Notes under the pieces: generated by a model | Told to the model about the DNA's origin: nothing | Seen by the model: only the letters and a program-made list of their open reading frames with translations | The model's database searches: none | Shown: positions 1 to 64,000 of the stretch, one piece after another | Layout of the letters: the number at the start of each line of letters is the position of its first letter | Position numbering within the stretch: the first letter of the stretch is position 1 | From: Hormiphora californensis | Lineage: Eukaryota; Animalia; Ctenophora | DNA length: 64,000 nucleotides | Direction of reading: 5' to 3' | Assembly (NCBI GenBank): GCA_020137815.1 | Contig: CM035350.1 | Coordinates: 3,906,001 to 3,970,000, forward strand | Position numbers and translations under genes: made by a program

Positions 1-526
1 AGAATGAAATGGACCGGATCGAATGGAATAGACTGATTCATTTTAAAACACTTTATTGATAGAAGTTATTTTATTCTGCTGATTTTATGTGATTTAGTGA
101 TAAGTAGTTATCACCGTCCAATTTGAAAGTTTCCATTTATTGGATGGTCGGTGGATTTTTAATAAAATGTAAATATCAGAATTATATACGCCTAACATGA
201 TGTGGTAGTCATACGCTCACGGCTCAATAGAATTAGTAGGTGATGTATATTTATCTTATATCAGAAACATGTATAAAATTTTATTGTGCTGTTACATCTT
301 TATTCTACTGTTTATGTTGCTATGAGCTGAATATGATTTGTTGCGTTTTACTAGCACAAAACGTACCCTTGCGTTTTTGCTCCCCTACCCCCTCCATAAT
401 ATATATCTCACTCTTTCCGTTACTGTACCTTCTCAGTTCTAGTTATATACCCTACCTTACCCCTCTCCTCGATGCCTCTCCATCCCCTTGTCCCTTCTAA
501 CTTTCCCTCTTCACACATCTAGGAGA

Positions 527-2860
527 ATGGTAGTAAATGGCCTCAATGATTTCATCTTCCACAAATGCCCCAACTCTGTGAAAACAATCCCAATTTGTGG
601 TGAACCGGGAACGAAGTACCTGGTGGACGGGTGCTCCTTCATAAACACAATTGTCAAACAGACCACGTGGGTATTTGGGGGTCAGTGGAAGGAGATCAAG
701 GAGAAAATTGAAAAGACTGTCGCTGGGTTACTCGAAGAAGGGTGCGGGGCTATTTTTGTTGTCCCTCACGACGAGGACAAGGTGACCCGGGCAGACCTAG
801 ATCAGATTCGTGTGGGCCTCGAGTTCATCTCCCAACACAACAAACTTCCAACATCCGATTTCTACCAGAGCCCCGTTGGGGTCTATGTATTCCTGGGACA
901 GGTACTGAAACATTACTGTGGTGATAAAATCGAGGTTATCTGTTCGGTGGCTGATTACGAGTTCGAGGTAGCGGCGTGGGCCAAAGTAAGGGAATGTACT
1001 GGATTACTAACTGATAATATGGAGTATGTGGTTATGAACACGGCACCCTGTTACCTTCTCTCATCCCTAAACCTACCCTCACATACAGTCACCATGATAG
1101 ATCGGGCAATGCTGACTAGACATGTCGGGTTGAAGGAGGGTACTCTGCCCCTATTGTCGTGTCTCCTTGGTAACGCTCACATGCCACCCGACAAACTAAA
1201 ACAATTTCATCGGAAACTCAGTAGTGGGCTGACCACGATTAAGGACGGGGGAAGCGCTAAACTAAACCCCGTTCTGGATATTCTTCCCCGTATTTGCATG
1301 TATGTCCGACCCCATACCGCACAGTTTCCAATGCTTGCTCGGACGGTGTTTAATGATTCCGAGCGGGCGGGTGAGTTGGAGGCGGTGGTTGGCCGTTACC
1401 AGTTGGCAGAGGTTGAGGAGGAAGGGTGGCTGCCCGGCGGTGCCCCTCCCGAGGCGCCACTTTATAACGTTCAGGTGCAGTTAATTACTAACCCATTAAC
1501 CATATTGATTTTGATAATGATTCATTTCCATACCATTCTATTTATTCTCCTCCATGGTTTCACTTTGTGTGCGTTTGTGTGTCATTATATTATGACGTCA
1601 TTATGTGACGTCAGTCATTTTGTGTGACGTCACTAACGAACCCTCCCCCGATTTCCCCAACCCCCAGGTGTATGAGGATGTATGTGCAAGACAGCGATCA
1701 TGTACAAGTGTTCCCTTTGTTCGGGATCTCCTCTACAGTTATACCTATGAGCAGGGCTGCACGGTGGAGTTTCAACCCAAAACCCCCTCCATGACCCTCT
1801 ACCAGCCCATCCGGCAGGCATGTTACAGCGTGGTCTTGGGTCCTAATGCCTCTGTAACGGAGAATTGTGCTGGGAGGAACACACAGACTGTACCGTGTGG
1901 GGAGCTAAGGGGGCGTGTTGATCTGGCTGCTGCAAGTGGAGAGGAGAAGAAAGTGGGGTGTCTTCGTGGAGTGTCTGGGAGTGACATTTAGTGCAGCCCT
2001 AGCTGCTGAACTACCAACCCAGTTCCTAGGGTTGTGCTGTATACTAAACTACTGGTACCACAGTGAGCAGATCGATCTTCAGACATGGGAGGTAGATGCC
2101 TTGATAGCCCAGGCTGTATCCCAATACGCCAAGGATGTACCCTCCATACAGCGGATACTGGTGACGGTTGTTAACCCCCGGGCTATAACCCTAGCTGCGC
2201 AGTTTGCAAGGGGTGTCGAGGCGGTACTGCAGACTGCCTCAATAACAGGCCTCCCTCTGGAACCCTCTCCTTCCCCATCATTACTTTGATGGACGGCTGT
2301 TTAGTTTCTACTACTACCTTGCCAGCCAGGGCAGCACGGTGGAGGCTCTGTGTGACTAATGATTCGGAGAGGGTAGAGTTGTTTGCATTCCTAAAGATGG
2401 TGATTAAGGAACAGAATCTGGCCTACAAGAACGATAAAAAAGAGAGCAGGAGGAGTATTGTACCCGAATATGAGAGTGTCAGTGACAGTAGTGAAAGTGA
2501 GGGAGAGGAAGAGAAGGATGATGAGGATGAAGGGGTCGATGTTGAACCAGTCTCAGAAGATGATGATACTGTGTTTAAACCCCCTCATTATGACGTCATA
2601 ACGTCACATCATGACGTCATAACGTCACCTCATGACGTCATACCGTCTGACAAAGAGATGATATCCCCTGAATGAGGAAGTTCCAAGGTTTAGACAGGAC
2701 TCAACGGGCTAGTGCAGTGTTCGAACTGGCTCGCCTTGCTATGCAGGCCCCCCTCTACCCTTCCGCCACTGTTCGAACCAAGAGACTATCGGACAAAGAG
2801 AATCATATGACAAATGGGGGTGGTCCCCTTGCGAAGCGATCTAAGAGTGTTGCGGACTGA
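527..2860 (+). CDS. FAM120/asteroid-like PIN-domain protein; 2 exons (intron 1475-1667), apparent frameshifts after ~1950
   Basis: N-terminus MVVNGL..YLVDG..WVFGGQW..ADYE..LLGN resembles the FAM120 PIN-like domain. C-terminal block LNYWY..WEVDALIAQAV..PRAITLAAQFARGV also fits. GT..AG intron visible; acidic tail. The 3' end is uncertain. Confidence 0.7.
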
Positions 2861-3556
2861 AATCACTATCTAGTCTCCCTGTGTTATTATCTGTTTGTAT
2901 GTGGACACCCAGGTGGTATATTTGTGTTCTTGATCCGTGACTCTATCTTTGTTGTTCGTTACCCACCCTCTCTATCAATATAACAACAAGTGTGTGTGTC
3001 GATAAAAACTGTGTTCTAAACAGCAGAAAAAGTGTGAAACGAGATGAATGATATTCTATTTTGACAGTTTAATTTATTTACAAAAGCCCAAATCTACCGT
3101 GTTTTCTATATTTTCTGTAACGCGATCTAGGTAACGGTATTGGGGCACACTAGGATACCCACACACTACCAAGTCACTAGCTCAACAGCTGTTCCACACA
3201 CCCGCCCCTCTGCAGCAGTTGTATCTCGATACTTGATGGAACGCGCGCCCTCTCTCAAAATAGTAAAGAGTGCGGCAGTTCAGCACTTCCAGCGCCCTCA
3301 ATGATCAGGGGTCACACAGACAGACCAACCACACGTTGCGTACACGCGATTTGTTGTGGGGATTTGTGCACACCAACAAACAAGATTTTACAAGAAGCAA
3401 ACTCGGTTTTTAGATTTAAAAGAACATGGTCGGTTGTAGTGTGTCCCAATAAGTTACAGTTAATAAATTAATAAAAAAGCTAAAAGAGTCTCTTTTGAGA
3501 AGTGACATTCGGAAGTTTTGAAAAGTGTTTTTTAGCTCGACAGCCCATCCTCTCCT

Positions 3557-4750
3557 CTATGCCTCGACAGGTTCTGCTTTCACTTTTTTCTTCTTTTTCT
3601 TCTTCTCAACAGCAGGTGTGACTGGCTCTTCAGTAGCTTCGACCTCCTCCTCCTTGATCTTCTTTTTCTTCTTCTTCTTCTTCTCACCGTTCTCGCCATT
3701 CAAGGGCTTGTTCTGCGGGGCAAATAATGAGGGTTAGAAACACTGTACATGATATGGAGAGTATGAACCATGGAAAGGGGGTTCAGGGATTTAGGTAGAA
3801 AATAAGAATTTGGTACTTGCCTCATCAGCCACAGCATCTCCATTGGTAGTAGAACTAATTTCCTCGATTTTAGGCTTCTTTTCAACCTTCTCCTCCTCCT
3901 TGGCTTCCCTTTTCCTCTTGCTACCCAACTGGGCATCAGTATCAGGGTTATAATTCTGTACTATTCCCGCACTCTCGAACCCTTTGTACTTGCTCTTACC
4001 AAAGCTACCGCCACTACTCTGCCGCTTATTCTGCTGGTTTTCCAGCTGCTTCAGCCTGAGTTCTACCTTCCCTCTGTTAGCAAAGGCCAACTCAGTGCTG
4101 CTCTCTCCCTCACCCAGGGCATCGTAACGGATTGCCAGGGACGCCTTGGCTGCCAACATTCTGGATATTTTACCCTTGTACTTGGGCTGGGACTGGCCGA
4201 TCAGAGAGGCGTGGTAAATTAGACCATATTTGGGAGTATCATGCTTCGTCTTGAGGGCCCTGTGGAGAACAAGTGGTTAAAAGTTTCAGTGTCACAAATA
4301 CTATGTGTCACAAATACTATGATATTATAGCCCTACACAACTTATCGTAATTACCTAAAGAGCGCTTTCTCAGCACCAAGAATCTGGACAGTAGAAGAGG
4401 GATACTTGGCCAAGTTAATTAGAGATCCAGCGTGAGCAATCAGTCGGGCACCCACCAACTCCCCCACCAGGATTGTGAGATTTGGGGCAATAGCGTTCAT
4501 CCTATTCTTCAGGTACTCGTAGAGTTGTGCCCGGTAATCCGAGATGGTGGTTATCTGTGTACAGAGATGTTGAATGTTCATGATATCTTCCTCACTTATC
4601 TCAGTTCCCATAGAGATCTCACTGTTCTTCTTGATGTCTTCCTCTACATCCTCCGTTACCAGTTCGGAGAAATCACGTGATACTGCGTTCGTCCTGAGAA
4701 GGGGGTGGTGTGAGCATCAGGGCCCGGGAGGGGGGAGTAGTTTGTGAGGT

Positions 4751-4827
<77 letters not shown>

Positions 4828-6181
4828 TTGAAGATAGAATGTTCTTCAACAGAAAGACATGACCTACCTCTCCCCAAGAAGGCTGACAACTTTAGCGAAC
4901 ACCAGATTATCAGGGATAATCTTTCCCAGTTCGGGGAAATGCCATCCGTACCACTCCCGGCACCTCATAATGTAGTTGTTCAACTCCTTGTCTATATCAT
5001 CCAACAGTGCTGAGAGGGAGATATTCAAGTTTTAGCAACATTTTGATTGGGATCTACAAGGAAAATTCAGAGAATTCGAGTTAGGGCTAGGTGTGTAATT
5101 AGGTTTATTTAGGAAGATGGTTCGAGTGTAAAACTAGGGAAAAATGGGGCAGCTGGTGTGATCAAGTTTCACCACACAGCGGGGGGGGGGGGGGGGGTGG
5201 TGGTGTGTCAAGGCGGGGGTATTTCGCGCGCTCTCTCATGTGTACCAATTTAACACGAGAGACAGCACCGCGCGCTACGTCTATCACAGGGAACAAAGTG
5301 TGACATTGGGACATGGTTTACACACAGTGACTACTTTCGAGCAGGTTATGGCTGAGAGGCCGCACTCACATACCAACAGTGACATTAAACAAGAACATTA
5401 CAGTAACTAGGTCTACACAGCCCCCCTCAACACTTACAGATGGCCTGGATTATCATGGTGTCAACTTTATCAGGACTGAACTTCAGTTTGTATCGGGAGA
5501 GAGAGTGGGCAAGACCGAGAGACATGAGTCCCATGTTTTCCTCGGTGACACCCAGTAGGGATGGGGCCTGCTGTTTTAGTCCTCGGTACAGTTCAGAGAT
5601 GGCGGTGTTAGTGACACAGGGTAGGTCCAGGGAATCCTAATGGTGAATAATGTTAGATGTCATGTGACTGTGTTAAAATTAAAAAGGGAAATTCGGGGGC
5701 ACCAATTCGTAACAAAGGGAATTTAGATGCATGCAAGAGAATTAAGAAATGATAAAAATACTCCCTTTTGAGTCTCGCGGCATATTCCGAACCATGAATA
5801 TGCCGCGAGACTCTAACCGATCTCCTTATCACTCCGCAGCAGGCAACGCAAAGCTGTCACCTCAAAAATGCACCCTCAAATTACCTTGATGGCCTTTCCT
5901 AGTGCGGCATCGGCCACAGCAATCTCCTCCTGTATACCAGCATCAATAACAACCTTCTTCAAGAATTTCTTGAGTCCCTTTCCAATTTTACCTAGACACA
6001 ACAGACACTAGTTTAGTGTGAGTGAGTCTGTGTGAAAGGAGTGCTGCCCTGTGTCTGTCTCAGCTAGTGCTAACACGCTACTCAGTGTAACACCGAGCGA
6101 AACAAGTATAGCAACTACATCACCGACATCACTTGTGATAGGGCAGTGTGTGACGTTGAAATGATATGAGAGAGGGAGAGG

Positions 6182-6221
<40 letters not shown>

Positions 6222-6974
6222 TAGAGAGAGAGTGAGAGAGAGTGAGAAAAAGATAGAGAGAGAGGAGAGAGAGAGAGAGAGAAAAAGATAGATAGAGGTA
6301 GAGAGAGATATATGGAGACTGGAGAGAGAGGGAGAGAGAAAAAATAGAGAGATAGAGAGAAAGAAAGGGATGTAGGGAGAAAGATAAAAGGATAGAAGTA
6401 AACAAAAAGAGAGATATTGATGGAGAAAGAGCGAGAGGAAGAAAAGATATGGTATGGTTCGGGGTACCTTCAATGAATCCAGTTGCAGCTGCCAGTGCCT
6501 CAGTATTATCCTTGAACTTCTTAAATGCTTTCAACTTTACAACCTGGGAGAGGGGAGGAATTGCTTATAGCTATCTCAATGGAAGAAACGTAATCAAGTA
6601 ATATCCCTAAACGAAATACAAATGGTGAGCTATGGAATTACCTTGCTAGCACCCTCAGCAGTTTCAAAATCCTTGTATAAATCATCGGACTTAGTTAATT
6701 TCTTCTCGTCCAACACCTGAAAGGAATTTTAAATTGTTAGATCATGGACTGGGTCACATGTCAACCAACTAACGAAAACTTTTAGTCTACCGTTATAGTA
6801 ACTACGAATCCGCTTCTGTCGAGTACAGATAATTTAGAATCACCTTGGAAAACTGTTGTTCTTTTGAAATTCGGAAGATCTAAAATTCTGAAAAATGCTT
6901 AAAATTCATGAACAATAGAAGAAACATACCTTGAACAGGGAGAGTCCTGCGGGTGTCTCGAACAGCACTAACAT
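3557..6974 (-). CDS. NOP58: Nucleolar protein 58 (box C/D snoRNP core), about 10 exons
   Basis: [10 protein letters not shown] start; [27 protein letters not shown]; [11 protein letters not shown]; [33 protein letters not shown]; [18 protein letters not shown]; [14 protein letters not shown]; K/E-rich tail ending in TAG at 3557-3559. Confidence 0.95.
4754..4823. repeat. (AG)n/(CT)n microsatellite; similar tracts at ~6170-6290, 19969-20080, 20457-20511, 58091-58145, 58983-59067
   Basis: Directly visible dinucleotide runs. Confidence 0.95.
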
Positions 6975-7253
6975 GTCTGCTACATTGGAAGTTGGGTTAA
7001 TAATTGGATTGAGCTTCTTCAATGCTCTTCAAGGGTACGATTAAGCTTGGTCAGGCTTCAGTGACAAGAGTAATGGACACGCCAGGGCGCGACAAAAACC
7101 AGACTGCCCGCTGCGTCACAGCTGATTAGTAGGTAAAGAGACTTTAAAGAATCAGCTGTAGCCACGCAACCTAAAACGTTGAATGAACCTGACGGTATAA
7201 CCGAGCCACCCTAATTCACTACCGAAGTCATCGGGCACCGGCACGACACGACA

Positions 7254-7521
7254 GGGCGCGATTATAATCTGGGTGTTTACAGGTGAGAGCTGCCAAAAAA
7301 GTACACCTAAAACAACTTAGACCGACTTTTTTCAAACGGTTATAGCCGTGCAACCACATGGCCACAGGCCAATTTGAGTAAACTAAACGGTATCTGATAG
7401 AGAAACGATAGCCCTAACCCCAAACAAAACCCTAACAACAGCCCTAACCCGTCTCAACCGCCAAAATCGATGAATTGTTAGCAATGGAACTATGGAAGGC
7501 ACCCAGATTTTAACGTTTTCC
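7254..7521 (+). mobile_element. MITE family A (~270 bp; GGGCGCGATTATAATCTGGGTG...GGCACCCAGATTTTAACGTTTTCC) with internal CCCTAAC motifs
   Basis: Imperfect TIRs; flanks gacacgaca/aacacgaca (8 of 9 match); homologous to copies at 38.8-39.5, 54.8, 57.2, 60.2 and 61.7 kb. Confidence 0.8.
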
Positions 7522-7938
7522 AACACGACACATCGGGCACCGGCGAAAACACGAACGGCGCGTAAAAAAGTTCTTGATCTGAAATTTTGAAATTTATTCT
7601 CATCCTGTGACGCGCGTATGTTGCGGCGCAGAATTTTAATTTTACTGCGTAATACATTCTTTTTACAAAATGCAGCGTAGATATTTTTCTAAATTTCCTC
7701 CCTATTTAATCCTGAACAAGATCTCATCATTGATATTTAACCAATCCATTCTTCCACAACCGTGATCTGCCCGCTGTATGTTTCCCCTTCACTGTTGTAC
7801 AGTAGGGCGTGTATGTGTGAGAGAGAAAGTGAGATTAGCAGCCAGAGAAGATATTAAAAATCTTGTTCCGATATGTGATGCTGCAATAGCTAAGGGCAAT
7901 GTTCAGGATATAGAGCGAGGAAATGTAGTTAAATTGTC

Positions 7939-8011
7939 GGCGGGGTAGCTCAAAAGGTAGAGCAATGGACGCGAAACCCAGAGGTTGTCGGTTCGAGCCC
8001 GGCCCTCGCCA
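7939..8011 (+). tRNA. tRNA-like or tRNA pseudogene, copy 1 (aberrant anticodon arm, nominal CGA)
   Basis: Acceptor stem GGCGGGG/CCTCGCC-A; D arm GCTC/GAGC; T arm GTCGG-TTCGAGC-CCGGC; T5 run just downstream. Anticodon stem is mismatched and position 33 is G. Confidence 0.6.
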
Positions 8012-8270
8012 GATATTTTTCTAAATTTCCTCCCTATTTAATCCTGAACAAGATCTCATCATTGATATTTAACCAATCCATTCTTCCACAACCGTGATCT
8101 GCCCGCTGTATGTTTCCCCTTCACTGTTGTACAGTAGGGCGTGTATGTGTGAGAGAGAAAGTGAGATTAGCAGCCAGAGAAGATATTAAAAATCTTGTTC
8201 CGATATGTGATGCTGCAATAGCTAAGGGCAATGTTCAGGATATAGAGCGAGGAAATGTAGTTAAATTGTC

Positions 8271-8343
8271 GGCGGGGTAGCTCAAAAGGTAGAGCAATGG
8301 ACGCGAAACCCAGAGGTTGTCGGTTCGAGCCCGGCCCTCGCCA
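8271..8343 (+). tRNA. tRNA-like, copy 2
   Basis: Same sequence as 7939-8011. Confidence 0.6.
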
Positions 8344-8602
8344 GATATTTTTCTAAATTTCCTCCCTATTTAATCCTGAACAAGATCTCATCATTGATAT
8401 TTAACCAATCCATTCTTCCACAACCGTGATCTGCCCGCTGTATGTTTCCCCTTCACTGTTGTACAGTAGGGCGTGTATGTGTGAGAGAGAAAGTGAGATT
8501 AGCAGCCAGAGAAGATATTAAAAATCTTGTTCCGATATGTGATGCTGCAATAGCTAAGGGCAATGTTCAGGATATAGAGCGAGGAAATGTAGTTAAATTG
8601 TC

Positions 8603-8675
8603 GGCGGGGTAGCTCAAAAGGTAGAGCAATGGACGCGAAACCCAGAGGTTGTCGGTTCGAGCCCGGCCCTCGCCA
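8603..8675 (+). tRNA. tRNA-like, copy 3
   Basis: Same sequence as 7939-8011. Confidence 0.6.
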
Positions 8676-9210
8676 GATATTTTTCTAAATTTCCTCCCTA
8701 TTTAATCCTGAACAAGATCTCATCATTGATAGATAAATAAAGGTTCTGAAAAATGTAAATGTTTTGAAAGTCAGTTTTTGTTCCTTTTTTAATTTTTTTC
8801 TCTCTTTTTTAATTTTTTTCTCTCTTTTTCAAACTTTCCTCCGTAACATTTATGTTTTTAGTATGTGTTGTAGTCTGTAGACTCTCTCATAGAGTGTATG
8901 TCCACACCACGGACCACACATTTGACCTGTGTTGCTGGGAAATGTTAAAACGCGTTTAGAGTATCCGTACTTACGGCTGGGGTGGGGCAAAGCCTTTGCC
9001 GCAAAGGTAGGGTCAGGCCTCGGGGCTGGGGTTCGGGATGTACTAGTACTGTAACTGTAGTGAGGGATTGAGATGAGCTAATAGCTATCAGATAATCTTT
9101 GAGTTTGAACCAAAACGCGTAACAGAATTTTTATTGAAATTTGGGTAGAACTTGAGAATAGAAGTAATACCTCCTTCCTCCTTTTCTTATTTCTTCCGAA
9201 TCTGTTTTAG

Positions 9211-9948
9211 ATGGCAAACAAATTACCGCTCGCAAAGCACCTCATCAGGTCGGTACTTGTCACGGGTACCAACCGAGGAATTGGGTTGGAGCTGGTGCGG
9301 CATTTCGCGAAGGAACGCCGTGCTGGGCAGGACATAAAAATTATCTCCTGCTCTCGAACAATTAGTCCGGAACTCGAGGAGCTCCTTGAAGATGTTTATC
9401 ATTTTGAGTTGGAACTAACTCGACCAGCTGATGTGGCCTCCGTAGCGGGTGTTGCTGCTAACATATTGGAGGACAGGGGGCTTAACGTTCTTATCAACAG
9501 TGCCGGAATTCTGAGAATGGGCCAGGGAGTAACGGGGTGCTCTCACGAGGAATTAAAGGAGGTCCTGGACACAAACCTGATCGGGGTCCATTCTATGACA
9601 TCCGCATTTCATCCACTGTTAAAGCAAGCTGCCCCCTCGGCTGGGGTGTTTAACATATCAGCTGAAATTGCGAGTATTGCTGGAACTAACATTGCTAATA
9701 AAACAGCATATCGAATCAGTAAAGCGGCGCTGAACATGCTCACAAAGATCACAGCGGCCGAGTTTAGGAGGGATAAGATCATGGCCCTGGCAATCCATCC
9801 GGGATGGGTTCAGACGGATTTGGGGGGACCTAAAGCTCCCCTTACCCCTGAGCAGTGTGTACAAGATTTAGTGGAATGTATTGAAAACTGTGGTAGAAAG
9901 GACAGTGGGAAGTTTGTTAAGAAAGGACTCGTTGAGATACCGTACTAA
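9211..9948 (+). CDS. Short-chain dehydrogenase/reductase, C-factor (CsgA)/sniffer-like, intronless
   Basis: VTGTNRGIG Rossmann motif, LINSAG, YRISKAALNM catalytic YxxxK, IHPGWVQTDLGG. Confidence 0.92.
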   Translation: MANKLPLAKHLIRSVLVTGTNRGIGLELVRHFAKERRAGQDIKIISCSRTISPELEELLEDVYHFELELTRPADVASVAGVAANILEDRGLNVLINSAGILRMGQGVTGCSHEELKEVLDTNLIGVHSMTSAFHPLLKQAAPSAGVFNISAEIASIAGTNIANKTAYRISKAALNMLTKITAAEFRRDKIMALAIHPGWVQTDLGGPKAPLTPEQCVQDLVECIENCGRKDSGKFVKKGLVEIPY

Positions 9949-10173
9949 ATAAGAAAAGGGGGTGGCGAATTGTGAGCTGAGTGACCCAGTTCACAACTAT
10001 TAACAATCTCCCGGCCTGGTATATGCTGGATTAAACCAATTTTAGAGACCCTCTGTATGTGTAAATGTGTTTTACTGTTTTGTGGTTTATTTTCAGTACA
10101 CAGTTATCGTTTTCAATAATTTCTGTGCCCACTTTATTCGTCCCCCTCTCTCCATCTCCCTCTCTAGGTGATT

Positions 10174-15411
<5,238 letters not shown>

Positions 15412-15725
15412 GGGATCTGAGGAATTTTAATTTATTGTTTTAGTTTTTAACAGGAACCAAGTTCCTTATTTTCTTGATTTTATCAGTGTTTGTTCAGCGT
15501 TACGGAGGCTGTGAACTCAATGTAACGCGCGTTGATGCGAGTGTAGAGTTTAGTGCGCAAAACGCGCGCCAAATTCCCACGGTCAGGCACACTCACACAG
15601 GAATCTTCAGTGACGACCCTCTTCATGTTTCGAAGTTGGTTCTCCTCGCCCCACCTATCTCCTCTCTCTGTTACAAACTGTAACTTACAGTTATCTTATA
15701 ACCATCTCTCATCACTAGCTCCAGT

Positions 15726-17067
15726 ATGTCAATACAGCGGAAACTGAGAACGCTCCAGCATCCAAACCCCGACCACATTTCACTTACAAACGATGATGAT
15801 ATTATGAACCTTGTCCTCTGGATAGAGACTAATAAAGTCAGGTAAATTTTTCTGGGGCTTTGCTGGTACTGGTAACTTCACGGTAGTTTGTCTGCTTCTG
15901 CAGCGTAATTACCAAACAATTGCCTCCATACACAGGGCCCACGGAATGGGCCATGATACAGTGATACGAGACTGTACTTTCTTTACCAACGACTTGTTTC
16001 AGGCACTACCCGACCACTGCACAAAGAGAAGAGTTGAGAGATAAGGGAGAGTGGAAGAATAGAATTGCAGGGTACCTCAAGGAGCTGAAGTGTCCATATG
16101 GGTTCGAAAAGTTTCGACCTGCTGCCCTCGATTGGCTGTGCAGCTATGCAGTTAGATTAGAGTACGCTACAAAACAAGACCAAATAAGGTAGTGTACTAG
16201 TCTTGTACTAGTCTTGTATGTGGGGTTCTTGTCAAGCTCTCCCAGTACCACATCTGACCCTCGCTTACTTACTTACTTACTAAATATATTGCTTTAGACT
16301 CAATTTTGTAAGAGATAAAATCTATTTATATTTCATGTTTCAGTGTTGTTACTCCAACGGTAGGAGAAGGGTCGGGTAACACGGGGAACTGTGCCCCGAT
16401 TGATGTAAACAGTATACAGTTTAAGAATGGTGTAATGCAACTAAGAGAGTGGCTAAACATCCCTGAGCACTATGATTATCTCACGGTATGTGGGTGTGTC
16501 TCACAAAATACCGCTCTCTCCGAACTGAGCTTTGTGTGCGCGATGTATGACATTTTATTCTATAGCGTACTTTGTTCTGGATTTCGTTGATTATTTTCCC
16601 GTCTCCCTATACGTTGTTACAGGTGCTGAAGGCTTGTCGGATACTGATAGAGAAGCGATGTGATCCTGACTTTATTGTACCTAACGGTGACCCTATGACA
16701 CTGAGCAAGAGTGAGGTATGGTACAATGGAAGGGCCACTCTTCTCCATTCAATGCTTTGAGCTTTCTTTTCTCCACTACTCTATCTAATCTTGCCTAGCT
16801 CGACCCCCCTTTTCGCCAGCGAAGGAGGGTCTAGGGAGTTGATAACAACTCTAACCATAATTGGTATCATGTAACCCTACTTACCTTTAGGTTGGGGTTG
16901 ATACGGGTGGGGACAGAACACTAAACGAAATAGCCAAAATACTCCGAGTCTTACACATCGAGGAACTGAGACAACTACAAACGCGAATCAATGAAGCAAT
17001 TGTCTCAGGTCAGATCAAGACAGCCGACCCCAAAACGGACACTAAACTAGGTCAAGTGGGTAGATAA
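15726..17067 (+). CDS. RTRAF: RNA transcription, translation and transport factor (C14orf166/CGI-99), multi-exon
   Basis: MSIQRKLRTLQHPNP..LVLWIETNKVR; YLKELKCP..DWL..AVRLEY; LRVLHIEELRQLQTRINEAIV..TADPKTDTKLGQVGR*. Confidence 0.9.
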
Positions 17068-17110
17068 TATGAGGACTCGATATATAATGTATTCTTTGAG
17101 TAGTTTGGGG

Positions 17111-18295
17111 GGCAGGTGAGTAGAACTTCGCTCCTAATAAAAGGCTGCAATAAAAGGCTGCAATAAAAGGCTGCAGAAAAAGGCTGCAATAAAAGGCTGC
17201 AATAAAAGGCTGCAGAAAAAGGCTGCAATAAAAGGCTGCAATAAAAGGCTGCAATAAAAGGCTGCAAGGGATCACGTATCCAACCAGACTAAAGCGGGGG
17301 ATAGACCGAATCGTCCTCCCCTAATAGTGTTTCGTATCACGTATCGGCTGTAGTGAGACCGAATAACCCTCCCCTAATTATAGTGATTCGTGTCACGTAT
17401 CCAACTAGACCATAGGCAATAGAGAGAGACCGAGATAGAGAGCGAGTACGAGTGAGAACTGAGAGTGTGAAAAATCAGAATCGCGGTATGGTATCACGTA
17501 CCATGGTATCCTCTAATGAAAAGCGGTTACCAATTGACAATGAGACCTCATCGGTCCCGATACGTGATTCTCTACCGCTATGTATTCTCCATTAGTCTTT
17601 CCGTATCGATCCACGATTCAGTAGAGGTAGTCAGTAACTACTGAGAGTGTTGGTCTAATGAGGTAGGGTAGATCTATTGATTGAGCGTGTAGCACAATCA
17701 CAGGTGAACCACCCAACCACTTGGTTCACCTATCATAGTATTATGTGTGATTCCGCTCTACTGAATTGTGTACATAAAGACTATTGGCGAATAACGGTAG
17801 AAAATCAGTAATCACGTATTGGCACCGATTAGGTCAAATTATAGGTAACCGCCTTTCATTTAATTAATTAGAGGATATCATGAAACGTGATACAATACTT
17901 GATTAGTCGTCCATGATTCGGATCTCTCACTCTCACCTCTCTAACTCTCTATCTCCGTCTATCTACCGCCTATGGTTTAGTTGGATACCAGGCACGAATC
18001 ACTATAATTAGGGGCGGGTGATTCGGTCTCTCTACCGCTTATGGTAGAAACCGATACGTGAAACAAAACACTATTAGGGGAGGACGATTCGGTCTATCTC
18101 CTGCTTTAGTGCTTTAGTCCAGTTGGATATGTGATCCATTGCAGCCTTTTATTGCAGCCTTTTATTGCAGCCTTTTATTGCAGCCTTTTTCTGCAGCCTT
18201 TTTCTGCAGCCTTTTTCTGCAGCCTTTTATTGCAGCCTTTTTCTGCAGCCTTTTATTGCAGCCTTTTATTAGGAGCGAAGTTCTACTCACCTGCC
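17111..18295. mobile_element. ~1.2-kb foldback/MITE with (AATAAAAGGCTGC)n arrays in both arms and an 8-bp TSD (Merlin-like by GG ends and TSD length)
   Basis: GGCAGGTGAGTAGAACTTCGCTCCTAAT pairs with ATTAGGAGCGAAGTTCTACTCACCTGCC; TSD GTTTGGGG at 17103-17110 and 18296-18303. Confidence 0.85.
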
Positions 18296-18550
18296 GTTTG
18301 GGGTTACCGATACATTTTGTCAGACATCTGTTCGCGGGTCACACCTGACCACCGATATTCATATTTGTTCGTACTGTGGATACAAGTTTTTAGTTTTGTG
18401 ACGTTTGAAAAAAGTTTCGTTAAAGAATAACATGGTTCATTCCTTCCTCTACTCCCTTCCTCTACCTATCACTATGTACTTTGTTGCTCGACCCTGTTTA
18501 CAATTGTAAATGAGGGTTAAAACATAACAAGTAGATTGTGCAGTATAGAT

Positions 18551-19674
18551 ATGTTACTGCGGTGGTACCTCCGGCAGCTCCAACAGAGACCCCTTCTTAC
18601 TGGGATGGCAACCACTGGTACACTAATGTGTTGCGGGGACGTCATTGCTCAACAGGTATACATCCACGAGTGACGTCATTGCTCAACAGGTGACGTCATT
18701 ACACAGCACCCAGCAGGTTATTACATCTCACATGCAGGTTGTCACGCCGCCCCTCCCCATTGTCACTTGTCACACTTGTCACTGCACTGGGTACTGAATG
18801 GTATCTGACATGTAAGAGATGGAACTTTTCCAAAGTTCATCTCTATCTTTCAGGAACCGACCGATAACCAGTCACGTGACCTAAATAACGAATTCTGATT
18901 GGTCGTTTACTTGTTTCGGTCGGTTCATCTCTATCTTTGTAACAATCCCCCTGTGTAGGCGATAGAGAAGAAGAGGGGACAACATGACATTGTTAGGACG
19001 GCCAGAATGACTGCCCTGGGAGTGTTTCTTGTTGGACCTGTCATTAGAACCTGGTACCTGACTCTCGACAAGGTACGGGTAACTCTTTCTTATATTTCTC
19101 AGGTCATTCTTGTTTTTTAATCGAAACTGTATCTTTCTCAATACTCCCTACTCTGACTCATTGTGCATTAAACTCTCACCCAGGTGTTTGGTAGTACGAT
19201 GGTGTGGTCTACAACTCTAAAGAAGCTAGCTCTAGATCAACTCCTATTTGCACCAAGTTTTGTTGGGGTATTCATCATCACCAATAATGCCCTTCAAAGC
19301 CTTCCTTTCAGTGAAACACGCAACTTTTTAAGGTACACATAATGATTATGGAAGCTGTGGTTTGGCTAGTTTTCGATACTCGTTTTGTAAAAAGTTTTGG
19401 TGGTTACTAAACACTAATTCCTAGATCTCTGTAGTAGTAACCTTAGTCACCATCTCTCTACTTCAGATCAGACTACGCTAATATTGTGATAGCAAACTGG
19501 TCCCTGTGGGTTCCCGCACAGCTACTGAACTTTTCCGTAATTCCTCTTCAGCACAGAGTACTGTTTTCCAATTGTGTGTCCCTCATGTGGAACACTTATC
19601 TTGCTAATAAAGCACATGACACATCTCATATAGACAATAATGACACTGCTGTGAAATTAGACAATGTTAATTGA
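18551..19674 (+). CDS. MPV17: MPV17/PMP22 family membrane protein, multi-exon
   Basis: MLLRWYLRQLQQRPLLT..GDVIAQQ; TLKKLALDQLLFAP; ANWSLWVPAQLLNFSVIPLQHRVLFSNCVSLMWNTYL. Confidence 0.85.
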
Positions 19675-19967
19675 TGCATGTCTCTTTTTTATCCATTTTT
19701 ATGTGTAAATGTTGAATTGTCTTTTGATGATTTTTAGACACCGTCTATATATTTTCTTGAAGCTATGATGACACTATCAATCCTCTTTGAATTAGTACCA
19801 TGGCAACAAAAATGATGAGCATATGCCCATATATGGATGTGGCTGAGGAATTTCCTAATACGGTGGTGCTGAGAGCTCGACGAATTCCTCTCGGAAGGTG
19901 TGGACAGGACTTGTCAGGTTAGTGTGCTTTCTCTCGCGTCCTTACAACTCTCCCGTTTCCTTTTTGT

Positions 19968-20065
<98 letters not shown>

Positions 20066-20454
20066 TCTCTATCTCTCTATCTCTCTACCTCCCAGCCAGG
20101 CTTTTCTCTATCATCAGGATATATTCTCTGAGCTTTGTGGAGCGTGTTTGTTGAACGTGTAATGTGTAAGGCAGCTGCAGTAGTTGACCAATAAAACTAG
20201 GCAAGTGGCAACCCTAATAAAAAACGTGCCCAGTCGACAGGATATTTCTTCCATCCCATTGGAAAAAGAAACATGGAGACAGCAAGAGAGTCTCTTCAAT
20301 ATCTCATTTGTCCAGTTTTCCTTTCTCTTTCCATCTCCCCCGTTGTCCGATATCCAGTCGTATAGCGCCAGTTGTACAAGCAGTCAGCAGCCACAACTCC
20401 ACAGTGCGCTACATACTGCAGTACAGCTATACCAGACCTACACGCTATTATGGT

Positions 20455-20512
<58 letters not shown>

Positions 20513-20989
20513 AAGCCTCCTTTCTGTAGCCTCTCTTTCCCTTTCTCTCTCAATTGAATTCTCTGTTTCCGCTCCTGCTGCAGTCCAAGGGAATGCAGGC
20601 AGTGGTTTAGCAGCCAGCCAATCAGATAGCCCCATTTTATCACGTGACTCTCTGAAGCCATACTGGTTCCGGACAAAAAACTGCTTTTCCTCTCCCCGAC
20701 TTTGCTGCCTCTGTTTACACGTACATTGGTATAATAGACGTGCTAAGTGCCTGACCTGTTTTCCAGCTTGTTTTAGTCTTGAGCAATTGTCAAATTGATC
20801 AATGATCAGAATCATCCATTTGATAATGACAATCTCACTATCTGATTAATTAAATACAGCTCTTGTGGCTATAATTATATCTAACACTCCCAATTTTTTC
20901 TTCCTAAGACTCTCCCAATCCTATTCTATAAACTAAGAACCAAGATAAATAACTTCCCCGATTTATGCACCCAAACACCACCTCCCCCA

Positions 20990-21410
20990 TTATATAGCAC
21001 CCCCTCACTCCCTTCCCCATTATAGCTCCCCTAACACACCTCCCAATCCCTAATCCCCATAGTCCCTAACACCCCTCCCTTCCCCCCCTATTAAAATCCC
21101 CCCCCCCTAACACCCCTCCCTTCCCCACTATAGCACCCCTAACACCCCTCCCCCTTCCCCCCTTATATCACCCCCACCCCCTCCCCCTTTCCCCCACTTA
21201 TCCCCCCAAACACCCTCCCCCTTCCCCCCATATCCCCCCAAAAACCCCCCCCCCTCCCCTTTTAAACCCCCCTAACACCTCTCCCTTTCCCCCTTAATTT
21301 TCACCCCTAAAAACCCCCCCCTTCCCCCCTTATAGCCCCCTAAAAAAACCCCCTTCCTACCCCCCTTATAGCACCCCTAAAACCCCCTTTTCCCCCATTT
21401 GTACACCCCC
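20990..21410 (+). repeat. Degenerate ~33-bp tandem repeat (TATAGCACCCCTAACACCCCTCCCCTTCCCCAC) upstream of the first gelsolin coding exon
   Basis: Unit is recognisable about 10 or more times and degrades into low-quality sequence. Confidence 0.65.
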
Positions 21411-21422
21411 CTCCCCCCGGGG

Positions 21423-24400
21423 ATGGGCCCCTTTAAATCGGGAAAGGGTTTAAACCCCAAAGGGGTATGACTGGAAGGGTTCCAAAATGGGGCCCCCTTT
21501 GGGGCTGGGCACGACCCCGGGGATTTTAAAAAAGAACTGCCTCCCGGAACCTGCCTGGAAAAGCACTGACCCCCCCGCTGAGGGGGTGAAGGGTCCCAGG
21601 ATTTTTAAAATTCCAGGTGGGTTTTTTTTTTTTTTTGATTGCCCCCCCCCCATTTTTTTTTTTTCCCCCCCCCCCCTTTTTCCCTTCTCCCCTCCCCCTC
21701 TCCCCCTCCCCTCCCCCCCTCATCTCCCCCGGCCCCTATTTTTCCCCCCCCTCTCCCCCCCTCCCCCCTCATTCCTTCGTTTTTTCCCCTTTCCCCCCCT
21801 CTTCCCCCCCTCTTCCTCTTCCATTTTTTTCCCCCTCCCCCCCCGGTTCCCCCTTTTTCTTCCCCCCCTCTTTTTTCTCTTTCCCCCTTTCCTCTCTTCT
21901 TTTGTTTTTTTCTCCCCCTCTTTTTCCCCTTCCCCCTTTCCCCCCTCCCTCCCCCCCCCTCCCCTTCCCCTCTCTTCCCCCTCCTTTTTTTCCACCCCCC
22001 CCCCCCCCCCCTCCCCCCCCCCTCATTCGGTCCCCCATCCCCCTCTTTTTCTCTCCCCCCCTCTTTGGTTCCCATTCCCCTCCCTTTTCCCCCCTCCCCT
22101 CCCCCACCTTCCCCTCCCCCAATTTTTTTTTCCCCTCCCCCCCCTCTTCCCCCCCTTCCCCCTCCCCCTTCTTCCCCTCTCCCCCCTCTCCTTTTCCCCC
22201 TCTCCCCTTTCCCCCCCCCATTTTCCCCCCCTCCCCCTCTCATTTTTTCCCTCCTCTTTTCCTCCCTCCTCCTTTTTTCTCTCCCCCCCCCCCCATTTTT
22301 TTCTCCTTTCTCCTTTTTTCCTCTTTTTTTCCTCCCCCTTTTTTTCTCTTTTCGCCCCCCCCCTCTCTTCCCCTCTCCCCCTCTCCCCCTCCTTCCTCGC
22401 CCGGTTACTGACTGGCCCTTTTGAGGAAAAAGGGAAATTTTCCTTAAATCTGGGGACAGGTTTTCTCATTCTTAACACGTGGAAGGAAGAGGAAGAGTTC
22501 AAATACGATCTTCATTTCTGGATCGGTAATAATAAACGGGTCGTGGTTCGGGGGCAGGGTTGAAATTTTGTTGATTTTTGTTAGAACGGTGACAGGAAAG
22601 CACTCCAGCCACCCTGTTACACCCCTCCCCCCTCACCAGCCACCTAACGTCCCCTGTTACACCCCCACCCCCCACTCAGGAAAGCACTCCAGCCATCTAA
22701 CATATCCCCTGTTACACCCCCTCCCACCCCCTCACAAGCCACCATATTACACCCTCCCCCTCCCTCACTCAGGAAAGCACTCCAGCCACATTGTTAACAC
22801 CCCCCCCCCCTCCCCCTCAGGAAAGCACTCCAGCCAGGATGAATATGGAACAGCTGCCTACAAGACTGTCGAGCTGGACACCTACCTTAACGATAAGCCC
22901 ATCCAGCACAGGTATTGTAGTACTCAGTTACAGTCGTCCCCCGTCATAGCTCTGTTCAAGACTGTTTAGTGTTTAGTGTTTATAGCCTGTACATTACAGG
23001 GTGTTCTAGAATTTCCGGCCCACCTCCGAACATCTCCCGTTTCTAACGCCCCCACCCTCTCTCAGGGAAGTCCAGGGTTACGAGTCGGATATGTTCAGGG
23101 GATACTTCCCTAACGGTATCACCCTGATGGAGGGTGGAGCGGACACCGGTTTCAGACATGTCCCTCCTGAGTGCTACGAGCCCAGACTTCTCCAGTTGGT
23201 TGGGGGACGAAATGATGTGGTGGTAAGTGTGCAGTACTGTCTAGTTCACCGTAGTAATGTTCTGCTATAATAGCTGCTATAATAGCTGCTGGTATATAGA
23301 CTGCTATAATAGCTTGCACAGAAGAATTTGAAGAAGAAATTGCTCGTTTACTCATTTTACAAGCCAGCCCCTAATTGTCTAATTAATCAATATCAACTAT
23401 GTAATTACAGATGAAGGAGGTTGGTATGTGGAAGGAGAGAGTTAACTCCGATGATGTCTTTGTGCTGGATGCTGGACTCCGAATCCTACAGTTCAACGGA
23501 AAGAATGCCAATAAGGACGAGCAGATGAAGGCTGCCCAGTTCTGCCACAAGCTGAAGAGTGACCGACCCAAGGCCAAGCTGGAAGTTAGTGATGAGGAGA
23601 CCGATGGAACCAGGTTGATCATGAAGGGTCTCAGGGATGGAGGTCCCCCCAAGGAGGAAAATGTGGTAAGTGCAGGTGAACATGTGGTTGTCCGCTCTAC
23701 ATCTTGTTAACTCCACTACACCCAACGTATATCATTACAACTAATATGTTAACTATTTTCCAATTAATTATCCATCCCCCTAATTTTAGAAATACGAGGC
23801 TAAACCTGAGGACAGAACTCTTCTCCGACTAACTGAGAAGAGCGATAAGACCTTTGATTTCACAGAGGTCGGAAAGGGTGCTGATAATCTGGCTGGAACT
23901 GTTCTCGATCAGGGAGATGTCTACATCATTGATACTGGTAAGAGATGAGAGAGGGGTAGGGGAAGGGAAAGGGGTGGGGGAGAGGGTGGGGGAGGAGAGA
24001 AAAAGATGGAAAGAGAGTTGGGGAGGAGATATCACGTTATAGAACACTAAATTAGCTATTTCATCCCATTTTGCTGTTCAAAGAGCTAATCTACTGCCAT
24101 TTGCCCGAAATTAAAAGTGAATTACGTTATATTCCCGTTCTTGGCAGACAGCTAAGTGCTACTTCTCCAGCAAATTGAAGCACTTAGTCAAGTTCCAGGG
24201 TGGTAAAAAGGCATTTCTTTGATCGGAGATCTACTTACTTAAGGGACTGCAACCCTCCCATCTTTCATATCTCTTTCATATCTTTTTCATATCCCACTCT
24301 TACCATGAACATGTCGGAGTTCCAGCACATCGCAGCATCTCTACCCGAGCGTGTCGTTATGGCAACGTGGATGATTTCCATCTCCATCTTCTCTCTCCTT

Positions 24401-25670
24401 GGCAACACTTTCGTTCTCTACTCGTCCTTCAGGCACAAAGCCATCAAGTTAGATCCAGTCTCTGTAGCCCTGATCCGCAATATAGCCATTATAGACCTGG
24501 GCTTTGTGTTGCCCATCGCCGCCAATGCCACCTCAGTCATTGCTAACCGGTGGATTTTGGGCCAGGGTGTCTGTGATGTCATCAACTATCTCACCCTGTA
24601 TCTCGGAGTCACCGAGATATTTTCCATTTGTGCCCTGAACATCTCCAAAATAACGACCCTCCTGGCACCCCTGAAGGCACTGTTGAGGACCCCGGCAGCG
24701 GGTGTCCGTATCGCGTCCGTCATGTGGGTTATACCCCTGTTTCAAGTCATCCCGGCACGGGTCTTCGGGAATAGAGTCCAGGTGTTTAGTCTCAGTTACT
24801 ACCGGACCGAGGGGTATTACCTGGACGAACGGCTCAATCTCATTTTCCCACGGTTATTCGGGTCGGTGTTCGTCTTTGCTCCCGTTCTCCTGGTTCTCGC
24901 TGGAGTGGCTATTCTCCTGGGATACCTGGTGAAGAATCGCAACTGTGATGATAAAGAAACAAGGTATCGTGGTGCTTGATCATCGTATCAACCACCTATT
25001 TCTTCTCTTTCCTCCCCTACGGAACATTCCATGTTGGCAAAAAGGCCTTCTCCCAGATAAGATGGATGGCAGTTTACTTCTACCGATTCGCCTTGTGCCG
25101 CTCTTTATATCAGCTTTACCAGTAATCCCTATAATCTACTTCTTTTCCTTGCACAGCTTTAGGCGCTTCACCATTTCATGGTTTAAGGGCGGGAACAGGA
25201 AGAACAAGGGCCAGTCAGAGCTGGCGACTTCCTCTCGGTATCTCACCAGCCGGTCTCAGATTTGGAGGGAAGGGGGGAGCTAAACTGAGGGGGATCAACA
25301 CCAGGACAGATCCGGTTGGGACAAGGCGGAATTGTGGAACTTAGTGCTTTAGTTTTACCGGTAATTTGATGGGGGTTTGGCCTGGGTGGGAAAGGGTACG
25401 GTAATTATTAATATTACATTTAACCAATTTCTTATTTTAACCCCTTTCTTTCGAGGTATCTTCCCTCTAAAACGAACCAATTAACAGCCAATTAACACTA
25501 TCTCTTTGCAGGTGCCCATTGTTACGTGTGGGTTGGTCTCAACGCTAGCGAGGGAGAGAAGAAGAACGGATTTGCCTATGCCAGCACCTACCTGGCAAAC
25601 AGCAAGAACCCATTGGGGCCCCATCTCGGGTTTGGGAAGGAGAACGATAGGGAGACAAAGGGAAGGATCC
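21423..25670 (+). CDS. Gelsolin/severin-like actin-severing protein (3-domain type); both ends garbled
   Basis: YDWK..[80 protein letters not shown]. Confidence 0.88.
24305..25283 (+). CDS. Intronless rhodopsin-class GPCR nested in the last gelsolin intron (frameshifted near the 3' end)
   Basis: TM1 SLLGNTFVLY, TM2 NIAIIDL, WILGQGVC loop, further hydrophobic helices, PIIYFFSL..FRRF TM7/helix 8. Confidence 0.8.
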
Positions 25671-28669
25671 TTTTGGACAAAAAAAATAGAGGGGAGAAAA
25701 AGAGGAGGGGAAGGGCCTTTTTTGGTGTTTAAAAATTTGGGAAATTTTTTTGTGGTTTGGTTTGGGTGGGAAAAAGAAAAAGGGGCGGGTTTCAAAATTT
25801 TTTTTAAGGAAAAAAGGAAATTTTTAAAAAAAAAATTTGGGGGGGGGGGGGGGGAATAAACAAAGGGAAATTGGCTATTTTATTTACCCCTTTTTCCATT
25901 TGGGGTGTTTTTTTTTATCCCAAAAATTTAAAAACAAAAGGGGTTGGGGGGAAAAAAATTTCCTTTTCCAAAAAACCCCCGGTGAACCCAAGGGGAAGTC
26001 TTTTCCAGTTGGTTTGGGGGGGGGGGGGGGTCCCAAAATCCCCAAAATAAAAAAAGAGGGGAAAAAATTTTTAAGGAACCTTCCCCCCTTAAAAAAAAAT
26101 TTAGGAAAAACCCCCCGGAATAGGAAAACGGGGGTTTCAAACGGGGGGGGCCAAACCAAAACGGACAAAAAAGAGTTTGAACCCCCTAAAAAAGGGGGTA
26201 AACAAACAAAGATCCAAAAAGGGAGAAAAACCCCCCGGGGGAGCATGAGAAACCCGAAAAGAGGGGGAGAGAGGAGGGGGGAGGAGGGAGGGGAGAAAGG
26301 AGGGAGAGGGAAAAAAAGAGAGGAAGAGGGGAGAGGAGAGAGAGAAGGAAGGGGCAGGGGGAGAGAGGGGGAAAAGAGAGAGGGAGGAGAGAAAAAAAGG
26401 GGAGAGAGAGAGAGAGCAAAGAGAGAGAGAGAGGGAGGTTTAATTTGGGAAAAAGGGGTTTAACCCCTTGCAGTTGTTCGGGTCCCCTTGGTGGTCCCTG
26501 GAACCAAAAAATTTCAGTGGCTGGAAAGCCCATTTCTTTTCTTTTAAATTCCTTTTTCTCTCTCTCTATCTTCTCTTTTCTTCTCCTCTCTTTTATCTAA
26601 AAGGTCTCTTTTTCCCCCCCACTGAATCTAATGGACTATCACTCGGACTGTCACGTCTCATATAAAAGGCTCTCCGTCAGATCAACTCTCAGATTTGTCA
26701 TGACCGGACATATTGAGTTGTTTTTTTTCCACGTCCCCCCTTCGTTGAAAACCCCTTCGAGAAGAACTAAACAAATTTGGAGTTGGTGGCATGGCCATTG
26801 GCCATGCAGGAGGGTTTTTGACGGGCTGGAAACCCCCTTTGGGTAGGGACCCACGGGGGCCGGCCCCCCATACCTTTTGGGACCAATCCAACGGCAAAAT
26901 TAGCCAAACTTTCCGGGAAATTTTGGGGGTTTAGGCCCCCAGTTTGGGGTCTTTTCGGTTTGGGGAAAACCCCTTTCTTTTAAATTTTTTAAAACCGGTA
27001 AATTTCCCAAACCCCCTGTCAATTTTCATTTGAGTAGGGGGGAAAAAGCCTTCATGCCCCAGACCGGGTTGGGCCAAACCGGGAAGTTTTTTGCCCAAAA
27101 AAAATTTTCATCCCTTTAAAATTGGGGTTCCCTAAGGGGTCCCAAATTCCACCCTTCCCCATCCCAAGGGCCCCCCGGGGAATTCTAAAAAAGGGGGCGA
27201 CCCCTTTTGCAGAGGACATAGGAGGAGCCCGCCACCCCAAAACCCCCCGAAAAGAAAAAACAGTGGGGGGAGGCCCAGGCTGGGGAAGGGGGGAGGGCGA
27301 AAAGGAGAAAGGAGTTTTGATATTTTGGGAAGAAAACGAAAGTTTTTTATTTTCTTTTACGGAAGGGGTTAGTTTTCATTTTTTTTTCGGTGGCGGGGAA
27401 TGACCCTTTTTTTTTTCTCTTCTACCTTATTGGCTCCCCCCAAAAAGACAAAAAACCTCCCCAAACCCCCCCCAAAAAAAAATTTGGTTTTTTGGATTGT
27501 CAAAAAGGGGTTTCCAGCCCACCAAAATTTTAAAAAACCCAAAATGGGGGGTTTTTTGCCAGGCACCGGGGAAAACCCCCCCCCGAAAAATTTCAAAGGG
27601 CCAAAATGGCGCCCAAACCGTATGTTTTTAAAATTAGGGCATTACCAACAAGGGGGGGCCCCGGGGAGTTGGCAATTTAAAAGGCCCCAATTTCCCCCAA
27701 TTTCCGGGGAATTTTAGGGGTTTCGGGGGTTTTTTCAGGGGGGGAAGGGGGTTTTTCTAATTTTTCCCTTTTTTAAAATTCTTTTTGAGAAAGTGAACCA
27801 AAAAGAGGGGGAAGGAGGGGGAAAAACCCAGGAAAAAAGGGGAGAAAAAGGGAAAATGGAAAAGGGGGAAGAAGAGAGGAAAAAGGGGAAAAAGGGGAGG
27901 GAGGGGTAAAAAGGGGGCGGGATATCTTTTCAATTTCATGGCGACTGGCAGACTGCTTCACATGAGACGTTCTTTTTCCCAAACCCCCCCCCCTTTTGCC
28001 GAATTCAGATATAAGAGATAAAAAATAATGAAGAGAGAGAGAGAGAGGAAGAGAAGAGAAGAGGGGGGGGGAGAGGAGAGGAAAAAAAGAGAGAGATATG
28101 AGATACAGTTGCAGTCTATGGTTCTGGAGACATCGTAAAACTGAAACGCAAAATCTAACGGGGGTGTAAGTAAAATCGTTTAATATAAACGACAGTCGAC
28201 AGAACACGACGCTCACAACAACAAAAAATAAAAACATTACTTTAAATTTAATCTTAAAAACTCATTTTAAAATATTTACGGTTTTACCGCTCTTTTTTTA
28301 AACCCAAAAACGACGTGAAAAAACCAAAATAAATTTGTTTTAAGAAAATCGAACAAACTTACATATTTTAATCAATTACTCTTTTCTTTTTAATTTTAAA
28401 TCGCCCCCCAAAAACTCTTTTATTTTAACAAAATTTTTCAAAATGGTTAAACAGTCCACACCCCCCAAAAAAAACAAAAATTCTTTTTTTTATTTCCACC
28501 ACCACTTCTCCAAAGTTTACCAAAACAAAGCGCCACTGTAGGGGAATATCGCATATCGCATCACGTTGCCGGGGCACTCGCTTTTCCGTTCCAACAAAAC
28601 GCTTTCACTTTTGGGGGGGAAATTGAATCACGTTGCTAGGGGCATATAGCATCACAGATCAAGATGTCA

Positions 28670-29788
28670 TCAGGAGATGGTGTCAGTGGGTAGCTGGTTT
28701 CTGGTTGTGTTCGTTACGGGTCTGAAAGATCGCTCCCCAACACTTGTGCTATCGGGACTTTTCCTGAAAATTGACATTTTAGTGGTTATCCAGTTGCAAA
28801 ATTAATCCACTTTATTGAATCCGTCCGGTGGCTATCGCCCTCCCCCTGCTTGATACCCCACCTCCCACTGTTAGATACCCCACCCAATCTGCCCTCCAAG
28901 TTACCTTTGATAATCAGGGCTGCGGTTTCCACTGGATTCGATGATCGCCTGGATAGAGAAGCTCAACTTGGGCTTGGAAACAATCGGCGTGACAGGTAGG
29001 GGGAAGATAGGAGGTCGGATCAGTTGTGATACCTGAATAGAGGATATGAAATTATAGTTTCATTTACAAGAAAGGTTTCTAAACACCGCCGTTCCAGGCC
29101 CTAACTACATTTACACCACACCAGTCTCCAGTTAATTTCTCACCGTATCCTGTTGTTGCGATAACAGTTGCTTGAGAACCAGGTCCCTCTGCTGGCCGAG
29201 GAAGCTGGCAGCTGTGACAGGAGTGGGCTTTGTCGTAGCTGGTAGTGACGTTGCGGCTGCCGCTGCGGCCAGGGCAGCACTATATGGACTCGTCTCCTCC
29301 TGTTATGAGAGAGAGTGTGAGAAAGTGCTGCGGTTAAATCAGAGGGAGGTGGAGAGAGAGAAAGGAGTTGCGTGGGGAAAGAATGAGAGTGAAAGCGAGA
29401 CAGAGCAATTCGCATGCACAAAACTGAAAGTTCAGACAGGGGCTCAAGAATGGAAAGAGAGAGAGATGAGAAAATGCCACAGTTTGTAGCAATTCATTCG
29501 CATGATTTAATATGCACACACACACAAAGAAAGATTATATATTTTCACAACACACACCTGAGCCCGTCTTAGCGCCAGGGCATTCTCTATAGCCATAATC
29601 TTATTCTCTCCATAGGTCTGGGCTATCATCTGGAGGCGATGTTGGGGCAGCTCGGGGAACAACTGTATTAGAAGGTCGATTGTGGTACGTTGGGCTGGCC
29701 TCGTCCCCAGGGTAACGGCAGATGCTGCTGGGAACTTGGACTGGTGGTGGTTGTGGTAGGAGGCGAGGGAGAACAGACTCGGTGCTGC
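28670..29788 (-). CDS. Dmrt-like protein 3' exons with a DMA domain and an eh1 motif; 5' exons uncertain (up to ~30860)
   Basis: Exon 29558-29788 encodes RTTIDLLIQLFPELPQHRLQMIAQTYGENKIMAIENAL (DMA/CUE-like). Later exons carry a poly-Ala run and KLSFSIQAII. Canonical splice sites; stop at 28670. Confidence 0.65.
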
Positions 29789-31711
29789 CTGGCGGGAGAG
29801 GGAGGGTTAGAAAAAAAAAATAATTTTTGGGGGTTGGGAGGGTAGTACAAATTTTAAATAAATACGGGAGAAAAGAAGAAAGGAACCCGGGGATAAAAAC
29901 CCTTTTAAAAGCCTTGGAGGTAACACTTTTGGGCGGAGGGGAAAAGGAAACCCCAAGCGGAGGAGATTCCATTCGGGAACGGGCGGGTTTTAGGGTTTGC
30001 CCCCTAATCCTTGGCCACCGGGGGGAAAAGGGGAGACAGGGGCTGCAGTTTTATCGCTTCTGAAATGAAAATTTTTGAAAAAAAATACGATTTATTTAAA
30101 AACTTGATTAGGTTTAGATTTTTAGTTGTTAAAAGCTTCCCTAGTTACTTTTTTAAAATGATCCACAGAAAAACTTTTGACTCCCTCTCTCTTCTATACC
30201 ATTGCAAGTATACTTTCCGCCCTTTCTCTATATTTTTTTTCCTCCTCATCTCATTTTTGTGCCCCTTGGCGAAACAAAGGGGGGGCTGTGGGGGGGGGGA
30301 AAATTTTGGGGGGGGGTTTCCCCTTGAAAAAAAAGGGGGCAGGGCCCCCAAAGGGCCCCCCAAAAGGGGGTTTTAAAAAGGGTTTTTTGGGAAAGAGAAA
30401 AGAAAAGGAAGAAAGAAGGGGAAAGGAAAAAGGAGGGAAAAAAAAAAAAGGAAAAGGGGGAAAGAAAAAAGGAGAAGAGGAGGGGGGAGATCCCGCTTTT
30501 GAGAGTGACAAAAACACATGTGGTTGCTTGGTATGCGGTCTAAAAAATAAACTTTGTGGTTCCTCTCTCTCTCTCTCTCTCTCTCTCTCACTAATTAAAA
30601 CTATATCCATCTCTCTAACAAATCCAATCAAGATCTCTCTTTTTTTTTCCTACATTACTATTCTTGCTAGTGCCAAATCAGGGGGTGTCCGACTAATTCT
30701 ATGCGATGTTCTATCCACATTCTTTTTACATACAAATACAGATAGAAAATTACATGACACATGTCCGGCTAATAAATCGCTGGCTGCCGAGTACATCCCG
30801 TATTGAAATTATAAGGCAGGCAGGTAGAAAGGATGACGTATCGAAGGGATCAAAGCCATTTCCAATCGTCAAACTCCCACCTAAATCACCCATTTAAACA
30901 CTATCAGACTATGACCCGAAACATTAATATATATATTTGGCATTTATGTAACAACTAACAGCTATTTTTCTTTTCCGTATTACAAACCGGACTTATTATT
31001 GGGGAATATTTTATTCGTTTTATATTTCTCTTTATTTAAAGTCACACAATATAACGTATTTAGAGGTGGATAAGAGTTGAGAAGATACATGTGTCCAGCC
31101 GGTATTAACACATACTGTTTTACTGCCGGCTGGTCGTGTAGGCCTTCTCAGTCTATCCGTTTTCTATCTCTTTTTCTTTTTTTACTTGTCAGATGTCTGT
31201 TATAAGGGGTAAACAAGTTCACGGCAGATATATTTAATAATTATTTTACACCTAAATCTAATTGTGTTGCTGATAATCATACTGAAATTTACATACAAGA
31301 TAATCTTTCTGTGTTGTGTAAAATATTGGGATTACTCTTCTGAATTTGTACGACGAAAAAAATCGGATAAGTACGGTAAATAGTTGGAAAAATAAACTGA
31401 AAATTTTCTTCAAAGTGTGCCCGAGCGCAGTTAATAAATAGAAACCCTTATTAAAACAAATTTCGCACAATCACAAATATAATTGAAAAACCTTAGTGTT
31501 CGCGAAAATAACGAAACAACAAAAAACGGTTCAAAAAAAACATTGTGATCTTTCTCTCCCCCAGGGAGATATTGTGATCATGTTAAAAAACTAACACAAC
31601 CACAATGTTTGGGGGAGATGTGTGTGAAACTTCTCATCTGACATTGTTTATGGTTTTATATACACAAGGAAGAGTGCGTTGCCATGGTTACAGCTCCCGC
31701 GATGGCAGCTC

Positions 31712-32379
31712 CTAGCGACATGTGTTGGGTACAAATTCCGCTGCGTTAGGATTCAACGTACTACAGGTCTGAGAAAGGAAGGGGAGGGTTAGTCAGTCAG
31801 TTAGTTGAAGAACTTGTGAAACACAGGACACATTAAAATAATGAGCCTCCTAAAAACACACGAACATAAAAACAACTCAAGAATGTTACGGGTAATTGTG
31901 AATTGAGGAGGAGGAAGAATTCAGTATTTTCTAATCAAGGGTTTGGGTGAAATTGATATAACTTACAATAAGTTCAGACATATCACAGATAATATCTTTA
32001 TTGTAGTCGTCTGTGATGTACAGATCCTGTACTCCCCCGCACAATACATCCCCACCCTCGAGCTCAGCATCTATATCTCGAGCTATTCTTTTCAACTGCA
32101 AAAGTGTGTCTGTTAGAGGGAATCATGAAATGTGGTGTTTTTGGATTGGTCGGATAGATATAAGAGGCAGAGAAGAAAATTAGTTTTCCCAATAATTTGA
32201 CAGTTTTTCCCGATAACAATTGTGGGGGTATAGGTACATCTTACTTCTTCAAGATAGAGATTCTCAAGGTAAGCCTCCTCAAAGGTGTCTTCCTCATTCA
32301 TCCATTCGTACTCTTTAAACCATTCCTCATCGATGAGCTCGTGGTGGTACTCAATGGGAGATTCGGGTCGTACAACCAT
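31712..32379 (-). CDS. PAIP2: Poly(A)-binding protein-interacting protein 2, 3 exons
   Basis: FKEYEWMNEEDTFEE acidic PAM1 region and C-terminal PAM2 motif STLNPNAAEFVP. Confidence 0.85.
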
Positions 32380-32549
32380 CTTATTGACTTGCTACACAGA
32401 GAATAGTGAAGTTAGTGGTAGGTGGGTGGACCAAAATAAACACGGTATTTTAAAAAGCCCAAAAAGCAAACACAACACAAGAGGATATAACACAGCGGAC
32501 GCAGGATAGCCGATAGTTAGAGACACACAGAGATTAAATTCAGGTGCTT

Positions 32550-33386
32550 TTAGATGGTTTCGATAGGGTTCACATCACTCTCGGACACAATAAATTCTAC
32601 ATCTTCAGCTACATGTTTTGTCAGTTCCTCCACCACTGATTTCAAGTAGCCCCGTTCAGTGTGAGTATGTTCACTAAGTAACACATTCCTCCCCTCTGCA
32701 ATCACTGCTAGGACCTCATGGTGCGACATTTCCCCAGTCACATACAGATCTGCATCAACCCCCTTTAGTAGGGAACCTCCCGAGCCAGCACAGACAGCAA
32801 CTGTCCTGATAACATCGTAATCCTGGCCGGAATCTTTGTGTCGTTTTACCCACTGCAGAGGATCAGCGTGGCCCAATCGGAGGCTTGATACACCAAGATG
32901 CTGTTTGAAGGTCTCGCAAGCTTTTGTCAGGGAAAGGGGAGATTTGAGGGTGATGATACGGCCCATTCCACAAGTTGTAGAGGGTGCCCCGTCAATTAGG
33001 GCTGGAGTTATTGGGACTTTTCTCTTGTAACTCAGGCAATTAACGATCCAATCATTCACCCCGTTGTTTCTACTGTCCCAAGCGGTGTGGGGAGAGTAGA
33101 TGCTGATCCCACTCACCACACAATTAATGATGATACGAGATTTGGCGTTGTCTTGGGTGAGCCGCTTAAAACTGCTGAATATCGGAGGGTGGTAACTCAA
33201 AATCATGGAGCACTGCTTACTTTTAGCTTCTTCTAAGACGGGTTCAGTGAGGTCAATCGTTGTCAACACCTTTTTAACCGCTGGAGAGCTCGAAGATTCC
33301 AGCAGCAGACCCACATTATCCCAAGATTCTGCGTGTTTTGTTGGAGCAAACGATTCCAATTTTGTTACTAGAGTCCTAAGTTTCAT
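32550..33386 (-). CDS. NIF3L1: NIF3-like protein 1, intronless
   Basis: AESWDNVGLL, SYHPPIF, YSPHTAWD, VAVCAGSG, TGEMSHH, EHTHTERGYL. Confidence 0.95.
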   Translation of the reverse strand: MKLRTLVTKLESFAPTKHAESWDNVGLLLESSSSPAVKKVLTTIDLTEPVLEEAKSKQCSMILSYHPPIFSSFKRLTQDNAKSRIIINCVVSGISIYSPHTAWDSRNNGVNDWIVNCLSYKRKVPITPALIDGAPSTTCGMGRIITLKSPLSLTKACETFKQHLGVSSLRLGHADPLQWVKRHKDSGQDYDVIRTVAVCAGSGGSLLKGVDADLYVTGEMSHHEVLAVIAEGRNVLLSEHTHTERGYLKSVVEELTKHVAEDVEFIVSESDVNPIETI

Positions 33387-33665
33387 CTTTCAGGGACGTG
33401 GGAGTGGGACAGATGAGAATTTGCTTAAGAACAGAGGCCGTGAGATTTGAGACAAGATTTCAGAGCAAAAAAAGTTTAAAGGAAAACTTTTAAAATTTGT
33501 CAACGCGACGCTCGCGCTTGCACTATTCCGTCGTCGCGCGGCTTATATTTGCATCGCGGCTTTTATAAATCGCGCGCGTGTTTGAAGTTTCAAGCGCGAG
33601 CGTGTTTGAAGTTTCAAGCTTTTTTTTTTCGGTTTTTTTTTTTTTTTTTTGAAAATTCACTAACC

Positions 33666-34231
33666 TTGGAATGCGCTGCAGCCCCCTCATGCGCGCACCC
33701 CCGCAACGAGGGGACTGGAGGGAATGCCGCGCGCGCGTTTGGCCTGATCCCGGCTGGGTCGAAGATAACTTTGCGGTCGAAAAAACGGCGGTGCTTATAA
33801 CTTTGGCTCCTGAAGTCCGTTTGACTTGATTCTTTCACCAGTTGTTAGATCTGACGATTATCTACCTTGCTGTTTTTGAGAGAAGTTAATTGGACTTAAG
33901 GAGGCTGAGCAATAGCCGTTGAAAGATGGGTTGTTTTCAAAAAGTGACGTCACAGATTCTTGCAGGGACACCTTTTTTAAAATTTCATTCAAATTTTGAT
34001 TTTACCGCACTCGATTTTGCGGAGTTTGGTTCATATCTCCTGTTCCTGATAAGATAGAGACCTGAAACCGGTTGCATTTGAAAGCTGTTATCTTCCTCTT
34101 TCCAACGCTACCAAAACGATTTCTGTACCTTATCTGGAACCGGAGATATGATTGATTATGTATTCCCCCTAGCGCGGTATTCCCTCCAGGCCCCTTATAT
34201 TATATTATAAGGGGCCTGCAACGTATGCCAA
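33666..34231 (+). mobile_element. MITE family B copy 1 (TTGGAATGCGCTGCAG...CTGCAACGTATGCCAA), 9-bp TSD
   Basis: Imperfect TIR; TSD TCACTAACC on both sides. Confidence 0.85.
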
Positions 34232-34386
34232 TCACTAACCCCAACACCGATTGGCATCACTTTCCAACAGCCGAAGAGAAGCTGCCGAAGAGAGAAAGGG
34301 GGTAACCGTATGAAGAGTTAATCGCGATGAGTCTCATTCACATTGGGTTCGATCATTTGCCCCCGGTGTTGGGGTTAGTAATAAAT

Positions 34387-34963
34387 TTGGAATGCGCTGC
34401 AGCCCCCTCATGCGCGCACCCCCGCAACGAGGGGACTGGAGGGAATGCCGCGCGCGCGTTTGGCCTGAGCCCGGCTGGGTCGAAAATAACTTTGCGAGCG
34501 AAAAAACGGCGGTGCTTATAACTTTGGCCCCTGAAGTCCGTTTTGCTTGATTCTTTCACTAGCTGTTAGATCTGACAATTATCTACCTTGCTGTTTTTGA
34601 GAGAAGTTAATTGGACTTGAGGAGGCTGAGCAATAGCCGTTCAAAGATTGGTTGTTTTCAAAAAGTGACGTCACAGATCCCTGCAGGGACACTTTGTTTC
34701 AAATTTGAATTAAAATCTCAAATTTTTTTATTTTACCGCACTCGATTTTGCGGAGTTTGGTTCATATCTCCTGTTCCTGATAAGATAGAGGCCTGAAACC
34801 GGTTGCATTTGAAAGCTGTTATCTTCCTCTTTCCAACGCTACCAAAACGATTTCTGTACCTTATCTGGAACCGGAGATATGATTGATTATGTATTTCCCC
34901 CCAGCGCGGTATTCCCTCCAGGCCCCTTATATTATATTATAAGGGGCCTGCAACGTATGCCAA
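34387..34963 (+). mobile_element. MITE family B copy 2, 9-bp TSD
   Basis: TSD GTAATAAAT on both sides; slightly diverged from copy 1. Confidence 0.85.
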
Positions 34964-35023
34964 GTAATAAATAAATCTTAAAATCACTCACTCAAATAAA
35001 CAATAAATATTATAAATAAAAAG

Positions 35024-38000
35024 TCAGTCAGTAAAATCACACATTGCAATGGGTGGTGGAGTCGTGAACTTTTTCCTCGTGCCCCTGAGTGAGACCAGAG
35101 TACTTCTGAGGAGACAGAATCGTATCCGCGTTCTCAGGAAATTAATCACTTCAGCATATTTATCCTTGTGTTTGGTAGAGATGCGTGAAGCGAGCTTTTT
35201 GATTAGTCGTTCTGCCTCTAGTCCGGAACCTCCGGAAGTAGCCATAACAAACGGGGTGAAAGCCCCTCTCTCCGATTCTCTGATTCTTTGTTGGTAATCA
35301 CGTTTCTTCCGACTTTCATTCATTTTGTACAGAGATTTTGGGTCTTTTCCTCTGTAACTGGGTGCAGTAGGATGAAACACTGCAACGTCCACGTGGGCCC
35401 CCTGTAGTCCTCTCCACAACCCAATGGCATACACGTCACTGCGAGCATCAGGTGCTGTATTGACACTTCGGGGGTAGTCATCTGGGTTAACTGGCTGCAA
35501 CACTTTCTCAATTTCAACACCCTTGTATCCTGCATGGGTAATAATATCTGCAAGGGTATCTCTAATCTCGTTGTGTCGCAGGATAGTAAACCCGCCAGTG
35601 CTACAGCTCAGGGCATGGTCTGCCCCATTCTGTTTTCCACATACACATTCAGAGAACTGGCCGTTGATTTCAAAGCCATACCTGAGGCACATCGCATCTG
35701 TGAACTCTGATTTGGATAGTTCTCTGTTGAAAATCTCCAAGGGCCGGGCAGAGAGCCAAGACGAAGCTCCCGTCTCCATGTTTAGAAGAAATGTCCTGGT
35801 CCATTTTTCTTCATCTTTACACACTGCCTCTCTTAGCGCCTTCTGTCTCTTCATCTCCTCGACACTGCATTCAAGCCTCCTCTCTGCGATTTCTTTCTCA
35901 ACTTCATGGATTGTCTTCTTGTTTTCATCCAATTCAAGTATGTTTAACACCAGTGGCTCAGTGACATGCTCTGAATTTTTGTAGAAGATCGGGGCCGTCT
36001 CAACTGGGTTATCTAAACCTAGTCCTCCCTCTCTGATAGGAAGGGCGAAGATCTTCCTCTCCATATCGCTACATGGTCTTCCTATCAGCTTGGGTATCAG
36101 TCTGTTCCTGATCGCATCTTCCAACCTCTGAAAAGAGTCTGCCGAGTCAGGGATGGTACGTTGGAGATACACCCATTTGAATTTCAGTGATGAGATGAAG
36201 TTCGAGTAGGCGAGGTGTGGATGGCTACTGGCAATTTCAGTTAAATTTTCAACCATGTCAGTCCACTCCGCTACTCGATCCTCAGTGTACTCCCAGCTGT
36301 ATTCCATGGTCCCAATCGCCGCTCCAAGATGCTTCGCACCTTCCACCGTCAGATTCAAATCTGTGTCATTGAATAGCTCCTTAGCTCTAGCCAGATGTTC
36401 ACGTTTTACCACCAGTGTAGACTTGCTCGGGTTAACATGGAATCCATAGTGCGGCCCAATCTCCACAGCTCTCTTGTACCAAGTTAGAAGGGTCTCTATA
36501 CTTCCTGCTGCATTTCCATCATCAGCGTAGAATATCTGTCTTATGTCTTGCTCTGGCAGGTCCTTAGTAAGCTTGGTTAGCATAGGGAGGATGGCAAGAC
36601 CAAACATCAGAAAGGCTGCTGGGTCCCCTTGAGTCGCTCCCTCTTCGCTTGATAGAGTATGTGGTCCTGTGTAGAGAGCAGTGGGAGCGCCATATATGTT
36701 TTTCAGGAATGGTGCGAAATCCGGACAAATATACTGGATGTTATGAAGTGCCAAGCGTCTGTTGAGCCTGTTAAATGCATTGGATGCATCTAACATGATT
36801 GCACCTTCTCCATTACTACTGTAGTATTTCCCTAGGCTGTGAATCGCAGCCTCACATCCTGCACTATGTCCCACCGCCACCTGCTGACAGCCTGCAACAT
36901 TCCTGGCATCTGGTTTGAGAAGTTTTACGATCGCAGATGTAAATATCCTTCTAAACACCTCGCTAATCCCGATAGGCCGCGTTCCTCCACATGGTTTTTC
37001 CATCGGCACCAGTCTGCAACTGAGGAAGACCGAAAGGAAAGCATGGTTGACTTGCTTTGTAGCTAGTTTGACTGCCACCTTACTAGCTGCTGTACATAGC
37101 TGCTTCGACGAGTCTTTGAAGACTCGGGCGCAAAAGATACGCCTTGCCCCACTTGAGTCAAAACCGCTGGGGCCACCAGATCCGCGAATGTTCTGAGCAC
37201 ATTGGTAGATTGAGGGGCCGGTGATTCTTTCGAAGAATATAGGTTCCGGTTGGTCGATAGGTCCTTGTAACGCAAACTCACTGTTTGCTGGCTTGGAGGC
37301 AGGATGCTTGTCACGGAGGTCTTCCAGCACAGAATCCGTGAGGGGCTTCAATCCGGCTGTGTGCCGCTCTGAGTTCAGCCAGTTGGATGCCTCTTTTACA
37401 TTCCCTTCCCTCATAGCTTTGATGAACTTTTTCTTGCAGGTCTCTTTGCTGGCCTGTGTTGCTTTCAAAGGTTTTTGGGTGGCTCTGCCCTCTCTCAACA
37501 GGGAAGTGAAATGTCCTTCCTTCCACAGTTTGAGTCTGCGTTCTAGGAGCTCAATGTGTTGTGCTAGCTTCGATGATTTTGATGGTTTTTGAAGCAGCAG
37601 AGTGGGAGCGAGGACAGCAGCCGATAACGCATAACATTCTGCTGAGGGTTCATGAACAAAAATGGTAAGAAGCCTGGTAAGCTCGTCAACAAAACTCCGT
37701 CCAACTGTTCCCTGGGGGACCTCGAAAAGATTCGGCATCCAGCTAGAGGTCGATTCAGACAGGGAATTGAAGATTTCCAATAGGTCTGCAGGCGAATGAT
37801 CGCCCCAGTATGGTCCATTTGTTGGTAAGGTGGGGTTGGCAGGAATTTTGTTCAGGGGAAGGCACCCAACACAAGAAAAGTACGATGCATAGGGGTTCTG
37901 AAGGCAATGGTAGTGAAATCGGCGGCTGCAAGATTCACAGGGAATTAAGCTGTTTGGATCTGCAGCCTCGTAACATTGGTCACACTCTTCATAAGAAGCA

Positions 38001-38509
38001 GTTGTGTCATCAATGGGAAATGTTAGCTGATTGGATTTGCCACATTCGCTCACTTCCCTACATCTGGAAAGGTAAGTGTTAACTTTTTGACTCGTGGTTA
38101 TGGATGGGAGGAGAGGTGAATCAAGTGGTTCGTTGTCACTGTGTGCACACTCAGTTTTGGCAGGTGATTTCATTGCCTCGGTATCATTCACTTCAATCTC
38201 GGTTCTTGCTGGTGACTCAGGTATCTCAGTGTCACTAACAATAATCTCAGTTCTAGCAGGCGAGTCAACGTCGCTATCAACTTTCTCTGTTCTCACAGGT
38301 GACAGTCCATCAAATGAAATAGTTCGATGAGGTGTGTGATGTTGAATCGTGGTTGATTGATCATCGAAAGAGCTCTCGTCAGATGATGAACTGAAATCAC
38401 TACCGCGAGTGAACGTGAGGAGAAAGGAGTCTGGATGCGTAGATGATGAGGGGGTGGAGGTAGTATGTTTAGAGCGTGAAGATCGAGGAGTATCAGTTTG
38501 TGAGGACAT
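35024..38509 (-). CDS. Retrotransposon polyprotein: PHD-type finger, reverse transcriptase, restriction-like endonuclease
   Basis: CDQC..CESC..HYHC..CVGC; RPIGISE, LDASNAFN, GATQGDP, YADD; CVCG..H..SC, RHNEIRD, RSD..VDV..E..KK..Y. Confidence 0.93.
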   Translation of the reverse strand: MSSQTDTPRSSRSKHTTSTPSSSTHPDSFLLTFTRGSDFSSSSDESSFDDQSTTIQHHTPHRTISFDGLSPVRTEKVDSDVDSPARTEIIVSDTEIPESPARTEIEVNDTEAMKSPAKTECAHSDNEPLDSPLLPSITTSQKVNTYLSRCREVSECGKSNQLTFPIDDTTASYEECDQCYEAADPNSLIPCESCSRRFHYHCLQNPYASYFSCVGCLPLNKIPANPTLPTNGPYWGDHSPADLLEIFNSLSESTSSWMPNLFEVPQGTVGRSFVDELTRLLTIFVHEPSAECYALSAAVLAPTLLLQKPSKSSKLAQHIELLERRLKLWKEGHFTSLLREGRATQKPLKATQASKETCKKKFIKAMREGNVKEASNWLNSERHTAGLKPLTDSVLEDLRDKHPASKPANSEFALQGPIDQPEPIFFERITGPSIYQCAQNIRGSGGPSGFDSSGARRIFCARVFKDSSKQLCTAASKVAVKLATKQVNHAFLSVFLSCRLVPMEKPCGGTRPIGISEVFRRIFTSAIVKLLKPDARNVAGCQQVAVGHSAGCEAAIHSLGKYYSSNGEGAIMLDASNAFNRLNRRLALHNIQYICPDFAPFLKNIYGAPTALYTGPHTLSSEEGATQGDPAAFLMFGLAILPMLTKLTKDLPEQDIRQIFYADDGNAAGSIETLLTWYKRAVEIGPHYGFHVNPSKSTLVVKREHLARAKELFNDTDLNLTVEGAKHLGAAIGTMEYSWEYTEDRVAEWTDMVENLTEIASSHPHLAYSNFISSLKFKWVYLQRTIPDSADSFQRLEDAIRNRLIPKLIGRPCSDMERKIFALPIREGGLGLDNPVETAPIFYKNSEHVTEPLVLNILELDENKKTIHEVEKEIAERRLECSVEEMKRQKALREAVCKDEEKWTRTFLLNMETGASSWLSARPLEIFNRELSKSEFTDAMCLRYGFEINGQFSECVCGKQNGADHALSCSTGGFTILRHNEIRDTLADIITHAGYKGVEIEKVLQPVNPDDYPRSVNTAPDARSDVYAIGLWRGLQGAHVDVAVFHPTAPSYRGKDPKSLYKMNESRKKRDYQQRIRESERGAFTPFVMATSGGSGLEAERLIKKLASRISTKHKDKYAEVINFLRTRIRFCLLRSTLVSLRGTRKKFTTPPPIAMCDFTD

Positions 38510-38797
38510 GATCTCACCTCAGGAACAGACCAGGAATGGGTATGTTGAGAATTCTCAACTAAAGATTGTTGTTAAATAATTAAGTCCTTTCCGCGGAAAT
38601 TACCGGGAAGAACTTCGACGTGTCGTTGAGTGTACTCAACTAGAAAAGAAAATAAAGAAGAGATCTTGTTGATCTTAGGGTCTGGAACCCTCTCTGGCCT
38701 ATCGATGGCCAGAGAGACAAATAGCAACAAAACAAAGGAAAGTTTCAAGCTCATGTTTTTTAAAACGCGGCATCCAAAATTTTTCAGGTTTTACAAA

Positions 38798-39527
38798 GGA
38801 AAACGTTAAAATCTGGGTGCCTTTCATTGCTAACAATTCGTAGTTATGGCGCGCGCAACGGGTTAGGGCTATCCGTTAGGGTCTGGTTAGGGTTTGGTTT
38901 GGGGCTATCGGTTAGGGCTATCGATTCTCTAACTGATACCGTTTAGTTTACTCAAATCGGCTATGTGGTTCCATGGCTATAGCCGTTTGAAAAAAGTCGG
39001 TCTAAGTATACTCTTTTGGTAGCGCGCACATGTAAACAGGCTGCAAGGCACCCAGATTATATAATCGCGCTACCAAAAGAGTATACTTAGACCGACTTTT
39101 TTCAAACGGCTATAGCCATGGAACCACATGGCCGATTTGAGTAAACTAAACGGTATCAGTTAGAGAATCGATAGCCCTAACCGATAACCCCAAACCAAAC
39201 CCAAACCAGACCCTAACGGATAGCCCTAACCCGTCGTGCGCGCCAAAACTACGAATTGTTAGCAATGAAAGGCACCCAGATTTTAACGTTTTCCATTATA
39301 ATCTGGGTGCCTTGCAGCGTGTTTACAGGTGCGCGCTGCCAAAGGAGTATACTTAGACCGACTTTTTTCAAACGGCTATAGCCACGCAACCACATGGCCA
39401 ATTTGAGTAAATTAAACGGTAACTGATAGAGAATCGATAGCCCTAACCAATAACCCCAAACCAAACCCTAACCAGACCCTAACGGATAGCCCTAACCCGT
39501 CGCGCGCGCGCCAAAACTACGAATTGT
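38798..39527. mobile_element. Cluster of three MITE family A copies (inverted and tandem)
   Basis: Repeated GGCACCCAGATT and TTAGACCGACTTTTTTCAAACGGCTATAGCC blocks in both orientations. Confidence 0.85.
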
Positions 39528-39882
39528 TTCGAACACGCATATCTCCTGATGAGATAGAGACTTGAAATTTGGAGGTTAGGAATCATGCCAAGTTTGAAGT
39601 TCTCCATTTAACCTCCAAATTTCAAGTCTATCTCATCAAGAACTGGAGATATGCGCCTTTGAAATAAGGTCAAAAAGACCCCCCTGTCCCTTGATTAAAA
39701 ATCCAACTTTATACAGCCTCCTCATGTGGATACATAAACATAAACATAAACATAATGACAATTTATATACCGCACTGACACAGTTTTATTCACAGACGAC
39801 TCGTTTTCCCTCATTTGAAAGGGACTGCAGTAGACTGCCTGCTCCTAGCACGGTTCTCTGACAACGGTGAATTAGTGGGGAA

Positions 39883-40848
39883 CTATCCCACTTGGATGAC
39901 ATTATTACGGATGAAATAGCAGCCATCTGGATCGTCTAACCGTATCCGTCTCAAGGTGGACCTGAGAGCTTTTTGCTCCTTCAGTTGAGAGGGTGTTAGA
40001 TCCGGAGATAGATAAACAGCCGAAAACTGTTGGGATTCCTTGAGGTTTCTTGCCTTTTTGAGCAGCGCCAGGAGAGTCGCTCTCTTCTCCAGGGATACTA
40101 AGAGCGGTCTAGGGCGATTCTCGTTTCTTTCGCCGATGCGTTTCATCGTTGTCACTTTTGGTTTCTCTTGCAATTCCTCAAACAGTTCGTCTAAAGTAGT
40201 TTTAGCTACTCTATCGGTTGTTTCTGGGAGACCAAACACAATCAGGTTCTTCTCTCTTCCGGGCTGTTGGACGGGAGTAGGGTGGTGTAAGGGTGGCGGT
40301 TTTCCCACTTTGGGGGACGTTGCAGCACAATTCTGTGCGAGCACAGTAGAGTAGGCTTTCACCTTCTGCACCGATGCTGTAACTGTACTGAGTTGTTGCT
40401 TCTGGTGGTTGATAACCGTTTGCTGAAGCTCGATCACGCTAACCCGATGGCGGTCAAGTTCTTCTTTGCACTCATGTAGCTGCTTCTCGAGTTTTTCTGC
40501 ACTGATAACAATTTCAAAATTGTTCATAGTTGCTCGGGCAAGTTTCATACTGGAGAGAAAAAGACGAGAAGTGGCCTCGACAATTTCATTGGCAGTTAGG
40601 TCCTTGAGACAATGTCTGAAGTACGAACCCCAATGATTGGAAGGGGAACTCACGGAGTCATTGGTTAACGCTGAATCGGGTGCAAGTTGAATCGATTTAT
40701 AACATTGGATAAACTGATCTGGTGTGATACTCATCGTGTTGGGATCATCAGCCGAATTCAACCGGTAAACTTCAGAAACAAAGTCGTCTATTGACTCTTC
40801 CAATCGTGTTATCGTAGGGTTATCGCCCTCGTACTCTGTTTTCGACAT
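39883..40848 (-). CDS. LINE ORF1-like protein (coiled coil plus RRM-like C-terminal domain); no ORF2 downstream
   Basis: Heptad-rich middle region, then REKNLIVFGLPE..RIG..RPRPLLVSL..VYLSPDLT, typical of invertebrate CR1/L2/Jockey-group ORF1. Followed by AATAAA and (TTTATG)n. Confidence 0.75.
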   Translation of the reverse strand: MSKTEYEGDNPTITRLEESIDDFVSEVYRLNSADDPNTMSITPDQFIQCYKSIQLAPDSALTNDSVSSPSNHWGSYFRHCLKDLTANEIVEATSRLFLSSMKLARATMNNFEIVISAEKLEKQLHECKEELDRHRVSVIELQQTVINHQKQQLSTVTASVQKVKAYSTVLAQNCAATSPKVGKPPPLHHPTPVQQPGREKNLIVFGLPETTDRVAKTTLDELFEELQEKPKVTTMKRIGERNENRPRPLLVSLEKRATLLALLKKARNLKESQQFSAVYLSPDLTPSQLKEQKALRSTLRRIRLDDPDGCYFIRNNVIQVG

Positions 40849-40894
40849 TATCAACGTTTCGTTTTCCGGCCGTTACATCGGATTCATCTTCCTG

Positions 40895-40938
40895 CTCAAA
40901 TTAATTTGTTTAAAGTAGTGTTGAAAAGTTTGAAACTC
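40895..40938 (-). other. Spliced-leader exon copy (ctenophore-type), fused to the ORF1-like gene
   Basis: GAGTTTCAAACTTTTCAACACTACTTTAAACAAATTAATTTGAG ends in the TTTGAG typical of metazoan SLs and matches my recollection of the Pleurobrachia SL. It is followed by CAGG rather than GT. Confidence 0.8.
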
Positions 40939-41262
40939 CCACGGTTCGAACGATAGAGGAGGCTGCAGCATATTTCAACCCAAAAGCGTGAATACAATCT
41001 ATGTATTTCCTTCCGAAAAAACATGCGTCGAGGATTGCGGGCAATTCCTCCTGTTTTCCCTTGCCTTGTTCGACCCTGACTCACCGCACCCGGTTTAGAA
41101 CATTAAACATAACAAGTTTTTCCTACAAGGTTTCCGTCTAATGTTTAGGCGTGTATTTTATTCTAGGTAGATCCTTTTTTATAATTTGTAAAGTCATGTC
41201 GAGACATTCACATTTAAAACAACGCCTCTCTGAACTCATCAACTAAAAGTCCGTGCCCCGGC

Positions 41263-41620
41263 TCAGAGCATAGTCCAACAAGGAGTTTTCATGAATAGTG
41301 GTCGATCAGCAATGCCCCTGAGGTGCCCTCCTAGTACAACCTTGAGTTCATCCACATTCCCGGCCTCCTTGACCAACTTTGGAAGAGTATTCCATATTTT
41401 TGCCCCAAGAACCGAAAAAGAGTTTTCAAACGCCGTGAACGCCGTTTTTTGTGCCCTATGATTGTATTTCGGGATCACTGCCCGTTCCCCAAAACGAGGG
41501 GTGTCCTTGAAGTCAAATCCGGGTCAGTTTGGAGCTAGTCTGTTGCAGATCTTGAACATATGATTCAGGACATAGCGCTCTCGGCGCTTCTGCAGGGACT
41601 GTAGATCAAGATCAGAAAAG
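41263..41620 (-). pseudogene. 3' fragment of a LINE (CR1/L2-like) ORF2
   Basis: SLQKRRERYVLNHMFKI..LAPN and NSFSVLGAKIWNTLPK C-terminal motifs, with frameshifts. Confidence 0.75.
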
Positions 41621-41725
41621 CAAGTCTCTGCCTTGTTCTGTGTAAACAAGCAAGAATATTTATGTTAAATAGTAAATACACACATACCAGTATAATATAT
41701 GGGTAATTGTTTCTAGGTTTTCAGT

Positions 41726-44700
41726 ATGTCTAAACGGCGGAAGGCTACTCCTGACACCAGTGATGACTACTATATCATCCTTGGAGTGGGGCGGGATGCT
41801 AGCGATAGTGACATCAAGAAAGCGTGAGTTTTAGCCGAAAACTTCATTTCATCTGTTATACGCATGTATATAATATACGCGTGTGTGTGTTAGTTAGAGA
41901 TGTAATGAAATACAGTTAGAGGTGGAACGGAAAGAGAAACTTCATCAGTTAATGAACGGTTTTGATTATATATCAGGTACAGAAAATTAGCGTTGAGATA
42001 CCACCCCGATAAAAATCAAGATGACCCAGAAACGGCTACAGAGATGTTTAAATCCATCAGTGAAGCATATGATGTACTTAGTGATCGTAAGTGTTTTATT
42101 TGTACCATTCATGCTCAACAACTGTTTTGTAGTAAACGTGAGACTTGTCTTTTCATATTGTACCATCATGTTCATAATATGAAGAGAGAAAACGAGTGCC
42201 GTATACATGTTGTGTTATCTCATTTTACACTTTTTATACCCGAGTCTCGTGAAGTCGTATATATTTCAACACTAACCCTGTGCTTTATCTCTCAGCACAG
42301 AAGAAGCAAGTATATGACCTGTATGGAAAGGAAGGTCTGACAGATAGTAAGTATAGATGAGAGAGAGAGTGTGGGGAGACTTTTCGCTATCGTCGTCTGT
42401 CTCACATTTCACAAACACTACCATTTGATATACAAACTCCCCTACCATAATAAAATATATATACAATCTGAAACTACCGAACCTCCAGCCCACTACGCCA
42501 CTACGTGGACCCCACTAACTCACAAACCACCAGCCACCAGGTGTACCCCAGTAACTCACAACCCCCTTCCCACTAGGTGGACCCCACTAACTCCCAACCC
42601 CCTCCTACTAGGTGGACCCCACTAACTCCCAACCCCCTCCTACTAGGTGGACCCCACTAACTCCCAACCCCCTCCCACTAGGTGGACCCCACTAACTCAC
42701 AACCCCCTTCCCACTAGGTGGACCCCACTAACTCCCAACCCCCCTCCCACTAGGTGGACCCCACTAACTCACAAACCACCAGCCACCAGGTGTACCCCAG
42801 TAACTCACAACCCCCTTCCCACTAGGTGGTCCCCACTAACTCCCAACCCCCTTCCCACTAGGTGGACCCCACTAACTCACAACCCCCTTCCCACTAGGTG
42901 GACCCCACTAACTCCCAACCCCCCTCCCACTAGGTGGACCCCACTAACTCACAAACCACCACCCACTAGGTGGACCCCACTAACTCCCAACCCCCTCCAC
43001 ACTAGGTGGACCCCACTAACTCCCAACCCCCTCCACACTAGGTGGACCCCACTAACTCCCAACCCCCCTCCCACTAGGTGGACCCCACTAACTCACAAAC
43101 CACCACCCACTAGGTGGACCCCACTAACTCCCAACCCCCTCCACACTACGTGGACCCCACTAACTCACAAACCACCAGCCACCAGGTGTACCCCAGTAAC
43201 TCACAGCCCCCTTCCCACTAGGTGGACCCCACTAACTCCCAACCCCCTCCACACTACGTGGACCCCACTAACTCCCAACCCCCTCCTACTAGGTGGTCCC
43301 CACTAACTCACAAACCACCAGCCACCAGGTGTACCCCAGTAACTCACAACCCCCTTCCCACCAGGTGTACCCCAGTAACTCCCAACCCCCCTCCTACTAG
43401 GTGGACCCCACTAACTCCCAACACCCTCCTACTAGGTGGACCCCACTAACTCACAACCCCCCTCCCACTAGGTGGACCCCACTAACTCCCAACCCCCCTC
43501 CTACTAGGTGGACCCCACTAACTCCCAACCCCCTCCTACTAGGTGGACCCCACTAACTCACAACCCCCCTCCTACTAGGTGGACCCCACTAACTCACAAA
43601 CCACCAGCCACCAGGTGTACCCCAGTAACTCACAACCCCCTTCCCACTAGGTGGACCCCACTAACTCCCAACCCCCTCCTACTAGGTGGACCCCACTAAC
43701 TCCCAACCCCCTCCTACTAGGTGGACCCCACTAACTCCCAACCCCCTCCCACTACGTGGACCCCACTAACTCACAAACCACCAGCCACCAGGTGGACCCC
43801 ACTAACTCCCAACCCCCTTCCCACTAGGTGGACCCCACTAACTCCCAACCCCCCTCCTACTAGGTGGACCCCACTAACTCACAACCCCCTTCCCACTAGG
43901 TGGACCCCACTAACTCCCAACCCCCCTCCCACTAGGTGGACCCCACTAACTCACAAACCACCACCCACTAGGTGGACCCCACTAACTCCCAACCCCCTCC
44001 ACACTAGGTGGACCCCACTAACTCCCAACCCCCTCCACACTAGGTGGACCCCACTAACTCCCAACCCCCCTCCCACTAGGTGGACCCCACTAACTCACAA
44101 ACCACCACCCACTAGGTGGACCCCACTAACTCCCAACCCCCTCCACACTACGTGGACCCCACTAACTCACAAACCACCAGCCACCAGGTGTACCCCAGTA
44201 ACTCACAGCCCCCTTCCCACTAGGTGGACCCCACTAACTCCCAACCCCCTCCACACTACGTGGACCCCACTAACTCCCAACCCCCTCCTACTAGGTGGTC
44301 CCCACTAACTCACAAACCACCAGCCACCAGGTGTACCCCAGTAACTCACAACCCCCTTCCCACCAGGTGTACCCCAGTAACTCCCAACCCCCCTCCTACT
44401 AGGTGGACCCCACTAACTCCCAACCCCCTCCTACTAGGTGGACCCCACTAACTCACAACCCCCCTCCCACTAGGTGGACCCCACTAACTCCCAACCCCCC
44501 TCCTACTAGGTGGACCCCACTAACTCCCAACCCCCTCCTACTAGGTGGACCCCACTAACTCACAACCCCCCTCCCACTAGGTGGACCCCACTAACTCCCA
44601 ACCCCCTCCTACTAGGTGGACCCCACTAACTCACAACCCCCCTCCCACTAGGTGGACCCCACTAACTCACAACCCCCCTCCTACTAGGTGGACCCCACTA

Positions 44701-47161
44701 ACTCACAACCCCCCTCCCACTAGGTGGACCCCACTAACTCACAACCCCCCTCCCACTAGGTGGACCCCACTAACTCCCAACCCCCTCCCACTAGGTGGAC
44801 CCCACTAACTCACAACCCCCCTCCCACTAGGTGGACCCCACTAACTCCCAACCCCCTCCCACTACGTGGACCCCACTAACTCCCAACCCCCTTCCCACTA
44901 GGTGGACCCCACTAACTCCCCCCCCCCCTCCTACTAGGTGGACCTCACTAACTCCCAACCCCCTCCTACTAGGTGGACCCCACTAACTCCCAACCCCCTC
45001 CCACTACGTGGACCCCACTAACTCCCAACCCCCTCCCACTACGTGGACCCCACTAACTCACAAACCACCAGCCACCAGGTGTACCCCAGTAACTCACAAC
45101 CCCCTTCCCACTAGGTGGACCCCACTAACTCCCCCCCCCCCTCCTACTAGGTGGACCCCACTAACTCCCAAACCACCACCCCACTAACTCTCAACCCCCT
45201 TCCCACTAGGTGGACCCCACTAACTCCCCCCCCCCTCCTACTAGGTGGTCCGTCATCTGGAGGGCACTCTCGGGGAGCTGGAGGTGGGTTCAGACATGGT
45301 GGTTTCCATTTCCGGACCGCAGACGACATATTTGCAGAATTTTTTGGTGGCCACGATCCCTTTTTCCAGAGTTTTCCAAATATGGGCAGACATGGTAGTA
45401 GTAGATCTTCCTCCAGACCAACATCAGCACGACATGCCAGTCCGTTTATGACGTAAGCATTGTTGCAACCTTCTGACACACCATGCATTGAGTCGCTTGA
45501 CACTGTGTGCGTGAAAGTATGAATGCAATGGGATGCAATTCAAACCATGCACTTGCGAAACTTTTTTAATGAAATTCATACTTTTTTAATGAAATTCATA
45601 CATCCGTGAAAGCTGATGCCATAATAGGGGTGAATCCGTAACCAAGTTTGATAATTGGATCCCAATGCAGGTTTGATAATGATGACTTTATGGGTGGAGG
45701 ATTTGGACATCCCTTTGGAGGTGGAATGATGTTCTCATCATTTGGAAACGGTGGCGGCGGATTGTAAGTGTCTTTTTTACATTAGGGGGTATGTATAAAC
45801 CCGGATAGTCAGGATAATAGGTATTTTCAGGATAGCCTAGAGGACGACCCGGGATATCTGGGCTCTATTATCTGATCTTGTCGGGCTATACAAGTTATCT
45901 GGGCATGATCACCAGAATATTCCAGCTCGTATATGCTGGAATAGCTTTCCTAAAATTACCTATTATCCGTGCTATCCGGGTTTATACATACCCCCTATTC
46001 TTTCTAGGCCTGTTGTTTAATCTCCGTTCTATATGATCCATCTAGCCTGATATTTCACCTCTCTACTCATTCGCAAGCATATTATACTGGTACTAGCTAA
46101 ATTAGACCTGCATACCTCTATCTTTTCTTCTCACACAAAACTATTTTACTGCACTTTTATACGTGAACAGTATATAGTACTTGTCAACGCCGCGAAGACA
46201 GGGAAGTGTGAAACCTAATATTAGTTCAGAGAGGGAGATCTCATTTTCCCAGTTTGCTTCGGGAACTTCCTCACTCTCCCTCTCGTGTGTTGTGTGTGTC
46301 TGTATGTACCCTAGTGTCTGCATGTACCCCACATTACAGAAGTTACACCATTATAACAAACATGACCCGCTTTTAATTGCTCACCGCCTTTACCCATAGA
46401 ACCCTTCTCCAGTCTACCACTTACCAACACACACACAGACACACACACACTCTGTCTAACCCAAATCTCTATCTCCACAGCAGTTCTATGAGCTCCACCT
46501 CTATGGGCGGTGGGTTCGGAGGGGGTGGTGGAAGTTTCACCTCCTCTTCCACCTCTACCACCATCAGGAATGGAAAACGCGTTACAACCAAACGGGTAAG
46601 AAGTTTTTTATGACATGCTTGTCAAAAACAAATATATTTGTTCTACCGAATTGGTCAATCTCAATTCTCAAGTTATATTTTAGGTATCGCTTATTTTGAC
46701 TGTGATATCTAAATGTAATCGATTGTATGATTTAGACACTACGTAGTATTGTGCAATAGTAGATTGATTTGTGTGTTTGACAAAGGGAGAGATAAAAGGA
46801 GAGAGAGCGAGAGGGATAAAGGAGGGAGAGATAAAGTGAGATAGAGAGAGAGAGAGAGAGAGATAAAGTGAGAGAGAGATAAAAGGTCGATGAGAGATTG
46901 ATAGTCGACTTCAACCAGATAGAGAGACACAAAATAAGTTACTGAACATGCAATATGTTCATTTTATTAGGCCCCTAAACGTCTAATAAACGTTCTCTGC
47001 TAGAAGTTCTGTCACTAGGTTTACCAGCTACATCTTTCACTGTTATTGTCATTCAGGTTGTTCAAAACGGTGTGGAAACAGTGACGGTTGAAGAGAACGG
47101 ACAAGTTATCTCGCACAAGGTCAACGGTCACGAACAAGCAGAGAGAATAGGATACCATTGA
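41726..47161 (+). CDS. DNAJB6: DnaJ/Hsp40 subfamily B (DNAJB6/MRJ-like), multi-exon
   Basis: [35 protein letters not shown]; G/F-rich [14 protein letters not shown]; [23 protein letters not shown]. Confidence 0.88.
42496..45244 (+). repeat. 26-27 bp minisatellite (~100 copies) filling the 3' part of a DnaJ intron
   Basis: Unit GTGGACCCCACTAACTCCCAACCCCCCTCCTACTAG-like; the last TAG is the true acceptor (exon starts 45245). Confidence 0.95.
45785..45995. mobile_element. ~210-bp MITE in a DnaJ intron
   Basis: TIR GGGGGTATGTATAAACCCGGATAG / CTATCCGGGTTTATACATACCCCC, flanked by TA on both sides. Confidence 0.8.
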
Positions 47162-47456
47162 TTCTCACACCGTATACATATGCTGGTGAGTTTGAGTAGA
47201 CGCAGCGCGCGGTGTCACTTTTGGGGAATTTACCGCGCGAGTGTGAGAAAATTCGAGAGATTTGCGCACCTCAATCCTTTCAATTTCCTTGAAGCTTGAC
47301 CAGCTGGCTTCTTGACATTGCATCATCTTTTTCAGACGGAGATACCAAGGGATAATTATCACAAAGAGCAGAACGGATCCCTACCTTCCCAGTCACTCCT
47401 AAAATGACCTACAGCTTCATGGAATTTAGGGGATAAAATACTGTCCGAAAATCTGA

Positions 47457-48384
47457 TAGTAGAGTCGATAACTACATCGACCTCTCCCAATTGTCCCAGT
47501 TTTTGTCACATCTGTTTGGAGCCTCGACACGACCTCTAAACAGGTGTTACTTTTTCACAAACTGTTTTCATCTTGGTGTAATCAGCAGTTGAAATGTTGC
47601 TAATCATAACAAAAACCTGACTAAATTTTTTCAACTTGGGGTAAAACCATGGGTGTCAAAAGTTAGGTCTAGGTCCCCTGAGTAACCATCCGGAGACTCT
47701 AAGAGATATTTCAAGCCGTTCTCCCGTAATCATTAATCCCGGTGGAGAAAAAAATACAATGCGGACGTACGTGAGCGCTGGCAGGCTGTTTACATGTTAT
47801 TGTATGTCTCTCACTCTCTCTGGAAAAACCGCACGTGCGGTTGCGCCGCGCGAGATAACTCTTTCTCAAGGGGGAGAAAAGAGAGAGACGTTACAAAGTT
47901 TGAAACTGACATCAGTTTCAAAAACCTGATGTAAGTTTCAATTTAGCAACTGGAGCGGGACCAGTTACAAAGTTTGAAACTGACATCAGTTTCAGATACT
48001 GATGTCAGTTTCAAATTAGCAACTGGAGCGTAACGTTATACATTAAAGTTGAGGTTGTAGGCAATTGCACGTACGTCCATACTCAAATATGTGCTCTACC
48101 GGGATTAATGATTACAGGAGAACGGCTTGAAATATCTCTTGGAGTCTCCGGATGGTTACTCAGGGGACCTAGACCTAACTTTTGACACCCATGGTTTTAC
48201 CCCAAGTTGAAAAAATTTAGTCAGGTTTTTGTTATGATTAGCAACATTTCAACTGCTGATTACACCAAGATGAAAACAGTTTGTGAAAAAGTAACACCTG
48301 TTTAGAGGTCGTGTCGAGGCTCCAAACAGATGTGACAAAAACTGGAACAATTGGGAGAGGTCGATGTAGTTATCGACTCTACTA
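47457..48384. mobile_element. ~930-bp element with ~290-bp near-perfect TIRs and a 3-bp TSD (TAG ends; possibly Academ-like)
   Basis: TAGTAGAGTCGATAACTACATCGACC pairs with GGTCGATGTAGTTATCGACTCTACTA; TGA on both flanks; internal ~75-bp tandem duplication. Confidence 0.85.
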
Positions 48385-48828
48385 TGATCTAAGAGAGATC
48401 ATATCCCCGTGTGATTGTTTATTTGTGTCATTCCAGCCCCTTCAAAACCAATTTGAGTGTTTTCGAAACGTTAAAAAACTATAAATTTAGTGTCGTAACG
48501 AAAAAAAAGAAAAGATGGTAAGAGTTTATAATATACAGAGTCACTACTAAAATCTCTTGCATCATTGGTTGTCACACTCTCTTCTATTCCCAGTCAAATA
48601 AGTTAAAAACGATCCCTACACACACTCTCTGTCAGACAAAAGATTGTATGGTTATTTTCCTTGTTTGTTAGAAAACCATGGTTCATATATCCCCGCTCTC
48701 TCACTTTCTCTAGGAGTAGAAAGAAAGAGGGCCAATGGGAACTCATGGACGGTAGTAGGAAATGTCAGTTGTTCAAAAACAAGTATCCACATGTCCTACA
48801 CACAAACTAAAAAGGAAGTCCATTGATA

Positions 48829-51800
48829 TCAACTAACAGGAATGGGAGGGTTCGTCGTTTCTTCCGTCGGTGATGGTGCTACTTGGTCATGTTGTTGGGG
48901 TTTATCTTTCTTCAGGGCGTTCAGAAGGATGTCAAAGGTGCTTGGTGGTGTTAGGGAATCTGAGAGAAGGAGGTGTTAGGGAATCTGAGAGAAGGGGGTG
49001 TTAGGGAATCTAAGAGAAGGGAGAAGAGAGTGTTAGGAAATCTGAGAGAAGGAAGGGTGAGCAAAGTTGGAATCATCGCTAAACCAACTAACCAACCTGC
49101 TTGTGGTGAAGTGGTAGGTGAAGAGCTTGGTTCTTCTCTATCGTCCTCAGGAGTTCTCTCTTCAACAGACGGCTCTCTCCGCAGAGAAACATCAGTTGAA
49201 GACCCCATCATCCCCTCCCTCCTTCCCCTGTAAGCCTGGAATGCCCGGTCTGCCTCGGATGGGCGACTAAAAATGATGCATGCCGATCTGAAGAGAAAAG
49301 TGAAGAATTAGGATGGGTGTTGGCAGGGCGAATCTAGTCCTACTCCTGCTAGAGAGTTACAAAAAGCAGCGGCCTACCTTCGTTTTCTGATTTCAAGTTT
49401 GGAAACGTCTATAATGGTTCCATAGTTCCTAAAATGATCGTACAAGTCTCTTCTGGAGGTATCCCGACCAAAGTGTTGCACAAAAATTGCAGGCCCAGAA
49501 ATATTGAAACCCTGTAATGATGTTGTACAGAGGGTGTTTTTGGGTAAAGGTCTGCAGGGGGTGTTTCTTGGCAAACTAAAAGGCGATATTTAATCCTCTA
49601 ACTGCAATCATGTTCGATGAAGTCAACAGATGACAGCATTGATGGGTGGTGAAATGCGCTGGAATGAGAGACCTCGCGCGCGCGCCCGGCAAGAGTGGTG
49701 TGACCGATTGCTTTTCACAGAGATAGCTCACTCTCAACGAGGTGTCAGTGTCAGCATCGGCCACACAACACGTGCAGGAGGGGTGGGGACTGGGGTCGGG
49801 TCCAGGGTGAGTTTTCTTGGGGATTGGATTGGGACAACTATAAAATAGACGATAAATTGGCAGAGACGTGAGTCCAAAGAATCTAGATATACCAATCACG
49901 ATTTGCTTTCTCCATCCACTTACGTCGACTTCCGACGGGCTAAGAACCCTCCACTCGTGTGGTTGTAAAACTTCGGGTTCCCGTTTTAGCTCTAATTCTC
50001 GTTTCAATTCCCTCTTGTCCTCTCGTTTTCGACGTTCCTCTTCTTTTCTGATGCGTTCCCGTTTCTCTTCCTTTCTCTCTTCTTCTCGCCTTCTTTTCAA
50101 CTCTCGTTCCCGTTCGGCCATCTTTCGTCTCCGTTCAACTTCTTCCTTCAGCTGTCTCTCCTCCTCCCTCTTTCTCCTTGCTCTCCTCTCATCATCTCTC
50201 CTCTCGTCAGTCAGAATATTTAACAAATCCTCCTTAGCAGACTTGGCTTCCTTTAGAAGTCTCCTAGCGTTCTCTTCCGTCTGTCTAATCTGGGCCTTCA
50301 AATGGTCGATAGCACTGCTACTTGTTTGAGGTTCTCGCGACTTGGTCCGACTTGATTCTACACGTGCTTTGGATCGTGCTTGGTCACGTGACAGTAACTC
50401 TCTTGCATCTCCACCCTAGAATGGGGAAGGGTCAGATAAATAGGGAGAGGGATTGTAGACTTTCTAAAACACATGGTGGGGTGCTAAAATGTGAAACACA
50501 GGTCGAATGGGAACCAGCCCCGAACCAGTATGTGTTTCAAGTTTAACTTACCTCGGCAACAATTCTCCGTAGTGTAACACGTCTAGCTGCAGGTTCACTG
50601 GCCGATATGGACCTGGATACAACCCTGACCTCAGAGCGGGGTGCTGCTGCTCTCCTAGGTGAGATGGTAGTTCTGTGCCGTCTGGGTGATCTTCTGGGTG
50701 ATCGTCTGGGTGATCTTATCCTCCTACTGGGTGAGGCCCTTCTGGGTGATACTCTTCTGGTAATAGGTGAGGCCCTTCTGGTAACAGGTGAAGATCGTCT
50801 AACAGCGGGTGAGGCCCTTCTAACAGCGGGTGAGGCCCGTCTCGAAGAGGGTGAGGCCCGTCTAGAAGAGGGTGAGGCCCGTCTAGAAGAGGGTGAGGCC
50901 CGTCTCGAAGAGGGTGAGGCCCGTCTAGAAGATGACCGTCTGACTCCACTTGATGAAGCCGTTCTTCTGGGAGAGACGCGTCTGGCTGGGGACCCCCTTC
51001 TAGATCGTGATGATCTAACACGGGATGGAACTCTCCGGTCAGGGGAGGATCGGTCTTCTTTGCTAACTCTAGCTCTCTTCTTGGAAGAGGATCGGGAGGA
51101 GGATGTCCTACGGGGCCGTACCGCCCTGATAGGGGTAGAGGGTGTCAAGACGAGGTGTAGAGGGTGTCAAGACGAGGGGTAGAGGGTGTCAAGACGAGGG
51201 GTAGAGGGTGTGAAGACGAGGGGTAGAGGGTGTCAAGACGAGGGGTAGAGGGTGTCAAGGATAGGGGTAGAGGGTGTCAAGACGAGGGGTAGAGGGTGTC
51301 AAGACGAGGGGTAGAGGGTGTCAAGACGAGGGGTAGAGGGTGTCAAGACGAGGGGTAGAGGGTGTCAAGTTTAGGGGTAGAGGGTGTCAAGACGAGGGGT
51401 AGAGGGTGTCAAGACGAGGGGTAGAGGGTGTCAAGACGAGGGGTAGAGGGTGTGAAGACGAGGGGTAGAGGGTGTCAAGACGAGGGGTAGAGGGTGTCAA
51501 GACGAGGGGTAGAGGGTGTCAAGACGAGGGGTAGAGGGTGTCAAGACGAGGGGTAGAGGGTGTCAAGTTTAGGGGTAGAGGGTGTCAAGACGAGGGGTAG
51601 AGGGTGTCAAGACGAGGGGTAGAGGGTGTCAAGACGAGGGGTAGAGGGTGTCAAGTTTAGGGGTAGAGGGTGTCAAGACGAGGGGTAGAGGGTGTCAAGA
51701 CGAGGGGTAGAGGGTGTCAAGACGAGGGGTAGAGGGTGTCAAGACGAGGGGTAGAGGGTGTCAAGACGAGGGGTAGAGGGTGTCAAGACGAGGGGTAGAG

Positions 51801-53532
51801 GGTGTCAAGACGAGGGGTAGAGGGTTTCAAGACGAGGGGTAGAGGGTGTCAAGACGAGGGGTAGAGGGTGTCAAGACGAGAGGTAGAGGGTGTCAAGACG
51901 AGGGTGTCAAGACGAGGGTGTCAAGTTTAGGGACGTGGAAAAACAGATGAGATTACAAATTAGATTGAGGGAAAAGATGCCACATCATAATAACACGAAG
52001 TGGTCTATTCTCTAAACCATCTGGTACCTGTTCTCATGGCTCCTTCTTCTCTCTCGTTTCCTTTGTTCCGACCTGCGAAGGATAGGGATTAGAACGAGCT
52101 TTGTCCTCCTTATTATTAGTTGAATGTTTTATAAGGGAGGTCCTTAGTTGAATGTTTTATAAGAGAGCTAGCTGGACTGAGTACATGTTGGTGAGCTGGA
52201 GGAGATGGAATCCAGGTGTGTGCTTGTGTGTGTGGAGCTTGTAGACCTTATAAAAGTCTCCCTACCGCCCCAACTACAATTATCTCCATCTCTCTGTCTC
52301 TCTCTCTCTGCTTCTCTATCTTTATCTCTCTCTCTTCTTCTCTCAACCTCTATCTCTGCTTCAAGACACGGGAAAAGTGAGGTGCTAGCTCAGCTGGTAC
52401 CCTCCACACACCTCCAACAAGCGAGATTTATAGCACCTATAATTATTAAATTTCGAGAGTTTTCTAAATCTCGATGATCGATCTCCTCTCTAAAAGTAAC
52501 AAATATCGAAATAGGATTTGTGCCAATATTTCACCAGGTACCAGGTGCTGTCCTATCTCACTTTAGTGGATCATGATATCTCACCCCCCCCCCCTATCTA
52601 AAAACTAAGTCACTCACTTGCTCTCAGAAGAGTGTTCACTATTGGGAGGGGAGGGATAGATCCGTAACGGTACAATCTCACCACCTAAACAAAAAGGAAA
52701 TGTTAAAATGTTGCAGTAGTCAAAACAATGCCAGCTGTTATCCGTACTGGATGACACCATGTCAATAATGGGGGAAAGTGTTATTTTCACTATTAAATAC
52801 AGAGGAAGTGTTATTTTCACTATTATCAACTGAAGGGGGAAGTGGTATTGAGAATGGGGGCTATAAGTACCTGTCAAAAGAGAATCCTCGCTTTGCAGCC
52901 AGGCTGATATTTCATCCTTGTTGATTCCAACACCGGAAACGTCGTGTGCTGACATTGATACGATCTGGAGAGAGAGAGAGAGGGTGGGGTGGATGGCAGT
53001 GAAATTAGGAAGTGTCCCAATAATTTAATTAAATAGTCACAAAGACAAGGAAATACACTCTGTCTAGGTCTACATCGTGAATCGCGATTACCTTGCTAGA
53101 CCCGCAAAGAAGAGTTAGAACTTAACAACTACTGTATCATCACTAAGGCAATTAATACCGTGGACATGTCATGAACATCTCATGAACACTAATGTGTTTT
53201 CGGACCTTCAGTGACGATTTATAAAACACTCCCTAATAAGGTGTGCCCTAAGCGACCCCTACTTCGTTCAATACCTCAGTTCCAGGTGGTGGTGGTTCAT
53301 CATCCAGTTCATCCAGGTCATCTTCCTGGTCATCACCTGCTGTGACAGCAAGGTCAGCTAACTCATCAAAATCTTCATACAAATCTTCCTTTACTTGATC
53401 ATCTTCATCTTCTGCTTCTTCCTCTTCATCGTCTCCTAGATCTTCTACATCAACAATGGAATCATCTTCTTTCTGAACTTCTTCCTTGTCTGATGTTGGT
53501 GATTCTTCACAATTCACTGGTGATGATGTCAT
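48829..53532 (-). CDS. RS-rich, coiled-coil, RRM-containing protein (putative splicing or RNA-binding factor), multi-exon
   Basis: Acidic first exon, RRASP/RRSP repeats (50572-51125), E/R coiled coil, RRM-like IFVQHF..DLYDHFRNYGTIIDV..SACIIF. Confidence 0.65.
51127..51925 (-). repeat. 22-bp minisatellite (~35 copies) abutting a 3' splice site
   Basis: Plus-strand unit GACGAGGGGTAGAGGGTGTCAA; on the minus strand the last copy ends CCCCTATCAG at the exon boundary. Confidence 0.95.
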
Positions 53533-53618
53533 ATTTCTAGTTTTGGAAGAGTGGTTAAGACTCTAGTCAGGGCCCCTGGGGAATCCAGTGGGGACTGGGG
53601 ATAGGGCTTGTAATATTC

Positions 53619-54012
53619 AATCATGAAATTGATGGGGCATGTCAACCTTAGAAGGTAGCACATGCCACATTTTACAGGTCCATCGTCACGTGCAGAATAT
53701 GGCGAGTATCAACCCACAAGGCGGCGTTTAGTATTTCGGGACAAGAGCAGCAGACACCAGGCCGGTGAAAATACTTGATAGTTGATGGGGCATGTTTTTG
53801 ATGTTCAAGACTCGAAAGGGCGCGATTATAATCTGGGTGTCTAAAGTCGGATTTTTTGAAACTGTCGCACCCCTGAAATAACAAAATTTGCCATATCTCC
53901 GATTCCTGATAAGATAGACTTGAAATTTGGAGGTTCGGAAGAACTTAGCAAGATCTTCGTAACCTCCAAATTTCAAGTTTCTATCTCATCAGGAACCGGA
54001 CTTATAGTCATC
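53619..54012. repeat. ~390-bp dispersed repeat, direct copy at ~59737-60129
   Basis: Near-identical sequence, giving duplicate spurious ORFs in the track. Confidence 0.9.
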
Positions 54013-54459
54013 CATATAATAAATCCCATAATGTTAGTCAGTCTGTCCGTTAATTGGTTTTTCAAACTCCTCCCACAGTTTTTGAGCTAGACCCCTAAAA
54101 ATTTGTACACGGGTACCTTGGACCAAGGCGGATGTAAGTACGGGCTCAGATTTTTGATCCGATCTTTACAGCAGTGACGTCACGGGGTGACGTCATTGCG
54201 ACAAAAAGACCTACATTTTTCAAACGCTTCTAAGACCCTGAAAACGGCTCTAAATCAAAAAACTAACGCAATAGTGGGGAAAGAGAATCGTTTGAACTTC
54301 ATTTTACTTGATAGCGATTTCCCGTAACTCAATGTTTAAGGGTCGTAAATCGCGTCGGGAAAGTTAAAAATGCCAAAAATACGATATTTTTCACCGTAGC
54401 CACCCAAAATCTTATCCAATCGATATGAAACTTGGTCGCTATGTGAATTTTAATGTCCT

Positions 54460-54660
54460 TAGGGATCCCTAAAAAAGTTCAGTATTTACACAGCGTTTAC
54501 ACCAGAGCGCTGTGATTGGCTGAAATTTCTGACGATGGAAAATTTAAGCCAATCACAGCGCAGATTTCAAAATTTTTCTTCCCACGCTACCGTGGGAAAA
54601 ACTGAAATGGCTTAACTGGTGTAAACGCTGTGTAAATACTGAACTTTTTTAGGGATCCCT
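54460..54660. mobile_element. Palindromic MITE family C (AGGGATCCCTAAAAAAGTTCAG ends)
   Basis: About 45-bp inverted ends; related element at 60533-60830. Confidence 0.8.
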
Positions 54661-54762
54661 TTTGGCCAGGGGTTCCCGGAAAACGGATTGGCAAGATGAG
54701 AACTGACCGGAGTCGGGAGTTCTTATAATTCACGAATTTGGAATTTTTCGTCGACTTTTTTT

Positions 54763-55035
54763 GGAAAACGTTAAAATCTGGGTGCCTTTCATTGCTAACA
54801 ATTCGTAGTTTTGGCGCGCGCGACGGGTTAGGGCTATCCGTTAGGGTATGGTTAGGGTTTGGTTTGGGGTTATCGGTTAGGGCTATCGATTCTCTAACAG
54901 ATACCGTTTAGTTTATTCAAATTGGCCATATGGTTGCGTGGCTATAGCCGTTTGAAAAAAGTCGGTCTAAGTGTACTCTTTTGGTAGCGCGCACCTGTAT
55001 ACACGCTGCAAGGCACCCAGATTATAATCGCGCCC
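54763..55035 (-). mobile_element. MITE family A copy, 9-bp TSD
   Basis: TSD ACTTTTTTT on both sides. Confidence 0.85.
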
Positions 55036-55423
55036 ACTTTTTTTTGCGACATAAAACGCGAGGAAATTTTCAATGAATTTTAAAATTTTACACTGCGCGC
55101 GTAATTTTAGGTTCTGCGCGGCGTAAAAAAGCAGCGCTTTTTTGGGAAATTTCGCGCGTTACAGTAAATGATTTACCCGCCTCGCCGTTTTTCAAAAACC
55201 CAATGTGTATGATAGGAGCGGTTAGATCACCATTGAAAAGCGCTGCCTTATCCCGCGCTGCGCGTGGCGCAGAACAGGGGCCAGCAACGTTTATTTGCCA
55301 AAGATCACCACGTGGTTAAAGTCGCGTGCCACCCCTTTTTGCGCATTGTCATAGCTCGGGTACTCTAGTTTAAAGAAACTAGAAAACTCTAAAAAACGAC
55401 AGTTATTTAAAATCAGACTATAC

Positions 55424-57133
55424 TCCATTTTTTTTCAACTGTTCACCCCCCAAAGTCGTGCGCGGAATTGTTTTGCGCGTCTATCAGTGATAGTATCACA
55501 TGTTAAGGGTACGCTAACCAAAAATTTTTTTCGAGTGCAGGGAAATCTCTCACCGTAGGGTTGTAGGCCATGCCAAGGAGACCTCAAATATGCAATTTGA
55601 GCTCTCAAGTCGAATTCATATTTTTGCTACAGCTGTTTAAAAAATGTCCTGAAAATACGTTTTTGGCATATCAAAAAAATTTTTTTAAAGATAGGAGCAT
55701 GAAAATTTGGGGATTTGAAGAGGACATATAGTCCATTTTTTTTCAACTGTTCACCCCCCAAAGTCGTGCGCGGAATTGTTTTGCGCGTTTATCACATGTT
55801 AACGTGTAGCGCGCGCAGCGTAAATTAAAATATCGCACGCGCACGAGTTGAGGGGTGAACAGTTGAATAAAAATGGACTTTAAAGGTGAATAACCACAAA
55901 AATTTTTTTTGCAATCCGAGCTGATTTCCGGTCCTGAGATGGATTTCTTTTTTTCCACTTTAACGCCCTATTTGGCAAAGTTCCGAAAACATGTGAAAGC
56001 TGTAAATTGGTGAAAAGTTGCGTCTAACGATTATCTAAGTGGCCATAAATTTTGGGCGGGTCCTTATTTGAGATAAGCTGTACAGAATTTTTTTTGTGAA
56101 AGCCGTCATTTCAGAAATAAATAAATTCCCTGTATCTCAAAAACGGCTGATCGTAGAGACCTGAGACTATGCTTAAACGATTCAGAAGGTCCGATTTTGG
56201 GGGGGTCTTCTGAGAGACATTTTGCTCCTACTTCAACCGTTTTTGCTATAATTGCGAAAAACAAATTCTATGAAAAGGGCAAAAGCTAAACTCCAATATC
56301 CTGTATTTAGGGAATTTTGGCTAAGAAAGGACCGAAACTATGGAAAAATATGTAACAAGCTAATTCCTTCACTATTTGGTCCATATGGGTCCCTATAATC
56401 ACCAAAAACAAAATCACAAAAAATCCACGATGGCGAAGATGGGTTTTTGTTTTTCGCAATTACAGCAAAAACGGTTGAAGTAGGAGCAAAATGTCTCTCA
56501 GAAGACCCCCCCAAAATCGGACCTTCTGAATCGTTTAAGCATAGTCTCAGGTCTCTACGATCAGCCGTTTTTGAGATACAGGGAATTTATTTATTTCTGA
56601 AATGACGGCTTTCACAAAAAAAAATTTGTACAGCTTATCTCAAATAAGGACGCGCCCAAAATTTATGGCCACTTAGATAATCGTTAGACGCAACTTTTCA
56701 CCAATTTACTGCTTTCACATGTTTTCGGAACTTTGCCAAATAGGGCGTTAAAGTGGAAAAAAAGAAATCCATCTCAGGACCGGAAATCAGCTCGGATTGC
56801 AAAAAAAATTTTTGTGGTTATTCACCTTCATGTCCTCTTCAAATCCCCAAATTTTCATGCTCCTATCTTTAAAAAAAATTTTTTGATATGCCAAAAACGT
56901 ATTTTCAGGACATTTTTTAAACAGCTGTAGCAAAAATATGAATTCGACTTGAGAGTTCAAATTGCATATTTGAGGTCTCCTTGGCATGGCCTACAACCCT
57001 ACGGTGAGAGATTTCCCTGCACTCGAAAAAATTTTTTGGTTAGCGTACCCTTAACGTGTAGCGCGCGCAGCGTAAATTAAAATATCGCACGCGCACGAGT
57101 TGAGGGGTGAACAGTTGAATAAAAATGGACTTT
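55424..57133. mobile_element. Large foldback element with nested small MITEs
   Basis: ~55510-56265 is the reverse complement of ~56450-57055, apart from a ~150-bp insertion; repeated GTCCATTTTT..CAACTGTTCACCCC ends. Confidence 0.8.
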
Positions 57134-58087
57134 ATAGACCGAATTTTTTCAAACGTCTATAACCACGCAACCACATGGCAAATTTGAGTAAACTAAATTG
57201 TATCTGATAGAGAATCGATAGCACTAACCGATAACCCCAAACGAAACCCTAACCACACCCTAACGGCTAACAACAGTGAACAGCCCTAACCCGTCAAGAC
57301 CGCCAAAATCGATGAATTGTTAGCAATGGAAGGCACCCAGATTATAACTTTGCCCGACTCGAAAGGCATGGTTGAGCTGTCTGGCGCGCGACCCATCTGA
57401 GCGCACTGTCGCGCGCTCAGATTAGGGTCTGGTGTCACAATATATCACGCTGCGTGAGTGATCTGGTGGGATCGTGATTTCACGCGCAAATAGTGAGCCG
57501 CGCTAAAAATCAGGCTTATTTTGCAACGCCGCGGCGCGTTTTCCTTAAAATATCGCATTTTCAAAATTTCAAAAATTTCGCCGGGCAACTTTTCGCGATT
57601 TTTTTTGTCAAAAAAGTTTTCGCGACAAACTTTTTTGAGTTAATGGTTACGGACACTTTAAAAACACAAACCCCAAGTGAGGGTTTTGATATGGGTTTCT
57701 TGTCACAGAGACTCGCGATGCCAGTGTTTAATAATTCAAAATGGAGATGTGCAATTGCCTGTTATATGTTTGATTTGATTCTTCTTCAGAAACCGGAACC
57801 ACTTTCTGTGTCTGAAATAAAACTTTGTTCACTATAATTTTAGCTAACGCCCGTCAATGTCATTTTAGCTAGATTTAGATCAATTTGAGAATCGAATGGG
57901 GGTATGGCACCGCCATACAGAGTTTGACAAAGTTTTGTCTGGCACCCCCCAGTAGCTACAGACTACAGTTGCAGTCCCGTTCTCCCGCCTTTTCTCACTT
58001 TCAGCTCTGTTGCATTTGTTCAGCTTGTTCCTTGTTTATACTTGTGTTTTGTTAGCTAACCCGGTCAGCAAGACCGCAGCCAAAGTG

Positions 58088-58145
<58 letters not shown>

Positions 58146-58557
58146 CCTCCCTCTCATTAATAATCCCTCTCATTACATCCTCCTTCTATCTCTCTTTGTG
58201 CAACTCTTCACTTGGTGCAATTTGTTTTTTGTCCGCTTTTCTCTCCGCTCTTTCTACAGAGTTTCAATCTGTCAACTGCCCTGTTTTGATCTCTCCAAGC
58301 CCCCCTCTTTGTTACACAGTAACGTGTGTATCGTACATTCTTTCTGTACACCCACCTCTCCCCTTCTCTCTCCGCTCTTTCTACAGAGTTGCAATCTGTC
58401 AACTGCCCTGTTTTGATCTCACCAAGCTACACTCTTTGTTACATGTGTGTTTTTAAATGACTGAGACTGTTCAAATCGACATAGCGTCAAAAGTTGTGAA
58501 TATTTTGCTCTGAAATGTTAGGACAAGGTAGATGGCTACCTGCCATTTATTGTACTC

Positions 58558-58978
58558 GAATTTCAGCAAAATCGGTCGTTCCTGAATGAACCTGTAGCCC
58601 AAAAACCTCCTCTAACTTTGAGCGCTCAGATCTCTGTAACCTGATGAGGTAGAGAGCTCAAACTTTCACAATATGTTCATTAGACAATTTACAAACTTTT
58701 GGCTGCTTGGTTTGGCGATATCTTTTTTAGTTCCTTCACAGGAACACGGCAAAGTGGTGTAAGTCGGCCTAATTGGGAGCATTTTTGCACTCAGGTATCA
58801 CGTATCGCGTGTCTTACTGGAGGTAATCAGCCCCCAACAATGTGTTACACCGATTCTGTAATTGGTTCTGAGTGTGGCAAAGTGTGGCGCTTCGTCAGCA
58901 GACGTGATCATAGTGTCTGAAATCGGTCACAAGCTGAAATCCAGACAAACTTTTCTAATTCTCTTCCTTTACATTCTG

Positions 58979-59073
<95 letters not shown>

Positions 59074-59673
59074 GTTACAAGGTCACGTGATTAGATGTGG
59101 AACATCTCGACACGATAACAACGTCTAGTGTCACCGATTCGCTCTCTCTATCTGCTGAGTATAACTCTCTCGTCATGACGAAGAAGATGTGACTCTCTTC
59201 CTTTCTCTCTATTTCTCTCGCTAACTCTTTCTCTCTCTTTCTTGTCATGATGAAGCGCCACGCTCTACCACACTCAGCACCACAGCTAGGCACGTGACCT
59301 TGTCAACGATTTCAGACACTATGATCACGTCTGCTGACGAAGCACCACACTTTGCCACACTCAGAACCAATTACAGAATCGGTGTAACACATTGTTGGGG
59401 GCTGATTACCTCCAGTAAGACACGCGATACGTGATACCTGAGTGCAAAAATGCTCCCAATTAGGCCGACTTACACCACTTTGCCGTGTTCCTGTGAAGGA
59501 ACTAAAAAAGATATCGCCAAACCAAGCAGCTAAAAGTTTGTAAATTGTCTAATGAACATATTGTGAAAGTTTGAGCTCTCTACCTCATCAGGTTACAGAG
59601 ATCTGAGCGCTCAAAGTTAGAGGAGGTTTTTGGGCTACAGGTTCATTCAGGAACGACCGATTTTGCTGAATTC
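58558..59673. mobile_element. Foldback element with ~370-bp inverted arms around a (CT)n-containing core
   Basis: 58558-58930 is the reverse complement of ~59305-59673. Confidence 0.85.
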
Positions 59674-59736
59674 TTATAGATATACTTTTCAATTTTAAAG
59701 AGTGGTTTAGACTAAGCGGCGGATAGCTTAATATTA

Positions 59737-60129
59737 AATCATGAAATTGATGGGGCATGTCAACCTTAGAAGGTAGCACATGCCACATTTTACAGGTCCA
59801 TCGTCACGTGCAGAATATGGCGAGTATCAACCCACAAGGCGGCGTTTAGTATTTCGGGACAAGAGCAGCAGACACCAGGCCGGTGAAAATACTTGATAGT
59901 TGATGGGGCATGTTTTTGATGTTCAAGACTCGAAAGGGCGCGATTATAATCTGGGTGTCTAAAGTCGGATTTTTTGAAACTGTCGCACCCCTGAAATAAC
60001 AAAATTTGTCATATCTCCGATTCCTGATAAGATAGACTTGAAATTTGGAGGTTCGGAAGAACTTAACAAGATCTTCGTAACCTCCAAATTTCAAGTTTCT
60101 ATCTCATCAGGAACCGGACTTATGGTCAT
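59737..60129. repeat. Second copy of the ~390-bp dispersed repeat
   Basis: Matches 53619-54012. Confidence 0.9.
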
Positions 60130-60532
60130 TTAAAGAAATTAGAAAACTCTAAAAAACGACAGTTATTTAAAATCAGACTATAGACCGAATTTTTTCAAAC
60201 GTCTATAACCACGCAACCACATGGCCAATTTGAGTAAACTAAATTGTATCTGATGGAGAATCGATAGCACTAACCGATAACCCCAAACGAAACCCTAACC
60301 AGACCCTAACGGCTAACAACAGTGAACAGCCCTAACCCGTCTCGACCGCCAAAATCGATGAATTGTTAGCAATGAAAGGCACCCAGATTATAACTTTGCC
60401 CGACTCGAAAGGCATGGTTGAGGTACTGGAAACGTGTCAAAGGAACAGGGCAAGGGAAAATTTCAGATTTTTAAGACTGATATGCAAATTTTTAATTTTG
60501 GCAAAATTTGCAAATTTGCAAATTTTGGAAAA

Positions 60533-60830
60533 ATAGGGATCCCTAAAAAAGTTCAGTATTTACACAGAGTTTACACAGTCTTTACTCAGTCGTTACACCC
60601 AGAGCGGCGCGTGCTGCGCACAGTGGCTTTTTCCAAGAAAATATTGGATTGTGTGCTGCACAAATGACAAAATTGAGCGCTGCAGCGAAAAAAGTTTCCG
60701 AAAACGCTGCAAATCGAGTGCGAAAGACGCAGTCGTTACACCCAGAGCGGCGCGGGCGCTCTGGGTGTAACGACTGAGTAAAGACTGTGTAAACTCTGTG
60801 TAAATACTGAACTTTTTTAGGGATCCCTAT
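60533..60830. mobile_element. Palindromic MITE family C
   Basis: About 75-bp perfect inverted ends ATAGGGATCCCTAAAAAAGTTCAG. Confidence 0.85.
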
Positions 60831-61012
60831 CATCAAAAAATGTATTATTTTTGAAAAATTTTTGACGATTTTTATTTGCGCTGCATAATTTAATATTAAA
60901 TGGAACGCGCGAAAAATTAAACTTTTTGCGCTGCAAAAACGCGCGCGTTAAATAAATTTCTAATTTCATTTTTTTTACCAACTTTAAAAATTTAGAAACT
61001 TAAAAAAACTTG

Positions 61013-61579
61013 TTGGCATACGTTGCAGGCCCCTTATAATATAATATAAGGGGCCTGGAGGGAATATCGCGCTAGGGGGGAATACATAATCAATCATATC
61101 TCCGGTTCCAGATAAGGTACAGAAATCGTTTTGGTAGCGTTGGAAAGAGGAAGATAACAGCTTTCAAATGCAACCGGTTTCAGGTCTCTATCTTATCAGG
61201 AACAGGAGATATGAACCAAACTCCGCAAAATCGAGTGCGGTAAAATCAAAATTTGAATGAAATTTTAAAAAAGGTGTCCCTGCAAGAATCTGTGACGTCA
61301 CTTTTTGAAAACAACCCATCTTTCAACGGCTATTGCTCAGCCTCCTTAAGTCCAATTAACTTCTCTCAAAAACAGCAAGGTAGATAATCGTCAGATCTAA
61401 CAACTGGTGAAAGAATCAAGTCAAACGGACTTCAGGAGCCAAAGTTATAAGCACCGCCGTTTTTTCGACCGCAAAGTTATCTTCGACCCAGCCGGGATCA
61501 GGCCAAACGCGCGCGCGGCATTCCCTCCAGTCCCCTCGTTGCGGGGGTGCGCGCATGAGGGGGCTGCAGCGCATTCCAA
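61013..61579 (-). mobile_element. MITE family B copy 3, 9-bp TSD
   Basis: Reverse complement of 33666-34231; TSD AAAAACTTG. Confidence 0.88.
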
Positions 61580-61668
61580 AAAAACTTGAAAAGCAGTGTT
61601 TGCCAACTCTGTGGTGAATTATGCAGCCATTCTTTATTGTGTCTCTACCTCTTTTCTCCGTGTCCTAA

Positions 61669-61941
61669 GGGCGCGATTATAATCTGGGTGCCTTGCAGCC
61701 TCTTTACAGGTGCGCGCTACCAAAAGAGTACACTTAGACCGACTTTTTTCAAACGGCTATAGCCACGCAACCACATGGCCGATTTGAGTAAACTAAACGG
61801 TATCAGTTAGAGAATCGATAGCCCTAACCGATAACCCCAAACCAAACCCTAACCAGACCCTAACGGATAGCCCTAACCCGTCGCGCGCGCCAAAACTACG
61901 AATTGTTAGCAATGAAAGGCACCCAGATTTTAACGTTTTCC
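61669..61941 (+). mobile_element. MITE family A copy, 9-bp TSD
   Basis: TSD GTGTCCTAA at 61660-61668 and 61942-61950. Confidence 0.88.
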
Positions 61942-62699
61942 GTGTCCTAACACAATATACCTATGGTACACCCGCACACGTGTTCCTATGTTCATTCACT
62001 GTTTGCCAACTCCCAAAAACATTTGGAACGATCGGAGAAGGTCGGGGCAACTGGCACACCCTAACTGCTAACGAATCCCCCCGGAAAGAACCTGTCCCTG
62101 CGGTCAATTGAATCCCATCAGCAGAACTTGTGCTGTGCCGTAAATGCGGACAGTTAAAAAGCGGTTAGCGGACTATAAATTTATATTTTGTATTGTATTG
62201 TATTGTATTGTATTGTAATTCAACTGCAAATTTTCGGGGGGGGGGGAGGCTCTGCCCCTTCACGCCCTGGTCTGCCCCTAAACGCCCTGGTCCGTTGTGG
62301 GCCCCACCCCCGACACCACATGGGAGGACGCGGCTGAAAGCCGGACACCGCCCCTGCTTCCAATCCTTTGGGTTTGCAAATTAAGGTTTTAAGAATCCAT
62401 TTCCCGGACCTGAGTTTTACCTTGAGACTTGTTTGTTTGTTTGTTTGTTTGTGATTGCTGCGTCTGGAGGATGACCTGCCCGAAAGTAGTAGAGGCCGCA
62501 CCGAACACGCTTATTAGGCGCCCCAGCACGTCCTCCACTCCGCCGTAGCAAGGCCACCCACCAATCAGTTTATGCAGAGCATGTTACTTCAGACGCTCCA
62601 GGAAGACCGTGGTCAACCACTGGCGACACCGAGCGGCGAGACCCGCACGGCGTCGACAGGGGTATCACACTACTCCTGGCCTAAATCAAATTCTAAGGT

Positions 62700-64000
62700 T
62701 TGTGTTAAGCTGGATCAGGTATCGTTTTGCCTTTGAGAGATTCTTGAGTTCGTTTGGTCTGGAACAAGGTAACGATTTGCCTTTGAGTGTCTTGAGCTTG
62801 TTTTATCTGGAACAAGGTAACGTTTTGCCTTTGTGGTAGTCTTGAGATGTTTTGTTCTGGAACAAGGTAGCAAGTCTTGGACTTGGTCTGGATCAAGGTA
62901 ACGTTTTCCATTGTGAGTACGGTCTGTCAACAGCGCTAGCTAAATGTACTAAGAATAAGATTTTAATCTCGCAATGGCAACGTTCATATTTTGGATACAA
63001 CTGTACATAACAACGGATTGACAAACTTACGACCTTGATGGATGTGATGGGTACCGTGACGTGTTGGTGATGAGATGTGAAGTGTGTCCATTTCCAGTAG
63101 AGACAAAGATAAACGAAAACGATCAAACACAAATAAGGGGTAGGACAGATTGTAGGGCTAATGGAATGTAAGATCTCCGAAATAGCTCTGAAATTTTTCT
63201 AGAAAAATTCCAGTTCCGAAACAGCCTCCGAAATAGCTTTTGAAATAGCCCTTGAAATAGCTTCCGAAACAGCTCCTGAAATAGCCCCCGAAACAGCTTC
63301 CGAAACAGCTCCGGACGGGTGGCAGAAACGGCTCACACGGCCCATCCGGCAGCCGCACGACCACCACGAACACAAGGACACTCATATAAAAGCGAAAACC
63401 AGTGAACCCGACCAATTTCAATACGCCGAATCACGTGAGCAACTCTGGCAAGCGCTCAGATTCGAAGAAAGCGCCCCAACCGAGCACAATTGGGTGCAAT
63501 TGACCGGACCCACAACCCTTCTCCCGAAAACGCTACAAGTCAATGCGAGGGCACTTCTCCGACCAAATTCGATACGCCGAACCACTCAAGCAACTTTTCC
63601 CAGTCCCAAAAGGCGGGGAAATTGCCCCAATTGAGTCTGATTAGGTCTAATTGACCATAATTGCTCAATTAGGACACTTTCTTCACCTCTGAGGGCTCGG
63701 AAAAGCCGCTTACGTGATTCAGCGTACCAAAATTAGTCGGGAACACCGGCTCCCGCTCCTATACGAACGCTCTTGTGCTCACAATGATCGCGCAGCCGCC
63801 AGACGAGCCACACGAGCCGCCTCTACCACCCGGTCCGAAGCCGTTTCAAAAGCTATTTCAAAACTACTTCAAAAATAGGTACTTCAAAACTAGTTTGATC
63901 TGAATATAAAAGCGAAAACCAGTGTACCCGACCAATTCCAATACGCCGAATCACGCGAGCAACTCTGGCAAGCGCTCAGATGTGAAGAAAGCGCCCCAAT
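62700..64000. repeat. Subterminal-type repeat region: ~48-bp TCTGGAACAAGGTAAC repeats, 12-bp GAAAYAGC repeats, and a ~95-bp direct repeat (63385 and 63905)
   Basis: Directly visible; probably part of a larger transposon that continues beyond the window. Confidence 0.6.

What the first reader, a model, noticed from the sequence alone, without database searches (positions are those of the whole stretch)
39731..40938. Genomic spliced-leader exon fused to an ORF1-only LINE-like gene
Seen, on the minus strand: a complete 44-nt SL-like exon, then CAGGAAG, a 4-codon uORF (MNPM*), an intact 321-codon ORF1-like frame, a short 3' UTR with AATAAA, and a (TTTATG)n tail. Known: an SL RNA gene has GT plus an Sm site after the exon, and SL-mRNA junctions normally exist only in RNA. 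Inference: this is a reverse-transcribed, trans-spliced transcript. It may be a non-autonomous element that uses host trans-splicing to gain its 5' end and then carries the SL in DNA. No TSD was found. The SL identity is from memory.
Basis: partly seen in the sequence, partly recalled or inferred. Interest (0 to 1): 0.92.

Follow-up and report, generated by a model that had tools for sequence, protein, structure and literature searches.

The report
Jumping gene headed by spliced leader
A comb-jelly genome holds a small ORF1-only jumping gene whose DNA begins with the exact leader that the cell normally splices onto its messenger RNAs, and relatives show the same build, so the family was likely copied from host-trans-spliced RNA and may need no promoter of its own.

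Summary
Confirmed and extended. The 44-mer (40938-40895, minus) is letter for letter the Hormiphora californensis spliced leader and lacks the GT donor and a canonical Sm site (74). It heads a 321-aa ORF whose model matches LINE-1 ORF1p, with no ORF2, a hexamer tail and no TSD. It is not a one-off: DNA-run contigs cover the ORF with many variants, dN/dS is about 0.2 (53), and relatives show the same build. Six gene calls, two from Pleurobrachia bachei, read through a second SL-like head from six different flanks. Both heads occur inside and outside the window's clade; one DNA contig joins the leader exactly after an internal AG of a relative's UTR, as trans-splicing would. Best reading: a non-autonomous ORF1-only LINE family (like HAL1, HeT-A, Ag-Sponge) that likely gets its 5' end from host trans-splicing. 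Renewal at the genomic leader's own AG is inferred; no transcript was seen and this copy's leader-UTR junction was not bridged by reads. Not found in print (10 searches); this scan noted SL-headed LINEs before in dinoflagellates and a euglenid (unchecked).

The parts
40895..40938 (-). DNA copy of the 44-nt spliced-leader exon (head A); ends in AG; not followed by GT
   Evidence: 44/44 identical to the H. californensis SL consensus (PMC8527503); RNA-like run X20 covers only this part, with mixed loose ends; no GT donor, no RAT4-6GR Sm-like site in the next 120 nt
40849..40894 (-). 46-nt 5' UTR starting CAGGAAG
   Evidence: Same start in L001 behind the same leader; read as QEDESDV behind head B in P0050 and behind its last three residues in P0003
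40873..40887 (-). uORF MNPM*, in frame with ORF1 in this copy
   Evidence: kept in L001; P. bachei model P0011 starts MKPMY, apparently the same stretch read as an N-terminus
39883..40848 (-). Intact ORF1 protein, 321 aa: helical N-part, coiled coil (about 117-175), RRM (about 197-283), CTD (to 321)
   Evidence: AlphaFold model; Foldseek best hits human LINE-1 ORF1p, E 1e-5; VIA-align Z 11.0, rmsd 2.5 over 87 residues to 2w7a and Z 10.7, rmsd 3.1 over 134 to 2yko; distant homologs precede APE/RT ORF2 in 4 of 6 distant loci; dN/dS 0.16-0.23
39756..39882 (-). 3' UTR with AATAAA (39790-39785) and TATAAAT (39767-39761); no ORF2
   Evidence: TATAAAT also precedes the tail in L002 and L003
39732..39755 (-). 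Hexamer tandem tail (TTATGT)x4 in place of poly(A)
   Evidence: other hexamer tails in L002 (TTTGTA) and L003 (ATTGAT)

Best explanation
This is a 1.2-kb member of a diverged, multi-copy family of ORF1-only, likely non-autonomous LINE-type retroelements of comb jellies whose DNA copies begin with the host spliced leader, most likely because they are reverse-transcribed from trans-spliced RNA. Shown: the leader identity, the ORF1 fold, the lack of ORF2, the hexamer tail, purifying selection, many variants in DNA runs, and SL or SL-like heads behind different flanks. Inferred cycle: (1) host read-through transcription enters the copy from its flank. (2) The genomic leader ends in an AT-rich run plus AG, so it would serve as its own trans-splice acceptor; a fresh capped SL replaces the old one at the same point and cuts away the flank, which explains a single complete leader rather than stacked relics. 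(3) ORF1p is made and would package its own RNA. (4) The endonuclease/RT of an autonomous LINE with repeat tails (likely CR1/L2 group) would prime on the TATAAAT-hexamer 3' end and copy through to the cap. Trans-splicing would thus do the job that internal promoters do for L1 and self-cleaving ribozymes do for R2.
For: SL identity and no GT/Sm. ORF1p fold. Family: 32 homologs including 4 P. bachei gene models. DNA-run contigs (X1, X2, X6) cover the whole ORF with 241 variant rows; single ORF contigs in X2 have depth 11-354 against 22-27 for flank contigs. An X2 contig joins the upstream flank to 27 nt of the leader with 0 differences (record 15). L001 has the same leader end plus UTR at 81% protein identity; L002 has 6-7 extra 5' letters, an SL-like head B (35 of 47 columns identical to the SL, 0 of 2000 shuffles as good), the ORF and a hexamer tail. 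6 of 314 held proteins read through head B, with 6 different upstream peptides; sequence 5' of a leader is not expected in mRNA. Heads A and B share one 98/98 clade. An X6 DNA contig (depth 339) joins head A to 18 letters identical to those following the last AG of the L003 UTR. dN/dS 0.16-0.23 in 6 pairs; 21 of 35 listed ORF substitutions synonymous against 24% of sites, p 5e-6. Precedents: about 30% of Hydra TE Iso-Seq reads carry an SL; an AG in dinoflagellate SL relics is proposed as a re-splicing acceptor.
Against: No transcript of the element was seen. The leader-to-CAGGAAG junction of this copy is not among the contig pieces shown (one search lists 32 of 3915), and the flank-leader contig has 27 leader letters, under the tool's 31-letter bar; X2 may also be the source sample. 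Whether L001-L003 and the ENA contigs are DNA or RNA assemblies is unknown. Head B is not shown to be a leader on mRNAs. The tree alone needs 2 changes, no fewer than shuffles, and starred branches do not rule out one origin; the X6 form has no protein in the tree. No autonomous partner with the same 3' end was found. No TSD. Depth is not copy number.
Confidence: 0.68

Rival explanations
1. SL-headed copies are dead-end retrocopies: one or a few SL-less master loci (or domesticated ORF1 genes) with their own promoter and outron are trans-spliced like any gene, and their mRNAs are retroposed; the copies do not feed the next round.
For: Explains the head, the AG-exact junction and purifying selection between subfamilies equally well. 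Dinoflagellate retrogenes arise this way.
Against: Hexamer tails with a shared TATAAAT motif instead of poly(A) point to LINE-type 3' recognition. At least four subfamilies and two heads. L002 and the X6 form differ by splicing at two AGs, which fits serial rounds but does not prove them. No SL-less upstream sequence appears among the 6 informative gene calls, although P0003 shows only three head residues and P0028 none.
Confidence: 0.17
2. The leader was captured once by template switching and now acts as an internal promoter, like the small-RNA head of a SINE; trans-splicing is not needed in each cycle.
For: Kojima proposes template-switch addition of RNA heads to bipartite LINEs. An SL-derived promoter is proposed for dinoflagellate retrogenes. 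Nematode SL exons holding promoter elements is recalled, not checked.
Against: Two different heads on the same UTR (window and L001 versus P0050) and the same head on different UTRs need repeated exchange. The X6 join falls exactly after an AG.
Confidence: 0.09
3. The leader is the target, not the head: a site-specific element (NeSL/SLACS-like) inserted at the exon-intron border of an SL RNA gene.
For: The bases at the end of the tail can be read as GTATCC, a possible donor. SL-targeting LINEs exist (recalled).
Against: No joint from the leader end to the downstream flank among the 8 joints listed, although SL genes are multi-copy. The upstream flank has single-copy-like depth in X2. Upstream peptides differ in 6 of 6 relatives. 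L003's tail is not followed by GT. An X1 contig carries another 3' flank (record 1).
Confidence: 0.03
4. Assembly artefact: a cDNA or chimeric read built into the genome.
For: SL-mRNA joins normally exist only in RNA; this copy's inner junction was not bridged by a listed contig.
Against: DNA-run contigs match the flank-leader join and a 200-nt ORF stretch with 0 differences (records 15 and 7). There is no poly(A). Independent records repeat the build.
Confidence: 0.03

Closest known systems
ORF1-only non-autonomous LINEs: HAL1 (L1 clade), HeT-A (Jockey clade), Ag-Sponge (CR1 clade), as summarised in PMC5786205 (passages read)
   Same: One ORF1p-type protein, no endonuclease/RT, LINE-type 3' end, multi-copy.
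   Different: The 5' end is the host SL exon plus 20-60 nt of UTR, not a LINE 5' UTR/promoter. Hexamer tail and no TSD (HAL1 has poly(A) and TSDs, recalled). Partner clade not determined here.
SL-relic retrogenes of dinoflagellates (Song et al. 2017, PMC5585692, passages read; Slamovits and Keeling 2008 only as cited there)
   Same: DNA copies of trans-spliced RNA carry the SL; an AG in the relic is proposed as an acceptor for new trans-splicing.
   Different: Those are ordinary host genes with partial, often stacked relics. Here it is a mobile-element family in an animal with one complete leader and its own ORF1.
SL-bearing transposon transcripts in Hydra (PMC12220107, passage read)
   Same: Animal TE RNAs use host SL trans-splicing.
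   Different: Reported at RNA level only; the passage does not describe an SL fixed in the DNA of the element.
R2/R1/R4 and L1Tc elements with 5' self-cleaving ribozymes (passage in PMC5786205; listings)
   Same: Works like them if the model holds: host transcription plus precise RNA processing defines the 5' end.
   Different: The processing here would be spliceosomal trans-splicing, which also supplies a cap; no ribozyme, not site-specific.
SL-targeting retrotransposons NeSL, SLACS, CZAR, CRE (recalled; not read)
   Same: SL sequence lies directly beside a non-LTR element.
   Different: They are autonomous restriction-like-endonuclease elements inserted into SL RNA genes. Here the flanks differ between copies and there is no RT.

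Membership tests
SL RNA gene | Exon identical to the leader on mRNAs | tested here: met
   44/44 to the published consensus; RNA-like run covers only the leader with mixed loose ends
SL RNA gene | GT donor directly after the exon | tested here: not met
   Followed by CAGGAAG
SL RNA gene | Sm site in the following intron part | tested here: not met
   No RAT4-6GR in the next 120 nt; the consensus is recalled and the ctenophore Sm site was not available; no Rfam match at gathering score
ORF1-only non-autonomous LINE (HAL1 / HeT-A / Ag-Sponge type) | Encodes a LINE ORF1p | tested here: met
   Fold matches L1 ORF1p coiled coil-RRM-CTD; distant homologs precede APE/RT ORFs
ORF1-only non-autonomous LINE (HAL1 / HeT-A / Ag-Sponge type) | No ORF2 between ORF1 and the 3' tail | tested here: met
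   Tail within about 130-200 nt of the stop in window, L002 and L003
ORF1-only non-autonomous LINE (HAL1 / HeT-A / Ag-Sponge type) | Interspersed multi-copy family with different flanks | tested here: met
   Many variants in DNA-run contigs and another 3' flank; six different upstream peptides; indirect, no genome-wide count
ORF1-only non-autonomous LINE (HAL1 / HeT-A / Ag-Sponge type) | 3' end shared with an autonomous LINE of the same genome | not testable with these tools
HAL1 (L1-derived) | Poly(A) tail and target-site duplication (recalled) | tested here: not met
   Hexamer tail, no TSD
CR1/L2-group derivative (Ag-Sponge-like) | ORF1 and 3' end descend from a CR1/L2-group LINE | tested here: inconclusive
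   Repeat tail without TSD fits (recalled); homologs at 27-33% identity precede APE-RT, but no RT tree was made
SL-targeting retrotransposon (NeSL/SLACS/CRE) | Inserted in an SL RNA gene, with conserved SL-gene flanks on both sides | tested here: not met
   Flanks differ between copies; no leader-to-downstream joint listed
Trans-splicing-dependent retroelement (proposed) | Element RNA receives a fresh SL at the AG of the genomic leader | not testable with these tools
   Needs 5'-complete reads; indirect support from head exchange and an AG-exact join

The most novel reading that the evidence does not exclude
A promoterless animal retroelement family whose only 5' cis-element is the host spliced leader: each DNA copy presents the leader's terminal AG as a trans-splice acceptor, so any read-through transcript is cut to an exact, capped, full-length element RNA, and heads are swapped for whatever SL the host uses. 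A sizeable share of the 718 genomic 'SL copies' counted in H. californensis (491 in M. leidyi) would then be heads of such elements rather than SL RNA genes.
Probability: 0.45. Interest if true: 0.88.

Novelty: new variant of a known kind. Interest (0 to 1): 0.74.

Why it matters
Non-LTR elements must rebuild their 5' end in each cycle. The known solutions are internal promoters (L1, SINE heads) and ribozyme cleavage of host co-transcripts (R2). Using host SL trans-splicing would be a further solution, here in an animal and in an element reduced to ORF1. It would also change how the hundreds of genomic SL matches in ctenophore assemblies are read: the genome paper treats them as spliced-leader loci to which reads map artefactually. 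It affects SL gene counts, gene models (P0027, P0081 and P0082 are chimeric models built on these elements) and the idea that SL sequences can be recycled through DNA. The key test needs only a public genome and Iso-Seq reads.

Tried and rejected
Pfam does not recognise the ORF or its relatives: only weak scattered matches, mostly coiled-coil, and one PHD hit among the 32 members; 13 of 14 further relatives had no family at 0.001. The sequence search of PDB gave nothing; the fold search did. The ESM Atlas did not answer. No relatives in prokaryote genomes or viral contigs. No longer fused ORF1-ORF2 form among 7994 candidates, which is weak evidence. A search for other proteins beginning with the head-B peptide returned only P0003 and lacked power, so head B is untested as an mRNA leader. 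The RNA-like run X20 has no cover over the ORF; contigs show presence, not absence. No empty-site joint was listed. Contig lengths of 69 hand-picked full-length near relatives have median 1357 and 65 of 69 are 2 kb or less; this fits a 1.2-kb repeat unit but is weak, since such contigs are short anyway. Rfam gave only sub-threshold miRNA-like hits on neighbouring palindromic repeats. No shared 3' stem-loop emerged from single-sequence folds of three 3' ends. The LINE-like relic upstream does not align with the L004 ORF2. Derelle et al. 2010 was not held, and the supplements of PMC8527503 could not be read; either may list SL variants or describe the 718 loci.

Full report
OBSERVATION. On the minus strand the window reads: unique flank, a 44-nt leader (40938-40895), a 46-nt UTR starting CAGGAAG with the uORF MNPM* (40887-40873), an intact 321-codon ORF (40848-39883), a 127-nt 3' UTR and four TTATGT units (39755-39732). 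The 44-mer is identical at all positions to the leader consensus of Hormiphora californensis, found on 56% of Iso-Seq reads and 718 times in that genome (491 times in Mnemiopsis leidyi); the authors read the genomic matches as spliced-leader loci to which reads map artefactually (PMC8527503, passages). It occurs once in the window. In the RNA-like run X20, 667 contigs lie on the leader alone and the listed loose ends are of mixed sequence, as expected for a trans-spliced leader. Here it is not followed by GT and no canonical Sm-like site follows within 120 nt, so this is not an SL RNA gene. No TSD was found. The window is thus likely from a pleurobrachiid ctenophore.

THE PROTEIN. Pfam gives nothing. 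An AlphaFold model from 28 sequences (mean pLDDT 67; about 75-89 over residues 201-321) shows a long helix, an RRM and a small C-terminal domain. Foldseek's first 11 rows are all human LINE-1 ORF1p (E 1e-5 to 4e-4); VIA-align gives Z 11.0, rmsd 2.5 over 87 residues to the ORF1p RRM and Z 10.7, rmsd 3.1 over 134 residues to the trimer chain, above ordinary RRMs at 8.7 or less. Of 6 distant loci (27-33% identity), 4 have an endonuclease ORF directly downstream, one with RT as well. A profile finds 7787 proteins at E 0.001 or better. So the ORF is a LINE ORF1p, and there is no ORF2 before the tail.

A FAMILY, NOT ONE COPY. 32 homologs were found, 4 of them P. bachei gene models. Contigs of three DNA-like runs from two organisms cover the whole ORF, with 241 variant rows over the stretch; in X2 listed ORF contigs have depth 11-354 against 22-27 for flank contigs, which suggests tens of related copies (inference; the tool warns that depth is no copy number). 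X1 holds a 200-nt ORF stretch with no difference from this copy and a contig with the same 3' UTR but another flank. X2 holds a contig joining 108 nt of upstream flank to 27 nt of leader with no difference; this is under the 31-letter bar for bridging and X2 may be the source sample. dN/dS is 0.16-0.23 for all 6 pairs among the window and L001-L003 (dS near saturation in 4). 21 of the 35 shown substitutions in the ORF are synonymous against 24% of sites (p 5e-6; only the 40 best-supported of 241 rows were visible). L002 and L003 end, like the window, in TATAAAT plus a hexamer tail of their own, without poly(A). Repeat tails without TSDs are typical of CR1/L2-group LINEs (recalled).

THE HEAD. 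L001 (81% protein identity) starts inside the same leader and continues with the same CAGGAAG and uORF. L002 starts with 6-7 other letters, then a related head B (35 of 47 columns identical to the leader, 0 of 2000 shuffles as good, also ending TTGAG). Head B is open in one frame, so gene calls can read through it: 6 of the 314 proteins held do (P0027 and P0081, P. bachei gene models; P0050, P0245, P0277, P0278), each with a different peptide upstream. Sequence 5' of a leader is not expected in mRNA, so these are likely genomic insertions at different places. Only calls extended upstream can show a head; head A left no such trace. In an ML tree of 30 proteins, heads A (window, L001) and B (P0050) share a 98/98 clade, and B also heads two other clades; the label test alone is not significant and does not exclude one origin. 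Beyond the tree, a DNA contig of organism B (depth 339) joins head A through 18 letters to the ORF; these 18 letters are those that follow the last AG of the L003 UTR, while L002 and L003 carry a longer UTR from an AG further upstream. A join exactly behind an internal AG is what trans-splicing gives; a 2-nt microhomology deletion is the alternative. Together, both heads occur inside and outside the window's clade, so heads have been exchanged at least twice if the X6 form is counted.

MECHANISM. Shown: the parts above. Inferred: the copies derive from trans-spliced RNA. The leader's only AGs are at positions 2 and 43, and the 30 nt before the last are 80% AT, so the genomic leader could act as its own acceptor; re-splicing there restores the same 5' end, with no stacked relics, and lets the host's current SL replace the old one. 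Transcription would come from the flank; in this copy a DnaJ gene starts head to head 788 nt away. ORF1p is conserved, likely because it packages its own RNA, and an autonomous LINE would supply RT. None of these four steps was observed. Rivals: dead-end retrocopies of SL-less masters (0.17), a SINE-like internal promoter (0.09), insertion into SL genes (0.03), artefact (0.03).

WHAT IS OPEN. This copy's leader-UTR junction is not among the contig pieces shown. The DNA or RNA nature of L001-L003 and of the ENA contigs is unknown. Head B is untested as an mRNA leader. No transcript and no partner LINE were seen. The share of the 718 genomic leaders that are such heads is unknown.

KNOWN WORK. 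ORF1-only non-autonomous LINEs are known (HeT-A, HAL1, Ag-Sponge; PMC5786205, passages; the original papers not read). SL-tagged retrogenes are known in dinoflagellates (PMC5585692, passages). About 30% of Hydra TE reads carry an SL (PMC12220107, passages). NeSL, SLACS and CRE are recalled. Passages or term look-ups in PMC7986045, PMC12460157, PMC3795323, PMC4664967, PMC8629364 and PMC12221973 added nothing on this point. Ten searches (listings and abstract starts only) showed no paper describing a mobile element headed by a genomic SL in an animal. The library lacks most subscription papers and Repbase; Derelle et al. 2010 and the Hormiphora supplements were not readable and may bear on this. 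Earlier notes of this scan describe SL-headed LINEs in two dinoflagellates and a euglenid and SL relics in Perkinsus LTRs; they are unchecked, were read after my own reading was noted, and none concerns ctenophores or this sequence.

VERDICT. Confidence 0.68 in the best explanation, 0.45 in the full promoterless self-renewal model; interest 0.74.

Noticed in passing
window 35024-38509 (-): Intact 1161-aa single-ORF retroelement with RVT_1 and C-terminal motifs resembling CRE/R2-type restriction-like endonuclease elements (classification recalled), 1.2 kb downstream of the finding; no SL match at its 5' end.
   Followed up: partly
window about 41230-41610 (-): Broken frame resembling the C-terminal end of a LINE ORF2 (recalled motif), same strand, about 300 nt upstream of the leader; no Pfam hit and no alignment to the L004 ORF2.
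   Followed up: partly
window 41726-42085 (+): First two exons of a DnaJ gene, head to head with the element, ATG directly behind an acceptor-like TTTTCAG; a possible source of divergent transcription into the element.
   Followed up: partly
window 38790-39670, copies near 54762-55033, 57133-57376, 60179-60422, 61668-61976: Palindromic MITE-like repeat family directly downstream of the tail.
   Followed up: no
P0082 (P. bachei gene model): Gene model joining the C-terminal half of a family ORF1 to PSF3 (GINS) exons, likely a prediction chimera from an element inside or beside a host gene.
   Followed up: no
window 40939-40940 (-): Two G bases precede the leader; one could be a cap-templated G as described for L1 (recalled), but this cannot be told from flank without an empty site.
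   Followed up: no
window 40873-40887 and P0006/P0009/P0011: The uORF stretch appears as the true N-terminus (MKPMY / MYEDK) in a sister subfamily, so the start of translation seems to have shifted within the family.
   Followed up: partly
window 17111-17295 and 18111-18295: Inverted arms made of 13-mer tandem arrays, 815 nt apart, like a foldback element.
   Followed up: no
window 9211-9948 (+), 24188-24979 (+), 32550-33389 (-), 11501-12199 (-): Long single-frame ORFs: short-chain dehydrogenase, rhodopsin-family GPCR, NIF3/DUF34, and a weak GIY-YIG match.
   Followed up: no
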